The position numbers and the translations under genes are program-made. The notes beneath the pieces are model-generated. The model worked only from the letters and a program-made list of their open reading frames with translations. It ran no database searches and was not told where the DNA came from. This document shows positions 1 through 64,000 of a stretch of 64,000 bases of DNA, piece by piece. This DNA comes from an uncultured virus (IMG/VR IMGVR_UViG_3300005617_000177). Taxonomy: Duplodnaviria > Heunggongvirae > Uroviricota > Caudoviricetes. How positions within the stretch are numbered: the first letter of the stretch is position 1; each line of letters starts with the position of its first letter. The DNA is taken from IMG/VR virus record IMGVR_UViG_3300005617_000177, one strand, 5' to 3'.

Positions 1-339
1 AGCATTCTAACTATTATCACTCAGGATGTTTCGAGCTCCGCTTCCATTAGTTCGACAGGCATTGCATCGGTTACTTCGTCCGCATCTCTCGCCGCGCGCA
101 AGACCGCAGATATCGCCACTACTTTGTCGACAGCCGGCCCTCGTGATGTTGTATCTGTGGCTTGTATTTCGGTGCCTGGGTTTGCGTCGGTGAGCTCGTC
201 GGCGGCAATTTTCCGGCAGGCTGTTTTTGTGAATGTGACAACCACAGCCTCTCTTCGATCTATCCGTTGTCTGATCAGATTGAATGAAGAAAGATTGTTG
301 AATATTCGAATGCGAGAACGACAGTTAGGTTCACAGTAA
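1..339 (+). CDS. Partial (5' truncated) Ser/Thr/Ala-rich putative virion fibre/decoration protein
   Basis: Frame 1 is open from base 1 to TAA at 339. It has VxSSAxI-type repeats and a C-terminal CLIRLNE motif resembling CFISLNE at the end of the next gene. Confidence 0.55.
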   Translation, partial: SILTIITQDVSSSASISSTGIASVTSSASLAARKTADIATTLSTAGPRDVVSVACISVPGFASVSSSAAIFRQAVFVNVTTTASLRSIRCLIRLNEERLLNIRMRERQLGSQ

Positions 340-340
340 T

Positions 341-2563
341 ATGTTTCAGTCGCAGGCATTTCAAAATGATGGATTTCAGGGAGAAAGAGTTCTCATAGGA
401 GAATTGTCTCTTTCCTTATCCGACAACTTGAATGCATGGGCTGATTTCACTCCCTCTACAGATCTCTCATACGCGGTTACTGCTTCTGACTCAATCAACA
501 ATTGGGCTGATGCTATAGCTATTCGAGAGGGGCAGAATCTTTCATTCTCTGATTCGATCAACAACTGGGCGGATGCATTTACAAAGATTGGGAATGGACT
601 TCTATCATTTTCGGATTCAATAAACTTCTGGGCAGATCTTGGATTTGTTGTTGATTATTTCACAGAAGCAACAGACACACTTCTGGCCTCGCACGTAGGG
701 CAGATTGGAGGAACTTGGACAGCGCATGCTTCTGAGTCTACGAACGTTCTTACAGTTGATTCTGCTACTGATCGTTTGTATATGGCAGCCAATGGTCCGT
801 CGCTGTTCTTTGCCAGTGGAATACCACGCACGCCGGACTATTTTGTTGAATGTGATTTCTTCCTGTATACCGCTGAGAACGCCAACATTGGGATCTTGGC
901 TAGATTAGATACGGCAGCGAATACGTATTATGTTCTGCGATTAAATACAGGAACTCAATGGCAATTGAGGAAAGTTGTTGCTGGTGTAGCAACTTCTTTG
1001 GGTACAAGTAACAATCAGATTCCAGCTTCTGGTACTTCAGTTCGAGCTCGCTTAACTGTTGTCGGCACCAGCCTCATCGCTACTATTAATGGTGTCAATG
1101 AGATTTCCACTTCTGATTCGGATATTTCAGCAGCCGGCCGAGCCGCTGTAAGAGCATCTGGCTCTACCACGTTTAATACTGGAACTCATCTCGACAACTT
1201 CATCGCTGGAGATCAACTTCGCTCAATTATAATGGGAGAGCTTCTCTCCTTCTCGGATTCAATTAACAACTGGAATGATAGCGCCTCAGTAGTTCTTGCG
1301 AGTGGGCCTTCTCTTCTTCTATCGGTATCTGATGATCTGAATAATTGGGCTGATGCATTTACTAAGAGCGGAATTGGATTCCTCTCTTTTTCAGATTCTC
1401 TCAATAATTGGCTTGATGCTTCAACGCAAGCAATCGGCAAACTGATTTCTGCTTCCGATTCAATAAACAACTGGAATGATTCTTTAACTCTGGCTATTGG
1501 TCGTGTGGTCGATGCATCGGATTCCCTGAATAATTGGAGCGACTTCACTCCTACACTTCAACTTGATTTCGAAGGTACGATCTCAGACAACCTCAATGCC
1601 TGGGCGGATGCTTACGCGCAGCGAGCGGCAGGATTCCTTTCATTCTCGGATACTCTAAATAATTGGGCTGATGCTTATTCGCAGGTTGGGAATGGACTTC
1701 TCTCGTTCTCTGATTCTCTTAACAATTGGACTGATGCTTGTTCTCTGATAGGAAACGGTAGAGTTCCATGTTCTGACAATCTCAATGCATGGGCTGATGC
1801 TTGTGTCATTCAGGTTGGAATTCCAAAAGTCTTTAGCGACAGCATAAATAATCTTGCTGATGCTTGTTCGATTCGAGGCGCAGGACTATTGCCCTGTTCG
1901 GATTCTCTGAATGCATGGGCAGATTCATACAGCCAAAGCGCGGCAGGTTTCCTCACATTCAGTGACAATATTAATAATCTTCTGGATTTCGAACAGACGG
2001 CTCTTGGCAAATTATTAACTGCGTCTGATTCCTTGAATAATTGGGCAGATGCATACACACAGCAACTACTAACTGGCGGTATCTTCCTTCCGTTTACAGA
2101 TACTCTTGTATTCACCGACTCTATCGCTCTGAGAGAAGATTATCTTCTTGCTCTGGCCGACAATCTCAATGCCTGGAATGATTCTGTCATTCAGGCTTTG
2201 GGCGCTACACAGCTATCACTCTTTGACGACCTGAATAACTTTGCAGATTCGATCAATCTAAGTCATGTCCGTGATACCGACGTCACTTCTGATGCGGCAG
2301 TCACTTACGTCAATCATCTGGATGTCGGCACCACTGCCGCCATTCTGGGAATATCTACAGTCGTAGACCTGAATATTCCTTCTGATGCTTCTATCAATTT
2401 GTTCGGCTCAACCACGGTAGATTCGTCGGCGGTGATTGTCAGAATGCGGACTATTGAAGTCACAACGAGTGCCTCTATTTTGGCTGTGCCTTGCTTCATC
2501 TCTCTCAATGAGCGAGCAACATTTGTTGTGAGAGGTATTGCTAAACTAGCAGAAATACTGTAA
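341..2563 (+). CDS. Repeat-rich putative virion fibre/adhesin with central beta-sandwich (lectin/ConA-like) insert
   Basis: 740 aa with about 20 copies of a ~21-aa SDS(I/L)NNWADA repeat interrupted by a ~190-aa beta-rich domain. Function is inferred. Confidence 0.55.
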   Translation: MFQSQAFQNDGFQGERVLIGELSLSLSDNLNAWADFTPSTDLSYAVTASDSINNWADAIAIREGQNLSFSDSINNWADAFTKIGNGLLSFSDSINFWADLGFVVDYFTEATDTLLASHVGQIGGTWTAHASESTNVLTVDSATDRLYMAANGPSLFFASGIPRTPDYFVECDFFLYTAENANIGILARLDTAANTYYVLRLNTGTQWQLRKVVAGVATSLGTSNNQIPASGTSVRARLTVVGTSLIATINGVNEISTSDSDISAAGRAAVRASGSTTFNTGTHLDNFIAGDQLRSIIMGELLSFSDSINNWNDSASVVLASGPSLLLSVSDDLNNWADAFTKSGIGFLSFSDSLNNWLDASTQAIGKLISASDSINNWNDSLTLAIGRVVDASDSLNNWSDFTPTLQLDFEGTISDNLNAWADAYAQRAAGFLSFSDTLNNWADAYSQVGNGLLSFSDSLNNWTDACSLIGNGRVPCSDNLNAWADACVIQVGIPKVFSDSINNLADACSIRGAGLLPCSDSLNAWADSYSQSAAGFLTFSDNINNLLDFEQTALGKLLTASDSLNNWADAYTQQLLTGGIFLPFTDTLVFTDSIALREDYLLALADNLNAWNDSVIQALGATQLSLFDDLNNFADSINLSHVRDTDVTSDAAVTYVNHLDVGTTAAILGISTVVDLNIPSDASINLFGSTTVDSSAVIVRMRTIEVTTSASILAVPCFISLNERATFVVRGIAKLAEIL

Positions 2564-2588
2564 GTAGTTCAGAAAGGGGACATAGGTC

Positions 2589-2882
2589 ATGCCTTTTAGA
2601 GTGTTTCAAAATGGATCTCGTATTCGCCTTGAAGCGACTTTCACGGATGTCAATGGTACGCCAATCAACGCTACCAATATTCGACTACGTGTAAAGAATG
2701 GCATCGATGGTGCAGAGACTATTTACACTGGAAGCGACCTTACTCAGATCGGCACCGGGAACTATTACATCGACATCGATGTTGATGATGCCGGCTTGTG
2801 GCGGCACAGATGGGAATCTACCGGAGTTGTGAAGGGCGCTGAAGAACACCAGTTCGAAGTAAGAGCTTCTGATTTTCCGTAG
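2589..2882 (+). CDS. Small Ig-like phage structural protein (hypothetical)
   Basis: 97 aa, beta-rich, GTGNYYIDI...AGLWRHRW pattern; GGGGA SD upstream. Confidence 0.5.
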   Translation: MPFRVFQNGSRIRLEATFTDVNGTPINATNIRLRVKNGIDGAETIYTGSDLTQIGTGNYYIDIDVDDAGLWRHRWESTGVVKGAEEHQFEVRASDFP

Positions 2883-2894
2883 AAACCAAGTTTC
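2882..2894. repeat. 13-bp quasi-palindrome GAAACCAAGTTTC, copy 1
   Basis: Exact copy just upstream of the TerL SD. Confidence 0.7.
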
Positions 2895-2905
2895 CGTGAG
2901 GTTTT

Positions 2906-5218
2906 ATGACTTGTATTTGTTCGCAGATGGATTGGACCGGCGTTGATCAAACCCGAGAACATCACCCTGCATGTCCCGTGGTTCAATATGATCCCCAAGT
3001 ATTGATCGATGAAACGACTGTGCTGATCGGAGATATTTTATCTGCCGATTCTGGAAGAACCCCTCGATCAATGGCCGCAGCCGAGAAGCTTGCAGCCTTC
3101 TTGTCTGACGATTTCTCTGACCGGAACGATGAAGCCGCTGTTCTTGTGCGAGAAATGATTCGCCGAGTCACAGAAAAGATTTCAGGCGCCGCTAGAGAGC
3201 GCTTCAACGATTTGATTGACGTGGCATTAGCGCGCGTCGACTTGAAGGCATCCCTGGAATATTGGATGCGCCAAGACGATGGCAAGCCCTTGATGAACGA
3301 GGAAGAGCAGCCTGGGCTTACGAAAATTCAGCAATTCTTCTTGGACTTCATGAGATACGCTCACGAAGAAGTTCTCATACCGATCATCTTCGCTCCGATG
3401 GGAAGCGGCAAAAGTTCGATCCTGGTTGGAGTTATGGCTTATAAGATCGGACAGAATCCCAACAGTTTATTGCAGCTAATCTGCTCAGACGACGACACGG
3501 CCGAGAAAAGAGGCATGGCGATTAAGAACATTCTTGAATCGCCTCACTACAAGAAGATCTATCCCAACGTCATTCCCGACATGAATAAGTGGTCTAATCA
3601 CGAACTCCTGGTAGTTCGCTCGCAGGCCGATGTGCGGCGAGAGCCGACCAGATTAACGATGGGGGATTCCGGTGCCATTGACAACACCTTAGTCTGTAAG
3701 GGAGCTACAAGCGGCGGATTGGGAAGCCGCGCAGGTTTCTCAGGATTCGACGATCTTGCCACCTACGAGAACGCAATCAGGACTCCGAAGGATGGTATTC
3801 ACGTTTCCAATATCCTTGCTCAGAAATGGTTTACACGTAAAAAGTCGCCGATCGGCGTCTCAGATTTAACTTACGATCGAAAGCAGAATCCGTGGCGAGG
3901 CGTGGTCATAGGCACTCCCTGGAGTCACGACGACTGCATTTATTCTCTCAGAGATTGGGAGGGAGCCGCGGTTGCCCTCATTGGTGTCAATGAAGCTATG
4001 ACCGCTTACAACGTAGAAATCTGGAGCCTGCCTGATAAATACATCGATCTACTCAAGAAGAAATACGGCCAGGGGAAATCGAGGTTCGGCCCTCTCCCAG
4101 AAGATCTCAAGAACTGGTGTATAAAAAAGAATATACCTGTTGTCGACTCTTATGAGCTTGGTGCCGGTGTTCATGTTGATAAACTTAATCCTTCAAAGGC
4201 CGTGATGGAAATCCCTCTCGGCAGACCCCGCAAATGGTATTTGGAATTATTGCAGAAATCCAAGGATGTACGACGAGATTTCGATATCCCGTATCGGGGT
4301 CGGGTATATGCGGAAGGCGAGAAAGCATTCCCTAACTTCTCCAATTCTCTGCGTTTGACGTATCCGAAAGACCTGGTGGTTTCTCCGCTCACCAGAGCAA
4401 CCGAAACAGATCGGGGTCGAAGAATCGAAGTTAGAAAGACCGAGATCAAGAGCAACAGAGATGGAGTCAAGACCCCATCAGGCTGGCTCGCCGAACTGGT
4501 CGATCCGCCCCTGGACTACGGATTAAAGATCGCGATGGTCGACTTATCGGGAGCGAATCGCGCCGGCACGGTGCTGTCGACGGCGGTTCTGACCGCGAAC
4601 TATCGGAGAAGAATTGTTGAAATTGCGATAGGCGCGTGGGCTCCGGAAGACATCTCAGATCAGATAGGTGAATTATTTAAGAGACATCCGGATCTGCATT
4701 TGTGTTATATTGAAACAGTTTCGATGCAGAATCTGTTTGTCAAGGAGATGGTCAAGCACAAAACGACCTATCCTTGGTGGGCGAAAATCGGCAGTTTTGA
4801 CAAGACGAATACTTCGAAACACGACGAGCAAATCGGTATCTTGACCACGGGAGTCTCGTATGCGAATGGCGGATTTGAAATTCCCAATACGTTTGAGATG
4901 GACGACCACGGACGGCTCTGTCCTTGTGGTTATTGCGTGGGAATCAAAGACGCTATCACACAAATTCGCACCGTTCCGATCAGTAGCGACGTTCTCATAA
5001 CTTGGTGGGCTCTGCATATTCAGATGCCCCATTCGTTTACGCCACCTGAACCTGAAGCACCCACAGGCTACTTACACGTAGCATCAGGGGCAGAATTGAT
5101 GAAGGCTCAACCGCCTTCTCCGATACAGAAGGCCATATTTTCTGGCTCAAAAAGAGACGGTCATCAGACCGCAGGCTTGTTTAACCCCCAACGGACAGTA
5201 GACAAAGGCTGGAAGTAG
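2906..5218 (+). CDS. terL: Terminase large subunit
   Basis: Walker A APMGSGKS, Walker B region GSRAGFSGFDD, coupling motif IGTPWSHDD, nuclease-like VDLSG and IETVS; precedes portal. Confidence 0.85.
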   Translation: MTCICSQMDWTGVDQTREHHPACPVVQYDPQVLIDETTVLIGDILSADSGRTPRSMAAAEKLAAFLSDDFSDRNDEAAVLVREMIRRVTEKISGAARERFNDLIDVALARVDLKASLEYWMRQDDGKPLMNEEEQPGLTKIQQFFLDFMRYAHEEVLIPIIFAPMGSGKSSILVGVMAYKIGQNPNSLLQLICSDDDTAEKRGMAIKNILESPHYKKIYPNVIPDMNKWSNHELLVVRSQADVRREPTRLTMGDSGAIDNTLVCKGATSGGLGSRAGFSGFDDLATYENAIRTPKDGIHVSNILAQKWFTRKKSPIGVSDLTYDRKQNPWRGVVIGTPWSHDDCIYSLRDWEGAAVALIGVNEAMTAYNVEIWSLPDKYIDLLKKKYGQGKSRFGPLPEDLKNWCIKKNIPVVDSYELGAGVHVDKLNPSKAVMEIPLGRPRKWYLELLQKSKDVRRDFDIPYRGRVYAEGEKAFPNFSNSLRLTYPKDLVVSPLTRATETDRGRRIEVRKTEIKSNRDGVKTPSGWLAELVDPPLDYGLKIAMVDLSGANRAGTVLSTAVLTANYRRRIVEIAIGAWAPEDISDQIGELFKRHPDLHLCYIETVSMQNLFVKEMVKHKTTYPWWAKIGSFDKTNTSKHDEQIGILTTGVSYANGGFEIPNTFEMDDHGRLCPCGYCVGIKDAITQIRTVPISSDVLITWWALHIQMPHSFTPPEPEAPTGYLHVASGAELMKAQPPSPIQKAIFSGSKRDGHQTAGLFNPQRTVDKGWK

Positions 5219-5237
5219 CCAGCGCCGTTGGAGCAAC

Positions 5238-6740
5238 TTGGCTCGACTAACTGCTTTAGAACGCCTCAATCGAGATTTCCGTGATGCTTACGGGTCTCGG
5301 GCCGTCTCGACCGCGCAAGGTCGTGCCGGATGGGATCGTGGACAATACGACCGGGCTTCGTCCTGGAAGGATATTTCCAACGTTCTCCGGCCGGATACCT
5401 CTATCACATATGAAGTTCCTAGCCGGGATATTGCTTTAGCCTACCTGGTTCAGGAAATGTATGCCGTCTGCTCTCCGTTTGCCCGGGCGATTAATCAAAT
5501 GGCTGGCGATGCCGGCCAGGATTCAATGGGCGATCACCAGCCCTATACGATCCTGGTCAACGAAAAGAATTCCAGAACCAAAGATAAAATAACCGAGATT
5601 CTAGATCGAGCTTATCGCATTACCCAAGTTGGACTTAACACAGAGATGCGTATTCGTCGTGCGTTAAAGACCGGTATGGCTATTGGTCAGCCGATATTTG
5701 AATACGACGGACTTCATTGGGATCTCGTCAGGGTTCAGTTGATGCCGACCTGGGAGATGATTCGGGATCCGAAACACAATACCTGGAAGCAAGTCAGAAA
5801 CTCTGGAGGGATGGGTAATCGCATTATCGGCGAATGGAATATTCCAAACTTCCTTGCAACCACAACAATCCTCGAGGACGACAACCAAATCTACGGGATG
5901 CCGATCGGCCAACTGGTCATTGCAGATTATCGCATGTTGGTATGGGCGATTGAGGATCTTGCTATCGCCGGCCGAACGCGCGCTCCGCGGCGATTGGTTC
6001 ATTACATCGGGTGGGAAAACAATCCAATCGTCATCGACGATGATCTTCTCAAAAAGTACAAGCAACGAAATTCTGTTGAGCCTACCACGATCTTGACCGA
6101 TCACTGGCTGAAGAAAGGCTTCGAAGAGATCGATCAGCTTGACGGAGATGCGTCGGGCGTCGAGGCCCTTCTCTTAATCGTCAAGGATCATACAGATCGT
6201 ATGAGGCGAGGTATCGGTATGTCGGCCGAGCCTTCAGATATGTCAGGTCGGGGATTGGAATCGGTCGACGCTGACTACGCCAGAGTCATCAACATTCTTC
6301 ACATGGCAGACTACAAGTTCCTGAAGAATATTGGTGATAAAGCCTTGCTGCTAAAGGGCTATACAGATGTCGACTACGCCGCCCTCATTCCGGCATTGGG
6401 TGAAACAGAAGCGAATAGATGGACAAGAGCTTCTGCTGCCCTGGAGCGCGGGCACATAGGTTACAGCCAATTCTGCGCCATAGTTGGATTGAAGCAGCCT
6501 GATGAAAATATGGCTGACATTGAGAAGTGGTTTGAATTCAGGAAGAAGCATGGAGTCCCACTGGTATTAGGGGACAAGGAGGATTCAGAACTGATAGGTG
6601 CATCCGGTGCGAAATCTACACGAACAGCGAAACAGGATGTGATAGGCACCGAATCGCCTGCCAAGGGCGCCGATCCACAAAAGGGTCGTACCCGTAGAGC
6701 CGAACAACGCCGGTCCGGAAAAACCCCATCTGGAGCTTAA
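5238..6740 (+). CDS. Portal protein (putative)
   Basis: 500 aa, immediately after TerL; TTG start with GGAG SD; size and synteny. Confidence 0.7.
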   Translation: MARLTALERLNRDFRDAYGSRAVSTAQGRAGWDRGQYDRASSWKDISNVLRPDTSITYEVPSRDIALAYLVQEMYAVCSPFARAINQMAGDAGQDSMGDHQPYTILVNEKNSRTKDKITEILDRAYRITQVGLNTEMRIRRALKTGMAIGQPIFEYDGLHWDLVRVQLMPTWEMIRDPKHNTWKQVRNSGGMGNRIIGEWNIPNFLATTTILEDDNQIYGMPIGQLVIADYRMLVWAIEDLAIAGRTRAPRRLVHYIGWENNPIVIDDDLLKKYKQRNSVEPTTILTDHWLKKGFEEIDQLDGDASGVEALLLIVKDHTDRMRRGIGMSAEPSDMSGRGLESVDADYARVINILHMADYKFLKNIGDKALLLKGYTDVDYAALIPALGETEANRWTRASAALERGHIGYSQFCAIVGLKQPDENMADIEKWFEFRKKHGVPLVLGDKEDSELIGASGAKSTRTAKQDVIGTESPAKGADPQKGRTRRAEQRRSGKTPSGA

Positions 6741-6743
6741 AGA

Positions 6744-7250
6744 ATGAATTTCATAGAAGACAATCTTATCCGCCAGATCGATCTCGAACGCAGCGGTGTC
6801 GATCAAGAGTCTCTGGAAGATGAAGCCATTCTTTACGAGCATCGCCTGTCTTTTTTCCTTTGGGCGGCTGAAGAATCGTACATGGTGGCCTCTCGCTATC
6901 CAGATAAATCCGATGTCGTTCTTTCGAGATTGGCAGGAGCGTTGGCGATTAGAGAGGCTCTCGAAAGAGAGAGAATCTATGCTCTATGTCGCCGGACTCA
7001 ATTAAGTCAACGCCGCATTAAGCTGTTGACTCCGACTGATCCTATTCGTTTGGAGTTTGAGCATCATGAAGCTCAAATCCGCAAGTTCAAACGAGATAGG
7101 GAAGATCTGGACGCCTGTGTAGGCTCTCGTAAATTCCTTAAGAGTCAGCGCGGATTGATGCGGATCTATCTGAATGCCAAAGGTCGAGGCCAGGAAGCCA
7201 AAATCGATTTTTCGATGAAGTGGCTTGAGGCTGCATATCCGGCCTTTTAG
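6744..7250 (+). CDS. Hypothetical head-module protein
   Basis: 168-aa ORF packed 3 nt after portal. Confidence 0.55.
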   Translation: MNFIEDNLIRQIDLERSGVDQESLEDEAILYEHRLSFFLWAAEESYMVASRYPDKSDVVLSRLAGALAIREALERERIYALCRRTQLSQRRIKLLTPTDPIRLEFEHHEAQIRKFKRDREDLDACVGSRKFLKSQRGLMRIYLNAKGRGQEAKIDFSMKWLEAAYPAF

Positions 7251-7276
7251 TGCAGCTTCCTGTCTGCGCTTAAAAT
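7250..7276 (+). promoter_or_regulatory. Candidate late promoter, copy 1 (GTGCAGCTTCC-N10-TAAAAT)
   Basis: Same 21-nt offset from GTGC to the -10-like hexamer as copies at 9127 and 14067; the next gene lacks an SD (possibly leaderless). Confidence 0.4.
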
Positions 7277-7280
7277 AGAA

Positions 7281-7490
7281 ATGATGCAGGAAGTTTTAGT
7301 CTCACTTCACGTTGATACGACAGCGGTTGATGCCGCCTTAGATCGAATTGGGGCGAGACTTTCAGAGATTTACCGTCAGGCAGTAGAGATTAAACAGTGT
7401 TTGCCTGATGTGTCTGGTGAAGTGGATGCAGTAATAGACAGTCTTGAAACCCTGGTGAGATTAGATCCGCCGACTAAGGAGTCAAAGTGA
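7281..7490 (+). CDS. Hypothetical protein
   Basis: 69 aa; GTGA overlap with next gene. Confidence 0.5.
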   Translation: MMQEVLVSLHVDTTAVDAALDRIGARLSEIYRQAVEIKQCLPDVSGEVDAVIDSLETLVRLDPPTKESK

Positions 7491-9112
7491 ATAACGAAGA
7501 AACCCGATACGTCGACAAGGAATTTGACACATCTCGAATGCGCTACTCAGTTTCCGAACTGGAAGCTGCGGTGCCGGCTGCGGTTCTGCGCGGATTGAAG
7601 AAGCGCGCGGCTGAAGAAGGGCGCGAACTCACTCGAGTTGACTTCGTGCTTATTTATCGAGAGCCGAACGGAGATGTGAATCTTCAGGCTGTTGAAAGAG
7701 CCTTGTCACAGTTGGACCGGGTTCAGTGGTTGAGCACGCCGGATCGAATATCAACCGAGGCCGAGCTGCGCCGCCATTTAAGATTTCGCAAAGAAAAAAG
7801 AGAGATTCAAGCAGATCTCATGACCACGCTTCAAGACGCGGCAATGCGAAGCACTCAGCTTATGCAAAGCGCTCAATTTTCGATTTTGGAAAGTCCTCGT
7901 GTCGAGAACATTAACGAATGGAAACCAGCCTTGCCGCCAGATGAGCAAGCTCTTGTGGATCTCCGCAATGTATTTGCAAAGAAGCAGGCAGGACAAACGG
8001 ATCGACCGAGAATTTCTGATGAAGCTCTCAACGCAGCAATGGCTGGCGATGGGTTTCATGTTCAGAACTTGGCGACTGCGGCGCCTGCTCTAGATTTAGC
8101 AGCAGCAGCGGCGACAGCCAAAACTCTCGCCGCACCTGAAGCTGAATACAGACCGCTTCCAAATTTCAGGGCTCTTGGAATTGATCGGCCGGCAGGTCCG
8201 GCTGTTCCGGAAGAGATGAAAGCCTTGATGGGGCAGACGAAGCCAGATGGTAAGCCCATCGATACCGATGATGTTTTCTCGGTAGGAGCGCTCCTGGCTG
8301 ACAACGATGTGATCTCGTCTCTTCAGTGTTTTTTCCCTGTGGTTGAGCTTGAGAGATTGGGCGCGATGATGGATGTGAGACCGGTTAAGAGCGATGAAAA
8401 TCATTCCCGGGAAGTAATGAGCGGAAGATTCACTCTGGTCAATCCCAAGATTGCTTCTGATCCTGGTACTCAACTCACGATAGATCATCCACTCCGAGAC
8501 AAGGTGGATTACAGCGCTCTGACGGCGCGCGCTCTCTTCCCAATAGAGGAATCAGATCCCGATCAGATCGCTGCGGTAGAAGCTGCGCGGCGGGGACGTC
8601 TTGAGAAGCTGTCGATCGCTTTCGGTTATGGCTCTGTGTCCTGCGGTCTTTGTGGAGAAATGGACATCAAGAAAGTCATCGGCGATCCCAACGGAAGTGC
8701 TGTAGCTGTCACCATTGCGAACACCCATCGGGATTTGCTCTGTAAGAATCTGGAAGAGTTGGGACCGATAGGCGCCACGATCAGAACTCCAGCGAATGTG
8801 CCCGGGAAATATCTTTACAGAACCGTGCGAGTAACGGCGGTCTCTATGGACGGCACAGTGCAGATTACACCGACACCGGTGTCCGCACTTCAGGAGGGTT
8901 CTGTGCTTATGCTCACCATGAATAATTTCTTCTGGTTCTTCGGAGGAATGGGCTACTGCAAAATTCATGGACTGCGTGGCGATTATTCTGCTGATGGCCG
9001 CCGAGTCGTTGGAATGTTCACAAATATGAGGGCTTTTATCAATACTGCGATTGTTGATAAGGGCGCAATTACCGACGCGATGCTTGTTTTACACCCTGAT
9101 CGGAAATATTAA
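7487..9112 (+). CDS. Putative head maturation protease-like protein
   Basis: Lies between portal and scaffold/MCP. ENHS..., LSIAFG..CGLCG and NTAIVDKGA segments resemble HK97-type/DUF2213 prohead proteases. Confidence 0.45.
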   Translation: MNNEETRYVDKEFDTSRMRYSVSELEAAVPAAVLRGLKKRAAEEGRELTRVDFVLIYREPNGDVNLQAVERALSQLDRVQWLSTPDRISTEAELRRHLRFRKEKREIQADLMTTLQDAAMRSTQLMQSAQFSILESPRVENINEWKPALPPDEQALVDLRNVFAKKQAGQTDRPRISDEALNAAMAGDGFHVQNLATAAPALDLAAAAATAKTLAAPEAEYRPLPNFRALGIDRPAGPAVPEEMKALMGQTKPDGKPIDTDDVFSVGALLADNDVISSLQCFFPVVELERLGAMMDVRPVKSDENHSREVMSGRFTLVNPKIASDPGTQLTIDHPLRDKVDYSALTARALFPIEESDPDQIAAVEAARRGRLEKLSIAFGYGSVSCGLCGEMDIKKVIGDPNGSAVAVTIANTHRDLLCKNLEELGPIGATIRTPANVPGKYLYRTVRVTAVSMDGTVQITPTPVSALQEGSVLMLTMNNFFWFFGGMGYCKIHGLRGDYSADGRRVVGMFTNMRAFINTAIVDKGAITDAMLVLHPDRKY

Positions 9113-9126
9113 TTCGATATTTCAGG

Positions 9127-9164
9127 GTGCAATTTGCGTGGGTATTTAATAATGGAAATTGAAG
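9127..9164 (+). promoter_or_regulatory. Candidate late promoter, copy 2 (GTGCAATTTGC-N10-AATAAT-GG-AAATTGAAG)
   Basis: Intergenic, upstream of scaffold/MCP; conserved with 14067-14103. Confidence 0.55.
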
Positions 9165-9189
9165 TAAGCCAGTTCTGGAGGAAAGAAAG

Positions 9190-10035
9190 ATGATGAAAGA
9201 CCTGAATCAGTCGCCCGACTACATGGAGCTCTTGGAAAGGGCCAGCCAGCAGTTCTTAACCGGAGCCGGTGGTGGGAATTCTCCCCAGGCTGGTAACGGG
9301 GTTGCACAGGGTTCGCCTTCTGCAATTCTGGCGGTGCACCAGGCTTACATGCAGTTCCAGGGCACGGCACAATCTCTAATTTCGAAAGCTCAGCATGACA
9401 TCGAACGTCGCGACGACAAGCTCGCTGCTCTCGGTGAGAAATATGAAGAGCAGGTCAAGGCGGTAGAGAAGCTTGGGACTCAGGTCGAGGAATTGACCAC
9501 CAAGATGAAGACCGCCGAAGAGCAGCACATTGTCAAGCTTGGTCAAGTCGAGACCGAGAAGAAGACTGCCGCCGACGAAGCTGCCGACACCAAGACCGAG
9601 CTCGAGACTCTCAAAGCTCAGATCGCAACCCTTCAGGATGAAATCACCGCACTCAAGGCTGAGCGCGATGGTCTCGCCACGGAGAAGACGGAGCTTGAGG
9701 AAAGAGTTGCAACTCTTGGCGCATCCAAGGTGATTCCGCCTGATGCCAAGAAGGAAGCCGGTGCCGACACCGCAAAGGGCGAGCCCCAGGGCAAGACTGC
9801 TATCAAGACTGCTGAGGAACTTGCTGACGAAGGTTCCGACTCGGCCGAGCGCACCCGCTGCGTTGCTGTGTTCAAGGAATACATGCTGCGCCGAGACGAG
9901 ATCAACGCCACAGGTGGTCGACACCGCTTGAACGAGTTCCACACCTGGAGAGGCGCGCACACTGCTGACATCGAGAAGGGCCGTGAGTATCTTCGCCAGA
10001 GCGGAGAGATTCCAGTCCAGAATTCTGTGCAGTAG
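9190..10035 (+). CDS. Capsid scaffolding protein (putative)
   Basis: Long Glu/Lys/Ala coiled coil directly before MCP; GGAGG SD. Confidence 0.7.
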   Translation: MMKDLNQSPDYMELLERASQQFLTGAGGGNSPQAGNGVAQGSPSAILAVHQAYMQFQGTAQSLISKAQHDIERRDDKLAALGEKYEEQVKAVEKLGTQVEELTTKMKTAEEQHIVKLGQVETEKKTAADEAADTKTELETLKAQIATLQDEITALKAERDGLATEKTELEERVATLGASKVIPPDAKKEAGADTAKGEPQGKTAIKTAEELADEGSDSAERTRCVAVFKEYMLRRDEINATGGRHRLNEFHTWRGAHTADIEKGREYLRQSGEIPVQNSVQ

Positions 10036-10087
10036 CTTCGAGCCCCGATTGAGTTTGTTTGAGACTTGAGGATAAAGGAGTCACGAG

Positions 10088-11227
10088 ATGGCTAACACCC
10101 CGCCTCTAAATATTGGCGCTGCTGGAGTAGCTGCTAAGATTGACCTTACCAAGCTTTCCGATGCCCTGCTCGCTACGCCGGAAGCTCTGTATATCTGGAC
10201 CAACTACGCTTCGTTGAAGTTCGGTCCTGCCGGCGAGAACGAGGGATCGAAGGTGCAGGTCGACCGCCTCAAGCCTCTTGAGTCGCCGGATCCGACTAAC
10301 TTAGCGGCCTATGTTGCAGTATCGACGTTTGCGGCGTTGCCGGATCAAACAAACACAGCGCTCTTCCAGGCGTTGGATTGGGATTCGGTTACGATTCAAG
10401 TTGAGCGCTACTGCATGCCGAAGCCGGTAGCGGCGAAGTTCAAGGCGATGCAGCTTTCCCAGGTTGACCTGGAGATGGCGCACGCTATCAACCTTCGCCG
10501 AAACTTTCACGAATTTGAGGACACTCTGATTCGCGAGCAGTACCGGTCTCACGTCTGCACGCAGATCTTCGGCAAATCGCTCCGAACAGACAAGGCTTCC
10601 ATGGTGAACGTTCCGTCGACAGACGGTCTGGCTGTCAGCATGTTGAAGAAGTTCAAGGAGCGCGCAGCGACTCTGTACCTAAGAGCATTTGGATCGGCGC
10701 CGGGATCCGATGCGCAGGCATTGGAAGGTTCCTTCCTGGCCGTGACGGATCAGTACGGTATCAATGAACTTTCGGAAGATCCGCTCTGGAGAGATTACGT
10801 TATCCGCGACCCTTCAGGGGAGCGCGGACGTCTCGTCAAGGGATTCATCGGAGAGTTCGAGCAGATCACAGTTGTTAAGAGCGACCGCATGGCGACAACC
10901 CAGGTCGGTTCCGGCAACGCATTCACAGGTCACGAGATCATCTTCATGGCCTCCGATCCTACCCTGATCGAGACAGGGGAAGACGGCACCCAGGGATTCT
11001 TCGGCGAATACCCGGTGGCGTGGGCTCAGATCGGACTCCCCGAAGTGAAGAGAGCTTCTGAGGATGGATTCGGCGAGAACATCATTCTTCGCTGGTACGC
11101 AACCCTCGGAACCCAGGCTCTTGAAGAGATGGACTTGACCACGGCGCAGGCGATCTCAACCTCTCTCGGAGGCATCGCCGTTGCGACAGGCTCGAGTCGA
11201 TTCATTCACCGCGGGCTGTTCGTATAA
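10088..11227 (+). CDS. Major capsid protein (N4-gp56-like)
   Basis: 379 aa; GFIGEFEQITVV and DGFGENIILRWYATLG segments; strong AAGGAG SD; followed by a terminator. Confidence 0.8.
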   Translation: MANTPPLNIGAAGVAAKIDLTKLSDALLATPEALYIWTNYASLKFGPAGENEGSKVQVDRLKPLESPDPTNLAAYVAVSTFAALPDQTNTALFQALDWDSVTIQVERYCMPKPVAAKFKAMQLSQVDLEMAHAINLRRNFHEFEDTLIREQYRSHVCTQIFGKSLRTDKASMVNVPSTDGLAVSMLKKFKERAATLYLRAFGSAPGSDAQALEGSFLAVTDQYGINELSEDPLWRDYVIRDPSGERGRLVKGFIGEFEQITVVKSDRMATTQVGSGNAFTGHEIIFMASDPTLIETGEDGTQGFFGEYPVAWAQIGLPEVKRASEDGFGENIILRWYATLGTQALEEMDLTTAQAISTSLGGIAVATGSSRFIHRGLFV

Positions 11228-11263
11228 GTTGGGTGCTTTCCTTTCTTAGACAAGTTCCTATCG

Positions 11264-11292
11264 GGGCGGGCTCGCCGAGTCCGCCCTTTTTT
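11264..11292 (+). terminator. Intrinsic terminator after MCP
   Basis: GGGCGGGCTC-GCC-GAGTCCGCCC stem followed by T6. Confidence 0.85.
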
Positions 11293-11302
11293 GCGAGAAA
11301 AT

Positions 11303-11617
11303 ATGATTCAAGCTTATAGGTGTTCTGCCGGACACGAAACGGAAAGAATCTTTCTTCCCAAGGTGAATCCTACTCGTAAGCCTCTGACAATCGCTTGTCC
11401 TACATGCGGAGCCCGCGCCGTCCGAAGTCAGGGCTGCATAGGATTCGCAAAGCAGACATACGGCCGGAAGTACGGATTTGCTACCGACTCCGATCGTCGG
11501 GATTGGTTGAAGAAGCCTGGTATAGATGGGTGGGTCGGAAAAGAAGGCGAACCACCCAAGAAACCAAAGAGAGTGCACATTCCGCCGCCGCGTCCAAAGA
11601 GATTGAAGGTAGCGTAG
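11303..11617 (+). CDS. FmdB-like zinc-ribbon protein
   Basis: YRCSAGH...CPTCG motif; basic Pro-rich tail. Confidence 0.55.
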   Translation: MIQAYRCSAGHETERIFLPKVNPTRKPLTIACPTCGARAVRSQGCIGFAKQTYGRKYGFATDSDRRDWLKKPGIDGWVGKEGEPPKKPKRVHIPPPRPKRLKVA

Positions 11618-11620
11618 TTT

Positions 11621-12526
11621 ATGCTGTATCTATTGCCATCCGAACTCGATATATTCGCCAGACAGGTCATCACCCAGGATGCTCTGTCGACGGAATTGGG
11701 ACGTCAGGCGATGATACAGCAAGCTTCGAGCGGCGTAGACAGCGCCACAGGGCGTTCCGAATTCGGACTGGAAGTCAGGAACGTCATAGACGAACAGGTT
11801 AATCTCAGTCTCGCTCTGAGTGGGTATTTAAGTAACACTCCATTCATAGAATGGATAGGCTCATCTGCGACTCTGTTCTACTTTGGATACCCTGTTTCTG
11901 TTGGTACTCTCCTGCTTTCGGACTTTTCAGTCGAGAAGAAATCCGGCGTCATTCGAAATCTCACCCGGGTCAATCTCCAGGTTGGCGGTGAAAGTGGGTT
12001 GCGCTTCAGGGGTACGTCTCCTACGTTCCGACCTACGAGTCCATACGGAGTGGCAGGTCAAGCGGAAGAAGCGGCCAGCCCGTATCTCATGACCGTCAGC
12101 TATAAAGCCGGCTACTTCGCTGAGGCGTTAATCGATTCGTCTGGTGGGGTGAATGCAACCGAGATCATTGTCAATGATGTGACGAATCTCATGGTTGGTC
12201 ATGAGTTTTACTTCTCTGCTGACCCCGTGAATGAGCCTACAGTCGATCATCGGTTCATCACGGCAATCAACACAAGCACGCGCGCGGTATCCTTCACGCC
12301 TGCGGTCAAGTATGCTCTGGATGATACTATGACTCTCCGGCAGATTGATAAAGCGGTGCGTTCGGCGACGGCCGATATTATATCGGATTTGTTGACTTTT
12401 CCTCCCAACACAAGAGATTTTTCCAAATCCTTTGGAAGAGGCGACCTGTCAAAACGATGGGTGCGAATGAACGATCAGTTTATTCCGATGATTGCAGCCG
12501 CCAAGCTTAACCGATATGTGAGGTAG
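11621..12526 (+). CDS. Head-tail adaptor (putative)
   Basis: Position after MCP; N-terminal YLLPSEL, VSYKAGY and C-terminal KLNRY typical of adaptors. Confidence 0.55.
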   Translation: MLYLLPSELDIFARQVITQDALSTELGRQAMIQQASSGVDSATGRSEFGLEVRNVIDEQVNLSLALSGYLSNTPFIEWIGSSATLFYFGYPVSVGTLLLSDFSVEKKSGVIRNLTRVNLQVGGESGLRFRGTSPTFRPTSPYGVAGQAEEAASPYLMTVSYKAGYFAEALIDSSGGVNATEIIVNDVTNLMVGHEFYFSADPVNEPTVDHRFITAINTSTRAVSFTPAVKYALDDTMTLRQIDKAVRSATADIISDLLTFPPNTRDFSKSFGRGDLSKRWVRMNDQFIPMIAAAKLNRYVR

Positions 12527-12529
12527 GCT

Positions 12530-12946
12530 ATGCCTGAATCTGGTCCTGCTGCTCTTGCTGAATATAAAGAGCTTTTTCAGGAGCTAGGTACACCTGAAGG
12601 GATGGTTACGCTCAGGCGAATCCATCGTGCGGCGACTGCCTACGCCCCGGCCGTCTCTGATGAGATCCCTCTGTATAAAGTCCTGGTAGACGATTCAGAA
12701 GATCGGCAGTCATTTGGGCTGATGGTATCTGATAGGCGTGTATTTCGAATTTGGGGAGGCGCCATAAGTCCTACCGGCATTCTGGAAGTCACGGAGAGTT
12801 CCTTGAATCAGGCTCGCCTTGCCGGAGGCGGGGTTTTGGAAAATGGAATTCTCTTTAACCTGATGGAATTCCACCGCGGATTCTCCGTTGGTGGGATTGT
12901 GATGCAGTACTTTCTCCTGTGCGATTCGCTTAAACTGGTTTTGTAA
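12530..12946 (+). CDS. Head closure/neck protein (putative)
   Basis: 138 aa, synteny. Confidence 0.45.
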   Translation: MPESGPAALAEYKELFQELGTPEGMVTLRRIHRAATAYAPAVSDEIPLYKVLVDDSEDRQSFGLMVSDRRVFRIWGGAISPTGILEVTESSLNQARLAGGGVLENGILFNLMEFHRGFSVGGIVMQYFLLCDSLKLVL

Positions 12947-13509
12947 TGGGTAACTTTAAGCAAAGTCAGGTGTTTAGGTCTTTGGGTGCGGCTGTGCTGT
13001 TGCAGTTGTCGAATGTCGATCCAGAGACCGACTACGATGTATGGGCGGCTCTCCCGGTGAGTCAGGGTCGCAAGTACATTCAACACGACAATCAGATCAT
13101 GCCAATGGTTGCTGGTCCGCTCCAAACTCTATTAGTACCAGGAGTTGTGGTGGAAAGTGGTCGCGTGGCAGATTATCGCGGCAAGCGAGATTGTCCAGTA
13201 GTTGTGTCGATCGGGATGAACATTGAGGGTTCTCCTGATAGACAGCAGGCTATGTTATCTGAGCTTTGTGATAGGCTACACCCTTTTATTTTCACCAAGA
13301 AGTCGTGTCCAATCTATAAATTCGCTGATGATTCCGATACCATAACCGGAGTTGCGGGATTTCTGGATTGGCATGATGAACGTTATAACGACCCGCTACC
13401 GCGGGAAACCTTAGTAGGCGTCGTGGCTAATGGTGGATGGTATCGCAATGAGTACAGCTTTACTGTTCACTACACGATGGATGAGGGTGACACCAGTGAT
13501 CTTATCTGA
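12946..13509 (+). CDS. Tail terminator/completion protein (putative)
   Basis: 187 aa, TAATG coupling, synteny before tail tube. Confidence 0.45.
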   Translation: MGNFKQSQVFRSLGAAVLLQLSNVDPETDYDVWAALPVSQGRKYIQHDNQIMPMVAGPLQTLLVPGVVVESGRVADYRGKRDCPVVVSIGMNIEGSPDRQQAMLSELCDRLHPFIFTKKSCPIYKFADDSDTITGVAGFLDWHDERYNDPLPRETLVGVVANGGWYRNEYSFTVHYTMDEGDTSDLI

Positions 13510-14053
13510 AGACACCCGCGAGAAGCTTCTCGAGCTACGAATTGCTCAAGAGCTTGAATGTCGAGTCTGTTCCAAATGCAGCCGGCAGTCGGCTACCGTT
13601 CCGGCTTCAGTTCCGCATCCCCTGGAGAAGCAACTCAGGGATGCCAAGATGAAGTTGAAGAAACGGCCGGGCGATTCTCTATACCAGGAACTCGTACACA
13701 GGCTGCAAAGCCAGCTACACCATACCTCCCGGTGTTGTGGAGTCCGGTTCGAGATCAGAAAGTTCGACAATCATTCAGCGCTTTACAACGATTGGCGCCG
13801 GCGCCAGGCATTGGTGTCGGTTTCTGTTCAGCGCTTGAGAGAAGAATTTGGCCCACAGGAACGAAGTCGTAGCGATGATTTTATCATTATGTGGGACTTA
13901 TGGTCTTTGCCGGATCAAATGACAGGGCGTCTTGTTTCTATCTTTCAGGAAGAAGATCAATTTCAATCTGAGCCTTGCGTCTGCGCCACTATGGATTGGA
14001 GTGGAATCGATCAAACCCAAGAACATCACTCTCTGTGTCCAACTCAGCGATAA
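13496..14053 (+). CDS. Cys-rich hypothetical protein with C-terminal CxC-MDW-HH-C module
   Basis: GTG start after GAGGG SD (ATG 13481 is an alternative); CRVCSKC, SRCCG; C-terminal module shared with the TerL N-terminus. Confidence 0.55.
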   Translation: MILSEDTREKLLELRIAQELECRVCSKCSRQSATVPASVPHPLEKQLRDAKMKLKKRPGDSLYQELVHRLQSQLHHTSRCCGVRFEIRKFDNHSALYNDWRRRQALVSVSVQRLREEFGPQERSRSDDFIIMWDLWSLPDQMTGRLVSIFQEEDQFQSEPCVCATMDWSGIDQTQEHHSLCPTQR

Positions 14054-14066
14054 CTTCTTTGCCTAC

Positions 14067-14103
14067 GTGCGATTTGCAACGAGATGCGACAATCAAATTG
14101 AAG
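14067..14103 (+). promoter_or_regulatory. Candidate late promoter, copy 3 (GTGCGATTTGC-N10-GACAAT-C-AAATTGAAG)
   Basis: Intergenic, upstream of tail tube gene; conserved with 9127-9164. Confidence 0.55.
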
Positions 14104-14129
14104 AGATCTCGCGACCAGGAGGTTAGTCG

Positions 14130-14741
14130 ATGCCCGGTTATGCATATACTCAGGAGCAGAAGTATTCAACACGAGTACTGCACATTGCAGGAAGTCGTGT
14201 TCTAACGGCGGCCTCCCAAGCGGCGCTCCCGACTGTGGGACAAGTCCTTATCGGAGCGGAGCCTTCGGGCTATCTCGATCATGGTTCTATCGTAAGCGCC
14301 CTCGTTGAAATCAACCTGGAGTTGACGCGAGAATCAATCGACTTGGGCCGCGTTCCGACGCCTGCCCGATTCTACTTGTCAGCGCAGAAGGGCACGATCC
14401 GATTCAGGATGCAGGAGTACCAGCCGGAGTCGATCGACTTGGCGGGTGGTGGTACCGGTGTCTTGGAGTCGGGTACCGGATTCAAGCGATCCTACCTCGG
14501 AGGAAAGCTTGGAACTGAGCGGCGTATTCTTATCTTGGACGACTTCGATACGGTGGTTGGAGTGGATGCAGAACTGTGGTATCAGTTCTGGTTCACTAAC
14601 CCGAATGCACAGTGCGGTGGCACCTTCGCCCGAGGCGAGGAAAAAGCTGCCTTCGTGGTGCCTATCGAGTACGATTTGCTGAGGTTCACTCAAGGAGGGT
14701 TCAACCGGCTTCTCGAATTCAGAGCGATTTCGACGCCGTAA
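14130..14741 (+). CDS. Major tail tube protein (putative)
   Basis: 203 aa, AGGAGG SD, own terminator, followed by chaperone pair and tape measure. Confidence 0.7.
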   Translation: MPGYAYTQEQKYSTRVLHIAGSRVLTAASQAALPTVGQVLIGAEPSGYLDHGSIVSALVEINLELTRESIDLGRVPTPARFYLSAQKGTIRFRMQEYQPESIDLAGGGTGVLESGTGFKRSYLGGKLGTERRILILDDFDTVVGVDAELWYQFWFTNPNAQCGGTFARGEEKAAFVVPIEYDLLRFTQGGFNRLLEFRAISTP

Positions 14742-14766
14742 GATCCTTCTCTTTAGTTGGGGGTTA

Positions 14767-14799
14767 AGGCTGGCGTGGTCAAGCGCCAGCCTCTTTTTC
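14767..14799 (+). terminator. Intrinsic terminator after tail tube gene
   Basis: AGGCTGGCG-loop-CGCCAGCCT followed by CTTTTT. Confidence 0.75.
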
Positions 14800-14857
14800 A
14801 AGAATCGGAGTCCTTCCGATTCGTTTAACGGGAATCCTTCCCGTCCGAAAGGTTAAT

Positions 14858-15685
14858 ATGGCTCAAAGAGGCAGACCACGTAAAGTCAATGGTGCGGCTG
14901 CGCCTGTTCCAGAGACGTCTGAGGCGAGACCCCCGGCCGGCGAAACTATGCCAGGGGAACCAACCAGAGAAGAAATCATCGATGCTATCTCGAACGAACC
15001 TTCCAGGGAGCTTTTTGTTGAATTGGCAGGGCAAAAGATTCCAATTGTAGAGTTGACTCAATCCAACTGGCTTCGCTATCTGGCTGTGTTCGCTCCAGAA
15101 TTTGAAGCTCTGCTCAAGAACCTGCTTCCGATGTTGGGAGTCGCTACGCGGAGCTACACCATCCTTCGGCATTTCACTCCCGAGACTCGAGAGGATCTGC
15201 GCCAGGTGGCCCTCCTGGGCGATCTGGAGCTTCTCCAGGAAAGCATCAAGGCTTTGGGTGTATCGGAAGTATCGCTGGATGATTTGATCGGCTTGCAGCA
15301 AGCTGCGACCGATGGCGCCGGCATGGATTTCTTATTGTCTATGTCTCTGATCCTTTTACGGCCGTTGGGTGGAGAAGCGATGAGGGCTATGGAAGAACTG
15401 TCGTTCTCCAAGATCCTGCTTCGCATAAGCGATCGCTTGGCTGAGTTGGCCTTGGCCTCATTGAAGTCATCATTCATCCGTAGGGGCCTGCCTTACAAAG
15501 AAACCGAGCTTGTTGCGGCTATCGAACTCTGCGACGGCATGGATCTATTCGATATTGTGTACAAACAGTATGAGCATGACCGGGTGAAGATCCGCCGTTT
15601 TTTCGGGCAGGTGATGAGTTTGGCGATGAGGAATACGCCTACCGAGACGCCTTCGGTGTCGACGATAGAGGGAACCCCCTCTTAG
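14858..15685 (+). CDS. Tail assembly chaperone (gpG-like)
   Basis: Between tail tube and tape measure; slippery T TTT TTC near the 3' end. Confidence 0.7.
   Translation: MAQRGRPRKVNGAAAPVPETSEARPPAGETMPGEPTREEIIDAISNEPSRELFVELAGQKIPIVELTQSNWLRYLAVFAPEFEALLKNLLPMLGVATRSYTILRHFTPETREDLRQVALLGDLELLQESIKALGVSEVSLDDLIGLQQAATDGAGMDFLLSMSLILLRPLGGEAMRAMEELSFSKILLRISDRLAELALASLKSSFIRRGLPYKETELVAAIELCDGMDLFDIVYKQYEHDRVKIRRFFGQVMSLAMRNTPTETPSVSTIEGTPS
15598..15604 (+). other. Programmed -1 ribosomal frameshift site (T TTT TTC)
   Basis: X XXY YYZ heptamer in the chaperone frame; the -1 frame is open for 44 codons into ORF 15733-16113. Confidence 0.75.
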
Positions 15686-16113
15686 GCGTAGCAGCTATTT
15701 GCCAAGCTACCCATTGGTCTTTTGAGCATGTCATGGGAATGACGGATACTCAGATCTCGATCATTTCTCATGCTTTTTGGGTGAATGCAGAACGAGAACA
15801 GAAGCGCCGCGACGCGGATATGACCTGTGAATATTGCGGAGAGAAACAGGTTTTCGATGGAACATGCGGCAACTGTAAACGACGTCAAATGCGTGCTGTT
15901 ACACTAAATGTAAGGGAGGCAGGACCGAAAGCAGCGGCAGATGTAATTGAATGGCCTCCTGGGTCCGGACAAGTTTACAAGGGAGATCAGTTTGAGTCGG
16001 CGGCCAGGAAATTCCAGATCGCGTGTATGGAAAAGGGAGATATGCGCTCCTATATGGAATACTGTTCGCAGATAAACAGAGGCGATGACGTGCAAGAGTT
16101 TTTGAGAAGATAA
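15601..16113 (+). CDS. Tail assembly chaperone frameshift extension (gpGT-like)
   Basis: -1 frame continuation; includes CEYCG...CGNC. Confidence 0.65.
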   Translation, partial: FRAGDEFGDEEYAYRDAFGVDDRGNPLLGVAAICQATHWSFEHVMGMTDTQISIISHAFWVNAEREQKRRDADMTCEYCGEKQVFDGTCGNCKRRQMRAVTLNVREAGPKAAADVIEWPPGSGQVYKGDQFESAARKFQIACMEKGDMRSYMEYCSQINRGDDVQEFLRR

Positions 16114-16703
16114 TGGCAAAAGTCACAGTCTCAGGCAATCTTGAACTTTTGTTTAACAGCTTGCGAAAGCTGGAGACCAACCTGGAGCTTGTCCGTGGAC
16201 TGCCACCAATCAATGTTCGCAATTGGGCCCGGGACGAATCCGCGCGAAACCCGGCCCATAACATTTTTTACTTCGATGCTGTAGATAAAGGGCGTCGGGG
16301 ATTTGCGGCGACCGCTGCAACAGAAGATGGTCAGCGCCCCATGTTGCACTACAAAGAGTCCGTAGAGAGATGGGTGGTCGTGGATTCAGTCGGTCCTTCA
16401 GAGCCACGAAGAATAAGAGAGACAGCTACCGCAACTATTCGGGATGGTTGGGCACCTTTATTTATAAGCGCTCTCGCTCAAATAACAGGAGGGAGACCAC
16501 CAACAGCAGCGAATCTCAAGGCTCTTCGAAAGAGAATGACGAGATTCATTTTGAAGTCATGGAAAGAAGCAACAATCAAGAACACGGTGCTTCGCGATAC
16601 CAAGAATAGATTCTATGGGTATCGCTTGTCCGAAACAGCAAGGGGTCCGATTATTCCTCTCGCTCAAGCTTTTAGAATCGACGGAGATGTTGTTAAAGAA
16701 TAA
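16113..16703 (+). CDS. Hypothetical tail-module protein
   Basis: 196 aa, TAATG coupling on both sides. Confidence 0.55.
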   Translation: MAKVTVSGNLELLFNSLRKLETNLELVRGLPPINVRNWARDESARNPAHNIFYFDAVDKGRRGFAATAATEDGQRPMLHYKESVERWVVVDSVGPSEPRRIRETATATIRDGWAPLFISALAQITGGRPPTAANLKALRKRMTRFILKSWKEATIKNTVLRDTKNRFYGYRLSETARGPIIPLAQAFRIDGDVVKE

Positions 16704-19700
16704 TGGCAGACGAGCTTCCACCATTATTACAAAGCTATGATATAGAGCCGAGGGTTAAACCTGGCGCTATTGATGCTGTTATTGCGGACGTCAAGAGATT
16801 GGCGACGCAAGTAACTAATATTCTTAACAAGCTCGATGTCGGTCCCATCAAAGTCAATACCAAGACTGGCGATACAGTCAAAGGTCAATTCACAGACATT
16901 GCCAAGTCTATCGAAGTCGGTTTCGACGGAGTTCAAAAGAGACTCGAATCCGGCATCGGCGCCGCTCTTGATGCTCTCATTCAAAAAGCTCTCGCCGCGC
17001 AGGGACAGATCAATAATCTTGGTGGTCCTGGCGGAGGCGGCGGAGGTGGCGGCCGGAGAACAAATCAGGATTTCTTTGGTCCTGGTGTACCAGAAAGACA
17101 GTCTCAGTCAGCGCGGTCTCAAGAATTAGAGAAGCAGCGAATCTTTGAGAACGCCGACAAGATAAATAGAGAGCTTAAGAAGAGGCAAGCAGCAGATGAT
17201 GAAGCTGCCGCTAAGAAAGCGGAAGCTGATAATAATCGCATAGCTCAAAACAGAATTCGATTGCAGCAAGCGAGCGCTCTGCTTGAAAAAAGACAAAGAG
17301 AAGACGCAGCAAAAGATCAAGAGTCCATCGAACTCAGAAAGATCAGACTCGCCCAGAACAGCGCCGCTATCGCAAAAAGGGAAAGAGAAGCAGCCGAGAA
17401 AGAAGAAGCAGCGGCAGCGGATCGTAGAGCCAGACTCGCACAGAATAGTGCGGCTATTGAGAATCGACGATTAGAGACTGAAAGAAGATTTAGAGAGGCG
17501 CAGCCGGCAAGAGTCAGTGATGCGACGTCTGGAGGAACCGCTGCGATAAAACTCCAGACTCAGGCAGAAACCGCACTTGCTCAAGCAAGACGAGCTTCGG
17601 CTGAAGCTGCTAGAAGCGACGATCCTGCTCGTCGCACGGCGACTCTTCAAGCAGAACGAGCGGCAACTCAGGCCGTTACCGATGCGACTATCGCTCGACG
17701 AGCAGCCGAACAACGATTGCTCGTAACCAGAAATCCAGCATCGACTCAGAGAGAGATCGATAGTGCTAACCAACTGGCATCGGCTACAGCACGACAAGCA
17801 AGAGAATCGATCGGTCTTGCTAATGCATCAGGAAAAGCCGCTGAGGCTTTAAGACCTCTAGGCAGGAATGGTCGTGAAGCGCACGAGCAACTTCTTGCCC
17901 TTCTCGGTGTTAGTCGATTCTTGCCCGGGGCTTTGGGACAGGCTGTTAGCGGTGTGGCTTTGTTGTCGGGCGGCATGCAATCGGCTACGGGTATCTTCAT
18001 CGGCGTAGCCGGCGCCATCGCAACTGTACTTATTCAGTTAGGACGCATGGGTGCTCAATTCAACGAAGAGTTGAATCGACAGCGCGCACAAGCTGAAGGT
18101 CTCGGATTAACCCTTACAGAAGTTAAAGCATTTCAATTGGTCTTGGGTCAGACAGGCGGAACAATTGAAAACTTTGCAGTTGGCATCAAGAAGATCAATG
18201 AAGCTGTTACTGGAATCGGTGATAGCGCGATAGAGACTAAGAATCTTCTCGAGTTGGTCTTTGCTGGAACTGGATTCGACTTCACCAAAGTTACAGCTTC
18301 AATCGAAAAAGGTTCAGCTTCAAAGCAGATTCTCTTAGAGCTCGCCAAGAACATGCGAACCCTGGAGAAGGCAGGACTCGGCTCCGCGGTTGCCGCACAG
18401 ATCTTTGGTCGATCTTGGGATGAAGTTAAAGGACGACTCCAGGATATTGCCGACAAAGAAGAGCAATTTGAAAAAGCTCTCAAAGATTCAGGCATTACGG
18501 CTAAAGAAGCGGAAGAAAGCGCGAAGCGATACGCACAGGTTGTCGCCGAACTAGAACTAGCCTGGACAAAGTTTGCCGCCACTCTTGGTGGTCCTGTTAC
18601 AGCCATTGTAAAAGGATTCCAAGTCACTCTGAACTTCCTGACAGAAGACGCCCAGACAACTCTAGATCGCATGAAGGGCTTTGCGAAGTCGCTGGAGATC
18701 TCTGGGTCAGAAGCGGCAGCGAAGTCTATTATCAATCTAAGCAAGCTGCGAGAAGCTGTAGCTCGTGGAGAAGAACTTCCAAAGGGTACTCTAGGAAAAG
18801 CAACAGGGACCGAAGATGAATTCGGGGTCTCTCAGGGATTGTTGGATCGAGCAAGCCAACAAACAAAACTGGACTTTCTTGCCGCTCAAATTGAACTCAA
18901 TAAGCAATTCATAAGGAAGTCAGGGTTCGATCCCGATGCTTTGATTCAGCAGCAGAAAGATCGAGAAAGAGAACTTGCTGATGAAGAAGCTATCACAGAA
19001 AACCAGAAGAGACTCAAAGAAGAAAGACAAAAGCAATTAGAAGAAGCTGGCAAATCTGCTTCCATTACCGAACGCACAGCCACCCTGAAAGAGCATGAGC
19101 TTGCTGTTGCGCAGGACGAACAACAGCTTCTTCAAAAGCAAAGGCAGGAAGAAGAGAAGGCTCTTAAACTCGCTGAACTTGTGCTTAAGGGCGACATCAG
19201 CGATGAGAAGCGCGCGGATATAACAGAGAAGCGCAATGCAGCTAAGAATCGTTTGATCGGTCTGCGCATAGAAGAGAACCGACTCAGCAAGAGAATTGCT
19301 GCTCTTCGAAAAGAAGAAAGACCCACAGCAGCATTAGAGGCCGATGCTGAAGATATCACTGAAGCACTCCGATCTACGGATAGGAGTTCCACTCAGTTTC
19401 AACTCCTGGCTGATAAATTAATTAAGACTCGAGAGAAGATCCTAGCTCTTGCTAGAGATCCTGATGAGAGACGAAGATTCTCCAAACAGTTGTTCCGTGA
19501 TTCGCAGTTCATAAAAGGTCAGACGCTTGAAGAACTGCAACAGCAGTTCGCCGCGGCGATGGTGGATATTCAAGAAAAGAGCGCTCAGGCTCTCGATACC
19601 ATCGGACGTGCGCGTGAACGCGAACTAATAGAGACAGACAGGCTTCTTGAATCTGGATCTATCACAGTGACGGAAGCGGCACGGCGCGATGCGCAAGGGA

Positions 19701-22402
19701 TTCTAGATGTCCTAAATATAGCTACAACGGAATTCGAGAAGAAGAGACGCGAGATCTTGTTACAGATCGATAAGGTTCAAGCCTTAAAAGCGGCCGGCAA
19801 GATCAAGCCCGATGAAGCTGATAAAGCGACAGATAGATTACAAGCGGATTTGTCAGCGGCTCGTATAGTACAAGCTAAAAAGGAAGCTGCTGCAACAAAT
19901 GATGTCCTTAAAGTAGATGATAGAACTACAAAGCAACTTATTAAGAATCGTCAAGATCTGTTATCTATTGAAATCTCGACGCAAGAATCCATTAATCGAC
20001 GACGACTTGAGCTTATCCGACGAGCGTCTCAAGATTCTATTGCTGTGCAAGAACGTGAAGCACAGGAAGTACATGACAATGATATTCGAATAAATGAACA
20101 GGAGCAGGCGAAACTGCTCACTTTCCTAAATGATCGCAAGAAATTAATAGTAAAGACTATTACTGATGCAGGACTACAAACTGCTGTGCGAGCTTCAACA
20201 AATGCGTTTATTAGAGGCTTGGCTGGTAGTGATGCAACAGAAGTCTTGAAGACATTTAAGAACTTAACTATCGAGAGCTTACAGGAACTTGAAGAAGCTC
20301 AACAGAAAGCCCTGTCTCAGGGAGCAGATATTAGTCCTGAGTTCCTAGCCTTCTTACGAGAAATCATCACTCTCAAACAGAAGGCATTGGATATAGATCA
20401 GACCAGAGACATTACCATTCAAGACTTGGCCATTAAGAAAGCCAATGAGCTTCTAGAAATTCACAGACAAGAAGCTGAGTTGGCTAATGATCTATTGAAC
20501 TTCCAGCAAGAACGTCTTGGATTCCTGAAGCAAGAAGGTCTGATTGGAGTTCTGGAAGCCAACGAGCGCCAGATTGATATTGAAAAGCAGAGGCTTAGAC
20601 TCATTCAGGATCAAATCCTGGAAATTCGCCGACGTGCACAGATTCGCACAGCGGAAGTAGAACAGAGAAATGAAGCTCTGCCTCCTGATCAGAGAAGAAG
20701 CATCACTGCTGTCATTGCCAGTGTCCAAGCTTCTCCGGAGATTTCAGAACTTCAGAAAGAGCTTCTACGTCTTGGCGAACAATCTATTGCTACATCTGAT
20801 AAGATCCGACTATTAGATTCTGTTCTTGGTCGAGTCCGCACTGGTCTGGACATTCTCATCGACGCATTTGACCGGGCACCGGAGAGCTTTGATGACTTCA
20901 GCACAGCTATATTGAAGCGCTCCTTGAAGGGTCTGGCAGAGGCTGCGCGTGGAGTTCAGAAACTTGTAGACATCATTATTGGAAAGGACATCCAACGAAA
21001 AGATCCTGCAACAGAATTGAGCTTAGCTTCAGAGGCTCTTAAGAATGATGTTGTTAAAGCCGCCAATGATTTCAAGAGCATAATTCTCCAAGCTGCTGCC
21101 GACTTCAAATCTGGATCCGCAGCCCCGCCTTCGGGTGCGACAGCCGCAACGATTACCAGTGGTGCAACTGGCGCTGCTGTGAATCCCAAGATTAAGAGTC
21201 AGTTCGCGGAGAATGTTGGAAAGGCGGTATCTAAAGCTTTCGTTGTTGCTGGTGGCTTGATTGCAGGATTGTCGGCCGAAACTATCGGCGGTAAGATCGC
21301 CGGGTTCGGACAGATCGCTGGTGCCTTTGGTCCGATCGGTCAGGCTGTTGCCGCTGGCGCACAGATCGTAGGAGGTATCGCTGATTTCATTGGCGCCGGC
21401 TTCAGGAAGAAAGCAGAGAAGATTGCCAAAGACATTCAGACAAATATCGGTCTGATCAACGATAAGTTTAAGGATGGGGCTATCACTCTTGGACAGTCGA
21501 TCAGCCAATTGAGCTCTCAACTGGCATCGGCCCGCAATCAATTGAGCGGCGGCAAGATTGGTAAGAAGGGAGGACGTGCAGCCCTCGCCGAACTAGAAAA
21601 GGACGTTAACAGTCAGATAGCTGATCTTCGACGCCAGGCGCGGGATACTCAGGAGAACTTCAAGAAGTCTCTCGAGCTTCTCAAGCTCCCGACTGATTTC
21701 CGAAGCCCGTTCACTACGCTGCAAGATGCCTTAAAGACAATCAAGGAGTTTCTGAACAGCTTTGAAAACGCCAATGATGCAGTAGCCCATTTTGCTGATG
21801 CTGAGGATTTCCTAACTCTGTCTGTTAAAGAATTGCAAGATGCGGCCAAGGCTCAGATTCAGGACATCATAAAACAGGAGCAGGCTGCGGCTGAAGCGTT
21901 TGAGAAATCCAGACGGGATCTTCTCAATCAAGGGCGAGTCAAAACCATATTCGATGAAGCCAAGGATCGACTCTCACAGTTGTTCGAGCTTGAACGGAAG
22001 CGCGCTGAAGAGCAACTCAAGGCTGAAAAGGATCTGGCGAATCAGAACAAGCTTCTGGACTTCATTAATAACATATTCAAGCAGTTCAAATCCGACTTGG
22101 ATGCGTTATTCGCAACATTCAGAAGCCCGCAGCTTACGAGCAGTTTCGATAGTTTCTCTGACAATGTAAATCGAATGGTAGGTGCTGCTGGACGTATTGC
22201 TGATGCCGGAAATCCTGGCGCATTGGCTTTACAGTCACAACAACGCGCTCAAGTCAGTCTGTCAGGAGATATCAGCGTAAGTATTTCGGCTACTTCTCCA
22301 AGTGATGCGGTTCGCCAAATCACCGCTGGACTGCAATCGACTCTCTCGAAAGTAAATCCATTTGCCGGGTGGTTGCCAACCGCCCGTCCCGTTAATCCTT
22401 AA
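16703..22402 (+). CDS. Tape measure protein
   Basis: 1899 aa, Ala/Glu/Lys/Leu helical with Gly-rich hydrophobic segments; follows the frameshifted chaperone. Confidence 0.88.
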   Translation: MADELPPLLQSYDIEPRVKPGAIDAVIADVKRLATQVTNILNKLDVGPIKVNTKTGDTVKGQFTDIAKSIEVGFDGVQKRLESGIGAALDALIQKALAAQGQINNLGGPGGGGGGGGRRTNQDFFGPGVPERQSQSARSQELEKQRIFENADKINRELKKRQAADDEAAAKKAEADNNRIAQNRIRLQQASALLEKRQREDAAKDQESIELRKIRLAQNSAAIAKREREAAEKEEAAAADRRARLAQNSAAIENRRLETERRFREAQPARVSDATSGGTAAIKLQTQAETALAQARRASAEAARSDDPARRTATLQAERAATQAVTDATIARRAAEQRLLVTRNPASTQREIDSANQLASATARQARESIGLANASGKAAEALRPLGRNGREAHEQLLALLGVSRFLPGALGQAVSGVALLSGGMQSATGIFIGVAGAIATVLIQLGRMGAQFNEELNRQRAQAEGLGLTLTEVKAFQLVLGQTGGTIENFAVGIKKINEAVTGIGDSAIETKNLLELVFAGTGFDFTKVTASIEKGSASKQILLELAKNMRTLEKAGLGSAVAAQIFGRSWDEVKGRLQDIADKEEQFEKALKDSGITAKEAEESAKRYAQVVAELELAWTKFAATLGGPVTAIVKGFQVTLNFLTEDAQTTLDRMKGFAKSLEISGSEAAAKSIINLSKLREAVARGEELPKGTLGKATGTEDEFGVSQGLLDRASQQTKLDFLAAQIELNKQFIRKSGFDPDALIQQQKDRERELADEEAITENQKRLKEERQKQLEEAGKSASITERTATLKEHELAVAQDEQQLLQKQRQEEEKALKLAELVLKGDISDEKRADITEKRNAAKNRLIGLRIEENRLSKRIAALRKEERPTAALEADAEDITEALRSTDRSSTQFQLLADKLIKTREKILALARDPDERRRFSKQLFRDSQFIKGQTLEELQQQFAAAMVDIQEKSAQALDTIGRARERELIETDRLLESGSITVTEAARRDAQGILDVLNIATTEFEKKRREILLQIDKVQALKAAGKIKPDEADKATDRLQADLSAARIVQAKKEAAATNDVLKVDDRTTKQLIKNRQDLLSIEISTQESINRRRLELIRRASQDSIAVQEREAQEVHDNDIRINEQEQAKLLTFLNDRKKLIVKTITDAGLQTAVRASTNAFIRGLAGSDATEVLKTFKNLTIESLQELEEAQQKALSQGADISPEFLAFLREIITLKQKALDIDQTRDITIQDLAIKKANELLEIHRQEAELANDLLNFQQERLGFLKQEGLIGVLEANERQIDIEKQRLRLIQDQILEIRRRAQIRTAEVEQRNEALPPDQRRSITAVIASVQASPEISELQKELLRLGEQSIATSDKIRLLDSVLGRVRTGLDILIDAFDRAPESFDDFSTAILKRSLKGLAEAARGVQKLVDIIIGKDIQRKDPATELSLASEALKNDVVKAANDFKSIILQAAADFKSGSAAPPSGATAATITSGATGAAVNPKIKSQFAENVGKAVSKAFVVAGGLIAGLSAETIGGKIAGFGQIAGAFGPIGQAVAAGAQIVGGIADFIGAGFRKKAEKIAKDIQTNIGLINDKFKDGAITLGQSISQLSSQLASARNQLSGGKIGKKGGRAALAELEKDVNSQIADLRRQARDTQENFKKSLELLKLPTDFRSPFTTLQDALKTIKEFLNSFENANDAVAHFADAEDFLTLSVKELQDAAKAQIQDIIKQEQAAAEAFEKSRRDLLNQGRVKTIFDEAKDRLSQLFELERKRAEEQLKAEKDLANQNKLLDFINNIFKQFKSDLDALFATFRSPQLTSSFDSFSDNVNRMVGAAGRIADAGNPGALALQSQQRAQVSLSGDISVSISATSPSDAVRQITAGLQSTLSKVNPFAGWLPTARPVNP

Positions 22403-22418
22403 CGGGTACTGAGGACTT

Positions 22419-25400
22419 ATGGGCAGCTTTAGTTTGACCATCAATGCTGTTGATGTGACCGACATCGTGTGTGATGCGGTCGGGCAGAAACGAATGTCAA
22501 TCACCCAGAATCAGGATGGGAATGAGGCGACGTTTCTTTTAGATTTGACCGATCTCGGAGTGCAGCCGGTTGGCGCGCGCTTTGTTGCCACTCTTCCTGG
22601 TGGACAGACTATTGTTCTGCAAACTATTACTTGTTCTTCGATCAGAGAGGTCTACCATGATCCATCTCTGCCCTTCTGGATTCATCAATTCAAATGTGTC
22701 GATCCTCTCACAGCTATCAAGAACAAGCGTCTTCCTGATCGTAAGCCATTCTTGAACACTACGACAGGCGCCATTCTACAAGCCCTTATCGCAGAGCTTG
22801 ATCCAACCTTGACCCTGAGTCTGGCCGCGGGCAACACGGTAGCAGCCTTGAATCTACGTGAGTTCTCTTCATTCGGGGATGTGTTGCAATCGGAAATCAT
22901 GGCCGATGGCTATGTCCTGCGAATGCAGGGCGGTCTGAATGTTCGTGGAGACTACGACACGAATATGGTGGCTCAATCTGATTGGGTCATAGATCAGGAC
23001 GATCTCCGATACAGTCCGTACAGGTTCAGGGTCGAGCCTCCAAATGAATTGATCGATTCAGTAACGGTCACTCCCAATAAAGATATTCCGCTTGCCCGGG
23101 AATCGGAATTTACAGAGATCGATGGTCGTGTAATGCCTTCTTTCGCCCTGGACGGAAAGGTGTTTGGCTTGGAAGATTCAGAGCCTTTCAAGCTCACAGC
23201 CGGACAAGATATTACCGATGAAACTTTATGGGAGAGAACCGGGACAATTGTTATGAGCGGGTCCCATATCGAATTGGATGGAACCCTTGTCAGTCTCGAT
23301 GCTCGTCCATTTGTATTCCCTTTCAAAGCTGCTTGGACTAGCATCATTCCCGATCTGGGGACCAGTTACGAGTTTGGATTTCAGGATGATTTAGGTAATT
23401 GGATCGTTTCTGTATCATCTGCTGACTTTCCGCTTGCACTGGATTCCGGCGATGATCAGCACACCTATGAAATCTTTACCAACCCTGTCGGCGATAGCGG
23501 AACCATTGAATTCTGGGGCGTTCATCTTCATCAGAACTTCACTGTAGATGTTGATGTAACGATCTCGACTGTAAGCGCTGCTAATTACGACACGAATGTA
23601 TTAACTCTGGGCTCTGCTTGGTCTGTTGATAACAACTACGTTCGTATCAGAAGGGCCGGAGAGGACATTGGAAGCGCTCGTATTCTTCGATGGAATGGTT
23701 CGAAAACACAATTGACTTTGACAGAGATACCGGCCGGCGTGTTGCCAGGAGACGAAGTGACTCGCGGTGTCGGTGCCGATTCTATCCAGACCATTGAACT
23801 GATTAAGACAGTGACCCCTGCTGGTGGAGGCTATGGGTTGCCAGCCATATCAGGACTTGGCGTCCATTTGGGTGCGTTTATTATTCAACGCACTGGACAG
23901 GTCGAAGGTTATTTACTCAAAGAATTCAATTCAATGCCGCCCCAGGTTTATCCGCGGGCTCTCAGTCTCGATGTAGATCAGTTGGAATCTTCAGATGGTG
24001 TTGTTAGTGGGTCTGGTTCATCTTCGAACGTCACCTTCTCTCAGAAGTTCTCGACTGATAAGCAGATTCATTTGATCTTCAATTATGTAAAAGGCGGAAA
24101 GCATGATTTCGAATCTATCTGTGGAGCATCTGGCGCGCACGTAACAGTTCCGATCGACGGCGAGCAAGATCCTACTAAACTTCAGGCGATAGCCGACCGC
24201 ATCTGTGACTTGGGTTCAAGGAATATTCCTCGAGTGACATCCGATATGCATTCGACGGAAATTGCCGGTAATCCTCTACCTTGGGATCCACTTCCATTGG
24301 ATTTGCCTGCACACTATCAGGTCAGCGTTCCTTCGGTGCCGATGATTTCTAACACTATTACGTACAAAGGGTTTAAGGATCTGGCTGACGATGTTGTGTT
24401 GTTTGATATGGATGCCGGGGACAAGACTCCGACTGAGCGCGCGCAACAAGAAGCTTTGCGTGGGAATCCCCTATCGAAGTTTCCTATCAGACTGGCGACG
24501 ATTGGCGGTGCAAGAATCACAGGTGTGTCATGGGATGACGTCACTCTGAGCGCTTCGATCTCGGGTGGCGGAACTGTCTTTGGCCCGCACGGACAGGTTG
24601 TGAATCTGGCAGGCGGAATAGATCCAGCTACCGAGGCCGGCGTAGCCGATAAACACCGGAATCCAGTAACACTGAGATGCACGACAGACGGGGGAAACTT
24701 TCAAAAGGATGTTCTGACCTTCACAGTCATCTATCCTCCTGCGGCTGTAAATCCAGATACGGTCACATGTAAGTATAACTCTCAGAACAATACTTTGAAG
24801 TTCAAATGGCCGAGAGCGAGCGGGGCTGTAGCTTACGACATTATGCATCTGATCGAGGCTCCAACGCCTCCAGGCGGCATCACCGATAGCGAATCCATTG
24901 TGGATCCAGACGGTTGTATGGGCGCCGAGGCGTCAGGTTTGCTGTGGGAGCGCGTAGCCCGTACAACGTCTCCAGAATATCTGTTACCTTATGAACCACT
25001 CTCTCGAGCGATTAAGATTCGATCTGTTGGTCTGTGCGATAAGGTCTCGCCTTATATAGAAGCATGTTGTGTGCTGCCTCCGCTGCCTGCGCCGACGACC
25101 TTTGATGTTCGTAAGGTCAAGAAGCAGGACAGAATTGTCTTCCGTGTCAGTGCACCGGATCAGACTGCCGCCTTCAAGGGGCGTGCTGAGTTCCTTCGAA
25201 TCCTCGTTCTGCAAACCACCGATCCTGATTTGGTAATAACGGATCGAGAAGACTTTGTGGATACGGATCCAAATGTCACGATCTGGACTTTGCCGCTTGC
25301 TTCAAAGGACGAGCTAACTCATTACAAGATTTCTTTTGATGATACTGCGGCCGACGACATTGTATGGGTGACTGCGTGTTGGGTTGATCGCTTTCACGAT

Positions 25401-28400
25401 GAAGGATTATTCACAGAGCCGTTTGATGCAACGCAGCCGCCGATGTCTCCACCAAGTTTGGTATTAGGAGATTTCTTCCAGTCTGCAAGCCAAGCGAATG
25501 GCGGCACTGTTGTTGACGACGACAATACAACAACGATTGTGGAGTTCACCGGGAAATTCAGAGTTCATCTCGGTCGCCACAATGAAACTCTTCAGCTTGT
25601 ATTCCACAAGTCTGAAAGGACAACCAGCTACGCCTCGGTTGGAACCTGGCCGTATCTCACCGGGGGTGAATACAACCGTCTGCGTTCTCACTGGACAGAC
25701 GTCACAGATGAAGATGTAGCTAATGGTTACATCGACATCGACATGCCGCAGGACTTTAAGGATTCAAAGAAAAAGCATTTCACCTATCGTCCGTACAAGA
25801 TTAAGGTCCGTGGTCCGGCCGTCAGAGAACGAATTGATCCTGCCCTGGAAGAAGTATTCACGAAAGAGGTTCTTACAGTATGGGGCTTCGCTCCTGATCT
25901 GCCAGTGCTTCCGATTGTTCCACACGAAGTCGATGCTGTGTTCGACATGGTGCCGTTCTACTTCCATCCAGGAGTAACCGGGTTCGGGCACGACACTCCT
26001 GTAGTCGCCAACTTGAAAGTGAAGGCGCAAGAGAGCGGTGTCAAGGTTCGGTGGAAGCCAATCAATGATTCAAACATCTGGCGATATTTCGTCTTCTTCT
26101 CTTTGTCCAACTTCGGAGTCCGCGGCCCGGGCGATTACGCGCCTCTCAGCCTAACTGGCGATCCCGCCATCGCGGCGGCTCTGGATGCGATCGACGGCGA
26201 CGGCGACATTACTCTTTATAACCAAGCGAACACCGTAAAGAACGTTGCTGCGGTTGCCATTGACATGGGTAAGGTCAAAGGACACAGATTCTATAATGGC
26301 GAAACTTATGGAAGTTTGACCCTGACTCAGGGTGTCACTTACTTTGTCGGAGTCATTGCTCAGACTAAATCAGGTAGATTCAGTGCTGTTATCAGCGATA
26401 CTGATACCGATCTCAGCGGTGGTCCTGGTGGTGCGTCTGTCCCTGGAGCATTGGCATTTCCTGGATCCATTGCTACCAATACTGTTGATGGAGATCCAGA
26501 TAAGAATCTGGCCAGAATTGAAGTGGTCGTGGCAACGGCTAATGCTGGAACTTTCGTTGCAAACAACATCGCTGAAGTCGGGGTGTTTGTTGTTGAGCGA
26601 AACGATAACAACACCTTGAATGTTGGTTCGCATCATTTCTTTTCTCGCAGTACGGCCTTTGCTACCTCGTCGGTTCCAATAGAGTTCTTCTTAAAGATTG
26701 GCCGAAAGTTTCAGATCACCGATGTTATCGCTATGAATGGCGATAAGAGAACTACTACATCTGGAACTATCAACTTCACGGCTGGTGCGATTCGCGGTGT
26801 TGATACCGGAGATGCGAAGGTGGTGCCGGCGCCGACCTTTGGTGCTATTACAAGATTGGATGGCTCTAACAAAGAAGATGATGTGCCTGTAACTCTCACC
26901 CAGGATGGTGTGGATATTGTCTGGTTCAAGCAATTGGTACTTGAGAAATCCACTAACGGTGGAGCGTTTAAGTTCGAGACTTCTATAAATCTAAAGCATG
27001 AAGATACGCTGTATTTGAGCGCGTCTGCTACCAAGACCTGGAACTTCGCAGTCAAAAGGAAAGCAGCGGTGACGGCTCAGTATCGAGTCTTTGCTGTCGC
27101 AGTAGGAGGCAAGTCCAGCACAATTACAGTGAGCGGCTCACAGTCCGCAACGCCTGTCGATACCTCTGCTCTGCCTGGGCAGCTTACTTTCCCTACGTCA
27201 CTAAACGCCAATACTGTCGACGGAGATCCAGACAAGAATCTGGCCAGGATCGAAGTCGTTCTTTCGACATTGAATGGTCTCGGCTTTGACGTAAACAACA
27301 TTCGAGAATTCGGCGTGTATGTAATAGAGCGCGACGAAGCGAACTTGAATAACGTCGCGCAGCCATTCCTGTTCACTCGCACTTCATTAAGCTCTCCGCT
27401 TACGTCCATTGCAATGGAGTTCTATTTGCGAATGGGTCGCAGATTCAGGATCCTGCAAGCTGTATCTCTGAATGGAGATAGAGAGAATGGAACTGCTGGA
27501 ATTTTGGATTTCGTTGCTGGTGGAGTACGTCACGTTAATACAGGAGATTCCAAAGTAGTTCCGCCTCCGGTGTTCCAGGCCGGCCCAACAGCAAACGGAA
27601 ATAAGAATGTATCTGTCACTGTGAGAGTCAATCAGGATGCAACAGAGATTATAATCTTCAAGAAGCTTTTGATTGAAAAATCAATGGGCGGCGGGCCGTT
27701 TGAAATTGAAACATCGATAGGACTGAAAGAAGAAGATGCACTCTATACTGCTGTATCTGTTTCGAAAGATTTTGTATTTGATTTCAAGCGCAAGCCTGGA
27801 GTAGCAGTTCAATTTCGAGCGACTGTTATTGCTGTCGGTGGTAAGGCTAGCAGCGTTGTAACCAGTTCGTCTCTCAGTGCTTCGGTATCGGATCAAAGCG
27901 AAGATCCGGTTGCCGTAGCTGCTGTAGGCGGCTTGAATCTCACATTCTCGAACAGAAAAGGATTCAAGAGTATATGGACTAAGCCTACATTGAATACTGA
28001 CGGATCAACCACAAAGTCGTTGATTGGTTATAAGATTGCCTACTTCAACGACACGGCCGGCACTGTCTGGATGGATGCCGAGACTGGTCAAGTAGCGGCG
28101 AATCAGGCGGCAGCAACGATCTTCCGCGCGGATAATCATCACACAACCAACTTAAAGAAATCTCAGTTGGCTTCTCCATTCAGTGTGTCTGGATGCAAAG
28201 TGATAATTATCCCGGTCAATATCGTAGCGGGCGTTGAAACTAATGGAACATCTGCAACTAGCACCTTGATTCCGCCTGGGGATCCTGATGGTCTCGAGGA
28301 AGATGCTTCTTTCCCAGATCAGCCACCGACTCCCAATGTCGTTGAGTATGCTGGTAGCGTAATTGTAACTGCGGGACAACCCGCAAATAATTTCCAAACG

Positions 28401-29171
28401 ATCAAACGCTACCAGAACGTTGAATCTAAGAGCGTCTCTCCGCCAACCAGCGCGCAGCAAGCTGATCCTCCGACCGGACCCGATGTACTTCTGGTCGATA
28501 CCAGCAGAGCAGGAGTCACGCAATTCAGACAACCAAGACAGGAGAAGTCCCGTTGGTATTTCACTCGAGTCTTGAACAAGAACGGCTGGTCGATCTTTTC
28601 TCCACCAGGATCTATTGGGCAAACTTCGCGCCCACTCGAAGATGTGATTGGAACTGGAGTCCCTCAATTAGTTCGGCCAGGAACGGCTCCCTATCCAGCA
28701 GATCCGTTGGCTCCTAATGGATTCATAAACGTACAAGGAACTGTTTTGTCTGGATTCAAAGTAGGAGTCCACGTATGGGCTGACTCTTCAGATGGCATCA
28801 ACACAGATATTGCAGTGATCGAGATCATTATGCCTACGGATCAAAATGCTATGTCAATTCAGTTGGTGCAAATGGAATCTTGGCGCGCGACTGCCGTTGG
28901 TGTGAAGAAGGACACACAAGTAATTAAACCAGGATTGAGTTGTGTATTCCGTACTCGCATTGTCAGTTCGCAGTATGTTGCAAGATACAGAATTCAAAAT
29001 ATGTGGAGAGGCACAACCATCTCTCCTTCTCCTGGTTGGAGTGTCTTCAGCGACTACTTTTTGCTACCTACATCGGCGGCTGCGGTTAATTATGATCCTG
29101 GAGCCAACCTTCCGCCTGAAAATGACTTCCAGAATTTGCCGAGCTATCCTGATCGGTATATACCTTTGTAA
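22419..29171 (+). CDS. Large tail-tip/hub and host-specificity protein with FnIII/Ig-like domains
   Basis: 2250 aa directly after TMP; beta-rich; internal 244-aa tandem duplication. Confidence 0.7.
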   Translation: MGSFSLTINAVDVTDIVCDAVGQKRMSITQNQDGNEATFLLDLTDLGVQPVGARFVATLPGGQTIVLQTITCSSIREVYHDPSLPFWIHQFKCVDPLTAIKNKRLPDRKPFLNTTTGAILQALIAELDPTLTLSLAAGNTVAALNLREFSSFGDVLQSEIMADGYVLRMQGGLNVRGDYDTNMVAQSDWVIDQDDLRYSPYRFRVEPPNELIDSVTVTPNKDIPLARESEFTEIDGRVMPSFALDGKVFGLEDSEPFKLTAGQDITDETLWERTGTIVMSGSHIELDGTLVSLDARPFVFPFKAAWTSIIPDLGTSYEFGFQDDLGNWIVSVSSADFPLALDSGDDQHTYEIFTNPVGDSGTIEFWGVHLHQNFTVDVDVTISTVSAANYDTNVLTLGSAWSVDNNYVRIRRAGEDIGSARILRWNGSKTQLTLTEIPAGVLPGDEVTRGVGADSIQTIELIKTVTPAGGGYGLPAISGLGVHLGAFIIQRTGQVEGYLLKEFNSMPPQVYPRALSLDVDQLESSDGVVSGSGSSSNVTFSQKFSTDKQIHLIFNYVKGGKHDFESICGASGAHVTVPIDGEQDPTKLQAIADRICDLGSRNIPRVTSDMHSTEIAGNPLPWDPLPLDLPAHYQVSVPSVPMISNTITYKGFKDLADDVVLFDMDAGDKTPTERAQQEALRGNPLSKFPIRLATIGGARITGVSWDDVTLSASISGGGTVFGPHGQVVNLAGGIDPATEAGVADKHRNPVTLRCTTDGGNFQKDVLTFTVIYPPAAVNPDTVTCKYNSQNNTLKFKWPRASGAVAYDIMHLIEAPTPPGGITDSESIVDPDGCMGAEASGLLWERVARTTSPEYLLPYEPLSRAIKIRSVGLCDKVSPYIEACCVLPPLPAPTTFDVRKVKKQDRIVFRVSAPDQTAAFKGRAEFLRILVLQTTDPDLVITDREDFVDTDPNVTIWTLPLASKDELTHYKISFDDTAADDIVWVTACWVDRFHDEGLFTEPFDATQPPMSPPSLVLGDFFQSASQANGGTVVDDDNTTTIVEFTGKFRVHLGRHNETLQLVFHKSERTTSYASVGTWPYLTGGEYNRLRSHWTDVTDEDVANGYIDIDMPQDFKDSKKKHFTYRPYKIKVRGPAVRERIDPALEEVFTKEVLTVWGFAPDLPVLPIVPHEVDAVFDMVPFYFHPGVTGFGHDTPVVANLKVKAQESGVKVRWKPINDSNIWRYFVFFSLSNFGVRGPGDYAPLSLTGDPAIAAALDAIDGDGDITLYNQANTVKNVAAVAIDMGKVKGHRFYNGETYGSLTLTQGVTYFVGVIAQTKSGRFSAVISDTDTDLSGGPGGASVPGALAFPGSIATNTVDGDPDKNLARIEVVVATANAGTFVANNIAEVGVFVVERNDNNTLNVGSHHFFSRSTAFATSSVPIEFFLKIGRKFQITDVIAMNGDKRTTTSGTINFTAGAIRGVDTGDAKVVPAPTFGAITRLDGSNKEDDVPVTLTQDGVDIVWFKQLVLEKSTNGGAFKFETSINLKHEDTLYLSASATKTWNFAVKRKAAVTAQYRVFAVAVGGKSSTITVSGSQSATPVDTSALPGQLTFPTSLNANTVDGDPDKNLARIEVVLSTLNGLGFDVNNIREFGVYVIERDEANLNNVAQPFLFTRTSLSSPLTSIAMEFYLRMGRRFRILQAVSLNGDRENGTAGILDFVAGGVRHVNTGDSKVVPPPVFQAGPTANGNKNVSVTVRVNQDATEIIIFKKLLIEKSMGGGPFEIETSIGLKEEDALYTAVSVSKDFVFDFKRKPGVAVQFRATVIAVGGKASSVVTSSSLSASVSDQSEDPVAVAAVGGLNLTFSNRKGFKSIWTKPTLNTDGSTTKSLIGYKIAYFNDTAGTVWMDAETGQVAANQAAATIFRADNHHTTNLKKSQLASPFSVSGCKVIIIPVNIVAGVETNGTSATSTLIPPGDPDGLEEDASFPDQPPTPNVVEYAGSVIVTAGQPANNFQTIKRYQNVESKSVSPPTSAQQADPPTGPDVLLVDTSRAGVTQFRQPRQEKSRWYFTRVLNKNGWSIFSPPGSIGQTSRPLEDVIGTGVPQLVRPGTAPYPADPLAPNGFINVQGTVLSGFKVGVHVWADSSDGINTDIAVIEIIMPTDQNAMSIQLVQMESWRATAVGVKKDTQVIKPGLSCVFRTRIVSSQYVARYRIQNMWRGTTISPSPGWSVFSDYFLLPTSAAAVNYDPGANLPPENDFQNLPSYPDRYIPL
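26441..27890 (+). repeat. Tandem duplication of a ~244-aa module in the tail-tip protein
   Basis: NTVDGDPDKNLARIEVV encoded at 26478 and 27210 (732-nt period); ends approximate. Confidence 0.85.
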
Positions 29172-29179
29172 GGAGTTTT

Positions 29180-29686
29180 ATGGATATCTTAGTGAAGCAT
29201 TCAACTGAGCATACAATCACCTGCCAGACTTGTAATCAACCGGCGATGTATCGAGAAATCCAACTCACGGTCCCGGGATTACAAACCAGAATGATTGGAT
29301 ACTCTACTCATTCTGAAAGCATCACAGAAGAACAACACCATCAAGCAATGGGGCGCTTAGAAGCTTTCCATTCTAAGTTCTTTGATTTGATTGCTCAGAT
29401 CAAAGAAGCAATGGGCACAGAAGGTATCAAGCTAAAGATTGGCCGTATCATTGATTTGGAATTGGGATCTGTCATTCCCACAGCTTGTGAGCCTCGAACT
29501 ATGGTACAACCTGAAGCAACTGTGCGTGCTTATGGAAAGTCCAAGCATTTCATTTTTGAAGATGTTCCTATAGATGAAATAACTTTGGAGTCTCTGCTCG
29601 CTCTGGTAACGCCGGCTTGTGATTACGCAGCTTTGGAACTTCAAGAACAATACACCGCCAATCAGCATCCAGGGGATGAAGCGTGA
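29180..29686 (+). CDS. Hypothetical protein
   Basis: 168 aa, AAGGAG SD, CxxC. Confidence 0.6.
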   Translation: MDILVKHSTEHTITCQTCNQPAMYREIQLTVPGLQTRMIGYSTHSESITEEQHHQAMGRLEAFHSKFFDLIAQIKEAMGTEGIKLKIGRIIDLELGSVIPTACEPRTMVQPEATVRAYGKSKHFIFEDVPIDEITLESLLALVTPACDYAALELQEQYTANQHPGDEA

Positions 29687-30297
29687 AACGACTTCTATTT
29701 CGTTCATTGCTAGGATCAGCAGTTCCCGGGGAAGAAAAGATCACACCTTTGGGAATACGGTATCAAGCCAGCGGATTCGATCAACCATGTCGAGATCGCA
29801 TCCAAGAATCGATCGAGTGGTTGAAGACTCAAGGTATAGATCCATCCAACTTTGAAACCTACGCCTTGAAACTCACAGAGGATTCCAAGGCTCTGCCTCT
29901 CTGGATAGACGTTTCTTATATGTACAGTCGAGGCAAATGGGAAGCGTGTGGCGGGGTGTGGGCTTGGACGGTGAAGACTTACAAGCCCTCTGCCTTCCTG
30001 ATAACTCTGACAGACGAGCCAATCAAAGATGGAGAGTCTTTTCGATTGGCGCTATCCAAATGTCCAAAGCTTAGATACGAAGCTTTAAGAAGACGTTCGA
30101 ACACGACCAATGCTGAAATCAGCGTCGTGGCCTGCGGAATGGAAGACGGACGCCTGAACCCCATAGACAATCTATTACAATGGGAGTGGGGTAATCTATT
30201 CGATCTGGCAATGGGTACCTACAGACTTCGTAGAAAAGTGGAGATCGGGAATCACAGTCCTTGCGCTCCCATTCCACAGAAACTTGGTTTCCAATGA
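29683..30297 (+). CDS. Hypothetical protein
   Basis: 204 aa, overlapping both neighbours. Confidence 0.55.
   Translation: MKRLLFRSLLGSAVPGEEKITPLGIRYQASGFDQPCRDRIQESIEWLKTQGIDPSNFETYALKLTEDSKALPLWIDVSYMYSRGKWEACGGVWAWTVKTYKPSAFLITLTDEPIKDGESFRLALSKCPKLRYEALRRRSNTTNAEISVVACGMEDGRLNPIDNLLQWEWGNLFDLAMGTYRLRRKVEIGNHSPCAPIPQKLGFQ
30279..30291. repeat. 13-bp quasi-palindrome, copy 2
   Basis: GAAACTTGGTTTC 2 nt before ATG 30294. Confidence 0.7.
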
Positions 30298-31163
30298 GAC
30301 GAGTCATTCTCGAGAGTCCCTACGTCGGCACCGGTCCACGTAATGACGCGACTATCAAAATCAATGTAAGCTACGCCAGAAAATGCCTAGCTGATTGTAT
30401 AACTCGTGGTGAATCTCCCTATGCTTCCCATCTTCTTCTTCCTGAGATTTGCAATGATGGGATTCCAGCAGAGCGCATAGCTGGAATCGCGGCCGGCCAC
30501 GAATGGACCAAGATCGCAGACGCCGTTGTTGTTTACACAGACTTGGGAATATCTCCAGGTATGCAGCAAGGGATTGACGCGGCAACCGCAGCGAACGTAC
30601 CTGTTGAATACAGAGCTATAGGCTTCTCTCCTATGCCTACCTGGTCGAAATGCTATGGGAAAGTCTTTCAATCGGCAGATGAAATTTCTTTAATCATGCG
30701 GGAATCCCGGCTCGCACACTTCGTAGATTGCGACTTTTCCAAGCTGGATCTACGAGCCCTAAGCTTCGATAACTGCATATTCGATGCTTGTAAGATGGTT
30801 AGAACAAAGCTCGGCAGCGCCGTTAGAGCTCAATTCTATTCTGTAGATATGCGTCATATTGATCTGACCTGGGCAGATCTTCGCTGGACCTATGCCATCA
30901 ATTGCGCGGCAGATCACGCCAAGATGATCGGATGTCAGTTCACATTAGATTGTGATTTCATGGCGGGGCTGATCGCCAGAGAAGAAGACGGGTGGCGTTT
31001 GATTAGGTGGGCGGCGCTTGTTGCTAGTCCGGCCGCGGATCTGGTTCGATCGCTAATCCCGAAGCGCTACCATCTTTTGTTGAAGTTACAGGATGAACAA
31101 CCTCAACCTAGAACTAGACTGACCCCGGAACTGGACAGGTCTAGATATAATAAACATGGGTAA
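30294..31163 (+). CDS. Nucleoside-deoxyribosyltransferase-like domain fused to pentapeptide repeats
   Basis: VILESPY...ESPYASHLL...ADAVVVYTDLGISPGMQQGI, then CDFSK/LDLRA/LSFDN/CIFDA pentapeptides. Confidence 0.6.
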   Translation: MRRVILESPYVGTGPRNDATIKINVSYARKCLADCITRGESPYASHLLLPEICNDGIPAERIAGIAAGHEWTKIADAVVVYTDLGISPGMQQGIDAATAANVPVEYRAIGFSPMPTWSKCYGKVFQSADEISLIMRESRLAHFVDCDFSKLDLRALSFDNCIFDACKMVRTKLGSAVRAQFYSVDMRHIDLTWADLRWTYAINCAADHAKMIGCQFTLDCDFMAGLIAREEDGWRLIRWAALVASPAADLVRSLIPKRYHLLLKLQDEQPQPRTRLTPELDRSRYNKHG

Positions 31164-31166
31164 CTT

Positions 31167-32147
31167 ATGAGACTAGCACGCGACGTATTCTTCGCCGGGT
31201 ACAGAAACAAATTTCATGGATTGAGTCAGGAACAGGTGGACGGACTCAATACTCTGCTCGATCTCATCGAAGATGATACCTCTTGGGATGAAGAAGTCCT
31301 ACAGATCAGTATCCGACAATTAAGCTACTTCCTGGCAACGATCAAACACGAGTGCGCCGATCGATGGCATCCTATCGAAGAGTTCGCCAGCGGGGCGGCT
31401 TACGAAGGCAGGAAGGATTTAGGGAACACAGAGACAGGAGATGGTAAGAGATTCAAGGGTCGTGGGTATGTTCAAATCACAGGACGTCGCAACTATGGCG
31501 TCTTCCGAGATCTGCTCAATGAGCCTCTTGTGACAACTCCTGACTTGGCCCTTCAACCAACAATCAGCTATCGGATAGCCACTCTTGGTATGCGATTGGG
31601 CTTGTTTACCAGTCACAAACTTTCGCAATACTTCGATGACTCGAAGACAGATTATGTCAACGCGCGGCGAATCATTAACGGATTGGACAAAGCCAATCTA
31701 ATTGCTGGCTACGCTAAGAACTTCGAATCCATTCTAAGAGATGCGACTAAAAACGAGACTCCGCAAGATGAAGCGGTTCTACCAGAGACACAAGAACCTA
31801 AACCGGTGGAGGCTGATCCGGAAGTCCACACCGAAAATCCAACCGACAAACCGGTGAAGGATAAACCGCCTGATGTGCATGTTCAACAAGGACTTCCTAT
31901 AGTCACATCTGAGGTTGTAACTCAGGCCAGTCAGGGCGGCTTCAAGTCTTGGATTTCTTCGGTAATTGCCTGGGCAACTGGCGCCGGCGCAGGCTTGATC
32001 GCTCTCTTGAAAGAGAATCCATTCCTGCTCTACATGGCCATTGGTGTAATCGTTCTGGCAGTAATATTGGTCTACATCCGGCAGACCATTTTGGATTCCG
32101 CGAGAATGAAGGCGGCAGCGGATCCAACCAAGTTTAATGTGAAATAG
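31167..32147 (+). CDS. Endolysin, glycoside hydrolase family 19-like, with C-terminal transmembrane segments
   Basis: LATIKHEC, YEGRKDLGN, FKGRGYVQITGRRNY, ARRIING motifs; Pro/Glu linker; hydrophobic C-terminus. Confidence 0.88.
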   Translation: MRLARDVFFAGYRNKFHGLSQEQVDGLNTLLDLIEDDTSWDEEVLQISIRQLSYFLATIKHECADRWHPIEEFASGAAYEGRKDLGNTETGDGKRFKGRGYVQITGRRNYGVFRDLLNEPLVTTPDLALQPTISYRIATLGMRLGLFTSHKLSQYFDDSKTDYVNARRIINGLDKANLIAGYAKNFESILRDATKNETPQDEAVLPETQEPKPVEADPEVHTENPTDKPVKDKPPDVHVQQGLPIVTSEVVTQASQGGFKSWISSVIAWATGAGAGLIALLKENPFLLYMAIGVIVLAVILVYIRQTILDSARMKAAADPTKFNVK

Positions 32148-32235
32148 AGATGCTGGCGGCACTCCTGTCAAAGGTCGCCTGCTAGAGGGATGGGAGTTTA
32201 TAGGGGGCTGGAACTCCCGTCCCTCGCCCAAATTA

Positions 32236-32645
32236 TGATGCGTATTATTCTTTATATACTCGGTGGCGTTGCGGTTCTGGTATTGATCTCTTGGGGTGTT
32301 TCATCCTGGCGAGTATCTAATATCGAGAAGCAACGAGATGAACAGAAACAAATAGCGGCGCAGGCTGCGGCCGAAGCAGAGCTTCATCGAAAGAACGAAG
32401 CTGAACTCGAGAAGAAGATTGCGGCTCGAGACCTGGTGATTGCGGCGAAGGATGAATTGATAGCCGCGAACTCTAAACAGTCTCAAAAGGTCAATGATGA
32501 AATTCAATCAGAGAATGCGCGGTTTGAAGCAGAGCGCGATTCTGGTGATGATCTCAATATCGATGAACTCCGTGCTCGTATCTGTGCCCGTCTACGGGCA
32601 AGCAAGATCAACGCCCCAGAATTCTGCGCAGGACAGCAAAGATAA
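32236..32645 (+). CDS. i-spanin (Rz-like), putative
   Basis: N-terminal TM, coiled coil, C-terminal Cys; follows endolysin; frame also open from 32190. Confidence 0.6.
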
Positions 32646-33006
32646 GCAGATCGAGGAACTATCCCGGCTTCTCGACAAAACCCAAATAGAACGTGATCAT
32701 CTTGTTCGCGAAATTCAGCTTCGAGATCAGAAAGAAAAACTAGATGCCGAAGCCATCAAGCTCAGAGATGATAAGATCGATCTTTTAGATTTACAGCTTA
32801 AAGATGCCAAGACTGCAATAGATGAACTCAAAGCGGCTGGCACTGCCGATCAAACTCAGATCAAGGCTGTCAAAGAAGATCTTCGTCTTGCGAACAAAGA
32901 GATCAAGTCTCTTAAAGCAACAAATTGGCTTACAGGGCGAATAAGTATATTCTTGATTTTTGCTGCCGCTGCTATCGGTTACTTCCTGAGAGGATCTTCC
33001 AACTAA
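32494..33006 (+). CDS. Overlapping spanin-partner-like coiled-coil membrane protein
   Basis: Overlaps the Rz-like 3' end in another frame; coiled coil; C-terminal TM; no lipobox Cys; true start uncertain. Confidence 0.5.
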   Translation: MMKFNQRMRGLKQSAILVMISISMNSVLVSVPVYGQARSTPQNSAQDSKDKQIEELSRLLDKTQIERDHLVREIQLRDQKEKLDAEAIKLRDDKIDLLDLQLKDAKTAIDELKAAGTADQTQIKAVKEDLRLANKEIKSLKATNWLTGRISIFLIFAAAAIGYFLRGSSN

Positions 33007-33608
33007 TGCGACTGCTTTTATCCCCGCACAATGATGATGAAGGTCTATTCGCCAGCATTATCATTCAGCGAATGCGCCCTCTCCTATTAGTCATTGTCAC
33101 AGATTCCTTCATTCAGGAACGCCGTGGCGATCTCATCACATGGCAACAGCGCCGACAAGAAAGCATGGATGCCGCCAAGATCCTAGAAGTGCCTATCTGC
33201 TTTCTAGGATTGCCGGATGCCGAACTCACATCTGAAATGATGTTGGAATCTCTGAAGATCTTTCATCCGAATGATGACGTCATTGCGCCGGCTATCCAGG
33301 GCGGTAATATGAATCATGATGTCGTGGCCGAAGCCGCGCAGAAATACTTCTCTCGTGTTTGGCAGTACGCGACCTACGCCAAAGGCGAATGCTTCACTCC
33401 GATCGCTGCAACGTCTTATCATCCAACGGAACATGAAACTGCCGTGAAGTCTCGGGTCTTGGACTGTTACACCACACAGCTAGCTCTCAGATCTACTAGG
33501 CCACACTTCGATGCAGTCAGAGATCAGCCGGAATACATTTCCTTCTCTGCTCAATCTTCTTTTGACAGACATGACGCGGAATCTACGCAGCCCGCTATTT
33601 GGTCTTAA
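33006..33608 (+). CDS. PIG-L/LmbE family N-acetylsugar deacetylase
   Basis: LSPHNDDE, RRQES, LGLPDA and HDVV motifs. Confidence 0.8.
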   Translation: MRLLLSPHNDDEGLFASIIIQRMRPLLLVIVTDSFIQERRGDLITWQQRRQESMDAAKILEVPICFLGLPDAELTSEMMLESLKIFHPNDDVIAPAIQGGNMNHDVVAEAAQKYFSRVWQYATYAKGECFTPIAATSYHPTEHETAVKSRVLDCYTTQLALRSTRPHFDAVRDQPEYISFSAQSSFDRHDAESTQPAIWS

Positions 33609-33609
33609 T

Positions 33610-34275
33610 ATGCTGAGAAAATTGTTTGTTTGCCCCTGGTTCGGTCCGCTACCACCCTGGTTTGATCGCTACCTGGAACACATAGAGAAGCTCAAACCCT
33701 TGGGTTATGACTGGCTGATCACTACCGACTTGGACGACTTTAGCAAGCGAGTCAAAGATAGATTGGGTCTGGACTGCCCAATCGTTCCCGGCACCGGAAA
33801 GCTGCACGACTACCGCGCGTCCCTCGGTGTGCTCTATGAAGAAGAGATTCGAGGGTACGACTATTGGGGACATACTGATTTCGATTGTTGTTACGGTCGC
33901 ATCGATCAATTCATGCCCGACGAGAAGCTGAGTGCCTGGGACATCTGGTCAAATCATGTCGACTATATCTGCGGTCCTTGGACGCTCTACAAGACCACTC
34001 CATTCCTAGCTGAACTGTTCACGCGCTACGATCGATGGAGGGAGATCCTCTCCGATCCAACCGGAACAGGATGGGTGGAATTTCAAGACGGATTCACAGG
34101 AGTTGTAGATGCAGCGCACGATGCGCACGAGCTTCAAAGACTCTACACTTTTTGGCAGACCAAGAACCTCGATGACTTTTCAAGCTTACGATTAGACGGA
34201 GATGTGCTGTACGAGAATGATCAGGAAGTTATGATGGCGCATTTTAGACGCCGAAAGATTTGGCCGCTATGTTAG
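33610..34275 (+). CDS. DUF6625-like putative glycosyltransferase
   Basis: PWFGPLPPWF, KLHDYR, YDYWGHTDFDCCYG (DxD). Confidence 0.6.
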   Translation: MLRKLFVCPWFGPLPPWFDRYLEHIEKLKPLGYDWLITTDLDDFSKRVKDRLGLDCPIVPGTGKLHDYRASLGVLYEEEIRGYDYWGHTDFDCCYGRIDQFMPDEKLSAWDIWSNHVDYICGPWTLYKTTPFLAELFTRYDRWREILSDPTGTGWVEFQDGFTGVVDAAHDAHELQRLYTFWQTKNLDDFSSLRLDGDVLYENDQEVMMAHFRRRKIWPLC

Positions 34276-34946
34276 AACTCGATAGTTTTCATGGTCTGAA
34301 TATGTTCTATAGATATGGATCTCAGGATTTAATGATTCTGAAAGCTATCTTGCTCTACAATCACTATCAAATTCCAGACGTTGTGTCTGGCACAATGATT
34401 GACATTGGTGCTCACATTGGAGCGGCCTCTGTTCTGTGCTCAAGTCGCGGCGCTCGCGTCTTTGCTTACGAACCAACAACTGAAAGTTTTTCAATACTCA
34501 ACAAGAACATCGATGAGAATAATCTCTCAATCAAAGCCTTTAAGAAAGCCGTGGGTTTGCCGGGTGTTCGAAAGATTTATATGGATCCGGCCAACACAGG
34601 ATCCAATGGTGAATATCTGGTAGTCGGCAATCCGACACTGATTGAAAACGAAGTGCCTTTCGAAGAAGTTGAATGGGTGTCTTTGCAGAACATCTTTCAA
34701 GACAACAATATAGAGCATTGTAGTATTCTTAAATTGGATTGCGAAGGCTCGGAGGCTGATGTTCTACCACAGATTGCGTCGCTCCACGAAAGAATTGATA
34801 CGATCGTCGGAGAGATACATACCGGTATGTGGGCTACAGGCACTCCGGAGCTTAATCAGAAGATTACAAATGGCGTTGATGCATTAAGCGAATTCTATAC
34901 AAAGGAAAGCCTGTCTTTGCATGAGTTCATCTGGACACACAAATAA
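34269..34946 (+). CDS. FkbM family methyltransferase
   Basis: IDIGAHIG, FAYEP, LKLDCEGSE. Confidence 0.88.
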   Translation: MLELDSFHGLNMFYRYGSQDLMILKAILLYNHYQIPDVVSGTMIDIGAHIGAASVLCSSRGARVFAYEPTTESFSILNKNIDENNLSIKAFKKAVGLPGVRKIYMDPANTGSNGEYLVVGNPTLIENEVPFEEVEWVSLQNIFQDNNIEHCSILKLDCEGSEADVLPQIASLHERIDTIVGEIHTGMWATGTPELNQKITNGVDALSEFYTKESLSLHEFIWTHK

Positions 34947-35985
34947 CGCATACGACTCAGTAAGAGACTTCGAAGCGCGGGTGGCTGAATGGGCCGGCGC
35001 TAAGTTTGGCGTTGCGGTCGAATCCTGTACTGCGGCTTTATTTCTGTCCTGCATCTATTTGAAGGTTGGCTACACTGTCATTCCAAAGAGAACGTATCCA
35101 AGCGTTCCTTGCTCGATCTTGAACGCTGGCGGTACCGTGGGCTTCTCTGACGAGGATTGGTCTGGAGTTTACGAACTGAAGCCTTACGGTATCATCGACG
35201 GAGCGCTGCGATTCTGTCGTGGAATGTACCAGGGCGGGCTGCATTGTCTGTCGTTTCATGTAAAGAAACAACTTCCGATCGGTCGCGGCGGAATGATCTT
35301 GACCGATGACGAAGCCGCTGCTCAATGGTTCAAGAGGGCTCGATTCGATGGCAGGGCGGAATTACCCCTGCTGCAAGATGAATACACAATGACTGGTTAC
35401 AACATGTATATGACTCCGGAGCAAGCATCCAGAGGCTTACAGTTGTTCGAACTTCTAAAGAATAAGGAGCTACCAGACTTGAATACCAAGGATCAAGACT
35501 ACCCCGACTTGTCGCAATTCCCAATCTACGGCGCCGGTCTCATCACTCTTCGGAACGTAACGATGGATGATGCTGAAGATCTACTGAGATGGAAAAATGA
35601 AATAGATACGAGACACAATTCTCTTAAACCTGGAGTGATCATTAAGATGGAAGATCACTTGCGGTGGCTTGAAAAGACCCTTGCTGATCCTACTATACAG
35701 TTCTTCATTATAGAGAAAGATGGACAGTCTGTAGGAGATCTGCGATTGAATGAAGGTCGAAAAGAAACTGAAGTCAGCATCCGTCTGGACAAGAAATATC
35801 GCGGACAGGGATTAGCAACTCGGGTAGTAAGCATGGTTCCTCGTGGGAAACCCTTGATGGCTAAGATAGTGCCTCACAACCTGGCATCTATGCGAGTCTT
35901 TATAGCTAATGGCTACAGGCCATCCGAGATTCGTTATGGACAACATTCCTACGACACTCACTACATTTTCAGGAAGCCCCAATGA
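34921..35985 (+). CDS. DegT/DnrJ/PseC-like sugar aminotransferase fused to GNAT acetyltransferase (PseH-like)
   Basis: AVESCTAAL, PLP-lysine motif SFHVKK, GRGGMILTDD; then RGQGLA and NLASMRVF GNAT motifs. Confidence 0.82.
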   Translation: MSSSGHTNNAYDSVRDFEARVAEWAGAKFGVAVESCTAALFLSCIYLKVGYTVIPKRTYPSVPCSILNAGGTVGFSDEDWSGVYELKPYGIIDGALRFCRGMYQGGLHCLSFHVKKQLPIGRGGMILTDDEAAAQWFKRARFDGRAELPLLQDEYTMTGYNMYMTPEQASRGLQLFELLKNKELPDLNTKDQDYPDLSQFPIYGAGLITLRNVTMDDAEDLLRWKNEIDTRHNSLKPGVIIKMEDHLRWLEKTLADPTIQFFIIEKDGQSVGDLRLNEGRKETEVSIRLDKKYRGQGLATRVVSMVPRGKPLMAKIVPHNLASMRVFIANGYRPSEIRYGQHSYDTHYIFRKPQ

Positions 35986-36746
35986 AAGTCATTCTCTCTG
36001 GCTATGAAGGCAGCAAATCAATTCTTAAGGCCAGTTCGTTTCTGGTCGCTCAGTATCTCAACATCGATGGATTCGAATTCTATTGGATGAACTATGGAGA
36101 TCCGGTCCCTCTCTACACAGGTCTGTACGTCAAGTTGGCCGATAAGCAACTCCACGTAAAGTCCTGGGCTGCGGATATACGAAACTACTTGTCATCTGTT
36201 CAGGATGACTTGATCATATTCGCTTTGGATGATTACCTGATTGCTGGCAGTCTCAATTGGAATCAATATTTGAAGCTAATCCATAAGCTGAACACCAATC
36301 CAGCCATTGTGAGTGCCCGGCTCTGTATCAGCGATTTCTACAAATCATCTGAGATCGACCGGATCGAATCTGATTCATTTGGCGAGATCATTCAGTTGAG
36401 CGCCAGTGCAGAATATTCTGTTACTACACAGTACTGCATTTGGAAAAGACATGCTCTTATGGATGTCCTTTCTGAAGTAGAGACTCCATGGGAATTCGAA
36501 ACCCAAGGATCCAACTATTTGAATTCCACTGGTATGCAGGTGATCGGTTACAGACCGAACCCGCCTCTGATCTACAACTGTTCGAGCTCTCTTTCGACTC
36601 GCTGGCCAGGAATTAACATAAGTGGCAGTAGTCTTGAAGACATAGAGTATCTTGTCTCGGTAGGAGACTTGAATCGAAGCGACCTTACAAACCGAGGACA
36701 TGCCGTTCAATGGGGTAGCACCCATTCAATAGCGGAGGCCATGTGA
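35982..36746 (+). CDS. Putative glycosyltransferase (GT-A-like)
   Basis: IIFALDDY, Q..IW, TPWEFE pattern; cluster context. Confidence 0.55.
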   Translation: MKVILSGYEGSKSILKASSFLVAQYLNIDGFEFYWMNYGDPVPLYTGLYVKLADKQLHVKSWAADIRNYLSSVQDDLIIFALDDYLIAGSLNWNQYLKLIHKLNTNPAIVSARLCISDFYKSSEIDRIESDSFGEIIQLSASAEYSVTTQYCIWKRHALMDVLSEVETPWEFETQGSNYLNSTGMQVIGYRPNPPLIYNCSSSLSTRWPGINISGSSLEDIEYLVSVGDLNRSDLTNRGHAVQWGSTHSIAEAM

Positions 36747-37606
36747 TTACTATTCAAGGCAATAAAGTTGTTTTGTTCGGCGGTAGCGGATTTCTCGCCG
36801 GCGCCCTGATTCCGCGACTGCAAGCGGCCGGCGCCAGTGATATTCTCTGTGTGGCTCGCAACGAAGGAAACCTCATTAAAACTCAGCAGCAATACGGAGT
36901 TGAGATCCTAAGCGGCGACGTCGCCGATCGGTGTATTGCAGCCAGGGCGATAGATACTGGAGACATTGTGATGAACTTGGCTGCGTTCAAGCATGTTGGA
37001 TTAGCCGAGACTTCCAGCTTCCAATGTGCCAGGAGCAACGTTATGGGTTTAATGACGTTGCTAACAGAAACAATGCTGCCTGAACTCGAGATCAAGGCAT
37101 TTCTTTTTATCTCGACGGACAAGGCAGCGGCTCCTGTGAAAGGTGTGTATGGTGCTACAAAGTTCCTCGGGGAGCGTCTGGTGCAGGAAGCAGCACATAC
37201 TAATCCTCAAACAGCTTATCGTATTGTCCGCTATGGTAACATCCTCTATTCCACAGGTTCAGTTCTGTGTAAATGGAAAGACGCCCTGGCGCGCGGTCAG
37301 GCTCTAACTATCACCGATCCTGATGCAACCAGGTTCTACTGGACTGCGGATCAAGCGGTTGATTTAATCTTTGAATGCTTTGAGAAAGCCATCGATTGCT
37401 CGCCTTACATAGGCGAAATGAAAGCCATTAGAATGGGCGATCTGCTCGAAGCAATGATTCAGAAGTATGGTAATGGAACAAGGCCAGCAATTGTTCAAAG
37501 CGGATTGCAGCCAGGTGAAAGTAAACATGAGATTTTGGTCGAGTCTGGGTTGAATTCACAAGAAGCCGAACAGTATACTCCCGAAGAAGTTCTGGCTCTT
37601 ATATGA
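36743..37606 (+). CDS. UDP-GlcNAc 4,6-dehydratase (PseB/CapD/PglF, Polysacc_synt_2-like)
   Basis: GGSGFLA, AAFKHV, STDKA, YGATK, RYGNI..STGSV, TDPDATRF, GLQPGESKHE. Confidence 0.88.
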   Translation: MITIQGNKVVLFGGSGFLAGALIPRLQAAGASDILCVARNEGNLIKTQQQYGVEILSGDVADRCIAARAIDTGDIVMNLAAFKHVGLAETSSFQCARSNVMGLMTLLTETMLPELEIKAFLFISTDKAAAPVKGVYGATKFLGERLVQEAAHTNPQTAYRIVRYGNILYSTGSVLCKWKDALARGQALTITDPDATRFYWTADQAVDLIFECFEKAIDCSPYIGEMKAIRMGDLLEAMIQKYGNGTRPAIVQSGLQPGESKHEILVESGLNSQEAEQYTPEEVLALI

Positions 37607-38199
37607 ACATCACGGCTTGTTTAATAACTTACAAACGCCCCAATAACATTGGGCCGATCGTATCTCATTTACTCCAACAACCATTCATCGATACGGTGGT
37701 TGTTCGAGACAACGCCAAGAACAATTCCAACGTCTACGGGCGATATGAACTAGCCAGACAAGCACCTTCTGATATTGTTTATGTCCAGGATGATGACTGC
37801 ATTGTGCACGATATTGAACAGATCTATCAAACTTTTGTGAATGATCCAGAGCGCATCGCTTTTGGATTAGCTCCTACCCACCATCCGGTTTGGCATTTAT
37901 ATACATTTCCTGAGACTCAACTTGCTATGGTTGGATGGGGCGCATTCTTTAAGCGAGACTGGATTGATCTAGCCTTCAATAGGTACTTTCAACATCATGA
38001 GCTCGACGCATTTTCCCGGCGAGAGGCTGACAGGATTTTTTCCCTGATGCTTGCGCGTCAACACAATTCGATTCTGTCCTCCAATCTCGAGCATCTTCCT
38101 GGTTGTTCTGATGGAGATGCAATGTCCAAAGAAGCCGATCATTTTAATTCGCGCGCCCGGGCAATCGAACAATGTCTTGCCATTCTAAGGAATCAATGA
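37603..38199 (+). CDS. Glycosyltransferase (GT-A/GT2-like)
   Basis: ITYKRP, VYVQDDD. Confidence 0.7.
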   Translation: MNITACLITYKRPNNIGPIVSHLLQQPFIDTVVVRDNAKNNSNVYGRYELARQAPSDIVYVQDDDCIVHDIEQIYQTFVNDPERIAFGLAPTHHPVWHLYTFPETQLAMVGWGAFFKRDWIDLAFNRYFQHHELDAFSRREADRIFSLMLARQHNSILSSNLEHLPGCSDGDAMSKEADHFNSRARAIEQCLAILRNQ

Positions 38200-38912
38200 G
38201 AGTCGATCTTCTATATTTGGCAAAGAACCGGCTAGAATTCACGAAAGAATCATTCTCAGCTTTACTGTCCAACACCGATTGGGATCTCGTTAAGTCTTTC
38301 TATGTCTACGATGATGGCTCAACGGATGGAACCGCTGAATACCTGACCGATACTATCATTGCCAACCGTGAGATCCTTCCAGACAAAACGGTTCTCAGAC
38401 AGACGGACTTCGGCTCTCCTGTCAGAATTACCAATGATTTTGTGGTTCAGGTTGATTCGCCTCTGTTAGCCAAGATCGACAATGATATAGTTGTTCCGGA
38501 GAAGTGGTTGACTCGATGCGTTCAAGTGATGGATGGCAGTCCAGAGCTTCAATGTTTGGGCATCGAGGCGTTCTATGAAATCGAACCAGATGTAACAGTA
38601 TGTCGTGGATGGATACGAGCCATTCACACTGGCGGCATTGGTCTCTTTCGAAGAGCGCCGTTTGAAGAAGTGTTGCCTATTGCATACGGAACCTATTTCG
38701 GATTCGGCAACTGGCAGCAACGCGGAGACGGACTCATGTGCGGCTGGATTAAACCGTCTCTTCCTGTATTCTTATTAGACCGGCTCCCTTTTGAGCCCTT
38801 CCGATCTTTGACTCTTTCGTACATAGAGAAGGGCTGGCAGCGAGATTGGGGGCCTTACGATTCATCACAACAAGATCTTTGGACCTGGAGATTCCCGAAC
38901 GAAAGGGGGTGA
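38196..38912 (+). CDS. Glycosyltransferase family 2
   Basis: YDDGSTDGT, KIDND. Confidence 0.8.
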   Translation: MRVDLLYLAKNRLEFTKESFSALLSNTDWDLVKSFYVYDDGSTDGTAEYLTDTIIANREILPDKTVLRQTDFGSPVRITNDFVVQVDSPLLAKIDNDIVVPEKWLTRCVQVMDGSPELQCLGIEAFYEIEPDVTVCRGWIRAIHTGGIGLFRRAPFEEVLPIAYGTYFGFGNWQQRGDGLMCGWIKPSLPVFLLDRLPFEPFRSLTLSYIEKGWQRDWGPYDSSQQDLWTWRFPNERG

Positions 38913-39187
38913 TGAAAGTGGACAACCGACAGCCAGAGTTGGGCGAAGTTGTGAAATGGCACGATCCAACTGGTGTGGAGCATACGGCCCTCGTAACAGC
39001 CGTGTGGACTCCAACCTGTATCAATCTTGTCGTCGTCAGTCATGACGAAAAGAAGAAGGATGAATACGGTCGCCAGATCGAGCGCTACACTTCACAGCAG
39101 CACAAGTCTGTCATGAATGTGCATGGCTTCTATTGGCGGTTTATCGATGAAGAACCGAACGGCTACACCGCTCCGCTTGCGAACTAA
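38912..39187 (+). CDS. Hypothetical phage protein
   Basis: 91 aa, GGGGG SD, ALVTAVW..CINLVV. Confidence 0.6.
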   Translation: MKVDNRQPELGEVVKWHDPTGVEHTALVTAVWTPTCINLVVVSHDEKKKDEYGRQIERYTSQQHKSVMNVHGFYWRFIDEEPNGYTAPLAN

Positions 39188-39244
39188 CCTTTAACCCGGC
39201 GCCGGAACCGACCAGGAACCACAAAGACGCCGGCCGTAGATACT

Positions 39245-39571
39245 ATGACAAGTTTACAGGAATTGTTGGATAGGTCTGAGCCATTTTGCTTGAATTGTGG
39301 TAGTCCACTTCAATGTAGTTGTGGATTTCAACTCACAGAAGAAGTATCTTGGTATAAGACAACTGCCGCATTGTATCATCGGAGAAGCCCTCTGTATTTC
39401 GAGAGGCTAGTTGCTGAGGCTGAGTCTCAATTAGCTAAGGCTAGGGCTCAGTTACCTAGACTTCCCGATTCCGAACCACTTATTGGCAATCGAAAAATCA
39501 GATTCGCACCAGAAGAGATGGAGCCGACTTATGAGAGAACGAACTGTTTGCCAGATGCGAATCAAGAATGA
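39245..39571 (+). CDS. Cys-rich hypothetical protein
   Basis: CLNCG..CSC. Confidence 0.5.
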   Translation: MTSLQELLDRSEPFCLNCGSPLQCSCGFQLTEEVSWYKTTAALYHRRSPLYFERLVAEAESQLAKARAQLPRLPDSEPLIGNRKIRFAPEEMEPTYERTNCLPDANQE

Positions 39572-40391
39572 AGAACGGTGGATTCGCCGATCTTTAGAGC
39601 GCACTTGGAAGGTTTGCCAAACAGTGGTTATCTTCGATGATGGCTCGGAAGATAAAACACAGGAAGAAGCGTATGCAAGCTTTACTGTGAACCATACATT
39701 GCATACACGTTCTGGTGTTCGCATTTTCCAAGGCGAGTCAGAACGCGGTCCTTGCGAACTTCATTATATCCATTCACCTTTTACTCAAGCTGTTCGTCCT
39801 AAAGAACGTGTCAATGAGAACCGGGACAAGAACATCTTGAATTCGTACTGCAAAAGCACGATCGACTATGATTATGTTCTATGTTTAGATGGCGACGAGA
39901 TGCTCAGTAATTCCGCTGTCCGGCAATTCCCTGACGTCTGGAACTTCCTCGACAACCATTGCGACATCGTTGTTCTAACGTTTGTTTATCTGTGGGATGC
40001 AGAGAATCTAAGACGAGTCGACGGAATATACGGCCCACCAAGCGGTATTTCTCAGCTTCGATTCCCTCGAGTCTATACAATCAAGAGGCTTGAGGAATAT
40101 GATCTGTTCAATCTCAGCTTTGCTTGGGGAGGCGCAAGGGGTGGTGGCTTCCACTGTGGTTCTATTCCCACCCAAAACTTCACGACTTCATTGGGTGGCG
40201 CGTCCAAAACCATTGATGCTCCAGTAGTTCACTTCGGATACATCGACAATCCTCTCCGGCAAAGAAAGTATGTCTGGTACAACACTATAGATCCCGGTAA
40301 TGAACACGAAGGCTGTTACAGGCATATCATTGGCGAGGCAGATCAGTGGGCACCGGGACCAGTCGAACTTCAGCCCTGGGAAGATTCATGA
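39531..40391 (+). CDS. Glycosyltransferase family 2
   Basis: KNEERWI, DDGSEDKT, LDGDE, VVHFGY. Confidence 0.8.
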   Translation: MRERTVCQMRIKNEERWIRRSLERTWKVCQTVVIFDDGSEDKTQEEAYASFTVNHTLHTRSGVRIFQGESERGPCELHYIHSPFTQAVRPKERVNENRDKNILNSYCKSTIDYDYVLCLDGDEMLSNSAVRQFPDVWNFLDNHCDIVVLTFVYLWDAENLRRVDGIYGPPSGISQLRFPRVYTIKRLEEYDLFNLSFAWGGARGGGFHCGSIPTQNFTTSLGGASKTIDAPVVHFGYIDNPLRQRKYVWYNTIDPGNEHEGCYRHIIGEADQWAPGPVELQPWEDS

Positions 40392-41851
40392 TTTCTATAG
40401 TCATTCCTTCTTGCACAAACGAGCACCTTGCACGATTGTTGGAATCCATTGAGGTTAGCTCCCCTGGTCTTGGAACTTCCAAGATTCAACAAGTGATGGC
40501 CTCGCCAAATTATCGCGCAGTGTTCCCCTGGGTGTATAACGCGGTGCCTTCTATTGTCATAGGAGATAACGGTCTTTCAGATTCTTTTCGTGAAGAATAT
40601 GCTCCTAAAGGAATCTCTTTTGTCACTGTACATGAACCTTTCATCTTTGCTCGCGCGATAAATTCTTGCGTAGCAACCCTTCCTCCAGAACACGATATTC
40701 TTATTCTCAATGATGATGCGATCATAACCAGTCCTAATTTCGAAGAAGATCTTACCCGTCTCTTGTCCAAGCCGCGGACTCGGCGCTTCGGAATTGTCAG
40801 TCTTAAATTGAGCGGAGGCGTGGCCGGCAACAGGGAACAAATGGAAGATGTCGCAGCCGATGACATTGTATTGACTCGACGCACAGTTTGTTTCATTGCC
40901 GTAGTGATTCGCCGTGAAGTATGGAATCAAATAGGCGGCATGGATGAATCGTTTGTTGGGTATGGATTTGAGGACACAGATTATTGTCGCCGTGCCGTTA
41001 ATGCTGGTTGGCTCTTAGGTATTACAGGAGCGGCCTCTATCGAGCATGGGTTTGGAACTTCCGTGATGAGTAGCACGTTCAGACGAAAACATGGAACGGA
41101 TGGGCATTCTCACCTGTATATTCAAAACCATAACATCTTCAAAGATAAATGGGGCGAAGGGCCTCAGCTAGGAGATTACGAAACTATGCCTATAGTATGT
41201 GACGATAGCGAAGAACCTCTTAGCTCGGGGACTTCGTTTGGTCTCAAAGAACTAAGAAGCCGAGAGCAGTTTACAGCCCAAGCTCCTATGCCAGACAAGA
41301 CCCTCGGTCTTGAATCTGATCTCGAGGCTGATGCTGAATTGCTATGGGCGATTACAAGCCTTGTCAAACCTCAGACGCTTATTGAACTCGGCACTCGTGA
41401 GGGTGTGAGTACTCGTATTCTTGTACTGGCCGCACAACAAGCAAGAGAAGAAGCGAAGATCATAACTATTGATCCTGATTCAACCTGTGCAGACTTTATT
41501 CAAGATCTGGATTGTGAGTTCTATTCAATGAAAGCTGAAGACTTCCTTGCCGGCCTATCTCCGGAAAAGCGTGAAGCTCTCAAGGCGGATATGTTGTTCA
41601 TCGACACCGACCCGCACGACTACCAGCAGACTCTCATGTGGTTGAACACCTGGGTGTCAACCATGCTTCGTCCTGGTGGCTGCGCGCTGTTTCATGATGT
41701 GGTCAGCAATCGGCCGGAGATACAGGTACGCGCGGCCGTTGAGTCTTGGGTGCACGATCACACTGATTGGGAATGGATTGTGTTCCCGGTGCCGGAGAAG
41801 GAATACAAGTGGGCCCAAGGAGGTCTAGGACTTCTCTGGGCCCCAGAATAG
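40388..41851 (+). CDS. GT2 glycosyltransferase fused to class I SAM methyltransferase (Methyltransf_24-like)
   Basis: ISIVIP, ILNDD, GGMDESFVGYGFEDTDY; then IELGTREGVS, LFIDTDPHDY, LRPGG..FHD. Confidence 0.85.
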   Translation: MISIVIPSCTNEHLARLLESIEVSSPGLGTSKIQQVMASPNYRAVFPWVYNAVPSIVIGDNGLSDSFREEYAPKGISFVTVHEPFIFARAINSCVATLPPEHDILILNDDAIITSPNFEEDLTRLLSKPRTRRFGIVSLKLSGGVAGNREQMEDVAADDIVLTRRTVCFIAVVIRREVWNQIGGMDESFVGYGFEDTDYCRRAVNAGWLLGITGAASIEHGFGTSVMSSTFRRKHGTDGHSHLYIQNHNIFKDKWGEGPQLGDYETMPIVCDDSEEPLSSGTSFGLKELRSREQFTAQAPMPDKTLGLESDLEADAELLWAITSLVKPQTLIELGTREGVSTRILVLAAQQAREEAKIITIDPDSTCADFIQDLDCEFYSMKAEDFLAGLSPEKREALKADMLFIDTDPHDYQQTLMWLNTWVSTMLRPGGCALFHDVVSNRPEIQVRAAVESWVHDHTDWEWIVFPVPEKEYKWAQGGLGLLWAPE

Positions 41852-42175
41852 TTACAGCAAGGGTATGCCCCTAAAGAGTTTGCCATCGGCCGAGGGATGA
41901 ACCGCCAAAGCGGTCTTCTGATTTCCAATATCAGGTTCTACGAACGCTTCGCAAGTAATCCCTCGAAGCTTCAGTTCTTCTTCCCACAACAACAGATCGG
42001 CCTCAGTAACTCCTAGAAGCACGAGTGTTTGATGTTCTACTGCCCACTCTCGGATCTACGGATCGGTTCCGTGAATGAGCATAAGGTTAGCCAAAGCATG
42101 ACACGATTGGACCGCTCGCTGTGCGCAGGAAAGATCCTGTCGTACCAGGATAAAGAGCTTAAGCGGTCTTGGCAT
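41852..42175 (-). CDS. Pth2/PTRHD1-fold peptidyl-tRNA hydrolase-like protein with in-frame TAG at codon 40
   Basis: Hand translation: MPRPLKLFILVRQDLSCAQRAVQSCHALANLMLIHGTDP*IREWAVEHQTLVLLGVTEADLLLWEEELKLRGITCEAFVEPDIGNQKTALAVHPSADGKLFRGIPLL. GAGGT SD; TAG at 42056-42058. Confidence 0.8.
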
Positions 42176-42707
42176 TTTCACTTACCTCTTTGAAATGCTC
42201 GGACAGTTTCACCCATGTCTCTGTGTCGACAAACTTCTCAGGATGCTTCGTGAGGCGATTGTCTAACTTCCGGAGATATCGGTGGGCCGCACGGACGTGC
42301 GACTTCGGATTCTTGCCGGCGTGACAAAATATTCTCTGTGCATTGGCTGTATAGGGACGCAGTGATTGCGGTCCTAGAAGCAATTCAATCTGTTCGGAAT
42401 CTGGTACAGCATCATCGCTTAGCTTCAGTAGGACTCTTGCTGTAAGCAGCGCTGAGACTTGTCTCTTTTCATCCTGATAGCGCCTCCAGTCAGGATGTTT
42501 GGGTGAGATAGTCTCAACGACTTTTTCAGTTTCGACTTTGCTTGGGGTGTAGCTCGGGATTCTCGACTCGGTGACGGTCTTGCCATCAGGAGAAGTATAT
42601 ATGATCTTACTTTCCTTTTTGGTCTTCCGTGCGCCGACTTTGATTGAGAAGATCCGATCGGCGTGAACGCGGATCGCATGCTGGACTACTTGCGTAATTG
42701 TAACCAT
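42159..42707 (-). CDS. Basic hypothetical protein coupled to the Pth2-like gene
   Basis: 182 aa, AAGGAG SD, overlaps the Pth2-like start. Confidence 0.7.
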   Translation of the reverse strand: MVTITQVVQHAIRVHADRIFSIKVGARKTKKESKIIYTSPDGKTVTESRIPSYTPSKVETEKVVETISPKHPDWRRYQDEKRQVSALLTARVLLKLSDDAVPDSEQIELLLGPQSLRPYTANAQRIFCHAGKNPKSHVRAAHRYLRKLDNRLTKHPEKFVDTETWVKLSEHFKEVSENAKTA

Positions 42708-42761
42708 CGTTGTCTCCTTAGTTTCGAGTTAGTAGATTGAACCGAATAGACAGCGATGGGT

Positions 42762-42788
42762 TTACGGCGGTCGTTTGGTCTATAACAT
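42762..42788 (-). promoter_or_regulatory. Leader minigene ATG TTA TAG ACC AAA CGA CCG CCG TAA (M-L-amber-T-K-R-P-P)
   Basis: Strong SD (AAAGGAG) 6 nt upstream; ends in RPP-stop if TAG is read through. Confidence 0.7.
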
Positions 42789-42819
42789 CTGTCTCTCCTT
42801 TCAATCTAAGATCATACAA

Positions 42820-42892
42820 TACGTCGTTCGGGATTCGAACCCGAATCCAGGGTTTTAGAGACCCCGTGCTCTAACCATTGAGCTAACGACGC
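42820..42892 (-). tRNA. Amber suppressor tRNA (anticodon CUA), CCA not encoded
   Basis: Cloverleaf GCGTCGT-TA-GCTC-AATGGTTA-GAGC-A-CGGGGT-CTCTAAA-ACCCTG-GAT-TCGGG-TTCGAAT-CCCGA-ACGACGT-A; anticodon at 42856-42858. Confidence 0.9.
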
Positions 42893-42897
42893 ACAAC

Positions 42898-42985
42898 TGC
42901 GTGCGGCGAACCCGGTTGGGATAAGACTCGCAATCCCTGTCATCTAAGGCTCCGGTAGGTTATGCCATTCACCTAGCCGCACGCA
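42898..42985 (-). ncRNA. Structured small RNA or degenerate tRNA-like element
   Basis: Perfect 10-bp closing stem TGCGTGCGGC/GCCGCACGCA; D-arm-like TAGGT-GAATGGCATA-ACCTA; CCGG/CCGG and GGGAT/ATCCC stems. Confidence 0.55.
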
Positions 42986-42991
42986 TGCTCG

Positions 42992-43297
42992 TTACTTCTT
43001 GGCCGTTGCTGCTTTCTCGAGGACGCCGAGAATCTCTTCCTCTCGCAAGATCAGGAAGTCCGTGCCTTCGATCTTGATGTCGGCGCCGCCGTATTTGGCG
43101 AACAGCACGCGATCTCCTACCTTGACGTCGACCGGGACAACCACGCCCGATTCTGTCAAGAAGCCTTTGCCCACAGCTACAACTTCGCCTTGCTGTGGTT
43201 TCTCTTTTGCGTTGTCGGGAATATGAATCAGCCCGACCTGATCTGCCTGCTCAATCCTCCGGATCACTATCCGGTTTCCCAAGGGACGAATGTTCAT
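42992..43297 (-). CDS. groES: Co-chaperonin GroES
   Basis: IRPLGNRIVI, IPDNAKEKPQQGEVVAVG, VKVGDRVLFAKYGG, LILREEEILGV. Confidence 0.95.
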   Translation of the reverse strand: MNIRPLGNRIVIRRIEQADQVGLIHIPDNAKEKPQQGEVVAVGKGFLTESGVVVPVDVKVGDRVLFAKYGGADIKIEGTDFLILREEEILGVLEKAATAKK

Positions 43298-43433
43298 CTG
43301 GATCCTCCAAAACTTTCAAGTGGTAGTCGCCGATATGTTGCAGCCCACAGCGACAAGGGTAATTGTATCGCGCGGTCTTGAACATCGTATCTGTTATTGT
43401 ATTTTCACAAACCGCGCACTGCCAGACTTTCAT
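43251..43433 (-). CDS. Small Cys-rich hypothetical protein
   Basis: MKVWQCAVC...CRCG; ATGA overlap with the upstream gene. Confidence 0.5.
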   Translation of the reverse strand: MKVWQCAVCENTITDTMFKTARYNYPCRCGLQHIGDYHLKVLEDPDEHSSLGKPDSDPED

Positions 43434-43627
43434 TTGAAACCAAGTTTCTTCTGTACATGTGTCGGTGCGTGCCCTTGATGATAGAAGCCGCAATGAGGAC
43501 ATTTGTAGGCATTCACTTTGAGTCCGACTCGTCTGCTGGTTCTACCAGCTTTGATAAGTGCAGCTTCTTTTCCGAGTCTTTGCTTGCCGACACAAGCTTT
43601 GCGTCTCTTGCCTCTCTTGCTGGCCAT
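43430..43627 (-). CDS. Small zinc-finger-like phage protein
   Basis: CVGK...AYKCPHCGFYHQGH. Confidence 0.6.
   Translation of the reverse strand: MASKRGKRRKACVGKQRLGKEAALIKAGRTSRRVGLKVNAYKCPHCGFYHQGHAPTHVQKKLGFK
43436..43448. repeat. 13-bp quasi-palindrome, copy 3
   Basis: 2 nt before minus-strand ATG 43433. Confidence 0.7.
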
Positions 43628-43635
43628 ACCAGTCT

Positions 43636-43875
43636 CTACGCTCTCTGTCGAAGACTCTGGTAGCAGACAGCCCCGAACCCGTGCTTCTCTGCGGTTCTCT
43701 TTGCCGCCCTCACCGAACCATACTGCTTCTTGAGAATCGGATCAGGCACATCTTTCTGTCCCGCCAATCGGATACCTTTTGTCTTGGCGTTATTGATTGT
43801 TGTATCTGTAAGATTCTCTTTTGGATTCAGCCACACAGATCCTTTGCGGCCGACTACGACTAAGTATTTTGTCAT
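43636..43875 (-). CDS. Hypothetical protein
   Basis: 79 aa, GAGGG SD, ATGA overlap. Confidence 0.55.
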   Translation of the reverse strand: MTKYLVVVGRKGSVWLNPKENLTDTTINNAKTKGIRLAGQKDVPDPILKKQYGSVRAAKRTAEKHGFGAVCYQSLRQRA

Positions 43876-44231
43876 TTCTTTCCCTCAGTTAATTCATTGT
43901 AACGTTGCATAAGTTGATCGTGCAGCGACACCAGAGAAGGATGATCGGTGGATTGCAATCCTCGAATGGCATTAGCTAAAGATCCAGGATCGTCTCTATT
44001 ACAAGATAATGCCTGATCTCTTCTGATGCGATCATGCAAACTCATTGGCTCTCCATCTACAATGATTCCTTCTTTAGGCAGGGCTGCTTCGTCTGCAAGA
44101 ATATCATAGATCTTTTCTTTTGTGAGAAGATAAGCCTGTGCTGCACCCATCGCTGACTCCGCGCTTTCAGGATTTTTTCGAATCCGTTCTATTTGTTCAT
44201 CGAGCCAGAGCATGATTTTTTCGGGCATCAT
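43872..44231 (-). CDS. Hypothetical protein
   Basis: 119 aa, ATGA overlaps. Confidence 0.55.
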   Translation of the reverse strand: MMPEKIMLWLDEQIERIRKNPESAESAMGAAQAYLLTKEKIYDILADEAALPKEGIIVDGEPMSLHDRIRRDQALSCNRDDPGSLANAIRGLQSTDHPSLVSLHDQLMQRYNELTEGKK

Positions 44232-44899
44232 ATCAATTCACTCCAGTGAGAGACTTTGTATTTCTGACACAGATACGTGTTCATAAATTCCAAATCGTCA
44301 TGACCTTTGGCATCGGGAATGGAACGAACTGTCCCTCCCATTTCATGTTCAATTACCAGGTCTGGCACAACCATAAAACTCCAGCCGCGCTCTCTGGCGG
44401 CGAAGCAGAATTGAATATCCACGCCATAGCCTTTTAGATTTTCATCGAACCCGCCTACTTCCTTCCAGGCTTCTATGCTGACCAAGGGAGCGACCCAATC
44501 AATATGGCGCTCATACCGCGGTGCTCCGAAGCTCTGCTTCATTGATTGATGTGGTGTCGGAGTGACGGCCGGCGACACCGCCGCGAGCTTCGGAGAGGAT
44601 TTCAATGTAACCGCCAGCTTATTCAGCATGTCGAAACTCAGCCCTTTGACGTCGTTGTTCAACATGAATGCAGCCTTATACGCTTTGAGTCTTGGATGCT
44701 GCATTGCTTTGTTCACCGATTTGAGATACCCGACATTGGAAGGCCACCGTAGAATTTCAATGCCGGGTTCCTCAAATGGAATATCACTGCCGTCATCAAC
44801 AACAATGATATTGTTGCGAGGCTGATCTCGTAATTGTTGAAGCACACTACGAGTCAGATCCTCTCTCTGGTAATGAAAAATCAACGTCGCGATCCGCAT
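44228..44899 (-). CDS. Glycosyltransferase family 2
   Basis: VVDDGSD, MLNNDV, VGGFDENLKGYGVDIQF. Confidence 0.85.
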   Translation of the reverse strand: MRIATLIFHYQREDLTRSVLQQLRDQPRNNIIVVDDGSDIPFEEPGIEILRWPSNVGYLKSVNKAMQHPRLKAYKAAFMLNNDVKGLSFDMLNKLAVTLKSSPKLAAVSPAVTPTPHQSMKQSFGAPRYERHIDWVAPLVSIEAWKEVGGFDENLKGYGVDIQFCFAARERGWSFMVVPDLVIEHEMGGTVRSIPDAKGHDDLEFMNTYLCQKYKVSHWSELI

Positions 44900-45170
44900 A
44901 ATCCTTCACCGAATCTAGGAACTGATCCCGGTGCCGAAGATCGGCGAGAGTCGGCACAGAGAATATTTTATCCGAATGACAGAGCAAGCAACGTGGGCGC
45001 CGGCATCCTCGAGCCTTTGTCTTTCGAAACCGTCCTGCTTGAAAATCGCAGATACAATCTACTGGACGTTGCGGCCAGCCGTGAACTTGCTTTAAGTGAA
45101 TGCGATGCTCTCGCTGTGTTCGATTCCGTTCCTGGTGATACCTCTTCATAGCTACCAACTTTCCGGACAT
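44847..45170 (-). CDS. Small basic Cys-rich phage protein
   Basis: GRFRKTKARGCRRPRCLLCH; start uncertain. Confidence 0.5.
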   Translation of the reverse strand: MSGKLVAMKRYHQERNRTQREHRIHLKQVHGWPQRPVDCICDFQAGRFRKTKARGCRRPRCLLCHSDKIFSVPTLADLRHRDQFLDSVKDYADRDVDFSLPERGSDS

Positions 45171-45227
45171 GACTCAGGGAAGCCATGCCCTTCGTAATGA
45201 TAAAACTATGAAGAGTTCTTAGATTAT

Positions 45228-45653
45228 TCATGCTGTCCTTGCTGCGATTAACTCCATTACAGCTTCTTTCCTGTCTGGAGTTGTTAGAGCCTTGCGTTTG
45301 TCCCCGATGATGACAATGACATCCATGACTTGTACGATCTTGTTCAGAAGCTCTCCCATCTCTCCTTCTTGAAAAGCATTGGGTCTGGCAGGATCGACAT
45401 TGGCTATCAATCGGGTTTGATCCAGAGTCGAGCTCATGACGACATGGCTCTTGTCCGGTCTCAATTCTTCGGGCCATGCTTCATCGAACAACCACAGACA
45501 TTCAAACTCCTGACAGGTCGGAGGTCTCTCACTATAGATGTTACAGCCTTTCCCTATGTCGCAATGTTGGCACCACTGTGTAGCGGGCTTGGACAGTTCT
45601 GTCACGCCCATGACTTTGCAGCACATCGTACAGCTTCCGCATTGTCTTGGCAT
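45228..45653 (-). CDS. YkgJ-like CxxCxxCC Zn/Fe-chelating protein
   Basis: CGSCTMCC...CQHC..GCNIYSERPPTCQEFEC. Confidence 0.8.
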   Translation of the reverse strand: MPRQCGSCTMCCKVMGVTELSKPATQWCQHCDIGKGCNIYSERPPTCQEFECLWLFDEAWPEELRPDKSHVVMSSTLDQTRLIANVDPARPNAFQEGEMGELLNKIVQVMDVIVIIGDKRKALTTPDRKEAVMELIAARTA

Positions 45654-45654
45654 A

Positions 45655-45957
45655 TCAGTCCTCTACTACAACCCAATTGGTTTCCTTGAAATCATGAAGA
45701 TAGGGATTCCAAAAATCTTCTCGTGCGCAGGATATTGATAGGCCACGCTCAGATTGTGTTCTGACTTCAGGCTTAACAAGAAGGATGCGTCTTGCATAAT
45801 GAGCCGGTCCCTCTCCAACCAGTCGATGCGGTTCTGCTACAAGATATGAAGTCCAGTTGTCTCGCCACGATCGAGGATCATCATCTGGATAAACTACGCG
45901 AACTTTCTTTCCCTCTTCCAATTGCTTGAGTGCCCACTCCCACGTTCCTTCTATCAT
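45655..45957 (-). CDS. DUF2829/Tad2-like protein
   Basis: WALKQLEEGKKVR...W...WNPYLHDFKETNWVVV resembles the family N- and C-terminal motifs. Confidence 0.5.
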   Translation of the reverse strand: MIEGTWEWALKQLEEGKKVRVVYPDDDPRSWRDNWTSYLVAEPHRLVGEGPAHYARRILLVKPEVRTQSERGLSISCAREDFWNPYLHDFKETNWVVVED

Positions 45958-46706
45958 TTTGGTATTTCTCCATCTTGTGAGGCGCCTTCGCCGGTCAACG
46001 GATTGCCTGGGTCATCGAGATGTTCGGCCGTAATGCTGTGATCGATCCACCAGCGGCCGAAGCCATTCAGATATGCATCAGAAGCATAAGCCGGATCTTC
46101 AGAAAGTGCGGTCTCCGGATTCTCTCTTGAAGCTCCGAATCTGAAGGCCAGAGTGCTGAATAGATCGCGGCGGATCAGACAGTAACCGCATGTGCCGTGT
46201 CCAACTTCCCATACTCCTGGTCTGTCCGGTACTTCAAACTGCGGCCAGAATTCATAATCGACATGCGAGTGCGCTCCGCGCCCGGGGACTAATCCACCAC
46301 ATAGAGGCCGGTCCAGATCGAGCAGCCTCTTCAAACCATCCGGCTTGATAATGACATCGGCATCTACGAACAAGATATGGGATGCGTCATTGTGGAGCGC
46401 AAAGGCTCTGGCTTCATTGCGCGCACGGACGATACCGATTAATCGCGCCTGATCTTGATCGTACTTAGGCTTAGGGATCCAGGGCGAAGCCATGTGGCAC
46501 ACATCTAATGTGTGTGGGATAGGACAATCATAGTCCAGATAATTCAATAGAGGCCGAAACAAAGAATGGATGTTGGGCAATCCCACATTCGTTTCCAAAT
46601 GAACGTAGTAGTGCAGATCTGGATAATCAGTCAGGGCCGCAGCCGGGATTGCTTGTAACTGAGAGTAGGCTTTTCGATCACACAGAATGGTCGCCAGAAC
46701 AATCAT
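45954..46706 (-). CDS. Glycosyltransferase (GT-A fold)
   Basis: ARNEAR, ILFVDADV, GYCLIRRDLF, SEDPAY, H at the end of the fold. Confidence 0.7.
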   Translation of the reverse strand: MIVLATILCDRKAYSQLQAIPAAALTDYPDLHYYVHLETNVGLPNIHSLFRPLLNYLDYDCPIPHTLDVCHMASPWIPKPKYDQDQARLIGIVRARNEARAFALHNDASHILFVDADVIIKPDGLKRLLDLDRPLCGGLVPGRGAHSHVDYEFWPQFEVPDRPGVWEVGHGTCGYCLIRRDLFSTLAFRFGASRENPETALSEDPAYASDAYLNGFGRWWIDHSITAEHLDDPGNPLTGEGASQDGEIPK

Positions 46707-46879
46707 TCGCCCTCCAGTAATTTGTGAATCGCTTCGGCATCTTCTCTGTCAATGACTATGTGGGTTTTATCATAGATAAGCTCGTTTATCCTGATGCCGT
46801 CCCATTCTTCAGCAAGAGTATCTTCATCTTTGTCTATTTGTTCTTTCAGGGTATCTGCTAATTCCTGTCGCGTTTTCAT
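46703..46879 (-). CDS. Small acidic hypothetical protein (58 aa)
   Basis: MKTRQELADTLKEQIDK...LLEGE; fills the gap with ATGA overlaps at both ends. Confidence 0.55.
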   Translation of the reverse strand: MKTRQELADTLKEQIDKDEDTLAEEWDGIRINELIYDKTHIVIDREDAEAIHKLLEGE

Positions 46880-47529
46880 CGAATCCTCTTTTTCAGTAAT
46901 AGATTCAAGTCGTAGGCTCTCAGATATGTCTTGAACAACTCCCAGGCTTCGGGCAATTTTCCAAAGTACCGATGCTCGAAATCATCATCGTTCTTGCTGA
47001 ACCGGCAGATGTGGTAGCCTCCAGTCAGTAGTTCTCCTGGACGATTCTCTTCCCACAACGCTTTGTATGCGGCGACCTGGATTGCGTAATCCATATAGAT
47101 GCCGTTGCTGGATTTCCAGTCGAGCAAGCAGAGCAAACCATCGAGCAATCCGATCGCGTCTAGAGTCCCGCCGAATCTGTATCTCTCCGACACCAGCGAG
47201 ACTTCGGTATGCATAATCTTGAGGCGGCTATGACGTTCCCAGGTTCGATATGCTTCGAATGCCGATCTCCCTTTCTCTTCGACTTCTGGAGGAACATTCA
47301 AACTGCCCCACTCTCCTAACGGCTCATTCTTGATGTGGCGTTCGACAAGAGTATGAGCCACAGTACCGGAGTTCGCCGCGCGATCTCTTGTCTCGCGGTA
47401 GTCGAGGCCGGCTTTGCCCTGCTTCCAAGCCCAATTGATCAGGGCGCCGGACTCTTTGAATCGAGATAGAATAGTCGTCACGCTTGGGACGCCAGTTCCA
47501 TCTCTTAATTTGTATTCGTGCAAGGCCAT
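46876..47529 (-). CDS. PD-(D/E)XK exonuclease
   Basis: PSVTTIL, GTVAH, E..L, GGTLD, LDWKS, QVAAY. Confidence 0.82.
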   Translation of the reverse strand: MALHEYKLRDGTGVPSVTTILSRFKESGALINWAWKQGKAGLDYRETRDRAANSGTVAHTLVERHIKNEPLGEWGSLNVPPEVEEKGRSAFEAYRTWERHSRLKIMHTEVSLVSERYRFGGTLDAIGLLDGLLCLLDWKSSNGIYMDYAIQVAAYKALWEENRPGELLTGGYHICRFSKNDDDFEHRYFGKLPEAWELFKTYLRAYDLNLLLKKRIR

Positions 47530-47814
47530 TTACGCGTGAACTTGTCCACATTCAGGGCACGGCGAAGACGAAACAGGATATGCAGCTATGAGCTTCACAG
47601 CCAAATCCATCACAGCTTCTATCTCTTCTTCTGTGCAGTTTGCTGCTGTTAATCTAGCACTGCATGTTTCCACTAAATGCTTGGCGGTTATTTCAAGCTT
47701 CGCTTTCATTTCTTCCAGACTGAACGTGGATTCAGCCAGAAGGTGAAGGGTGGATCCCAAGACATACATATCAAGTGCTGATAAAACGCGAATCGCTTCT
47801 GCTCCTTCTACCAT
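47530..47814 (-). CDS. Hypothetical protein
   Basis: 94 aa, C-terminal CPECG. Confidence 0.5.
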   Translation of the reverse strand: MVEGAEAIRVLSALDMYVLGSTLHLLAESTFSLEEMKAKLEITAKHLVETCSARLTAANCTEEEIEAVMDLAVKLIAAYPVSSSPCPECGQVHA

Positions 47815-47815
47815 A

Positions 47816-49687
47816 CTAACCTCCCCAACTATCGGCTATTTTTGTTTCTGCTATGACAGGAACTTTCCAGATGTATTCCTTCATGCAGTTTACCATTTCT
47901 TTTTCTAGAATCACCGCCACTTCTGGCGCTGCTGCTTCATCACACTCCACTACGATTTCATCAAACGGGGACAATACAATCCTTGCCCAATAAGGCTTAT
48001 TCCAAAAGATTCTAGCCAGACGTCCTAATGCTTTCTTCGCTCCGCTCACTTCGAGCAATGCTGCTACAAAGTTGACGGCCTCTCCCTTTGGAACTGCCCC
48101 TTCCTTGAAGAGGGTAGCCCGACCACCGCGGACTTGGACTTTTCCTTCTCGTTCGGCTTTCTTGTGCTGAAGATTGTGATAGATCTTGACTCCACGGTAT
48201 CTCTTAAAATATCTCTTGATGAACAAATCACATTCTTCATAGGTCTTGTTGATACCGAGACCTTTCAGAAAGGTTTCTCGCAAGCGTTCTGGTCCGCATT
48301 CAAACGCCACAGCGAAGTTCGTTGTCTTGGCCAGGTATCTCTCTGCTTTACTGACTTGTGCTTCTGGCTTTCCAAGAATGACTTCTGCGGTCTGGCGATG
48401 AAGATCAAGACCATTGAGATAAGCCTTGAGCATGACAGGATCGCCTGATTCCTGTGCGATAGCTCTAAGCTGAAGCTGTGAATAGTCGCTTATGACAAAC
48501 TTGCGGCCGGGACCGGGCTTAAAGCAACTGCGGAAATCTCTCTTACTCCGCATGATCGAGTCTTCTTTTGGAACGCCGGGGCCGTAGCTGTCTGGCCTCT
48601 CAACGTTCAAAAGAATCGGCCGACTGGAAGCATAGCGATGTTGTGGGCTTCCTAATTGCCTGAAGTCTGAATGAATCCGTCCGGTAATTGAATCAATCGA
48701 CTCCCCAAATGCCTTAGCATGATCTGAGGCCGTCTTGAGCGATGCTCGATCAACGAATAGATCTACGAGTTCTGGATCCCGATCTCGGTATTTAAGCAGC
48801 ACTCCACCGGATGTAGTGTTCTTCTCGTATTGATCCTTGAGTTCAACACCCCATCGTTTCTTGAAGGCTTCCCATACCTGAACGTGACTTCCAAGGTTGA
48901 TTGCTTCGGCAGGCCCATCCGAGAATAGCGCCGGCTGCATATTGGAAAACTCAGGATATTTTCCAATCTTGACTGTTGCATCATGCCGCTTCTGATCTAT
49001 CTCGTCTTGTAATTCTTTGAGCAAGACTGGATCAGCATAAATCCCCTCGTATCCCATCAAGGCTGTTGCAAGGATACAAGAGTTCTCGGTCATGAACGCT
49101 TCATCCATGCCGTGGAACAGAATTCGTTCGACTAGAACATCAGCCAGTTCGTATAGCCACTCTACGTCTTGCGCTGCATACTCTAACTGTTCTTCAGTCA
49201 GAACTGGAGCATCCCAATTACTGACTTGCTGTTCTTTGGAGATCTTTATATTGCATTCGCGTTCAAGACAAGTTTGAAGAGTGAAGTCTCCCTTCTTAAT
49301 AGTCAGGGCGCCTTCATACTCTCTGAGTAGAAGGGCGGCAAGAAACAGATCGAGAGGATAGGATATGTAGACGCCAAAGTTGTGAATGACGAAGGTGGTA
49401 TCAAAGTCAGCGTTGAAGCACAGCTTCGCAATGTCGTAATTCATCAGAACGGACTTGAGCGGTCCGAAGTTCTGAATCTTAAAACAATCAATCAGGAAGG
49501 TGGTGCCGAGATCCTCGACGGCTATTTGCACTAAGCGCAACTTAGACCGCCGAGGATCTAACCCGGTTGTTTCTGTGTCGAAGCCGACAACCAGAGTCTT
49601 CTGGCTGATCTGCTTCTGCACGATCTGATCACAGCACTCGGCGAGCGCTGCATCAGATTCAATTAATTTCCGGGTTAGCTTAGGCAC
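47816..49687 (-). CDS. polA: Family A DNA polymerase (3'-5' exonuclease + polymerase), divergent
   Basis: Exo I DTETTG, Exo II NADFD, Exo III YAAQD; motif A DYSQLQLR, motif B RYLAKTTNF, motif C PFDE. Confidence 0.88.
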   Translation of the reverse strand: MPKLTRKLIESDAALAECCDQIVQKQISQKTLVVGFDTETTGLDPRRSKLRLVQIAVEDLGTTFLIDCFKIQNFGPLKSVLMNYDIAKLCFNADFDTTFVIHNFGVYISYPLDLFLAALLLREYEGALTIKKGDFTLQTCLERECNIKISKEQQVSNWDAPVLTEEQLEYAAQDVEWLYELADVLVERILFHGMDEAFMTENSCILATALMGYEGIYADPVLLKELQDEIDQKRHDATVKIGKYPEFSNMQPALFSDGPAEAINLGSHVQVWEAFKKRWGVELKDQYEKNTTSGGVLLKYRDRDPELVDLFVDRASLKTASDHAKAFGESIDSITGRIHSDFRQLGSPQHRYASSRPILLNVERPDSYGPGVPKEDSIMRSKRDFRSCFKPGPGRKFVISDYSQLQLRAIAQESGDPVMLKAYLNGLDLHRQTAEVILGKPEAQVSKAERYLAKTTNFAVAFECGPERLRETFLKGLGINKTYEECDLFIKRYFKRYRGVKIYHNLQHKKAEREGKVQVRGGRATLFKEGAVPKGEAVNFVAALLEVSGAKKALGRLARIFWNKPYWARIVLSPFDEIVVECDEAAAPEVAVILEKEMVNCMKEYIWKVPVIAETKIADSWGG

Positions 49688-49694
49688 TTAGAGT

Positions 49695-50663
49695 TTAGAC
49701 TTCTTCTGGTAACTTGAATTTCTCGTTGGCGACCGGACGAACTCGCGCAACAAAGCGCCGTTCTATGAACGCTTCCAACGCAAACTCTGTGCGCCGATAC
49801 ATCTCTAACTGTTCGTTACGAGAATCAACAGAAATCTTTATGAGCCATTCTCGCAGAGCGATAGCTGCTTCATCGCCTTCACCGTATCGACCGGAACTGA
49901 GAACGTCACAGAACCTCGAGAGTTGTTCTCGGTTGACAGAGTAGCTCGCTCTCGCAACAACTGCGCGCGTGCCTGCTTTCGCTCCCGGGGTTCGGCGCGG
50001 TAATAAATCCAGCGAGAGCTTGATCGCCTCTCTGTGTTTGACATAGAACGCAACGCATTCTGTTCTCGTTACGTTTGGTTTCTGCTGATCGATGGAAGCA
50101 ATCATTCGAGCGGCTACGGCGGTAGCGGCGCTCTCTACAGGATGACCTGTTGCCAATGTTGCAACGTCAGCAATGGATCGAGACTTCCCCTGGTCGATCG
50201 CCATCCCTGTGTCTTCCGGTAAATTGATTGTGACTTGACTCGGAAACATTCCGTTGCAGCGAACGCAAGCCAGCAATCTGTGTTGTCCGTCCAGCAAGTG
50301 CCCTTTCCGGTCAAAGGCGATACCCTGATGGGTATACGGCCAGTGGCCGGCTGCCATGTCTGCGCTGTAGCGTTCGACTGTTACTTCTGAAACTTTTCGA
50401 TTGTACCGATTTCGCGAAAGCCATTTGCGGGCTGTCTCTGCGTCAATCATAACGTCGAGGATCTCTCCGATCTCTGCGATGTCTTCACCTTGAACAGACC
50501 GCTGAATCAACTCTTCGGCTTCAATGCCGCTCCAGAATTGGCGCGTGTCCTTTGATGGTTCTGTTGGCTTCTTGACCAGAGCAACCATTCTGGACGCTCG
50601 CCGTACTCCCCTGTCCCTTTTGTCCTTCTGTTGTTCTGGTTGCTTTGATGCCTTCATAGACAC
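49695..50663 (-). CDS. ParB/Srx-like (DGQHR) domain protein
   Basis: NRKVS..VERYSADM..G.W...QGIAFD...LLDGQHRL. Confidence 0.7.
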   Translation of the reverse strand: MSMKASKQPEQQKDKRDRGVRRASRMVALVKKPTEPSKDTRQFWSGIEAEELIQRSVQGEDIAEIGEILDVMIDAETARKWLSRNRYNRKVSEVTVERYSADMAAGHWPYTHQGIAFDRKGHLLDGQHRLLACVRCNGMFPSQVTINLPEDTGMAIDQGKSRSIADVATLATGHPVESAATAVAARMIASIDQQKPNVTRTECVAFYVKHREAIKLSLDLLPRRTPGAKAGTRAVVARASYSVNREQLSRFCDVLSSGRYGEGDEAAIALREWLIKISVDSRNEQLEMYRRTEFALEAFIERRFVARVRPVANEKFKLPEEV

Positions 50664-50687
50664 TCCTTTGTTTTACGAGTAGAACAG

Positions 50688-50716
50688 ATCTTATAGTAAG
50701 TCAGATCCGGAATCAA
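50688..50716 (-). promoter_or_regulatory. Sigma70-like promoter TTGATT-N17-TAAGAT
   Basis: 17-nt spacer; upstream of the ParB-like/PolA genes; followed by ACTCGTAAAACA. Confidence 0.55.
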
Positions 50717-51833
50717 TCCTTTCTTTCCATTTAGAGCCCTCTATCTTTTCGATCCATTCCCAACCGTCAGTATTCAATATGGCATCATCGAATCCATTGC
50801 CTAAAGTCGGGTTCCATTGCAGCACCCACACAGTTACATTCCGTGATAGTAGCTGCGTGACGAGAGAGACTAAAGCCTGTCTGACCCCTTCATTGGTTCG
50901 CCAGTCCGCGTCGAAGGCCAAAGTAATGCTGGCGGCGCCCAATGCCAAACCCAATACTTCTCCGTGGCAGGTGCCGACTCCTGGCATTCCGACTATCGTT
51001 TCCGGTCCTTCCCATAGAGACGCTACAAGATCTGATTTCAACCGTCCTTCGACTACCAGATATTCAAATGTTGTGAATAGGTCACTTCGCATCCAGCGAT
51101 TAGCAAAGTGTAGATGCGGTGTCGCTTTGGTTCCGGTTCTCCGTCTGACATAGTTTATGCCCTCTTCCGAGACGGCTGGTTCCGGAGCCGAAGTCAACCA
51201 ACAATATTTCAATACTTTAGGCTGTTCTTCAAGTGGTTCGTTGTGGCTTTTTCGCACTCGAGCCTTAAAAGCCTGAGTGATTGCGTCGTCTGTATTGATA
51301 ACACAGCCGCTTATAGTTCCATCGGCGTTCCGAACTGGTAACAAGATCCCGCCAGGACCGCTCAGGTGCCACTCTCTGCGGCCGTCAGCGGAATGGGTGT
51401 ACCAGAAACCCGGCACTCCTTCTAAGCTCTCCTGAGCAGCCAGGGCTTCAGCAATCATATCCCTATCGCTGATTTTGGCTGGCAGGGTTGTATATTTGGC
51501 GTCCTTTATGAAATCACCCTCGAATCCGCGCGAGTACAAATAGACTCGATGGCTGTTAGAAAGCACGCCAGTCAATAGTCTGTAATATGCAGAATGCGTG
51601 ATTACGGGGGTAGCGGCGTAGACTGGAGCGATTGCCGCTCCGGGCTGATCATTCAACAAATGGATGTAGCCGGTGCCGAATCCCTGAATTGTTCGGCTTC
51701 CCCGGCTACCAGAGCTCTCGCGAATGCAGGTGACCCATATTGTTCCTGGCTCTTTGGCGCTTTCAATCCAAGTGCAGCCACTAAGACCGGAGCAGATCGG
51801 GCATGGTTTATTCTTCCGTGCTCTGAACCACAT
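50691..51833 (-). CDS. Primase-like protein (Zn finger + DUF3854/TOPRIM)
   Basis: CPICSGLSGC, YLYSRG, GILLPVR, VVEGRLK, GMPGV, LAFDAD, GFDD. Confidence 0.75.
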   Translation of the reverse strand: MWFRARKNKPCPICSGLSGCTWIESAKEPGTIWVTCIRESSGSRGSRTIQGFGTGYIHLLNDQPGAAIAPVYAATPVITHSAYYRLLTGVLSNSHRVYLYSRGFEGDFIKDAKYTTLPAKISDRDMIAEALAAQESLEGVPGFWYTHSADGRREWHLSGPGGILLPVRNADGTISGCVINTDDAITQAFKARVRKSHNEPLEEQPKVLKYCWLTSAPEPAVSEEGINYVRRRTGTKATPHLHFANRWMRSDLFTTFEYLVVEGRLKSDLVASLWEGPETIVGMPGVGTCHGEVLGLALGAASITLAFDADWRTNEGVRQALVSLVTQLLSRNVTVWVLQWNPTLGNGFDDAILNTDGWEWIEKIEGSKWKERIDSGSDLL

Positions 51834-52227
51834 TAGCTTGTCCTGTAGAGCGCACCCACTCTATGTACCCTCTGAAAAATGTGTTTATTGCAATGCGTTT
51901 TCCCTCGTGTTGAATCAGAACTTCAAGGATGGCTACACAGGCAGAGAAGAATAATGGGTCAGTCTCTCCAGCAAATATGATTTCCCATATCGCTTCCGGT
52001 TTTTCTCGCCCGCATAATAGAGAGACGGCTTCTATCCCGGTTCGCCCGCTCAATGTTAGTGCTCGATCGATGTCAAGTGCCTCCCGTCCTATCCAGACAC
52101 AAGCTGTTGGGTGTTGTTCGCTATCACTATGACCAGAGCAGGACTGAAAGGTGCGGATGTTCGCTTTCCAAAGTTGCTCTATGAGAGGCGCAATTGCTGG
52201 ATCGAGTTCACTCAGTTCTGGTTTCAT
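51808..52227 (-). CDS. Hypothetical protein
   Basis: 139 aa, IRTFQSCSGH motif. Confidence 0.55.
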   Translation of the reverse strand: MKPELSELDPAIAPLIEQLWKANIRTFQSCSGHSDSEQHPTACVWIGREALDIDRALTLSGRTGIEAVSLLCGREKPEAIWEIIFAGETDPLFFSACVAILEVLIQHEGKRIAINTFFRGYIEWVRSTGQANVVQSTEE

Positions 52228-52469
52228 TCTCTTGGATCTCCATATTTGGCCTTGAACATATCTGCCGCCATTAGAAACAGCGCCAGTGTAGTTTCGGCAA
52301 AGACGTAGGATCCGTCTTCGAGAGGAATGACGAATGCGACAGAAGGATTGCCGGCTTGTGTTCCACTAGGGAGGGCTGTCAACTTCACATAGTCAACTTG
52401 ATGGATCCTTTTGCCTATCAGTTCCGGCGCCGACCCATCTCCATCCATGATTAGATCGAACTGAGCCAT
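52224..52469 (-). CDS. Hypothetical protein
   Basis: 81 aa, GGAGG SD. Confidence 0.6.
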   Translation of the reverse strand: MAQFDLIMDGDGSAPELIGKRIHQVDYVKLTALPSGTQAGNPSVAFVIPLEDGSYVFAETTLALFLMAADMFKAKYGDPRE

Positions 52470-52477
52470 GTTGCCTC

Positions 52478-52747
52478 CTACCAGGAGTTATAGAATCGAA
52501 TAGTCTTGACGCCCTTCGGAAGGGAGTCGATGTCGATCTCATATCCTTGTCGCATATCATCCTGCCATTCCCTGGGTGTGAGTTTAACTTCGACGCCGGC
52601 CGGATCTGGTCCTTCGCCATCAAAGAAGTCATCTACTTCTGATGGGATTGGCACGCCTGCCACTTCACAAGCGTCGTAGATAGCTTTCATCTTATTCCAC
52701 TTCTCGTCTGGCGGTTTGAATCCGATTACATGTGTGCTCATGCTCAT
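52478..52747 (-). CDS. Hypothetical phage protein
   Basis: 89 aa, AGGAG SD. Confidence 0.6.
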   Translation of the reverse strand: MSMSTHVIGFKPPDEKWNKMKAIYDACEVAGVPIPSEVDDFFDGEGPDPAGVEVKLTPREWQDDMRQGYEIDIDSLPKGVKTIRFYNSW

Positions 52748-52758
52748 AGTAAGTTCTC

Positions 52759-52980
52759 CTATCTTATTTTGAAGGCTAGCTCACGCAGTTTGTGAACGAA
52801 ATCAACGCGATGGATTTCAATCTCTTCTTCTTGAAAGTCTGGTGAATTCACATCCCTTGACATAGTTATGTTTCCTTCGGGATGCAGTTCAAATACCAGA
52901 TCGTGTCCGTTCTCGCTATCCCAATAGTTCAACCATACTTTTGACCCATTTCGGGCTAACTCCATATTGTTCTGACTCAC
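52759..52980 (-). CDS. Hypothetical protein
   Basis: 73 aa, GGAGG SD, GTG start. Confidence 0.55.
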   Translation of the reverse strand: MSQNNMELARNGSKVWLNYWDSENGHDLVFELHPEGNITMSRDVNSPDFQEEEIEIHRVDFVHKLRELAFKIR

Positions 52981-52988
52981 AGGGCCTC

Positions 52989-54578
52989 CTATGAAAAGAA
53001 GGAATCATCTTCTGGTGGTGCGGCTTGTTGTGGTTGTTGTTCGCCATTAGGTCTAGCCTCTTCCAACGTCATGTAAGTCCCGTTGAATAGAAGAGGCACA
53101 TACCATCCCGCTCTGGTATTACGAGATCCTTCCACAGTCCAGCGACCGCGGCGTTGTGGGTTTAGCAATCTTACGAATGGATCCCGACCTGCGGCTTCGC
53201 AGTCAGGACAGATATTATTCACCGGACGTGAATCCCATCGTTCGACCTTGAAGGTCTTCAAAGAATTGCCGACCATGACTTCTCGGGCGATCTTTTGTTC
53301 CGGACAATCGCATTCGAATCGTTCGGGTTCCATACTAATCGTGGTTTTATACGTTGCATCTTTATTTGGCTGTTTGGATCCATAAGCGAATTGATTCGAT
53401 GCTGTTCCATAGATGCGTTGGAATCTGGCGCCTTCGTCGTTGTGTTGCACGACAACGATCATGCCGACATCGAGATAGTTGTATCTCAGACAAATATTAG
53501 CTAATTGCTTGCTGAAGTTCGAAAGTATCTCTTCTTGTTTTCCTTCGCCCTCAACCTTCTGAAAATAATCAATCAAGAATAGACGAACCCCGAATCGGCG
53601 AATGTACCGTTCGATAGTCGGAATAATCTCCCGCGCTGTATTGAGTTCATCGCAAATGTATAGAGGATCTTTGGCTATAGAGTCCCATACTTCCAAGGCC
53701 ATTCTTCGTTCGTATGGCGTCATACGATCGCGCGCACCAATGAGTTTGTTGAAAGGCACAGTCTCGCCAGAGTTCATGGAAATCCGTCGCATATTAATTA
53801 GATCGCGCGACATTTCCATACTGATGATCGCGGCGGGGTATCCGAATCTTGCTGATGCATTAACTAGACTCAAACCCAACTGACTTTTGCATTGTTTGTC
53901 GACGGCACCGATGACGATGTAATCGTTTCCCTTAATGCCGCCAGTTTCTTCATCGAACTGTGAAAATCCTGTAGGAATTCCTATGCGTTCATTGGAACTA
54001 AGGCGATTGATTCGATCTACCACTCTCTCATAGTCATCCATACCGCTGCGCCCTGGCATGTCTGACTGCATAGTCTCAGAACTGGAAACCGTTTCTGCTA
54101 GCTCGAGCAGAACATTCGCACTGGTCGTTGTGCCTTTGGCGAGATCTCCTACAAGCTTCTGCAACTTCTCATTCAGTACTCGCCGATTGGTTCGTTCCTT
54201 AACGATGATGGCTATCTCTGTAGCCGGCGCCGCGAAGACTTTATCGTCGGTTTCTCTAAAAGTGATCAGACCTTCCTTGACCTGAAAAGTCTTTGTGATC
54301 TTATAGAGTCCCTTTTCCCCTCCGATCTTTTCCAGAGCGTTTGTCGCACCAGGGCTGGACGTTCGCTCCAGTCTGTCACGCAGGGACATATAGGTAATAG
54401 TTTGTCCCTCTAAGAGTAGCGTTTCGGCCGCTGCAACGATGAGCCGCAAGCCTCCGTCATAGGACACGAAATCCTTGGAAGTGATGCGTTCCAGTATCAG
54501 GCGAGCGTTCTCTTCCCCTGACAGTAAGAATGCTATGGAAGCCAGTTCGGCTAATTCGTCTTGGATTTCGAAGTCCAT
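52989..54578 (-). CDS. dnaB: DnaB-like replicative helicase, divergent
   Basis: GIPTGFSQFDEETGG, Walker A variant GAVDKQCKS, SMEMS, LIDYFQ, VVQHN. Confidence 0.8.
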   Translation of the reverse strand: MDFEIQDELAELASIAFLLSGEENARLILERITSKDFVSYDGGLRLIVAAAETLLLEGQTITYMSLRDRLERTSSPGATNALEKIGGEKGLYKITKTFQVKEGLITFRETDDKVFAAPATEIAIIVKERTNRRVLNEKLQKLVGDLAKGTTTSANVLLELAETVSSSETMQSDMPGRSGMDDYERVVDRINRLSSNERIGIPTGFSQFDEETGGIKGNDYIVIGAVDKQCKSQLGLSLVNASARFGYPAAIISMEMSRDLINMRRISMNSGETVPFNKLIGARDRMTPYERRMALEVWDSIAKDPLYICDELNTAREIIPTIERYIRRFGVRLFLIDYFQKVEGEGKQEEILSNFSKQLANICLRYNYLDVGMIVVVQHNDEGARFQRIYGTASNQFAYGSKQPNKDATYKTTISMEPERFECDCPEQKIAREVMVGNSLKTFKVERWDSRPVNNICPDCEAAGRDPFVRLLNPQRRGRWTVEGSRNTRAGWYVPLLFNGTYMTLEEARPNGEQQPQQAAPPEDDSFFS

Positions 54579-54766
54579 TTCAGAGCTTGGGTGATTCTAT
54601 CGAAACGGCTTTCAGTCGGCTTAAAGAAGATGCTTACCGAATGACTCCCTCGCTCGCACTTCAAACACAACCAGAATCGTTCATCGGATTCCCGGTAGTG
54701 TGCTGGAGAGTCACAAATGCGACAAACATACCCATCAACGGGTATGAACTCTTCATCTTGTTTCAT
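54551..54766 (-). CDS. Small zinc-finger protein
   Basis: CRIC...CLKC. Confidence 0.5.
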   Translation of the reverse strand: MKQDEEFIPVDGYVCRICDSPAHYRESDERFWLCLKCERGSHSVSIFFKPTESRFDRITQALKWTSKSKTN

Positions 54767-54770
54767 TGAA

Positions 54771-55265
54771 CTACACCCGGGGTTGTAAAGAAGGAACCTC
54801 TACAATTGCCCCGTTGCCCGAAGGATGAATAGGATGCAGGTAGAACTTTCTGAAATGTCTTGCGAAGAGTGTGATCTCGTGTCCGCTCAACCAATCTCCG
54901 GTCGACATCTGAAAGTTCTTGATGACTCGCTCTAGAAATATTTCGTTTGCCTGTGGAAAGGCGGAACGAAACTGAGGAAGCATTTGTCGGAGTGCCGCGC
55001 GGTCTTGCTGCGAAGGCAGTCCATAGTTAGGGAAATAAATCGGCCAGATCCGATAGAAAGCAATCTCAAAAGAATCTTGTTTCTTGATAGTCGGCGCTTG
55101 TACTTTTGCCAGATCTACCAGATGTACACGACTGACTGTATCTAATCGGAGGATCTCAGACTTGAGGATCTCTGCGGCTTTTTCGTGTCCTTCGAGGATC
55201 AAAAGTTCGTGGGCTTTGTAGAGTTTTTTCGTCGCGGCGGTAATTAGAGCTGATATCTCATTCAT
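54771..55265 (-). CDS. Hypothetical protein (replication module)
   Basis: 164 aa, GAGG SD, upstream of helicase. Confidence 0.55.
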   Translation of the reverse strand: MNEISALITAATKKLYKAHELLILEGHEKAAEILKSEILRLDTVSRVHLVDLAKVQAPTIKKQDSFEIAFYRIWPIYFPNYGLPSQQDRAALRQMLPQFRSAFPQANEIFLERVIKNFQMSTGDWLSGHEITLFARHFRKFYLHPIHPSGNGAIVEVPSLQPRV

Positions 55266-55306
55266 AGAAACCTCGTTCTGCGCTCCTACAGTTTACCGTC
55301 GCGTAA

Positions 55307-56224
55307 CTAATTCTCTAACTTTTTAGGTTCTACTCTTTTGAATTCAGCATTAGATTCGACTCGTTTGAATTCTTCGACTGTTTCATCATCGAAGAACTCT
55401 CGATCGAGGGACCACGCTTCGAATAGCATGTCAGCGATGATGCTTCGATCGGATCTGTTTTCGAATTCAGGTTCTTTCTTGCGCCACCATCTACAGAAAC
55501 CAGCAATCGCCCACGAATCCCATAGTTCTGGTGGGGCTATCTCCGGTTCCGTCGCCGATACAGTATTGATCCAGTCCGCGATTTTCTCGCCCTCGGGTCT
55601 GGTGTCTCCCAACTCGGTAGTTCTCTTGTCGAAGTCGTCCAGAATTTCTATGGCCGACTGTGATGCCTGCAAGAACTTGACCTTCTTTGGCTCTACAAAG
55701 ACCCGGCGTTTAAGCGACTCAACCAGAGCTTCGAATTCCTGAATGTTCTTTGTTGTCTGCGCTTCTTTGAGAAGCTGTGTCCGCATTTCCCGATCTATGT
55801 ATCGGATGCAGTAACTCATTTTCAGTAGATAACGGAATGGAATATCTTTAACTTGTTCGAATCCCCACTGTTCTTCGATCAGCATCACCAGAATATTTGC
55901 CTGCTGTGATGCTGTCTTCTGAGATCGGTTGATAGAGAACGATGCTCGTAGGAATCTATAGAGCGCCGTGATCGGATTGGGATCGTCCCATATCTTATAG
56001 TCATCACTTTTCCACGGCTTCTGTTCCAAGCATTCATAGGCAAAGGGAATCGCCGTACGATAGAAGGACTCAATTGTTTTCTGGAGAGACGCTTCCAGTC
56101 TCTCGCTTATGATCCGCCCCTGAACAAATAGCTCACGAGCAGATTTCAAAGTTTCGACTGGTACGGACTCTGGTTCAGACGCAGACTCCGCCGCTGGCTC
56201 TGGAATTAATTGTGTACCTTCCAT
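55307..56224 (-). CDS. Hypothetical protein
   Basis: ~305 aa; ATG at 56224 directly after the 13-bp palindrome. Confidence 0.6.
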   Translation of the reverse strand: MEGTQLIPEPAAESASEPESVPVETLKSARELFVQGRIISERLEASLQKTIESFYRTAIPFAYECLEQKPWKSDDYKIWDDPNPITALYRFLRASFSINRSQKTASQQANILVMLIEEQWGFEQVKDIPFRYLLKMSYCIRYIDREMRTQLLKEAQTTKNIQEFEALVESLKRRVFVEPKKVKFLQASQSAIEILDDFDKRTTELGDTRPEGEKIADWINTVSATEPEIAPPELWDSWAIAGFCRWWRKKEPEFENRSDRSIIADMLFEAWSLDREFFDDETVEEFKRVESNAEFKRVEPKKLEN

Positions 56225-56225
56225 A

Positions 56226-56238
56226 GAAACCAAGTTTC
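56226..56238. repeat. 13-bp quasi-palindrome, copy 4
   Basis: 1 nt before minus-strand ATG 56224. Confidence 0.7.
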
Positions 56239-56241
56239 CAA

Positions 56242-56270
56242 CGCCCCGCTACCAGGATAGCAGCGGGGCG
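56242..56270 (-). terminator. GC-rich hairpin after the SSB-like gene (terminator or processing site)
   Basis: 13-bp stem (incl. G-U) CGCCCCGCTGCTA-TCC-TGGTAGCGGGGCG; no clear U tract. Confidence 0.45.
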
Positions 56271-56286
56271 GTTTGAGTCAGATTAC

Positions 56287-57480
56287 TCAAAAAGGAATTT
56301 CTTCGTCGTCTGCCGCACTCACCGTTGCCGCCATTGCTGCTATTGGCGCAGGTGGTTGCCGAGATTCAGATCCCCGGGTTGTTCGAGATTGGGCTGCGCT
56401 GGCTGGAGCCGCTTGCTGCTTTAGATTATCGGCTTCCAGTTTCAGGTGGTCGATCAATATGCTCGCCCCTGCTTGCGTCAGGTTAAAGATCGTTGAATCA
56501 TCGGTGCCGCCTTTGAGTTGCCCGGCCCCGCGCAACACGGCCAATTCAACATCGGGATCCTGATCGACCTTCTCGGCCAACTCTTTGATGCGTTCCATCT
56601 GTGCATCGGTTGCGAGTTTATCAGCATCTTCTGTGAAGTGTCCGGCTTCGGCGGCTTTGCTGCTGGACAATTCCTTGACCATGCCGCCATACGTATCGAT
56701 CCATTCTACGATCGTTTTGATTCGTTCGCTCCCGTCGTTCTTCTTTGGGATGTAGAGCTTCTTCAACTCATCAAGGTTGTCCGCAAACATCTTGAGAGTC
56801 GATACGCCCGTTCGACCGTCCTTTGTTGTTCGCAGGCCGCGTTCTTCCAGATCTTGAACAGGACACGCCCACGAAACGTCAGGAGATTTCCCAACCAGCA
56901 TCGGTCTATGCTTCACCGGGAGCAGAAATTGATTATAGGAAAGCGACTTTGCAGTCGGATTCTTCCTCTTGTGTTCGGCGGTCGCAGCGCCGACAACATA
57001 GCGCAGAAAGTTCCGAACGTGAGCACACATCCGATATCCATTCGACTTGCCGCTGTACTTGATCCTGAATGGCTTCGATGGCGACCAGAACTGCCAGATA
57101 CCGGCTATGAGATAGAACGCAACCTTTCCCGATTGCTCGCTTGTCCACGCGACCGGACCCCGATCATCGTGGTCGAAGGCGACCACGGTCAGATGGTAGT
57201 TCGGTAGAATCCATCCTTCTTGTCGCTTGAATCCCCCCGGCGAGTCTTCATCCAGATGATCTATGACGAGTCTCTTTGCGTACTTCTCGTCAATTATCGC
57301 ATCATCGGGAACCTGACTGTCCGGAATGAAAAGTCCTCCGTTTTCGCCTTTGGAGTCCTTGTCGTTGTGAATGTAAATGATCGGCAGTTCCAGTCTGGCT
57401 TCTACAGCCGCTTTGTCGTGCCGACCTTCGTCTCCGAAGTAGCTATCAACGCCAGAGGCGTCATCTCTAGGTTCGTCCAT
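56287..57480 (-). CDS. Putative ssDNA-binding/annealing protein
   Basis: SSB-type acidic tip DDEEIPF; ATDAQ...LTQAGASILID helical motif of annealing proteins. Confidence 0.5.
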   Translation of the reverse strand: MDEPRDDASGVDSYFGDEGRHDKAAVEARLELPIIYIHNDKDSKGENGGLFIPDSQVPDDAIIDEKYAKRLVIDHLDEDSPGGFKRQEGWILPNYHLTVVAFDHDDRGPVAWTSEQSGKVAFYLIAGIWQFWSPSKPFRIKYSGKSNGYRMCAHVRNFLRYVVGAATAEHKRKNPTAKSLSYNQFLLPVKHRPMLVGKSPDVSWACPVQDLEERGLRTTKDGRTGVSTLKMFADNLDELKKLYIPKKNDGSERIKTIVEWIDTYGGMVKELSSSKAAEAGHFTEDADKLATDAQMERIKELAEKVDQDPDVELAVLRGAGQLKGGTDDSTIFNLTQAGASILIDHLKLEADNLKQQAAPASAAQSRTTRGSESRQPPAPIAAMAATVSAADDEEIPF

Positions 57481-57493
57481 GGGTTTGTCTACC

Positions 57494-57567
57494 TTTCGTC
57501 ACAATTTTCGTCACCAAATTTTGTCACTAATAGATCCCATCTTGAACCTACTACAGTCCGCTGTCAA
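57494..57567 (-). promoter_or_regulatory. Sigma70-like promoter TTGACA-N17-CAAGAT followed by three GTGAC(G/A)AAA direct repeats
   Basis: -35 at 57562-57567, -10 at 57539-57544; repeats at 57494, 57506, 57519. Confidence 0.6.
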
Positions 57568-57596
57568 TTCTTTTAATCCTGCTCACTACGAAGCAG

Positions 57597-57815
57597 TTAG
57601 TAATCGCAGCTATACACTTCGCCAGTCATGAAGTTCCAAAAGATACAGAACGATCTGTTCTTTAACTCGCTGCGTTCATCGACTTCATACTCACAATACA
57701 ACTCGACATCGAATGGACTATTGCCACACTCGGCGTGCGCTTTCCGACTCGGACTTCCAAACACCAACATCAACACTGCTGCAATCAGCACCAGCTTCCT
57801 CAAGGTATTCTTCAT
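57597..57815 (-). CDS. Small secreted Cys-containing protein
   Basis: Signal-peptide-like N-terminus ending AHA; four Cys. Confidence 0.55.
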   Translation of the reverse strand: MKNTLRKLVLIAAVLMLVFGSPSRKAHAECGNSPFDVELYCEYEVDERSELKNRSFCIFWNFMTGEVYSCDY

Positions 57816-58069
57816 GAGTTTCCTTTCTCTTCACTACGAAGCATTCGTCTAATATTCTCAGTTATCTCGTGTTGAATTCTGAGAACCTCTTTGTCTTTCA
57901 GGAAGTCTGCGGTTGGACCTCCCTCAATGGGCATCACTCTGCAACCGATAGCGCAGGCGAGGCGTGCATGACGAGGGCAGAATGGATAGTGACTTCCGGT
58001 CTCGTAATACACAGCCTCTTCCCCGCAATCATCCCAATTCTTATGCTCGATTAGCCACGAACAGGTCAC
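57812..58069 (-). CDS. Cys-rich hypothetical protein
   Basis: 85 aa, coupled to neighbours. Confidence 0.5.
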   Translation of the reverse strand: MTCSWLIEHKNWDDCGEEAVYYETGSHYPFCPRHARLACAIGCRVMPIEGGPTADFLKDKEVLRIQHEITENIRRMLRSEEKGNS

Positions 58070-58731
58070 TACTTCCCTTTCTTGCTGTGCTCGTCGTCTT
58101 CAAGCATCTCTCTCTGTACTTGGCTGTATTGAAGATCCGCAGCGTTGCTGCTCTTTCGATACGAGGCCACGTTTGCCGATGCGACTTTCATAGCCGTAGC
58201 TCCTTGCGCTCTAGAGAAGTTGGCGGCTGCTGCTGCGGGGATCCCGATGTCGGCTGCGGCCGCAAATGCGTCCTGGCTGGCGCCGAGATACACAAACTGC
58301 CATTTATACACGTCATGCTGATGGGCGGTCATCTCTCGAATTTGTATCGCGGTGAATTCTCGACTGTGATTCTCCAGCCCATCGGTGTAGATGCAGAACA
58401 CAACCTTATCGGGTCTGTCCTGTTCCGGTATCGCGGACAATCGAGCCCCGGTCTTGATAATGGTTTGACCCAAGGCGTCTCGAAGAGGCGTCATAGCACC
58501 GGGAATGAAGGTGTCGGGTGTGAGCAGCTTGGCGTCCTTGATTGGGACGGCATCCTGTACAGTATCAATCGACTGGCTGTCGAACTGGACCAGGGTGAAG
58601 ACAGCGTTGTCTCCGATCTCCTGTTGCTGCTTGACGAATTGATTGAATCCTCCAATGACGTCAGTCTTGATGTCATTCATAGATCCAGAGCGGTCAAGTA
58701 AGACCGTTATGTCGGTTGAGTCTTTGGCCAT
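58069..58731 (-). CDS. von Willebrand factor A (MIDAS) domain protein
   Basis: LLDRSGSM, TPLRDA, YTDGLENHS, YLGA. Confidence 0.88.
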   Translation of the reverse strand: MAKDSTDITVLLDRSGSMNDIKTDVIGGFNQFVKQQQEIGDNAVFTLVQFDSQSIDTVQDAVPIKDAKLLTPDTFIPGAMTPLRDALGQTIIKTGARLSAIPEQDRPDKVVFCIYTDGLENHSREFTAIQIREMTAHQHDVYKWQFVYLGASQDAFAAAADIGIPAAAAANFSRAQGATAMKVASANVASYRKSSNAADLQYSQVQREMLEDDEHSKKGK

Positions 58732-58738
58732 GTTTCTC

Positions 58739-59347
58739 CTATAGCGGTTGAGTGGTGACTATGCGCTGTCCGAGCCATCGGACTTCTGTGATGCCGAAAC
58801 AGGCCCCTCGAGATTCAGCATCGAAGGCGAAGACTTTATCTCCCGACCCCCAATTACTGACTACCTCCCGGTTCCCGTCTCTATTAACCTTGATCCTGAA
58901 ATTGCTGAAGTGAAGCTGCGCTCCAATCAAGCCCATAGTAGCAAACAACAAAGCGTGATAAGAAGCACCACAGACTGTACACCGAAGCCAAGTATCCAGC
59001 TTCGCTGGTTGGTCCGGATCCCAATCCAGTACTCCCTCACAGTCGATGTGTGGACCATCTATGAGACTCGGATTGTATTCAGGGTTATCAAAGTCGGGGG
59101 CCCCTTCCCGTGTCAGGGCGAGAGACCCCTCCACTCGCAGTGACATGCGAGTTACCGGATATTTGCGGTGCCTCAAAAAGCAGGGAATGTACCGTCGCTG
59201 ATTCGCTTTCGGACATCGCGCATTTCGACACACCACAAAGAAACTTTTGTCAGTACGAACAAACAGAGAGAGTTCACCACAACCATCGCAAAGCCTGCCG
59301 AGGTCGAATGGAACAGTGTGTTCTGTTTTTAATAGCGGCGCGAACAT
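58739..59347 (-). CDS. Cys-rich hypothetical protein
   Basis: 202 aa, several CxxC. Confidence 0.55.
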   Translation of the reverse strand: MFAPLLKTEHTVPFDLGRLCDGCGELSLFVRTDKSFFVVCRNARCPKANQRRYIPCFLRHRKYPVTRMSLRVEGSLALTREGAPDFDNPEYNPSLIDGPHIDCEGVLDWDPDQPAKLDTWLRCTVCGASYHALLFATMGLIGAQLHFSNFRIKVNRDGNREVVSNWGSGDKVFAFDAESRGACFGITEVRWLGQRIVTTQPL

Positions 59348-59361
59348 GTTTTACGAGTGAG

Positions 59362-59390
59362 ACAATAAATCAAACCTTGATCGGAGTCAA
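59362..59390 (-). promoter_or_regulatory. Sigma70-like promoter TTGACT-N17-TATTGT overlapping a 6-bp hairpin
   Basis: 17-nt spacer; followed by ACTCGTAAAACA and the ATG of 59347. Confidence 0.5.
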
Positions 59391-59743
59391 GGGAAATCTA
59401 AAGGATGGATATAAAAAGGCATCTTCCGTGCTCTGGCCTTTCTGATGATGTCGTATGTTCCGTCAGACGTCAGCTTAGGGTGCGGAATTGCGATAAGCGC
59501 TTCACCGGCCTTAATCATTTCCGCGTTGCGAATTGGGCCGGCGCGCTTGCCGTATTTAGTCCAGTCGGCGGGATGTGGTTCGACAGGGATACCTCTCGAT
59601 TCAGCCCATTCTCTTGCGGTTAAATCGATTCCCCAATACTCACCTTCAATGAGTAAAGTGATCTGAAAGCCAGAGGCCCGAACAGCATCATCAACGATCT
59701 GTTCGTCCGCAATGAATCTCGAGCCTGCGATTATGACTTTGAT
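59387..59743 (-). CDS. SLOG/YspA (DUF2493-like) protein with apparent ATC start
   Basis: Hand translation (I/M)KVIIAGSRF...GIDLTAREWA...HPADWTKYGKRAGPIRNAEM...GTYDII; GAGGA SD 6 nt before ATC. Confidence 0.78.
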   Translation of the reverse strand: MKVIIAGSRFIADEQIVDDAVRASGFQITLLIEGEYWGIDLTAREWAESRGIPVEPHPADWTKYGKRAGPIRNAEMIKAGEALIAIPHPKLTSDGTYDIIRKARARKMPFYIHPLDFP

Positions 59744-60000
59744 TTCGATTCCTCGTCGGGTCTGAGTTGTCTGTGCTGCTTGAATATCAAGTTGGCCTGC
59801 TCAGTTCTTAACGAAGCTGAGATCATAAAGCCTTTACCACAAAGTCGGCATAGATATTCAGGCGCTTTGAACTCCCAGGATGGGCGTCCACCTACTCTGC
59901 GATTCGGATCTTCGTGATCCTTGCGGTACAAATCTCGTTCAAGCGTTTCCGTTCCGCACCAGGGACACCACGTTGCCCCGGTGTATGTTTTGTTGCCCAT
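59731..60000 (-). CDS. Zinc-ribbon hypothetical protein
   Basis: CPWCG...CRLCG. Confidence 0.55.
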   Translation of the reverse strand: MGNKTYTGATWCPWCGTETLERDLYRKDHEDPNRRVGGRPSWEFKAPEYLCRLCGKGFMISASLRTEQANLIFKQHRQLRPDEESKSKS

Positions 60001-60431
60001 TAGCAGGTAAAAGCTGGTCCTGTTCCGAAAGCAGTCGCAAGTGCGAGAGCCTTTTCTTCGGCTTGGCTCTTAGCTTCCTCCAGCGTCTCTGCTTGATGTG
60101 TGTCGCCTACGAATGTGAGATCAGCGATATAGAATCCCAAGTCGATACAGTACTCCCATCCCACTTCGGCTTCTTGTACTCTTAAAAAGATCGTGACTTT
60201 CGACTCGCCAAACGTAGTCCCCGATACAGGATCATACGCGTGAACAACCTGTCCGATATTTATCTCGGCGGCATGAAATGGAGTATCGCCCAGGGAGCCT
60301 CCAACATATACCGATTTTGCTTCTATGCCAGCATTAGCCCACGCCTGTTCGATTCCTTCTTTTATTGCTTCTGCACTATATTCCGGTGATGTCGGATCAA
60401 CGTAATGCCAATCTATAGCAATTGTATTCAA
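60000..60431 (-). CDS. Hypothetical protein
   Basis: 143 aa, TTG start with AGGAG SD. Confidence 0.6.
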   Translation of the reverse strand: MNTIAIDWHYVDPTSPEYSAEAIKEGIEQAWANAGIEAKSVYVGGSLGDTPFHAAEINIGQVVHAYDPVSGTTFGESKVTIFLRVQEAEVGWEYCIDLGFYIADLTFVGDTHQAETLEEAKSQAEEKALALATAFGTGPAFTC

Positions 60432-60449
60432 GTGGCTCCTGTGTATTCA

Positions 60450-60636
60450 ATCTTGGACGGCCCGATGCCCGATTCTCCGCGGGCGCCTCCCGCTCCGAGG
60501 ATCGCTATCATACCCCGGTATTATCGACGTTGCCACGGGTGTGCTAATTTCAGCCGGGTTCGAAGTGGCTGGACCGAAGTCTTAATCGTGTCTACCAAGG
60601 GTGGTTAGCCCTCTGTATCTACACCACGTCCAAGAT
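60450..60636 (-). ncRNA. Candidate ~187-nt structured RNA
   Basis: Intergenic; perfect 10-bp terminal stem ATCTTGGACG/CGTCCAAGAT; inner GAC-TTCG-GTC, CAGCC/GGCTG, GCGGG/CCCGC and AGGG/CCCT hairpins. Confidence 0.5.
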
Positions 60637-60644
60637 CGAGACCG

Positions 60645-61127
60645 TTACTTCGAGGTTTTGTACTTCGTGCCCCAGACCGGTTCATTGGAGAAATTAACAA
60701 TGACGGCGATCTGTGGTCCTGCGGTCGGAACCTGGGGTGCGTTGTCTCTTATGTGAGAGGCAAGATAATGCAACCCAATGTCCGCAATGGCCAGCGAGGC
60801 CAGTATCGTCGTTTTCTGGCTGGCGGTCAGTTGATTGATGTCTTCATTCACAATACTAGAGAATGTAGGAATCAACTGAGAGAGCAGGGCTACTGCTTCG
60901 GTGGTCTGGCTTGCGGCGACCGCATCCTTCAGCTTTGTGGCTATCGTAATAGCCTGATCGAACTTCACTCCCGATCTCGGTAGAAGCTGATTGATCAAGG
61001 GGCGCGCGGCCGTGAGTGCTGTCAGAACATCATTGGCATTGCTAACAAGACTCTGTTTCGAACACGTCGCGGCGACGGTGCTCAGAAGAAGAACTGCGCT
61101 GAGAACTATTGAGGTACTTCTTTTCAT
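60645..61127 (-). CDS. Putative lipoprotein/membrane protein
   Basis: MKR + hydrophobic stretch + VAATC lipobox-like; helical body. Confidence 0.55.
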   Translation of the reverse strand: MKRSTSIVLSAVLLLSTVAATCSKQSLVSNANDVLTALTAARPLINQLLPRSGVKFDQAITIATKLKDAVAASQTTEAVALLSQLIPTFSSIVNEDINQLTASQKTTILASLAIADIGLHYLASHIRDNAPQVPTAGPQIAVIVNFSNEPVWGTKYKTSK

Positions 61128-61136
61128 ATATCTCCC

Positions 61137-62192
61137 TTAAAGTTCGCTTACTCGAACTCTCTTTCCCTGCATTTTCTTTATGGTGGCGGTATCGGTCCCG
61201 ATGTCTCGAGAAATCAGAATGCTTCCGCCCATCTTCACTTTGTCCAGAACACCAGTAAAAGACGCCTTATCCGGTGTGGGAGGTTCGGGCTTTGGCGGCT
61301 CCGGCTTTGGTGGTTCTGGTTTCGGCGGCTCCGGCTTTGGTGGCTCCGGCTGCGGTACTACTTTCTCGGCGGTGAGAACTCGCCCTTCCCAGAATGGACC
61401 ATTCTGCATCTGGAAGTATTCGAAGGGGACTGCAAAGTCGCCGGGTCGCATCTGGAATCCGAACTGTGCGGCATCAGCAGACCAGCCGGTACTCCAGGAG
61501 TTGGCACATAATACGAACCCAGGAACTACAGCCCATGCCAGAAACGCGTGGCCTGCGGATGTGAACTGTCGAATACCAGCAGGTAGTTTCCCACCTTTGG
61601 GATTGAACCAGGCATCCGGCCAGGCGCTTGCCAGGGCAACAGCTTTATTTTGATTGATCGCATTCCAGATGTGTTCAAGGAATGTTCCACCCGAAGGATA
61701 GAAAGGCAAATGGGAGAACTCATAGTCTGCTCCCTCATCCCATTTGTAATTATCATACGCGTAGGTTGCGCTATCGACATAGCCGGTCTCAGCCGTCAAT
61801 AACGGTGATCCCAATAGAAGCTGATCGAGATTATCAGCTAGATAGGATCCACTATCTTGCGGAAACCAGCCCTGCTTGATTCTGGATTGTGCGTAGAGCG
61901 GCCCGGGATTGATTGTCTTGGCCACTCGACCGGGATTCGCAGCGTTGTATACCAGTTCGACACCTGACTTTGAAGTACAAGAAGCGCAGCTTCCGATGCC
62001 ACCTTGATAGAAGATGGCAGGGCGCGGATCGAAGTCGGGACGCACCATAGATGTTGCTATGTTCAGATCGGCGATAGCCGGTGGAGGGGCGAAGAGGGAC
62101 CATTTGTATTTGTCTTCAGATTCCGTCCTGGGGCGAACATTCGCTCCCAGACAAAGAACTAAGCCGTCCTGATTCCTCTTGTCTAGTTCCAT
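61137..62192 (-). CDS. Papain-like C1 cysteine peptidase with PEPPK linker
   Basis: QGGIGSC (Cys), GHAF (His), ANSW (Asn). Confidence 0.85.
   Translation of the reverse strand: MELDKRNQDGLVLCLGANVRPRTESEDKYKWSLFAPPPAIADLNIATSMVRPDFDPRPAIFYQGGIGSCASCTSKSGVELVYNAANPGRVAKTINPGPLYAQSRIKQGWFPQDSGSYLADNLDQLLLGSPLLTAETGYVDSATYAYDNYKWDEGADYEFSHLPFYPSGGTFLEHIWNAINQNKAVALASAWPDAWFNPKGGKLPAGIRQFTSAGHAFLAWAVVPGFVLCANSWSTGWSADAAQFGFQMRPGDFAVPFEYFQMQNGPFWEGRVLTAEKVVPQPEPPKPEPPKPEPPKPEPPKPEPPTPDKASFTGVLDKVKMGGSILISRDIGTDTATIKKMQGKRVRVSEL
61275..61349 (-). repeat. 15-bp coding tandem repeat (PEPPK x4 + PEPPT)
   Basis: Five degenerate 15-nt units; ends approximate. Confidence 0.85.
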
Positions 62193-62194
62193 TG

Positions 62195-63718
62195 CTATCC
62201 CCTCATAGCTAAGGCTTCTTCGTGAGCCGTTGGCACGTCAACAATTTTTCGCAGGGCATCTGCCCATTGATGAACATTACTTCTTAGATCAAAATTCGTT
62301 TTTACATATTGATCTGCGGCTGTCAAGTACTTCGCTCTCTTTTCTGAATCATAGATCAGATCGTAGAGTCCGCGTGAGAACTGTTCGGGTGTTCTCGCCT
62401 TGACTGCGCAATCATCCGGAATCGAACTGAATGGTCCTGTGTCGGTCAGAACACAAGCGGCGCCGGCGACAGTGGATTCAATGTACTTGATCGGAGACTT
62501 GGACAGATTGAATTCCAGATTCGGATCGAGCGGACAGATGCAAATGTCCGGTTGTAGAGTAATCAATGTATCGTGAAATAGATGAACATCAACGCCTTTG
62601 ATGTAGCGAATGTTCTCACGACCTTTGACTATAAACTCTGCCGCTCTGATCTTCATTGAGGGGTCGCCGTTCAGATAAAGCTCCGGCGCGCGGCGCAGAT
62701 CGGCCTCGGTGTACTTCTCAGCCCTTGCCAGGACTCCCATTGACATATAAGGATCCAGGAATTTCGGAATGTATCCCATGAATCCTAAGACTATGGTCTT
62801 GCCAATCTTTTCTTCCAGCTTTGCTTTTTTGTTAGTGATGAAATCGGCCAGAGTCTTTGCAGTCCAATTTATGTCGACGTCATGAGTCTCTCCACCGTGC
62901 CAGAGGACGAACAAGAAAGACGACTCTTCTCTCTTCGGAATCGTGAACTTATTAATGTCTATGGCGTTGGGGAGTACGAACGTCTTTTCAGGGAAACCAA
63001 GTTTCTGCGCGAGGTAATCGTTGGATACAAAAATGGCGTCGCTAATATCTCTGAGCCAGGAGACGAATCGACGTTGGGATGCAGTGTAAACGAAGCGAGC
63101 GGCATTGCCGGTTGGCATTCCATCCAGGTCGTCATCAATCTCATAGACTATCTTTGTGCCACCCTGCTTGAGTTTGTTCACTACAGATTGAACGATCGGG
63201 CAAATGTCGTTGCCGTCTCCATAGTTGCCGGCTCCGAACAATCCTCTCTGGACTACAACTATATCGTAGGCTCGCATGGCCTCGTAGTTCAGTTCTGAAC
63301 TGGCTTCGGCCAATATTTCATCTGGATATGTTTCGTTCAGAATGCGAGCCGGTTCAAGACAACGCCAGAAAGCGCAACCACTTGTCCCGTTCTGTAGGAA
63401 ATAAGCGGTGATGCGTTTTTCATTCAGAGTTTTGTATATAGCAGCGTCAAGAAAGTCGGAGCATCGAAGGATCGCTTCTGAATCTAGAATGCCGTAGCCT
63501 TGTGGAGTTGCGAACGCCTGTCGGCCGTGCTGTACTAGAGGCTGTACATATTGATCGTAAATCGTGGCATCTATAACAGACGTAGCTCCACAGTTTGTGA
63601 TCTCGATCATTCCATCGCAGCGGCGTAAGACTTGAGCTCCGGAGAGGATTCTAAGAGCGGCTTGCTTTGCTTCCCGCAATCGGATCGTTGCTCGATCTAT
63701 GCTCAGTTCGGAATTCAT
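62195..63718 (-). CDS. Glycosyltransferase (GT-B/GT4-like)
   Basis: SGCAFWRC, VVQR, YEIDDD, VLPNAID, WHGGETH, FNLSKSPIKYIE. Confidence 0.8.
   Translation of the reverse strand: MNSELSIDRATIRLREAKQAALRILSGAQVLRRCDGMIEITNCGATSVIDATIYDQYVQPLVQHGRQAFATPQGYGILDSEAILRCSDFLDAAIYKTLNEKRITAYFLQNGTSGCAFWRCLEPARILNETYPDEILAEASSELNYEAMRAYDIVVVQRGLFGAGNYGDGNDICPIVQSVVNKLKQGGTKIVYEIDDDLDGMPTGNAARFVYTASQRRFVSWLRDISDAIFVSNDYLAQKLGFPEKTFVLPNAIDINKFTIPKREESSFLFVLWHGGETHDVDINWTAKTLADFITNKKAKLEEKIGKTIVLGFMGYIPKFLDPYMSMGVLARAEKYTEADLRRAPELYLNGDPSMKIRAAEFIVKGRENIRYIKGVDVHLFHDTLITLQPDICICPLDPNLEFNLSKSPIKYIESTVAGAACVLTDTGPFSSIPDDCAVKARTPEQFSRGLYDLIYDSEKRAKYLTAADQYVKTNFDLRSNVHQWADALRKIVDVPTAHEEALAMRG
62993..63005. 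repeat. 13-bp quasi-palindrome, copy 5
   Basis: Inside the GT4-like gene. Confidence 0.6.
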
Positions 63719-63737
63719 TTCCGGCAGTATACCACAA

Positions 63738-64000
63738 TTAAGTCAAACCTGTTCCACTGATAATCCATTCAGTGTCGGCGATCTTCATGGCTGTGGCTAT
63801 GCCGTTCGCGGCAAGAGATCTGTTTCCTGTTGAGCCGGTACCTGCCATAGTCAGAATGTCTGAGACAATCGCAATGGTAACGGTGTTGATCTTGTTGACG
63901 AAGATAATAGTTGTTCCCAGAGGATAGGCAAGATTGACATTATCGGCAATCGTAAACGTTCTAGGATTGTTATCCGATGCCGGATGGAACACGTGCCCAC
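63738..64000 (-). CDS. Partial (5' truncated) fibre-like virion protein C-terminus
   Basis: Frame open to the window edge; YPLGTTI...GNRSLAANGIATAMKIADTEWIISG resembles phage fibre C-terminal domains. Confidence 0.55.
   Translation of the reverse strand, partial: GHVFHPASDNNPRTFTIADNVNLAYPLGTTIIFVNKINTVTIAIVSDILTMAGTGSTGNRSLAANGIATAMKIADTEWIISGTGLT

Follow-up and report, generated by a model that had tools for sequence, protein, structure and literature searches.

A suppressor tRNA and a stop-interrupted Pth2-like hydrolase gene as a probable translational circuit in phages that use the standard genetic code

We report that a putative suppressor tRNA is paired with a stop-bearing gene for a predicted Pth2-fold hydrolase in dozens of unrelated phages, among them a soil phage, the uncultured virus (IMG/VR IMGVR_UViG_3300005617_000177) from which the stretch of 64,000 nucleotides analyzed here, referred to as the window, is derived. 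Synthesis of the Pth2-fold enzyme very probably depends on the phage's own suppressor tRNA, which was the core inference of the original prediction for this DNA. Gating of this kind is well supported because the cognate stop is found in 56 of 67 related loci, the stop and the anticodon covary, and the genomes involved use the standard code. Many non-recoded phages have suppressor tRNAs of unclear purpose, and a conserved, position-specific stop would provide a concrete client for them.

All five elements named in the original prediction (a small RNA, a tRNA, a leader, a 182-aa ORF and a Pth2 gene with an internal TAG) were found where it had placed them. As functional parts, the leader and the structured RNA are unsupported by the comparisons described below. 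The elements and their context are as follows.

42992-43297, minus strand: groES (Cpn10), PF00166 E 6e-29, directly upstream, given as context
42894-42985, minus strand: spacer between groES and the tRNA, with a three-way fold by MFE prediction
42819-42893, minus strand: suppressor tRNA(CUA), from ARAGORN and Rfam RF00005
42795-42800, minus strand: SD sequence AAGGAG of the mini-ORF, 6 nt upstream of its ATG
42762-42788, minus strand: mini-ORF M-L-TAG-T-K-R-P-P-TAA, read from the sequence
42159-42707, minus strand: 182-aa ORF, from the ORF list, no Pfam family
41852-42175, minus strand: gene for a Pth2-fold hydrolase, 107 codons, from its translation and a PF01981 match across the TAG
42056-42058, minus strand: the predicted gating TAG, codon 40 of the Pth2-like gene, in the context CCG TAG ATC

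The module and groES probably belong to the same transcription unit, and the Pth2-like gene lies at the far end of an arm that starts with replication genes. A blastn search (distant setting) with positions 41000-45000 gave no match among GenBank phages. Our scans are consistent with the claim that the only internal TAGs are those near the suppressor tRNA. The possibility that these TAGs are sequencing errors had been raised with the prediction. They are not errors of a single assembly, as both recur in assemblies of other rhizosphere samples: contigs of runs X2 and X3 include both, with no difference at the TAG of the Pth2-like gene, contigs of X4 additionally confirm the leader TAG, and the tRNA is unchanged in contigs of X2 and X4, all of this being evidence from contigs, not raw reads, of depth 2-4 from one habitat and year. 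A contig of run X1 covers the entire stretch, and X1 may be the source sample. No RNA run was found to contain the stretch.

Analysis of the minus-strand frame 42175-41852 showed a single in-frame TAG, at codon 40, and a match to Pfam PTH2 (PF01981) that runs across this codon (residues 5-97; E 3.9e-7; 30.7 bits, with a cut-off of 23). A profile of 44 homologues matched the solved Pth2 structure 2zv3 over its full length (E 1.8e-12). The AlphaFold2 model of the read-through protein is a single Pth2 domain (pLDDT 97.8, pTM 0.90), for which the top 11 Foldseek matches were all Pth2/Bit1 entries (TM 0.74-0.81), and in this model the TAG position falls in a predicted loop between helix 17-35 and helix 42-48. 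The catalytic residues of Pth2 are the Asp of an 'RDAG' stretch and the Lys of a Gly-Lys loop. In the phage family, the column of the Asp aligns to a nearly invariant Glu80 and the Gly-Lys loop is represented by a two-residue gap, and the substrate may therefore differ from that of Pth2.

Substitutions were compared among six of the seven loci with a mid-gene stop, L017 being set aside. Over the 30 codons that precede the TAG, 14 divergent comparisons gave pS values of 0.64-1.03, i.e., saturated silent sites, and pN values of 0.18-0.32, and the near-identical pair L019/L025 gave a pS of 0.05 and a pN of 0.01; dN/dS is mostly not computable at this saturation, and the part after the stop, at 15 codons, is too short for stable values. 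By these comparisons, both halves of the gene appear to be under selection at the protein level. Among the top 150 cluster representatives, 12 or more begin immediately past the TAG column. Where the stop is present, 'peptidyl tRNA hydrolase' genes of phages are mis-annotated; gene callers report only their C-terminal fragments.

The tRNA with anticodon CTA is the sole tRNA that ARAGORN found in the window. It has a canonical cloverleaf and an anticodon complementary to the stop, does not encode CCA, and scores 62 bits against the Rfam tRNA model (gathering score 29), with model positions 1-71 of 71 matched. The nearest non-suppressor tRNAs among 150 phage tRNAs compared are all ~70% identical and of mixed isotypes, which makes them uninformative about the amino acid carried. 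A theta (minimal HDV-like) ribozyme has been described at the 3' end of phage suppressor tRNAs, with its G1 at most 5 nt from the tRNA 3' end (Kienbeck et al. preprint). In the window, the sequence 3' of the tRNA begins TTGTATG, and a search of 42650-43050 with Rfam models, which differ from the descriptor used by the theta authors, gave no ribozyme or other Rfam family beyond the tRNA at E<=10.

The 67 related loci consist of the window, 9 viral contigs and 57 metagenome contigs. The search used an 8-sequence alignment (A2), a 29-sequence alignment (A1) being too diverse, and the sample was drawn with a single peptide motif, F[VT]EPD[IM][GD][DNF][QK], so that it covers only part of the family. 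A scan of viral contigs with a single protein gave no relatives, and a weak, unrelated-looking locus (L001) from a scan with P0002 was dropped from all counts. Apart from the 56 interrupted frames, eight were intact and three were cut by contig ends. The stop lies at the loop column of the window in 12 loci (the window and 11 others), and in 44 it forms a 'head' of ATG, 1-17 codons and the stop, with no start codon after the stop; one extra locus, from genome contigs, combines the head form with a tRNA-CUA. Exactly ATG, one codon and the stop make up 21 of 36 heads compared. A purine directly follows the stop in 45 of 46 cases, a preference that is confounded by the conserved Ile or Val codon that comes next.

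Heads of this type might need no tRNA at all if they were start-stop uORFs with re-initiation at the next codon (ATT, ATA, GTT or GTA), the gene of the window then being either split or a pseudogene. In 17 of the 36 heads the stop is followed by ATT, which bacteria rarely use as a start, and in Xanthomonas phage XacN1 and Mycobacterium phage Cane17 a canonical start comes soon after ATG-(AAG)-TAG. However, GTT or GTA occupies this position in 14 of the 36 heads, and to our knowledge neither is a start codon. Re-initiation would also leave unexplained the tracking of the stop by the anticodon (no mismatch in 26 pairs, see below) and the mid-gene TAG of 12 loci in which both halves are conserved. 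Furthermore, the N-terminal 39 residues hold Q23, H26 and A27, which are invariant in the family, and a C-terminal fragment alone, missing this part, would lack half of the predicted fold. We consider re-initiation to be very improbable.

The flanks of the interrupted genes tie the stop to the tRNA. Of the 46 interrupted genes left after dereplication, 26 have a suppressor tRNA within the flank retrieved, invariably on the gene's own strand and at a distance of 94-1712 nt. Such a tRNA is present in 13 of the 18 cases whose flanks are 1.4 kb or longer on each side. The stop and anticodon pairs are 24 TAG/CUA and 2 TAA/UUA, with no mismatches; a change from CUA to UUA in the neighboring anticodon is accompanied by a change of the stop from TAG to TAA. 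The two UUA tRNAs come from separate tRNA lineages, in each of which they have CUA sisters, and the TAA heads require at least three changes on the protein tree. The expectation that internal TAGs co-occur with a CUA tRNA is thus borne out by the 24 pairs, but not by five loci with ~3 kb on both sides (L012, L027, L035, L046 and L062), in which ARAGORN, with introns included, found no suppressor tRNA. One of these, L012, is the closest relative of the window. In the five loci the tRNA may lie further away or the genes may be dead. Rfam likewise found no suppressor tRNA in 13 loci without one. Linkage without gating was also observed, as intact Pth2-like genes lie beside a tRNA-CUA in L018, L022, L032 and phage Cane17. 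The homologues in Aeromonas T4-like phages and Stenotrophomonas RAS14 are intact or fused, and no tRNA lies within 4 kb of them.

Tight linkage even to an intact gene would be expected if the hydrolase acted on the suppressor's own aminoacyl- or peptidyl-tRNA and, by negative feedback, kept read-through of terminators low. Unchecked suppression should be costly because the cognate stop serves as a real terminator (TAG for 21 of 71 ORFs in the window; TAA for 49 of 59 in the related contig G005), and a product that needs the tRNA has a topology suited to autoregulation. Release factor 2 regulates itself via an in-frame stop, and Pth2-related DTD2 enzymes deacylate aminoacyl-tRNA. On the other hand, the linked suppressor tRNAs comprise 30 distinct sequences in several unrelated sequence families, against one enzyme family, which means that specific recognition would have re-evolved repeatedly, and we know of no Pth enzyme that is tRNA-specific. 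Such feedback is unlikely in our judgment.

The statement that the phage is not globally recoded was confirmed by stop counts, ORF cover and individual genes. The 71 ORFs of the window end in TAA (29), TGA (21) or TAG (21), and TAG terminates both PolA (47816-49687) and a DnaB-like helicase (52989-54578). Reading TAG, TGA or TAA as sense gave no rise in ORF cover in the window (0.943 under code 11 and 0.956 with TAG as sense) or in the related contigs G003, G005 and G001 (200 kb of the latter), which also use the standard code. Of the features of a code-15-like genome, the window has a phage-encoded suppressor tRNA (tRNA-CUA at 42819-42893); a low code 11 density that recovers with TAG as sense is absent from the window, G003, G005 and G001, and TAG, at 21 of 71 stops, is not the rare terminator, placed within many genes, that a recoded stop would be. 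In G005, TAA is by far the main terminator, yet the contig has a tRNA-UUA and a TAA-gated gene. A back-up stop comes no sooner after TAG-ended genes than after others, the medians being noisy.

These data bear on incipient or neutral recoding, in which stops would drift into any tolerant gene once a suppressor is present and the Pth2-like gene would merely be the nearest or the most tolerant. Standard-code phages with suppressor tRNAs are known (Borges et al., bioRxiv 10.1101/2021.08.26.457843), the stops lie at positions that tolerate any residue, and a second ORF is gated in the L019-type loci. However, drift should hit many genes, and the Pth2-like gene is the only recognizable head-gated gene in G001 (200 kb) and G005 (41 kb). 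Other heads of ATG, up to 10 codons and a stop in the four genomes were mostly junk frames, with TAG not in excess over TGA/TAA controls, and neither TAG nor TAA is depleted as a terminator in the window, G003, G005 and G001. The stop is kept in 24/24 members of the largest clade and across clades that are ~35% identical, while silent sites are saturated, and the two stop positions and at least three TAG-to-TAA switches all fall in the same gene. Neutral recoding therefore appears quite improbable.

Among the neighboring elements, the 182-aa gene is a conserved companion of the Pth2-like gene within the window's clade, as tblastn places relatives directly upstream of the Pth2-like gene in L012, L014, L016, L019, L021, L023, L025 and L026. 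Its product has no Pfam family, one marginal PHROG match and no usable Atlas match. The mini-ORF (ATG TTA TAG ACC AAA CGA CCG CCG TAA; 8 codons, TAG at codon 3) is in frame with the 182-aa ORF but separated from it by two TAA codons, and may be a remnant or an analogue of a head gate. The original prediction counted the leader ending in RPP among the parts of the module. No RPP-ending counterpart was found in L012, L015 or the L019-type loci; the nearest analogue is an SD and ATG ACA TAG that head a real 117-aa ORF at the same place in L019, L021 and L023, and the region from the leader to the gene folds no better than shuffled sequences (z -0.5). A leader-peptide attenuator based on the mini-ORF is not supported, with no conserved peptide or alternative RNA structure in these loci.

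The spacer at 42894-42985, designated a structured small RNA in the prediction, is at most a candidate RNA element and is not conserved. Its MFE of -36.2 kcal/mol is a modest fold advantage (z -1.95; 9 of 200 shuffles fold as well), it has no Rfam match at E<=10, and no sequence like it was found upstream of the tRNA in L015 or L019. The only variant of the spacer in other samples, T>C at 42960, changes a predicted U-A pair to U-G. Pfam searches of 91 neighboring ORFs from 14 loci identified homing endonucleases, methylases, RtcB and NAPRTase, and no third conserved partner.

Altogether, we favor a two-part translational circuit as the best overall explanation and regard it as reasonably probable. 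The phage CUA tRNA would be needed to read the single UAG of the adjacent Pth2-family gene, and full-length enzyme would be made only once the tRNA has been transcribed, processed and charged, with a yield roughly proportional to the success of the tRNA against release factor 1. The stop is predicted to lie in a surface loop or, for most relatives, ahead of the first strand and 1-17 codons past the ATG, so that the identity of the inserted residue would be immaterial and only the yield would be controlled. The enzyme might then be a general peptidyl-tRNA hydrolase that clears the by-products of suppression, e.g., peptidyl-tRNA dropped by ribosomes that have moved past real stops of host and phage genes, and an enzyme dose tied to suppressor activity would constitute a feed-forward safeguard. 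We place this clean-up role at a little below an even chance. The prediction offered a timer, or a sensor of host tRNA-targeting defense or of release-factor status, as possible roles. A sensor with this layout would supply the rescue enzyme only while the tRNA is intact, the reverse of what is required for rescue from tRNA cleavage.

A stop of this kind might instead be a pure timer that only delays the enzyme until the tRNA matures, as the code-switch model proposes for the late genes of recoded phages (Borges et al., 10.1101/2021.08.26.457843), and the location of the gene at the far end of its arm would fit such a delay. However, the tRNA lies 0.1-1.7 kb from the gene, with which it shares a strand and probably a transcript, so that the delay would be short, and a timer would not explain the repeated choice of one gene family. 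We give it very little credence. As an extension of the circuit, and more tentatively than the clean-up role, the tRNA and the hydrolase may together act as an autonomous read-through controller in the infected cell. In many standard-code phages, from soil, lakes, the sea and huge-phage lineages, a tRNA whose one conserved client is the Pth2-family hydrolase would force ribosomes through the stops of host and phage genes, among them UAA, which is the commonest. The hydrolase, itself made only by such read-through, would limit the read-through or clear its debris.

If the controller reading is true, it would supply the first defined target for the 'orphan' suppressor tRNAs of XacN1, pT24 and the cluster C mycobacteriophages, and it would represent a natural, tunable nonsense-suppression circuit. 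Gating itself would mean that TAA is suppressed in phages whose genes mostly end in TAA. The circuit is simple and testable in cultured systems, i.e., pT24 and, for linkage, the cluster C mycobacteriophages, and a tRNA with a gated gene that has a tolerant insertion site may serve engineered nonsense suppression.

In the searchable literature we found no described Pth2-like gene gated by a suppressor tRNA, and to that extent the claim that no system with this layout has been described holds. The prfB gene, encoding release factor 2, is autoregulated via an in-frame UGA. Like the gene studied here, it is a translation-factor gene with an early in-frame stop, and its synthesis reports termination versus its alternative; it differs in that prfB responds to its own product and bypasses the stop by a +1 frameshift, whereas the bypass here would be by a dedicated, putative tRNA. 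The bar minigenes of phage lambda are free-standing two-codon ORFs that are toxic to pth-defective hosts. The heads described here share with them the form of ATG, one codon and a stop and a tie to peptidyl-tRNA hydrolase biology, but are joined in frame to the hydrolase gene instead of standing alone.

Among cultured phages, Tenacibaculum phage pT24 has, judging from its sequence, the same design: its GenBank CDS begins within the domain, past an ATG AAA TAG, and the annotation places a tRNA-Sup 2.6 kb upstream. Phage XacN1 resembles the window in that it uses the standard code and carries CUA tRNAs together with a homologue, ORF364, which has an SD and ATG AAG TAG four codons before its annotated ATG; given the normal start that comes next, this is no more than a possible head. 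In the available text on XacN1, the authors state that no target gene was found for its CUA suppressor tRNAs (PMC5852040). The PTH2 genes of jumbo phages, for which peptide release from tRNA in ribosome rescue was proposed (Iyer et al. 2021, PMC7824862), and the 'peptidyl tRNA hydrolase' of cluster C mycobacteriophages (GenBank) belong to the same family and fold and often lie among phage tRNA genes. Suppressor tRNAs and stop codons, the features of the gated gene here, have no occurrence in the available text of Iyer et al. (PMC7824862).

Recoded phages with their own suppressor tRNAs (TAG -> Gln, TGA -> Trp) were described by Borges et al. (bioRxiv 10.1101/2021.08.26.457843), whose available text also includes standard-code phages that acquired suppressor tRNAs, 'potentially preceding code change'. 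There, as would be the case here, a phage suppressor tRNA reads in-frame stops, and the stop is a post-transcriptional gate on chosen genes. In the same text, TAG and TGA are the only reassignments given and the word 'hydrolase' is absent, whereas TAA is paired with UUA in the loci studied here. According to that text, recoding in such phages affects late and lysis genes in the dozens to hundreds, code 11 density collapses, and the recoded stop becomes a rare terminator. The window, in contrast, uses the standard code, ends 21 of its 71 ORFs in TAG, and appears to gate one conserved client, the Pth2-like gene.

The module lies on the minus strand of the window in the order that the original prediction had claimed, with the tRNA, the mini-ORF, the 182-aa ORF and the Pth2-like frame all present as stated.

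42992-43297, minus strand: groES (PF00166 match)
Between groES and the tRNA, minus strand: spacer of 92 nt
42819-42893, minus strand: tRNA with anticodon CUA, the sole tRNA of the window
42788-42762, minus strand: mini-ORF ATG TTA TAG ACC AAA CGA CCG CCG TAA, preceded by an SD
42159-42707, minus strand: 182-aa ORF
42175-41852, minus strand: Pth2-like frame of 107 codons, TAG being codon 40

The TAG of the Pth2-like gene was unchanged in contigs of other rhizosphere samples (sequencing runs X2 and X3), as was that of the leader, the RPP-ending mini-ORF (X2, X3 and X4), and a T>C at 42960 (plus strand) was the sole variant over the 1.2 kb of the module among the four samples compared. Because the X1-X4 contigs are of low depth and come from a single habitat and year, and X1 is possibly the source sample, this cross-sample support for the TAGs is real but modest. 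The T>C change turns a U-A pair of the predicted spacer fold into U-G. The window is a two-armed piece of phage genome, with structural genes on the plus strand and replication genes and the module on the minus strand; at the convergence point of both arms, the TAG of a 501-aa ORF combining glycosyltransferase and methyltransferase domains (40346-41851, plus strand) abuts the TAA of the Pth2-like gene on the opposite strand.

When the Pth2-like frame was translated across its TAG, Pfam PTH2 spanned residues 5-97, on both sides of the stop (30.7 bits; cut-off 23), and a profile of 44 homologues matched solved Pth2 structures (2zv3, E 1.8e-12). The AlphaFold2 model of this read-through protein had a pLDDT of 97.8, its best Foldseek matches were Pth2/Bit1 entries (TM up to 0.81), and codon 40 falls in it between helix 17-35 and helix 42-48. 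That column is occupied by Q, A, L, V, R, S, N, T or G in intact homologues, so any residue inserted at codon 40 should be tolerated. In the profile alignment, the Asp regarded as catalytic in Pth2 aligns with a nearly invariant Glu in the phage family, from which the Gly-Lys loop of Pth2 is missing; the chemistry of the phage enzyme is probably similar to that of Pth2, and its substrate may differ. The closest database protein (P0002, 80 aa) begins one column past the TAG, and among the best 150 of 657 cluster representatives, eight start at query positions 41-44 and four at 51-53. Such late starts are what gene callers yield given a stop at position 40, and they gave a first hint that the stop may not be private to this phage.

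A scan of viral contigs with an eight-sequence alignment of relatives (A2), in which C-terminal parts were aligned, returned nine loci. In all nine, the Pth2-like frame was interrupted by an in-frame stop and a same-strand suppressor tRNA lay 0.15-1.4 kb off; in one of them (L002) a TAA stop is paired with the anticodon UUA. A scan of metagenome contigs returned 57 loci, each with one frame matching an HMM built from 91 full-length homologues. With the window, these made up 67 classified loci.

Classes of Pth2-like frame
Mid, 12 of 67 loci: TAG at the loop column of the window; motif HG.[DE][PT]-TAG-[VI].[EDK]W
Head, 44 of 67 loci: ATG, 1-17 codons, stop, then [IV]KLV...; no ATG, GTG or TTG past the stop; TAG in 40, TAA in 4
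Intact, 8 of 67 loci: without in-frame stop
Cut, 3 of 67 loci: ended by contig edges

Removal of identical proteins left 55 rows, 46 of them interrupted. The original prediction had suggested checking whether internal TAGs co-occur with a CUA tRNA. A suppressor tRNA was found in the fetched flank of 26 of the 46 interrupted genes, with 24 TAG/CUA pairs, two TAA/UUA pairs and no mismatch. Where each flank extended for 1.4 kb or more, the tRNA was present in 13 of 18 loci, the five interrupted loci without it being L012, L027, L035, L046 and L062. Three of the eight intact genes (L018, L022 and L032) also have a tRNA-CUA 0.4-1.4 kb away, and a search of genome contigs returned one locus, on a contig binned with a Patescibacteria MAG, with ATG ACN TAG plus a tRNA-CUA. 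Re-initiation, which would need no tRNA, fits these data less well and seems highly improbable. A purine directly after the stop favours suppression, and one was present in 45 of the 46 cases, a count confounded with the conserved Ile/Val encoded next. Of 36 heads, 21 have a Lys codon (AAG or AAA) before the stop and nine a Thr codon.

L012, the nearest relative of the window, has the gated gene pair and no tRNA within 3 kb; by eye, its flanks hold an aldehyde-dehydrogenase-like ORF (82-1389) and a tyrosine-recombinase-like ORF, taken for an integrase (5047-5676), and the locus is possibly a prophage remnant. L046 has a group I intron (3863-4130; Rfam, 105 bits) 0.7 kb past its head-gated Pth2-like gene.

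By sequence, the UUA tRNAs of L002 and L029 come from two separate tRNA families, both of which include CUA sisters (L003/L042 in one, L052/L005 in the other), which argues that the anticodon and the stop, from TAG to TAA, changed together at least twice. In the protein tree, which has few alignment columns, some long branches and an unsure deep order, TAA heads require at least three changes, at least three deep clades contain head stops, and the mid TAG sits within a clade with intact basal members and one reversion (L016). Over the 30 codons preceding the mid TAG, pS was 0.64-1.03 (saturated) and pN 0.18-0.32 in six of seven mid-type loci; L017 was out of register owing to an indel, and the near-identical L019/L025 (pS 0.05, pN 0.01) were uninformative. 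Saturated silent sites with a low pN indicate that the N-terminal piece has been kept under protein-level selection and that the stop has outlived every silent site.

The genome had been claimed not to be globally recoded, and this was borne out. Under code 11, ORF cover of the window was 95.8% in a greedy ORF set ending in TAA 29, TGA 21 and TAG 21 times, and cover was not raised by reading a stop as sense (0.943 under code 11; 0.956 for TAG, 0.930 for TGA and 0.950 for TAA). TAG terminates PolA (47816-49687) and the DnaB-like helicase (52989-54578), among others. The longer related contigs G003 (132 kb, mid type), G005 (41 kb, TAA type) and G001 (328 kb, head type; first 200 kb counted) had code 11 cover of 0.894, 0.833 and 0.873, respectively, with no jump under any stop-as-sense code; TAG terminates 37 of 163 ORFs in G003, and TAA 49 of 59 in G005. 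These relatives are likewise standard-code, and the distinct sequences found in each include a single suppressor tRNA, within 1 kb of the Pth2-like gene. Neutral drift towards recoding fits the data less well, and we regard it as unlikely.

A crude scan for other head-gated ORFs showed no TAG excess and no further recognisable gene in G001 or G005. L019, L021 and L023 have a second gated gene, which shares an operon with the mid-gated Pth2-like gene: directly after the tRNA-CUA come a strong SD, GAGGAGG, and ATG ACA TAG GTA heading a 117-aa ORF (L019 208-561). Elsewhere in the window (11291-12946, plus strand), three successive ORFs of 108, 301 and 138 aa share one frame, with only TAG plus one codon in each gap before the next ATG; an amber suppressor could read them as fusion proteins, an arrangement that by rough estimate may be due to chance.

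Of the five-part module originally proposed, the 182-aa partner proved to be conserved, and the RPP leader and the upstream structured RNA were without counterparts in the relatives checked. Eight loci have a relative of the 182-aa gene immediately upstream of their Pth2-like gene, and the 182-aa gene is a real, conserved partner within the clade of the window; no recognisable family was found in Pfam, PHROG or Atlas. The mini-ORF shares a frame with this gene, with two TAA codons between, and had no counterpart in L012, L015 and L019-type loci and no significant fold. Its form (ATG, one codon, TAG) recurs in the L019-type ORF, and ATG, one codon and a stop make up 21 of the 36 heads, so the mini-ORF may represent a remnant or else a small decoy. 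Between groES and the tRNA, the spacer has a marginal fold, with nothing in Rfam and no visible counterpart in L015 or L019.

Head stops were also found in named phages.

Pth2-like genes with a head stop in named phages
Tenacibaculum phage pT24 (cultured): head ATG AAA TAG before the domain; annotated tRNA-Sup 2.6 kb upstream
LR756500 and LR756501 (huge phages): head TAG; tRNA-CUA within 3 kb
LR756502, LR756504 and LR745206 (huge phages): head TAG; no suppressor tRNA within 3 kb

In pT24 (LC168164.1; L093, 2950-3900), the deposited CDS BPT24_235 begins within the Pth2-like domain and its frame extends upstream to the amber head, so that the gated N-terminus is probably missing from the annotation; the product, annotated with 272 aa, reaches well past the domain. 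The 735-kb phage LR756501.1 has two in-frame TAGs, at the head and at the loop position of the window (L092 2980-3300), and two adjoining tRNA-CUA genes 2.1 kb downstream of the Pth2-like gene (L092 5421-5574). The authors of Xanthomonas phage XacN1 could find no target for its two CUA tRNAs (PMC5852040). ORF364 of XacN1 contains a Pth2-like domain, and its annotated ATG is preceded in frame, at a distance of four codons, by an amber head (SD plus ATG AAG TAG; L011 2430-2470: AGAGGA, then ATG AAG TAG ACC ATT AAA GCG ATG AAG TTG); this gate is ambiguous. Mycobacterium phage Cane17 (L095 11977-12679), one record of 202 such, has a 'peptidyl tRNA hydrolase' and, 250 nt later, a 'tRNA-OTHER' read as CUA by ARAGORN; the annotated start, a GTG with an SD of its own, comes directly after ATG TAG. 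Linkage is present here and gating unclear. In Aeromonas phages CC2 and phiWae14 and Stenotrophomonas phage RAS14, the homologues are intact or fused, with no tRNA less than 4 kb away.

From these sequences, it is very likely that the hydrolase can be translated only past a stop that the linked tRNA alone can read. Hydrolase yield would then follow the contest between charged suppressor and release factor at the stop codon. As to what the enzyme does, we tentatively favor general peptidyl-tRNA clean-up, dosed by suppressor activity, because the linked tRNAs belong to several unrelated families, as against one enzyme family, and because a part in ribosome rescue has been put forward before for phage PTH2 (Iyer et al., PMC7824862). 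The main rival is a governor that trims the charged form of its own suppressor, which would make particular sense for the UAA-reading versions and which we consider rather improbable; a pure timer fits the data less well and has very little to recommend it.

The original prediction knew of no described system with this layout, and this holds for the openly accessible main texts searched: none deals with the gating of a Pth2-type gene by a suppressor tRNA of a phage, nor did a search for suppressor tRNAs in Bxz1-type mycobacteriophages bring one up. The word 'hydrolase' is absent from the Borges preprint (bioRxiv 10.1101/2021.08.26.457843) and 'suppressor' from Iyer et al.; neither word occurs in Al-Shayeb et al. 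Suppressor-tRNA gating in phages is already a known kind of system, to which the present analysis contributes the mid-gene form of the stop, the covariation of TAA with UUA, code checks on whole contigs, and named and cultured examples.

Follow-up and report, generated by a model that had tools for sequence, protein, structure and literature searches.

The 64,000-nucleotide stretch of DNA analysed here, referred to below as the window, carries a very short leader open reading frame (ORF) with an early in-frame TAG, placed between a suppressor tRNA gene and two overlapping genes, the second of which resembles peptidyl-tRNA hydrolase 2 (PTH2). We believe that this leader is probably a translational switch gated by read-through, which would report decoding by the suppressor tRNA and gate the genes behind it. 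The evidence is largely comparative and comes from the recurrence of the leader in other phages, the match between its sensor codon and the tRNA anticodon, and a predicted helix that would mask the next translation start.

The leader and its neighbouring genes

The leader lies on the minus strand (42788..42762) and reads ATG TTA TAG ACC AAA CGA CCG CCG TAA, that is M-L-TAG-T-K-R-P-P-TAA, eight codons and a stop. Sequence and pattern match place its Shine-Dalgarno (SD) sequence, AAAGGAG (42801..42795, minus), 6 nt ahead of the leader ATG. The sensor codon is the TAG at codon 3 (42780..42782, minus), with A as the next base, and the leader closes with CCG CCG TAA (42762..42770, minus), two prolines and the terminal stop, a putative site of slow termination. 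A spacer of 54 nt (42761..42708) then leads to the ATG of a 182-aa gene at 42707. This confirms, on the minus strand, the arrangement given in a preliminary description of the sequence, namely AAAGGAG, 6 nt, M-L-TAG-T-K-R-P-P-TAA and 54 nt to the 182-aa gene. A scan for promoters and terminators gave nothing informative near the window leader, and no Rfam family covers leader or spacer, either in the window or in 17 loci. The contigs of four other runs are identical to the window over the parts that they cover, with no variation among them.

Upstream of the leader, on the same strand and 30 nt away, is a suppressor tRNA gene with anticodon CUA, which reads UAG (42819..42893, minus; ARAGORN; Rfam RF00005, 62 bits). 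The first gene behind the leader, which encodes the 182-aa protein (42159..42707, minus), is an ORF with no Pfam match. Homologues of its product are P0002 (67%), P0003 (40%) and the protein of L009 (36%), and there is another in L103; a search of viral contigs with the protein returned no relative, and the ESM Atlas gave no usable match. In most other loci the position of the 182-aa gene is filled by the 'HIAY' family, and hhalign found no homology between that family and the window 182-aa family.

The second gene (41852..42175, minus) overlaps the end of the 182-aa gene and is PTH2-like (Pfam PF01981; PHROGs 1866 and 3668). Its match to PF01981 (E 3e-7; 31 bits, cut-off 23) spans both halves of the gene across an in-frame TAG at 42058..42056. 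In the corresponding column, L103 and L034 also have TAG and L009 has CAG (Gln). An AlphaFold model of a fused relative, L039 (pLDDT 90), matched 2zv3, 3erj, 1xty and 1q7s with a Foldseek probability of 1.0, and these matches are chains of archaeal Pth2 and human Bit1. Judged by domain match and predicted fold, the downstream gene belongs to the PTH2 (PF01981) family and encodes a putative enzyme.

The TAG of the PTH2-like gene is the only clear in-frame TAG in the window, which covers 64 kb of the roughly 75-kb contig, and 19 of 68 large ORFs terminate in TAG. These two observations speak against reassignment of TAG (code 15) in this phage. With TAG as the terminator of so many large ORFs, the window phage would pay a high price for strong suppression.

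Recurrence of the leader in other phages

By itself the short form of the leader is unremarkable, since AGGAG-N4-9-ATG-NNN-TAG is expected 0.22 times per window and is present at least once in 20 of 100 window shuffles; the full form with CCN-CCN-TAA was found in 0 of 100. The argument against chance is thus a comparative one, drawn from related sequences. The exact 27-nt leader sequence had 0 matches in viral contigs. A search of the same contigs with the pattern AGGAG-N4-9-ATG-NNN-TAG-N9-CCN-CCN-TAA gave 24 loci, with tRNA(CUA) at most 2 kb away in 17 and on the same strand in 16; we judged 22 of the 24 genuine and two (L030 and L031) chance. In 596 Gb of prokaryote genomes the same pattern matched 19 times. 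Genuine cases were confined to L103 and L105 (L105 and L023 are one contig), and the remaining 17 matches had neither tRNA(CUA) nor a PTH2-like domain. Two relatives of the window, L009 and L103, carry tRNA(CUA), a leader of the form M-X-TAG-x3-P-P-TAA, a homologue of the 182-aa gene and a PTH2-like gene, and form a clade with it.

A second set of 38 loci was assembled blind to the leader, through the downstream-protein peptide H[IV]AYC[LM][AL]R. A TAG-bearing leader lies upstream in 37 of the 38 (29 identified by script and 8 by eye, then parsed), the exception being L048, and Pro-Pro directly precedes the stop in 33. On the same strand, tRNA(CUA) is found downstream in 31 of these loci, and a PTH2-like domain is present in 36, so the leader has a strong genomic link with this domain. 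Among the 28 loci that were both new and unique, 27 have the leader and 23 have Pro-Pro-stop. Other new unique loci end in G-P-stop (L051), P-P-E-stop (L059) or P-P-Y-I-stop (L064), or have no P-P (L060); L051, L059 and L064 keep the TAG and the helix described below.

The shared design, then, is a strong SD, a start, usually one more codon, TAG, a codon that begins with a purine, a few further codons that mostly end in K/R-P-P, and a stop. Thirty-seven unique leaders were tabulated, most of them 7–12 codons long and with a strong SD ahead. The first TAG comes after 1–8 codons, with exactly two in 25 of the 37 leaders, and codon 2 shows no conservation; from the first TAG to the stop there are five intervening codons in 25 of the 37. 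The base after the first TAG is a purine in 36 of the 37 leaders, as opposed to 9 of 18 cases where an ordinary ORF of the window terminates in TAG. Position -3 is occupied by K in 23 leaders and by R in 3 out of the 37, giving the consensus K-P-P-stop, and all four Pro codons occur at both Pro positions. The terminal stop is TAA in 29 leaders, TAG in 5 and TGA in 3, and the gap to the next start is 44–71 nt in 36 of 37. Residue -3, the purine after TAG, Pro codon choice, the stop and the spacing are features that the search did not impose, and on such comparative grounds we conclude that the recurrence of the leader is not a matter of chance. In the five leaders of the TAG type that also terminate in TAG, the final stop is readable by the suppressor too.

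These data alter the preliminary description in two respects. It had seen the leader as a two-codon minigene like those of lambda bar, and such a unit is not conserved, given that the TAG follows 1–8 codons, that the second codon is free, and that in-frame codons beyond the TAG are kept. The last of these would be pointless if translation always stopped at the TAG. It had also likened the ending to RAPP/RGPP motifs, against which the consensus, K/R-P-P directly before a stop, speaks; any pause would therefore occur at termination, on an 8-residue chain. Its further suggestion, that Pth substrates arise in either state, is possible. Conservation of the leader upstream of homologues, the absence of which the preliminary description had named as counting against it, was found.

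Several other candidates were set aside. GenBank phages gave no match in blastn with the window locus or in tblastn with the L017 fusion protein. Loci found through GroES (L001–L008) have no adjoining tRNA and are not syntenic, and L010 and L011, which came from a metagenome scan, proved spurious, one being a CBS-domain protein and the other a ThyX-like gene. Lak phages combine tRNA(UUA) and a PTH2-like gene with a helical protein and a small ORF that contains an in-frame TAA; as the endings of the ORF differ between Lak-B7 and Lak-A2/C1, we do not count these phages as members. Cronobacter phage GAP32 has a leader-like M-L-TAG...P-P with no stop after P-P and no tRNA(CUA) nearby, and we treat this sequence as degenerate or different.

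The sensor codon and the tRNA anticodon

A TGA variant of the pattern was found at 11 loci, three of which have tRNA(UCA) on the same strand. The protein downstream of one of the TGA/UCA leaders (L082) is 62% identical to that of a TAG/CUA locus (L014), and that of another (L088) is 56% identical to its TAG/CUA counterpart (L024). In two pairs of homologous modules, therefore, the sensor codon changes along with the tRNA anticodon. The TAA-sensor pattern had three matches (two unique), none with a tRNA, and we took these as chance.

A predicted masking helix at the start of the next gene

In the window, the minimum free energy (MFE) fold and duplex prediction pair two arms on the minus strand. 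The 5' arm (42748..42765) begins in the last Pro codon, includes the stop codon and continues for 14 nt beyond it; the 3' arm (42700..42715) takes in the final 2 nt of the SD core and the spacer, then the ATG of the 182-aa gene with the 5 nt after it. The duplex has an energy of -16.4 kcal/mol, and the window's own 3' arm is the best partner among 38; the equivalent arms of L009 and L103 give -20.1 and -23.5 kcal/mol. As a hairpin alone the window structure is ordinary (MFE -17.1 kcal/mol, z = 0.37; 119 of 200 shuffles give an equally stable or more stable fold), and it covers the start codon but only 2 nt of the SD core.

The pairing is a property of the set as a whole. In MFE folds of the 38 unique leaders, the segment after the stop pairs with the SD or start of the next gene. 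Mean duplex energies over the 38 are -12.3 kcal/mol for cognate and -7.0 kcal/mol for non-cognate arms, and the cognate arm is the top partner in 18 and among the best three in 26 (permutation p <= 1e-4), whereas control segments gave -4.1 cognate vs -3.1 non-cognate. At least two of the four SD-core bases are paired in 36 of 37 loci, and the flanking pairs of the helix show compensatory variation with all Watson-Crick types. RNAalifold, run on a MAFFT alignment of 14 leaders, returned no consensus structure (0 pairs), since that alignment does not bring the arms into register; the evidence for covariation thus rests on the anchored duplex analysis, of sequences that are phylogenetically related.

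The geometry of the helix also suits a switch. The ribosome footprint is reported to reach +12 nt in the available text of PMC3834316. With this value, a ribosome standing on the terminal stop covers a mean of 83% of the pairing partners in the 5' arm (minimum 53%), and one at the sensor TAG covers none of them in 35 of 37 loci.

A model for the leader

Based on these observations, we propose that the leader has two states. With weak or no suppression, the ribosome would be released at the codon 3 TAG, far from the helix; the SD and start would stay masked, and the 182-aa gene and the overlapping PTH2-like gene would remain untranslated. When tRNA(CUA) beats the release factor, the ribosome would read five more codons and arrive at Pro-Pro-TAA. 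Slowed there, it would cover the 5' arm of the helix, so that the SD and start of the 182-aa gene would be freed and initiation could follow. In the clade of the window, the in-frame TAG of the PTH2-like gene may act as a second gate. That the leader has two states and controls the genes downstream, as the preliminary description already proposed, is supported in this form by conservation upstream of homologues, by retention of Pro-Pro-stop and by pairing of the arm with the next ribosome-binding site. The Pro-Pro-stop pause has been documented on E. coli proteins and would have to hold for an 8-residue chain in the hosts of these phages.

More tentatively, leader, suppressor tRNA and PTH2-like gene, joined by a small partner protein that varies, might form a self-contained feedback controller of genetic-code switching, in which the PTH2-like output acts back on the translation apparatus. 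We regard this wider reading as possible rather than likely. The leader would gauge how suppressor tRNA and release factor compete at any moment for the cognate stop, and the PTH2-like product might clear the peptidyl-tRNA that arises from read-through and from the Pro-Pro-stop pause or, alternatively, trim the suppressor pool. The phage would in this way keep suppression at a fixed level, or commit to it at a defined time, and sensor codon and anticodon would evolve in step with each other, as seen in the homologous modules that exist in TAG/CUA and TGA/UCA versions.

Alternative explanations

The same read-through gate might operate with no pause, if the terminating ribosome melts the helix in passing and reinitiates, or hands over, at the next start. 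Such coupling would sit well with the helix in the window, L009 and L103, which sets the downstream start codon opposite the leader stop, and with the three loci (L051, L059 and L064) that retain TAG and helix with no Pro-Pro at the stop. Pro-Pro would then be kept for another reason, or merely for fine-tuning. We consider this unlikely, given that Pro-Pro-stop occurs in 23 of the 28 new unique blind-set loci with free choice of Pro codon, which points to the peptide, or tRNA-Pro at the step of termination, as the object of selection; a known termination-slowing motif is the simplest account of Pro-Pro, and the next gene has its own SD, 44–71 nt away. Less probable again is a leader that acts mainly on transcription, in which untranslated mRNA past the TAG is exposed to Rho and suppression restores transcription of the genes that follow, the suppressor tRNA included where it lies downstream, closing a positive feedback loop. 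The tRNA(CUA) gene downstream of the leader-controlled genes, on their strand, in 31 of 38 blind-set loci would fit such a loop, and engineered switches with UAG in the leader act in this manner via tna and trp leaders, according to the available text of PMC6412442. However, the tRNA gene is upstream of the leader in the window, L009, L014/L019/L032, L027, L028 and L082, the minus strand from leader to gene lacks a terminator-like hairpin with a T run, and the conserved helix takes in the SD and start, a translational target. Transcriptional control could be an added layer in some loci.

Readings that give the post-TAG part of the leader no role fare worse. That the leader is a toxic minigene like bar, with peptidyl-tRNA drop-off used against the host and the PTH2-like enzyme as the remedy, strikes us as very improbable. 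It would explain why exactly two codons precede the TAG in 25 of 37 leaders, why their SDs are strong and why the PTH2-like domain is linked in 36 of 38 blind-set loci, but not why the second codon is free and 1–8 codons may precede the TAG; the conserved post-TAG codons, the purine, K/R-P-P-stop and the codon-anticodon match would all be irrelevant to a two-codon ORF. Moreover, the PTH2-like gene would go untranslated in the proposed off state, and the window copy also needs its own TAG to be read. We give practically no credence to a functionless short ORF that arose by chance in a tRNA trailer or intergenic spacer: the expected frequency of the short form (0.22 per window) and the ordinary hairpin (z 0.37) would allow it, and the conservation and other comparative data contradict it. 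We retain the read-through-gated switch with a pause at Pro-Pro-stop as the probable explanation.

Significance

The leader bears on how phages with suppressor tRNAs time and dose stop-codon read-through. Published proposals, as far as the accessible portions of those sources go, are code-change modules and ribozyme-processed tRNAs, and we found no description of a cis-acting sensor in the literature on phage suppressor tRNAs. If our reading is true, the leader is a natural sensor of suppression efficiency, about 100 nt long, that needs just a suppressor tRNA and a ribosome. It ties phage PTH2 genes, which had been noted previously, to suppressor tRNAs, and it provides a sequence signature with which to find suppressor modules and predict the stop codon that a phage tRNA reads. 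Its recurrence in dozens of phages offers a way to study phage control of code change, and the synthetic amber-codon switches that serve genetic code expansion would have in it a natural counterpart.

Comparison with known systems

The cat, cmlA and ermC leaders unmask the SD of a resistance gene when a drug stalls the ribosome on the leader ORF. The likeness lies in a short upstream leader ORF with its own SD, and in a next ribosome-binding site held in a hairpin whose 5' arm is at the leader end; as in the cat/cmlA/erm type, the next SD and start are sequestered within reach of a ribosome on the leader, and we propose that a ribosome halted on the leader would open the hairpin here too. The difference is that theirs responds to a drug acting on the nascent chain, whereas here read-through by a suppressor tRNA would bring the ribosome to park at Pro-Pro-stop. 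The lambda bar minigenes need Pth, and RAPP/RGPP (ApdA/ApdP) and SecM cause elongation arrest with Pro-tRNA in the A site and a chain long enough for exit-tunnel contact. Our leaders share with these a very short ORF with a strong SD and a proline-rich ending after a basic residue. In contrast to bar, a two-codon ORF is not the conserved unit and, unlike the elongation-arrest peptides, the window has R-P-P followed by a stop and most leaders have 7–12 codons.

Closer parallels exist at the termination step. C-terminal Pro-Pro hampers termination of YbeL-PP in E. coli (PMC3834316), and TnaC, with Pro-stop and inhibition of RF2, is used for regulation in tna (PMC8450073). From the portions of these reports available, the common element is slow termination with peptidyl-prolyl-tRNA in the P site and a stop in the A site, and the predicted window peptide has Pro-Pro as its last residues, the C-terminal stalling context. 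The leader differs in that no small-molecule ligand is implied, that the chains mostly have 7–12 residues and that the SD would be unmasked rather than Rho excluded. The prfB gene (RF2) is autoregulated through an in-frame UGA near the gene start (PMC12421855, available text). There too an early in-frame stop gauges release factor against alternative decoding and sets the expression of a translation factor, but by a +1 frameshift inside its own gene with RF2 as output, whereas here tRNA suppression, a separate leader, a helix and other genes would be involved.

The phage 'code change module' groups a suppressor tRNA, an aminoacyl-tRNA synthetase and also a release factor beside lysis genes (bioRxiv 10.1101/2021.08.26.457843). 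It too is a gene cluster centred on a phage suppressor tRNA and has a link with stop-codon reassignment; in the accessible part of that preprint there is no mention of a leader ORF, a Pro-Pro motif, a masking helix or PTH2. Finally, engineered switches for unnatural amino acids place UAG in a leader and require an amber suppressor tRNA for downstream expression (PMC6412442). As far as the available text of that report describes them, they resemble our leader in that a TAG in a leader peptide ties downstream expression to an amber suppressor tRNA. However, they are synthetic, based on trp and tna, and transcriptional, whereas the leader described here occurs naturally, is widespread among phages and has the anatomy of a translational device.

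Results

The leader lies on the minus strand at 42788..42762 and reads ATG TTA TAG ACC AAA CGA CCG CCG TAA, with AAAGGAG 6 nt before the ATG, which confirms the sequence and place given in the preliminary description. Upstream on the same strand are a GroES-like gene (43297..42992; Pfam Cpn10, E 6e-29) and a tRNA gene with anticodon CUA (42893..42819), 30 nt from the AAAGGAG. Downstream, also on the minus strand and after a 54-nt spacer, come the 182-aa ORF (42707..42159), which is without a Pfam family, and a PTH2-like ORF (42175..41852) that overlaps its 3' end and whose Pfam match to PF01981 (E 3e-7, residues 5-97 of 107) crosses an in-frame TAG at 42058..42056.

A large terminase, DNA polymerase, DnaB-type helicase and endolysin mark the window as phage DNA. 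Because TAG is an ordinary terminator there, ending 19 of 68 large ORFs, the phage is not globally TAG-reassigned on the 64 kb seen. Its sequence recurs in contigs from several rhizosphere metagenome runs; over the parts covered, 42100..42950 has zero differences from contigs of four other such runs, and two runs also contain unrelated contigs that match the window in the tRNA core (42829..42863) and nowhere else. Converging on the leader operon is a plus-strand run of sugar-modification genes (33511..41851), comprising a methyltransferase, an aminotransferase/acetyltransferase, a nucleotide-sugar epimerase, several glycosyltransferases and a 501-aa glycosyltransferase-methyltransferase fusion. 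Elsewhere on the plus strand, three consecutive ORFs of 108, 301 and 138 aa (11291..12946) share a single frame, with TAG plus one codon and then ATG between each pair, and ORFs of 168 and 69 aa (6744..7490) are in frame across TAG; no family match was found across these junctions, and the arrangements may have arisen by chance or may serve programmed read-through in structural genes.

Taken from the window alone, the evidence for the leader is weak. SD-ATG-NNN-TAG would turn up 0.22 times per window by chance, the full pattern including CCN-CCN-TAA arose in 0 of 100 shuffles, and the local hairpin of the leader is not unusual (z = 0.37). The case is built on comparison with other sequences. 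Scanning IMG/VR with AGGAG-N4-9-ATG-NNN-TAG-N9-CCN-CCN-TAA returned 24 loci, representing 18 unique leaders. A tRNA(CUA) gene lies within 2 kb in 17 of the 24 and on the leader's strand in 16; five further loci without one in that range (L020, L021, L033, L023 and L035) have the same downstream gene families as the others, the first three being near-identical to L014. The matches L030 and L031 seem to be coincidental. In 596 Gb of prokaryote genomes the identical pattern matched only 19 times, and two of these matches are genuine (L103 and L105, the latter on the same contig as L023); the remaining 17 lack both tRNA(CUA) and a PTH2-like domain and show no preference for a purine after the TAG (9/17). 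As a measure of background, a TAA-sensor pattern matched three times in IMG/VR, never with a tRNA.

Relatives of the 182-aa protein are few (P0002, 67%; P0003, 40%). On the metagenome contig L009, a homologue that is 36% identical stands in the window's gene order: tRNA(CUA), AGGAGG, the leader M-M-TAG-Q-A-Q-P-P-TAA, a 63-nt spacer, the homologue and a PTH2-like gene. L103, from the bin of a Pyrinomonadaceae MAG, has the leader M-L-TAG-S-A-H-P-P-TAA, the homologue and the PTH2-like gene, with tRNA(CUA) downstream. In all three loci the start-codon region of the 182-aa gene or its homologue pairs with bases just past the leader stop, with duplex energies of -16.4 (window), -20.1 (L009) and -23.5 kcal/mol (L103). 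The PTH2-like genes of the window (42056..42058, minus strand), L103 (2659..3000) and L034 carry TAG at one shared alignment column (D-P-TAG-I/V-x-x-W), where L009 has CAG (Gln); this fits, and does not prove, that the TAG is read as Gln. In-frame TAG occurs in 4 of the 45 unique PTH2-like domains among the loci.

Directly after the leader in most loci is a small helical protein with R..HIAYxxxRGRTxEQIE (the HIAY family), for which Pfam gave no match; a PTH2-like gene comes next or is fused to it. Searching IMG/VR by the peptide pattern of this protein only, blind to the leader, yielded 38 loci, 5 on contigs already found and 28 both new and unique. A TAG-bearing leader ORF lies upstream in 37 of the 38 (27 of the 28), Pro-Pro stands immediately 5' of its stop in 33 (23 of the 28), a PTH2-like domain (custom-built HMM, E at most 1e-3) is present in 36, and tRNA(CUA) lies downstream on the same strand in 31. 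The script found 29 of the 37 leaders, while the eight with TAG at codon 4 or later were read by eye and then parsed. Exceptions are L048, without a leader; L051, L059 and L064, ending G-P-stop, P-P-E-stop and P-P-Y-I-stop, respectively; and L060, which is long and without P-P. Since the 182-aa and HIAY families are not detectably homologous (hhalign probability 0.1), the protein in the post-leader slot varies, and what stays constant across the modules is the set of suppressor tRNA, leader and PTH2-like domain.

Leader anatomy was counted over 37 unique Pro-Pro-stop leaders, 14 of which came out of the pattern search and so had some features fixed in advance. Two codons precede the first TAG in 25 leaders (range 1-8), and three leaders parsed with two internal TAGs. 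The base 3' of the first TAG is A in 21, G in 15 and C in one, in contrast to the ordinary TAG terminators of the window, where a purine follows only 9 of 18. A 3' purine favours amber suppression, and the bias would be in keeping with a codon designed for suppression. The next codon is mostly Val, Ile or Met, and the terminal stop (TAA 29, TAG 5, TGA 3) comes 5 codons after the first TAG in 25 of 37, with a minimum of 4. All four Pro codons occur at both positions, and the gap to the next start is 44-71 nt in 36 of 37. The spread in codons before the TAG and the patterned in-frame part after it give no support to the bar-like two-codon minigene of the preliminary description, nor is its comparison with RAPP-type arrest motifs borne out, as the leaders end K/R-P-P-stop (residue -3: K in 23, R in 3 of 37).

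With TGA in place of TAG, the pattern matched 11 loci (8 unique). A same-strand tRNA(UCA) accompanies three of the 11, and the other eight (5 unique leaders) have no nearby tRNA. L082 (leader M-L-TGA-V-Y-A-P-P-TAA, tRNA(UCA) 12 nt upstream) encodes a downstream protein 62% identical (E 3e-53) to that of L014, which has a TAG leader and tRNA(CUA); likewise, the protein of L088 (M-K-TGA-V-H-K-P-P-TAG, tRNA(UCA) downstream) is 56% identical (E 2e-37) to that of L024, again with a TAG leader and tRNA(CUA). The third such locus, L084, has a PTH2-like domain. Because codon and anticodon have switched together in two independent cases within homologous modules, the internal stop is probably read by the linked tRNA; the switches would otherwise be hard to explain.

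Minimum-free-energy folding of the segment that begins at the Pro codons and reaches +15 in the next gene gave one long-range hairpin in 38 of 38 unique leaders, its 5' arm beginning -9 to +3 relative to the first base past the leader stop and its 3' arm formed by that gene's SD, its start codon or both. As the primary sequences of the arms differ widely, pairing specificity was tested by swapping partners. Mean duplex energy was -12.3 kcal/mol for cognate and -7.0 for non-cognate arms, with control segments taken upstream of the TAG and from mid-spacer at -4.1 and -3.1, respectively; the cognate arm ranked first of 38 partners in 18 loci and third or better in 26 (permutation p at most 1e-4, for related sequences and with the program picking the best pairing of each arm pair). 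With the duplexes anchored on the SD core, CUCC-like bases face GGAG, 36 of 37 loci have at least two of the four core bases in pairs, and flanking positions show all Watson-Crick pair types. RNAalifold, given a plain MAFFT alignment, detected no consensus structure.

Several variants were seen. The fused-PTH2 subfamily has a tRNA-like gene that encodes its own CCA end and has an irregular anticodon arm, its 3' end 10-15 nt before the leader SD (L039, about 1190..1270; same place in L040, L054, L056, L057, L058 and L068; L017, 2048..2126, minus strand); ARAGORN assigns inconsistent anticodons, and the L017 copy matches the Rfam tRNA model with 45 bits. Lak-B7 (L075, 1341..2300), Lak-A2 (L111) and Lak-C1 (L112) have tRNA(UUA), a small ORF with in-frame TAA (M-K-L-Q-H/F-W-TAA-V-T...), a helical protein and a PTH2-like gene; the small ORF ends R-G-P-stop in Lak-B7 and differently in Lak-A2/C1, and the arrangement is possibly the module's ochre-type counterpart. 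In Cronobacter phage GAP32 (L074, 2434..2520), ATG-CTA-TAG is followed in frame by ...G-P-P-D-K..., without a stop after P-P, upstream of GAP32_440, which is homologous to the L028-type small protein; no tRNA(CUA) was found near it, and it is possibly a degenerate leader in a cultured phage. L076 (LR745206, a 635-kb uncultured phage genome) has a 15-codon leader at 1829..1876, M-M-TAG-I-N-T-Y-Y-N-F-V-V-V-P-P-TAA, about 125 nt upstream of the start of a PTH2-like match, with no tRNA found within 2 kb.

Discussion

The AlphaFold model of the fused form in L039 (pLDDT 90, pTM 0.81) has two parts: an N-terminal helical domain without a structural match, and a C-terminal domain predicted to resemble, with a Foldseek probability of 1.0, archaeal Pth2 and human Bit1. 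PTH2 of jumbo phages was noted earlier and proposed to aid ribosome rescue, in a text that does not mention suppressors (PMC7824862). If made only under suppression, the enzyme could clear peptidyl-tRNA of read-through and non-stop events, and in L020 (256..601) and L027 (432..789) a tmRNA gene is found no more than 2 kb from the leader; another option is that the enzyme resolves the Pro-Pro-stop pause itself, which would amount to autoregulation, and a third that the pool of suppressor tRNA is its target. L028 has a GOLLD RNA (1155..1610, 176 bits) 300 nt upstream of tRNA(CUA) and leader.

That the leader controls the downstream genes, as had been suggested, has strong comparative support; how it would do so we infer from the anatomy, of which the simplest reading is a two-state switch. 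C-terminal Pro-Pro disturbs termination and arrested ribosomes in all contexts tested, with peptidyl-prolyl-tRNA in the P site of the paused ribosome and mRNA trimming at +12 nt past the stop codon, according to PMC3834316. With +12 as the boundary, a ribosome on the terminal leader stop covers a mean of 83% (minimum 53%) of the pairing 5'-arm bases, and in 35 of 37 loci a ribosome that has the sensor TAG in its A site reaches none of them. After release at the sensor codon, the ribosome-binding site of the next gene would stay masked; on read-through, a slowly terminating ribosome would sit on the masking arm and unmask it.

In a search of the titles, abstracts and main-text passages of open literature, we found no description of a leader ORF with an in-frame stop beside phage suppressor tRNAs, nor one in the searched passages of the Borges preprint, the theta-ribozyme paper or the jumbo-phage review. 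The proposed kind of control is known, namely leader-peptide translational attenuation, and what would be new here is the input signal. The proposed switch shares the logic of the cat, cmlA and erm attenuators and differs from them in that its signal would be stop-codon suppression. It echoes prfB, where an early in-frame stop gauges release-factor activity, and it has a synthetic equivalent in the TAG engineered into trp and tna leaders, as described in PMC6412442.

What the first reader, a model, noticed from the sequence alone, without database searches (positions are those of the whole stretch)
47816..49687. PolA keeps its catalytic aspartates but has rewired substrate-checking residues
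Seen, by eye against E. coli Pol I numbering: DYSQLQLR (steric gate E710 to Q), NFAVAFE (Y766 to F, G767 to E), PFDE (H881 to F), QHRYASSRPILLN (N675 to I, Q677 to L) and AVNFVAAL (Q849 to A). D705, R668, R754, K758, F762, D882 and all three exonuclease motifs are intact. Known: these positions govern sugar selection and minor-groove/base-pair checking. Inference: altered specificity (modified nucleotides, rNTPs, low fidelity or non-templated synthesis) rather than decay. No base-modification pathway is visible in the window.
Basis: partly seen in the sequence, partly recalled or inferred. Interest (0 to 1): 0.7.

Follow-up and report, generated by a model that had tools for sequence, protein, structure and literature searches.

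The report
Phage DNA polymerase with rebuilt active-site floor
This uncultured phage's only visible DNA polymerase is a real, well-conserved Pol I relative in which most of the "universal" residues that check the incoming nucleotide and the DNA minor groove were replaced together, most likely as a compensated redesign and not as decay or proof of unusual DNA.

Summary
The 623-aa ORF at 47816-49687 (-) is a family A polymerase with an intact 3'-5' exonuclease.

These are not private changes. Two relatives at 44-47% identity share them. The trio sits inside an 18-row clade (support 100) that always has Q710, never has Q849, mostly has Y881 and QHR, and carries the loop.

Q710 never occurs alone. 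All 23 Q710 sequences have a new Glu at 852, against 0 of 133 E710 sequences. The Q710/F766/E852 triad arose at least three times. The gate carboxylate therefore looks relocated, not lost.

The model is confident (pLDDT 94.6) and closest to Aquifex and apicoplast polymerases. It is not DpoZ. No PurZ, thymidylate-synthase-like or other known base-modification gene lies in the window, which is not the whole genome.

Best reading: a replicative, proofreading polymerase with a compensated redesign of its pocket floor. Altered substrate or DNA chemistry is not excluded, and nothing here supports it.

The parts
47816..49687 (-). PolA gene, 623 aa, GTG start, TAG stop: 3'-5' exonuclease plus family A polymerase
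49124..49663 (-). 3'-5' exonuclease domain (residues 9-188). Exo I D37/E39, Exo II D96 and Exo III Y170/D174 are intact
47822..48907 (-). polymerase domain (residues 261-622)
48635..48643 (-). QHR in place of the TGR motif (T666Q, G667H, R668 kept)
   Evidence: G667H is found in 15 of 18 clade rows
48605..48619 (-). PILLN in place of PNLQ(N/Q) (N675I, Q677L). N675I is specific to the trio
48536..48604 (-). loop between motif 2 and motif A, 17 residues longer than in canonical relatives. It has a conserved RP-x-(S/T)-(Y/F)-G-P start and is modelled as an ordered coil (block pLDDT 90 and 88)
48464..48487 (-). motif A DYSQLQLR: D401 (=D705) kept, Q406 (=E710)
48296..48340 (-). motif B / O helix: R450, K454 and F458 kept; A459 (=G763), F462 (=Y766), E463 (=G767)
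48041..48073 (-). motif 6 / helix Q: N539 kept, A543 (=Q849), L544 (=G850), E546 (=A852, the new carboxylate coupled to Q406)
47954..47971 (-). motif C: F575 (=H881), with D576 and E577 kept
52989..54578 (-). DnaB-type replicative helicase (context)
50691..51833 (-). DUF3854 protein with an N-terminal Cys cluster, primase-like (context). The same family lies near the PolA in L179
46876..47529 (-). PD-(D/E)XK exonuclease (context)

Best explanation
The gene encodes the phage's replicative, proofreading, DNA-templated DNA polymerase. It belongs to a rare, deep phage branch next to the Aquificae-like/apicoplast group of family A polymerases. In this branch the floor of the active site was rebuilt by coupled substitutions, in three layers. 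(1) The Glu710-Tyr766 pair under the incoming sugar became Gln-Phe, and a new Glu appeared at position 852, three residues after position 849 in motif 6. That spacing would put it on the active-site face of the helix if, as recalled, this stretch is helical. The carboxylate would thus be supplied from another wall of the same pocket. (2) At the base of an 18-row clade, the minor-groove reader Gln849 was lost, His881 became Tyr, TGR became QHR, and the loop after motif 2 grew by 15-28 residues. The new Gln/His beside Arg668 and the new loop are the likely replacement DNA contacts. (3) In the window's trio, the remaining polar primer-strand contacts Asn675 and Gln677 and, in two of three, residue 881 became Ile, Leu and Phe. 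Shown here: the substitutions, their conservation, their coupling, the nesting of the clades, an intact confident fold, and the replication context. Inferred: that E852 does the job of E710, that QHR and the loop replace the lost contacts, and that the enzyme still copies ordinary DNA from ordinary dNTPs with acceptable fidelity.
For: Substitutions and intact catalytic and exonuclease residues.

Shared by P0003 and P0004 at 44-47% identity.

Clade structure: the trio, a 6-row group and an 18-row clade each have SH-aLRT 100 on a 69-row tree. Loss of Q849 needs a single change on that tree.

Coupling: all 23 Q710 sequences have E852 and 22 of 23 have F766, while 0 of 133 E710 sequences have E852. 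In a second set, 10 of 10 Q710 rows have E852 against 0 of 110 others.

Recurrence: Q710 and E852 each need 6 changes on the best tree. In all 3 independent pairs on well-supported branches they change together.

Single E710Q in Klenow is a slow mutator, whereas Y766F is wild-type-like (PMC3715850, passages). A natural Q710 should therefore need compensation.

Purifying selection in the clade: L203 against L179 gives pN 0.157 and pS 0.825.

Fold: mean pLDDT 94.6, pTM 0.92, insert blocks 90 and 88. Best folds are Aquifex Pol I 8jrb and apicoplast apPol, TM 0.82.

Context: DnaB, DUF3854, PD-(D/E)XK nuclease and no other polymerase family in the gene calls scanned. L179 and L203 have the same kind of module.

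No PurZ, thymidylate-synthase-like or deazaguanine genes were found, and no unannotated gap is longer than 1.3 kb.
Against: No biochemistry exists for any member.

The sign test on independent origins cannot reach significance (3 pairs, p 0.25).

The trio's extra changes (N675I, Q677L, G850L/M, H881F) have no identified compensating partner.

The window is only part of a longer sequence: there is no terminal overlap and no genome is held. Modification genes could therefore lie outside it.

A large sugar and glycosyltransferase cluster and a DUF7768 gene are unexplained.

The genomic context of the two closest relatives could not be fetched.
Confidence: 0.6

Rival explanations
1. The rebuilt pocket and the hydrophobic minor-groove surface are an adaptation to non-canonical DNA or nucleotides, for example a replaced base, a minor-groove-modified base or a sugar-modified nucleotide, made by genes outside the window or by the unexplained sugar and DUF7768 genes.
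For: Nearly all side chains recalled as polar minor-groove or primer contacts, except R668, are non-polar in the trio. Y766F is the one substitution shared by both DpoZ clades (PMC8599892 section 13; PMC10201439). The window holds at least six GT2-like genes, a nucleotide-sugar pathway and a 2-deoxyribosyltransferase-like domain. The genome is incomplete. An earlier unchecked note (e1-5999627) reports a rewired pocket of three coupled residues in a phage that encodes 2-aminoadenine synthesis.
Against: DpoZ models score 36.8 and 25.9 bits against cut-offs of 500 and 350. No PurZ, thymidylate-synthase-like hydroxymethylase or deazaguanine gene was found in 64 kb. Clade relatives L179 and L203 show no modification gene in common with the window. 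The triad arose repeatedly among otherwise canonical enzymes. Y766F is common in this branch (34 of 117). The known sugar-decorated phage bases I recall are major-groove, post-replicative marks that need no such polymerase change (recalled, not from a call).
Confidence: 0.2
2. The enzyme is a working but relaxed polymerase. Loss of minor-groove checking gives low fidelity or easy mismatch and lesion extension, partly rescued by the exonuclease.
For: Single E710Q in Klenow is a mutator (PMC3715850). Q849, N675, Q677 and H881 are recalled as contacts that sense base-pair geometry.
Against: It appears to be the only polymerase of a phage of at least 64 kb. The changes have been conserved over deep divergence. 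Q710 is always accompanied by E852. Non-polar replacements in motif C raised selectivity in Taq (PMC4011760).
Confidence: 0.15
3. The gene is a decaying or non-catalytic remnant, or the substitutions are alignment artefacts.
For: Many residues described as invariant are changed at once.
Against: The same result came from HMMER, MAFFT --auto and MAFFT L-INS-i. The catalytic Asp, Asp/Glu, Arg and Lys residues and all exonuclease residues are intact. The frame is open and the fold confident. Relatives conserve the variant residues.
Confidence: 0.03

Closest known systems
Aquificae-like 'Hot Spring 1' family A polymerases (cluster #8 of Czernecki et al. 2023, PMC10201439): Aquifex Pol I (8jrb) and the Plasmodium apicoplast polymerase apPOL (5dku, 7sxq, 9qsc)
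   Same: Two-domain architecture of 3'-5' exonuclease plus polymerase with no 5' nuclease. These are the best sequence matches among solved structures (E 1e-49 and 2e-44) and the best fold matches (TM 0.82). The nearest canonical homologues are cyanobacterial or phage proteins of this kind. F762 is kept.
   Different: Those enzymes keep TGR, N675, Q677, E710, Y766 (or F), Q849 and H881. The window's enzyme changes all of them, adds E852, and carries a 17-residue longer loop. It scores 357 bits against the 640-bit cut-off of NCBIfam NF011539.
DpoZ, the 2-aminoadenine-specific phage PolAs (phiVC8-like and Wayne-like; PMC8599892, PMC10201439)
   Same: Phage PolA with an exonuclease domain. Phe replaces Tyr766, the one substitution shared by both DpoZ clades.
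   Different: DpoZ profile scores are far below cut-off. PMC8599892 describes the DpoZ motif C His-Asp dyad as conserved. No PurZ lies in the window. The tree places the window's clade with Hot-Spring-like enzymes, although no DpoZ sequence was included in that tree.
Klenow fragment mutants E710Q, E710A and Y766F (PMC3715850)
   Same: The same two positions carry the same residues (Gln and Phe).
   Different: In Klenow, E710Q alone binds the correct dNTP weakly, closes poorly and incorporates slowly. In nature Q710 is found only together with E852.
Gln710/Phe766/Glu852 triad polymerases noted earlier in this scan (e1-6311434, AI note)
   Same: The same three-residue swap. I re-derived it independently on my own sequence sets.
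   Different: The window's clade goes further. It also loses Q849, H881, Q677 and TGR and gains the loop. The trio additionally loses N675.
divPolA1 and divPolA2 (Yutin et al. 2024, PMC11348598)
   Same: Divergent phage family A polymerases.
   Different: Those are second polymerases with a truncated or missing thumb and no active exonuclease (passages). This one is full-size, has an intact exonuclease, and is the only polymerase seen.

Membership tests
Family A DNA polymerase (Pfam PF00476) | Profile match above the gathering score | tested here: met
   160 bits against a cut-off of 34.3, E 1.1e-46, residues 261-622
Family A DNA polymerase (Pfam PF00476) | Catalytic carboxylates D705 and D882 (with E883), plus O-helix R754 and K758 | tested here: met
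   D401, D576/E577, R450 and K454
Family A DNA polymerase (Pfam PF00476) | The further highly conserved motif residues of all 19 published clusters: TGR, motif A Glu (A2), motif B Tyr (B4), motif 6 Gln, motif C His | tested here: not met
   QHR, Q406, F462, A543 and F575. For the paper I read the text and the Figure 3 legend only; the logo itself is not held
DNA_pol_A_exo1 3'-5' exonuclease (PF01612) | Profile match and the Exo I, II and III acidic residues and Tyr | tested here: met
   99 bits against a cut-off of 23.6; D37, E39, D96, Y170 and D174
NCBIfam NF011539 (PRK14975.1-3, bifunctional 3'-5' exonuclease/DNA polymerase, equivalog) | Score above the curated cut-off | tested here: not met
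   357.2 bits against a cut-off of 640
Hot Spring 1 / Aquificae-like PolA (cluster #8) | Groups with cluster #8 representatives and not with canonical Pol I | tested here: inconclusive
   Best PDB sequence and fold hits are cluster #8 members. On the tree the clade lies within a 65-row group separated from four Pol I rows at support 100. No named cluster #8 or #10 sequences were in the tree and no CLANS-type clustering was done
DpoZ | Score above the cut-off of NF038380 or NF038381 | tested here: not met
   36.8 bits against 500 and 25.9 bits against 350
DpoZ | Co-occurrence with PurZ (2-aminoadenine synthesis) | tested here: not met
   No adenylosuccinate-synthetase-like hit in any gene call of the window and no unannotated gap over 1.3 kb. 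The window is not the whole genome
Q710/F766/E852 triad polymerases (informal group) | Gln at 710, Phe at 766 and Glu at 852 together | tested here: met
   Q406, F462 and E546
divPolA1 / divPolA2 | Compact second polymerase with a truncated or missing thumb and an inactive or absent exonuclease | tested here: not met
   Full-length model aligned over about 620-640 columns to Aquifex and apicoplast polymerases; exonuclease residues intact; paper passages

The most novel reading that the evidence does not exclude
The trio's enzyme is a natural replicase that has given up nearly all side-chain hydrogen bonding to the DNA minor groove, keeping only Arg668, and now checks the new base pair through a hydrophobic, shape-only surface plus a new loop. 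It does so because its phage's DNA carries a minor-groove or sugar-edge modification that the canonical readers would clash with. Such an enzyme would also be a ready-made scaffold for copying unnatural or modified base pairs.
Probability: 0.15. Interest if true: 0.85.

Novelty: new variant of a known kind. Interest (0 to 1): 0.55.

Why it matters
Polymerase papers describe Glu710-Tyr766, Gln849 and the motif C His-Asp dyad as invariant or universal in family A polymerases (PMC3715850, PMC8599892 and PMC10201439, passages read). Here a clade of evidently functional phage replicases replaces all of them in a coupled, stepwise way, and one step (Gln/Phe/Glu852) evolved repeatedly. That gives enzymologists a natural experiment on how the nucleotide pocket and minor-groove checking can be built differently, and a short, testable list of compensating residues. 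If the substrate range does differ, it also offers a new scaffold for modified-nucleotide or XNA work. If the enzyme turns out to be ordinary in activity, the lesson is that these positions should not be read as markers of function in metagenomic PolA surveys.

Tried and rejected
1. Whole genome: none is held. The window has no terminal overlap, so absence of a gene can be stated for the window only.

2. Relatives in IMG/VR. Two profile scans returned 155 distinct PolA loci. At the 710 position, 152 have Glu, 3 are not covered and none has Gln. The pairwise tblastn read-out at other positions proved unreliable (checked), so I used it only for 710.

3. A clade-specific DNA pattern gave one IMG/VR hit. 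No ORF over 427 aa lies at the match, so I treated it as chance; I did not test it by tblastn.

Only 3 of them encode a PolA (L179, L203 and a 640-bp piece). The JGI contigs of P0124, P0125, P0126 and P0177 were not recovered.

5. A trio-specific pattern gave 0 hits in IMG/VR and 1 chance hit in GTDB genomes (best tblastn E 4.2).

6. Single-protein scans for P0125 and P0124 in IMG/VR found nothing.

7. The contigs of P0003, P0004 and P0123 come from Logan assemblies. The tool that could fetch them is closed, so the context of the closest relatives is unknown.

8. Cluster look-ups gave no organism names for any triad or clade member. I could not tell whether triad enzymes occur in cells with ordinary DNA.

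9. The small ORF after polA and the nuclease show no detectable similarity to their positional counterparts in L203. The 397-aa ORF is not detectably like the L203 clamp.

10. ESM Atlas leads for two unknown ORFs point to a DUF5895/annealing-protein-like fold and a papain-like protease, not to nucleotide metabolism.

11. TerL has no tblastn match among 50,697 phage records, so no cultured relative is known. The best phage PolA hit (PA-SR01, 26% identity) is canonical at every position examined.

12. dN/dS for the trio itself could not be computed because I had no DNA of its relatives.

13. Model coordinates are not exposed, so no residue distances were measured.

14. Literature: five searches found no paper describing a family A clade with Gln at the gate, QHR, or loss of Q849 and H881. 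Subscription journals and the supplements of PMC10201439 were not examined.
Full report
THE GENE. The ORF at 47816-49687 on the minus strand has a GTG start and a TAG stop and encodes 623 aa. It carries a DNA_pol_A_exo1 domain (residues 9-188, 99 bits) and a DNA_pol_A domain (261-622, 160 bits). Among solved structures, the best sequence matches are the Plasmodium apicoplast polymerase (E 1.2e-49) and a 597-aa chain deposited as 'DNA polymerase I', 8jrb (2.2e-44), which the fold search titles Aquifex pyrophilus polymerase 1. Both are far ahead of Taq (5.9e-24) and Klenow (3.7e-16).

CHECKING THE OBSERVATION. I took E. coli K-12 polA from the annotated genome and aligned it with the window's protein and its homologues in three separate alignments.
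- The HMMER alignment to the apicoplast enzyme shows the same changes.
- Among 117 other homologues, the canonical residue is kept in 113 (N675), 114 (Q677), 109 (E710), 113 (Q849) and 110 (H881). Only Y766F is common, at 34 of 117.

RELATIVES.
- A word-indexed search of 5.8 billion proteins found only two close relatives, P0003 (44% identity) and P0004 (43%). All other hits are at 33% or below.
- Both relatives share PILLN, the loop, Q710, A763, F766, A849 and E852. P0003 also has F881, while P0004 keeps His.
- A profile of the trio searched against 1.84 billion representatives gave 41,050 hits. Among the best 150 are intermediate forms such as P0123-P0127, P0130, P0135, P0136, P0147, P0155, P0171, P0177 and P0264.
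- These, together with two metagenome loci (L179 and L203), share Q710, E852 and the enlarged loop (15-28 residues longer than canonical) with a conserved P-R-P-x-(S/T)-(Y/F)-G-P start. Most also share QHR. None has Gln at 849, where they carry V, C, T, S or A. All 15 intermediate forms have Tyr at 881.

TREE. I built a 69-row maximum-likelihood tree (586 columns, quick search, SH-aLRT support only).
- The trio has support 100.
- The trio plus P0123, P0124 and P0125 form a group with support 100.
- All 18 rows with the loop and no Q849 form a clade with support 100.
- Loss of Q849 needs one change on this tree.
- Eleven further sequences have only the Q710/F766/E852 triad and are otherwise canonical. 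They lie in several places among canonical enzymes: 5 changes on the best tree, and at least 3 forced by well-supported branches.
- Several rows have long branches or odd composition, and the tree is not a careful search. Counts of origins are therefore approximate.

THE COUPLING.
- In the 156 aligned representatives, all 23 sequences with Q710 have Glu at 852 and 22 of 23 have F766. None of the 133 sequences with E710 has Glu at 852.
- In the independent set, 10 of 10 Q710 rows have F766 and E852, against 0 of 110 others.
- On the tree, Q710 and E852 each need 6 changes. In the 3 independent pairs on supported branches they change together 3 of 3 times. Three pairs cannot reach significance (p 0.25).
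- An earlier AI note of this scan (e1-6311434) had described the same triad in another genome. I took it as a lead and re-derived it here.
- In Klenow, E710 and Y766 are hydrogen-bonded and form part of the pocket for the nascent pair. E710Q alone binds the correct dNTP about 280-fold more weakly overall (Kd2 230 against 0.83 uM) and incorporates slowly, whereas Y766F behaves like wild type (PMC3715850, passages and Table 1).
- A natural Gln at 710 should therefore need compensation, and the strictly coupled Glu at 852 is the obvious candidate.
- Residue 852 is three residues after 849 and seven after 845 in motif 6. If, as recalled, this stretch is helical, it lies on the face that points into the active site. 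This is an inference from helix periodicity. I could not measure distances because model coordinates are not exposed.

IS IT FUNCTIONAL?
- The AlphaFold2 model, built from a 76-row alignment, has mean pLDDT 94.6 and pTM 0.92. The new loop is modelled as an ordered coil (block means 90 and 88). The only weak block is residues 251-260, at 59.
- Foldseek ranks Aquifex Pol I (8jrb, TM 0.82/0.89) and apicoplast apPol complexes (TM 0.81-0.82) first, with Klenow at 0.78.
- Two clade members with DNA in hand (L203 and L179, 76% amino-acid identity) give pN 0.157 and pS 0.825, so synonymous sites are saturated while dN is 0.18. No DNA of the trio's own relatives was available.
- The gene lies in a minus-strand replication module: a DnaB helicase (52989-54578), a DUF3854 primase-like protein (50691-51833), a PHROG 5931 protein, PolA, and a PD-(D/E)XK nuclease (46876-47529).
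- No other polymerase family was found in the gene calls scanned. L179 and L203 have comparable modules with a beta-clamp, DUF3854, DnaB, a PD-(D/E)XK nuclease, gp30.3, ERF and a ribonucleotide reductase.

IS THERE A LINK TO UNUSUAL DNA?
- NCBIfam's two DpoZ models score 36.8 and 25.9 bits against cut-offs of 500 and 350.
- Y766F, reported as the one substitution shared by both DpoZ clades (PMC8599892 section 13; PMC10201439), is frequent in this branch regardless of context.
- No adenylosuccinate-synthetase-like, thymidylate-synthase-like, deazaguanine or other known base-modification family was hit in any gene call. The largest unannotated gap is 1.3 kb and holds only small ORFs.
- The window does carry a striking sugar cluster: a PIG-L deacetylase, DUF6625, an FkbM methyltransferase, a partial DegT fused to a GNAT, a PseB-like dehydratase and at least six GT2-like genes. 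It also carries a DUF7768 (2-deoxyribosyltransferase-like) domain fused to pentapeptide repeats. Nothing ties these to DNA.
- The window is not a whole genome, and the contigs of the closest relatives could not be fetched. A modification pathway elsewhere cannot be excluded.
[quoted passage not shown] Hydrophobic swaps therefore do not by themselves predict low fidelity.

COMPARISON WITH WHAT IS KNOWN.
- Czernecki et al. 2023 sorted 8,136 PolA sequences into 19 clusters. They state that crucial catalytic residues are strictly conserved in every cluster, that only one cluster changes the Thr of TGR, and that Phe at motif B position 4 is unique to the DpoZ clusters. I read the text, Table 1 and the Figure 3 legend; the logos and supplements were not seen.
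- The present clade departs from that picture at TGR, the motif A Glu, the motif B Tyr, the motif 6 Gln and the motif C His, while staying closest to cluster #8 in sequence and fold.
- It is not divPolA1 or divPolA2, which are thumbless second polymerases without an active exonuclease (PMC11348598).
- Five literature searches found no description of such a clade.
- Other AI notes of this scan report different 'rewired' PolA clades. Rewiring of this pocket may therefore be commoner in phages than the literature suggests, which lowers the surprise of any single case.

VERDICT. The best-supported reading is a working replicative, proofreading polymerase whose pocket floor and minor-groove surface were rebuilt by compensated, stepwise substitutions (confidence about 0.6). 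Adaptation to non-canonical DNA is possible (about 0.2). So is a relaxed-fidelity enzyme (about 0.15). Nothing found here supports either. It is a new variant of a known kind, and its interest lies mainly in enzymology and enzyme engineering.

Noticed in passing
window 42819-42893 (-): A tRNA gene with anticodon CTA, an amber suppressor that ARAGORN labels tRNA-Pyl. TAG is nevertheless an ordinary stop here: 18 of 58 gene calls end in TAG, the polA gene among them.
   Followed up: partly
window 11621-12946 (+) and 31167-32645 (+): Two TAG-ended genes are followed in the same frame by another ORF. Reading through TAG would add 139 aa to the 301-aa structural-region protein. It would add 165 aa to the endolysin-like protein. 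These could be suppressor-dependent long forms.
   Followed up: partly
window 32925-41851 (+), 44228-46706 (-), 62195-63718 (-): A large sugar cluster for a phage: a PIG-L deacetylase, DUF6625, an FkbM methyltransferase, a partial DegT fused to a GNAT, a PseB-like 4,6-dehydratase, a Methyltransf_24 fused to a glycosyltransferase, and at least six GT2-like genes. The target (virion, host surface or DNA) is unknown.
   Followed up: partly
window 30261-31163 (+): A 300-aa protein fusing DUF7768 (PHROG 355 'nucleoside 2-deoxyribosyltransferase', E 4e-19) to Qnr/MfpA-like pentapeptide repeats. It might act on the nucleotide pool or work as a DNA mimic.
   Followed up: partly
window 16703-22402 (+) and 22419-29171 (+): Two adjacent giant ORFs of 1899 and 2250 aa in the structural region, with no Pfam or PHROG hit.
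   Followed up: no
window 2906-5218 (+): The large terminase (PHROG 38, E 2e-27) has no tblastn match at E 1e-5 in 50,697 deposited phage records. The phage therefore has no sequenced cultured relative at this level.
   Followed up: partly
window 42992-43297 (-): A phage-encoded GroES co-chaperonin (Cpn10, E 6e-29) lies next to the suppressor tRNA.
   Followed up: no
window 56287-57480 (-) and 61137-62192 (-): ESM Atlas leads only. The 397-aa ORF resembles DUF5895/Pam3_Gp34 proteins of cyanobacteria and their phages, with weak single-strand-annealing-protein likeness. The 351-aa ORF resembles papain-family (C1) proteases (score 0.94, TM 0.62-0.66).
   Followed up: partly
L203 158-2553 and 17253-18425; L179 1278-2402: Phages carrying the related clade polymerase encode a DNA polymerase III beta-like sliding clamp beside a family A polymerase. 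L203 also has an Amidoligase_2 plus class II glutamine amidotransferase pair.
   Followed up: no
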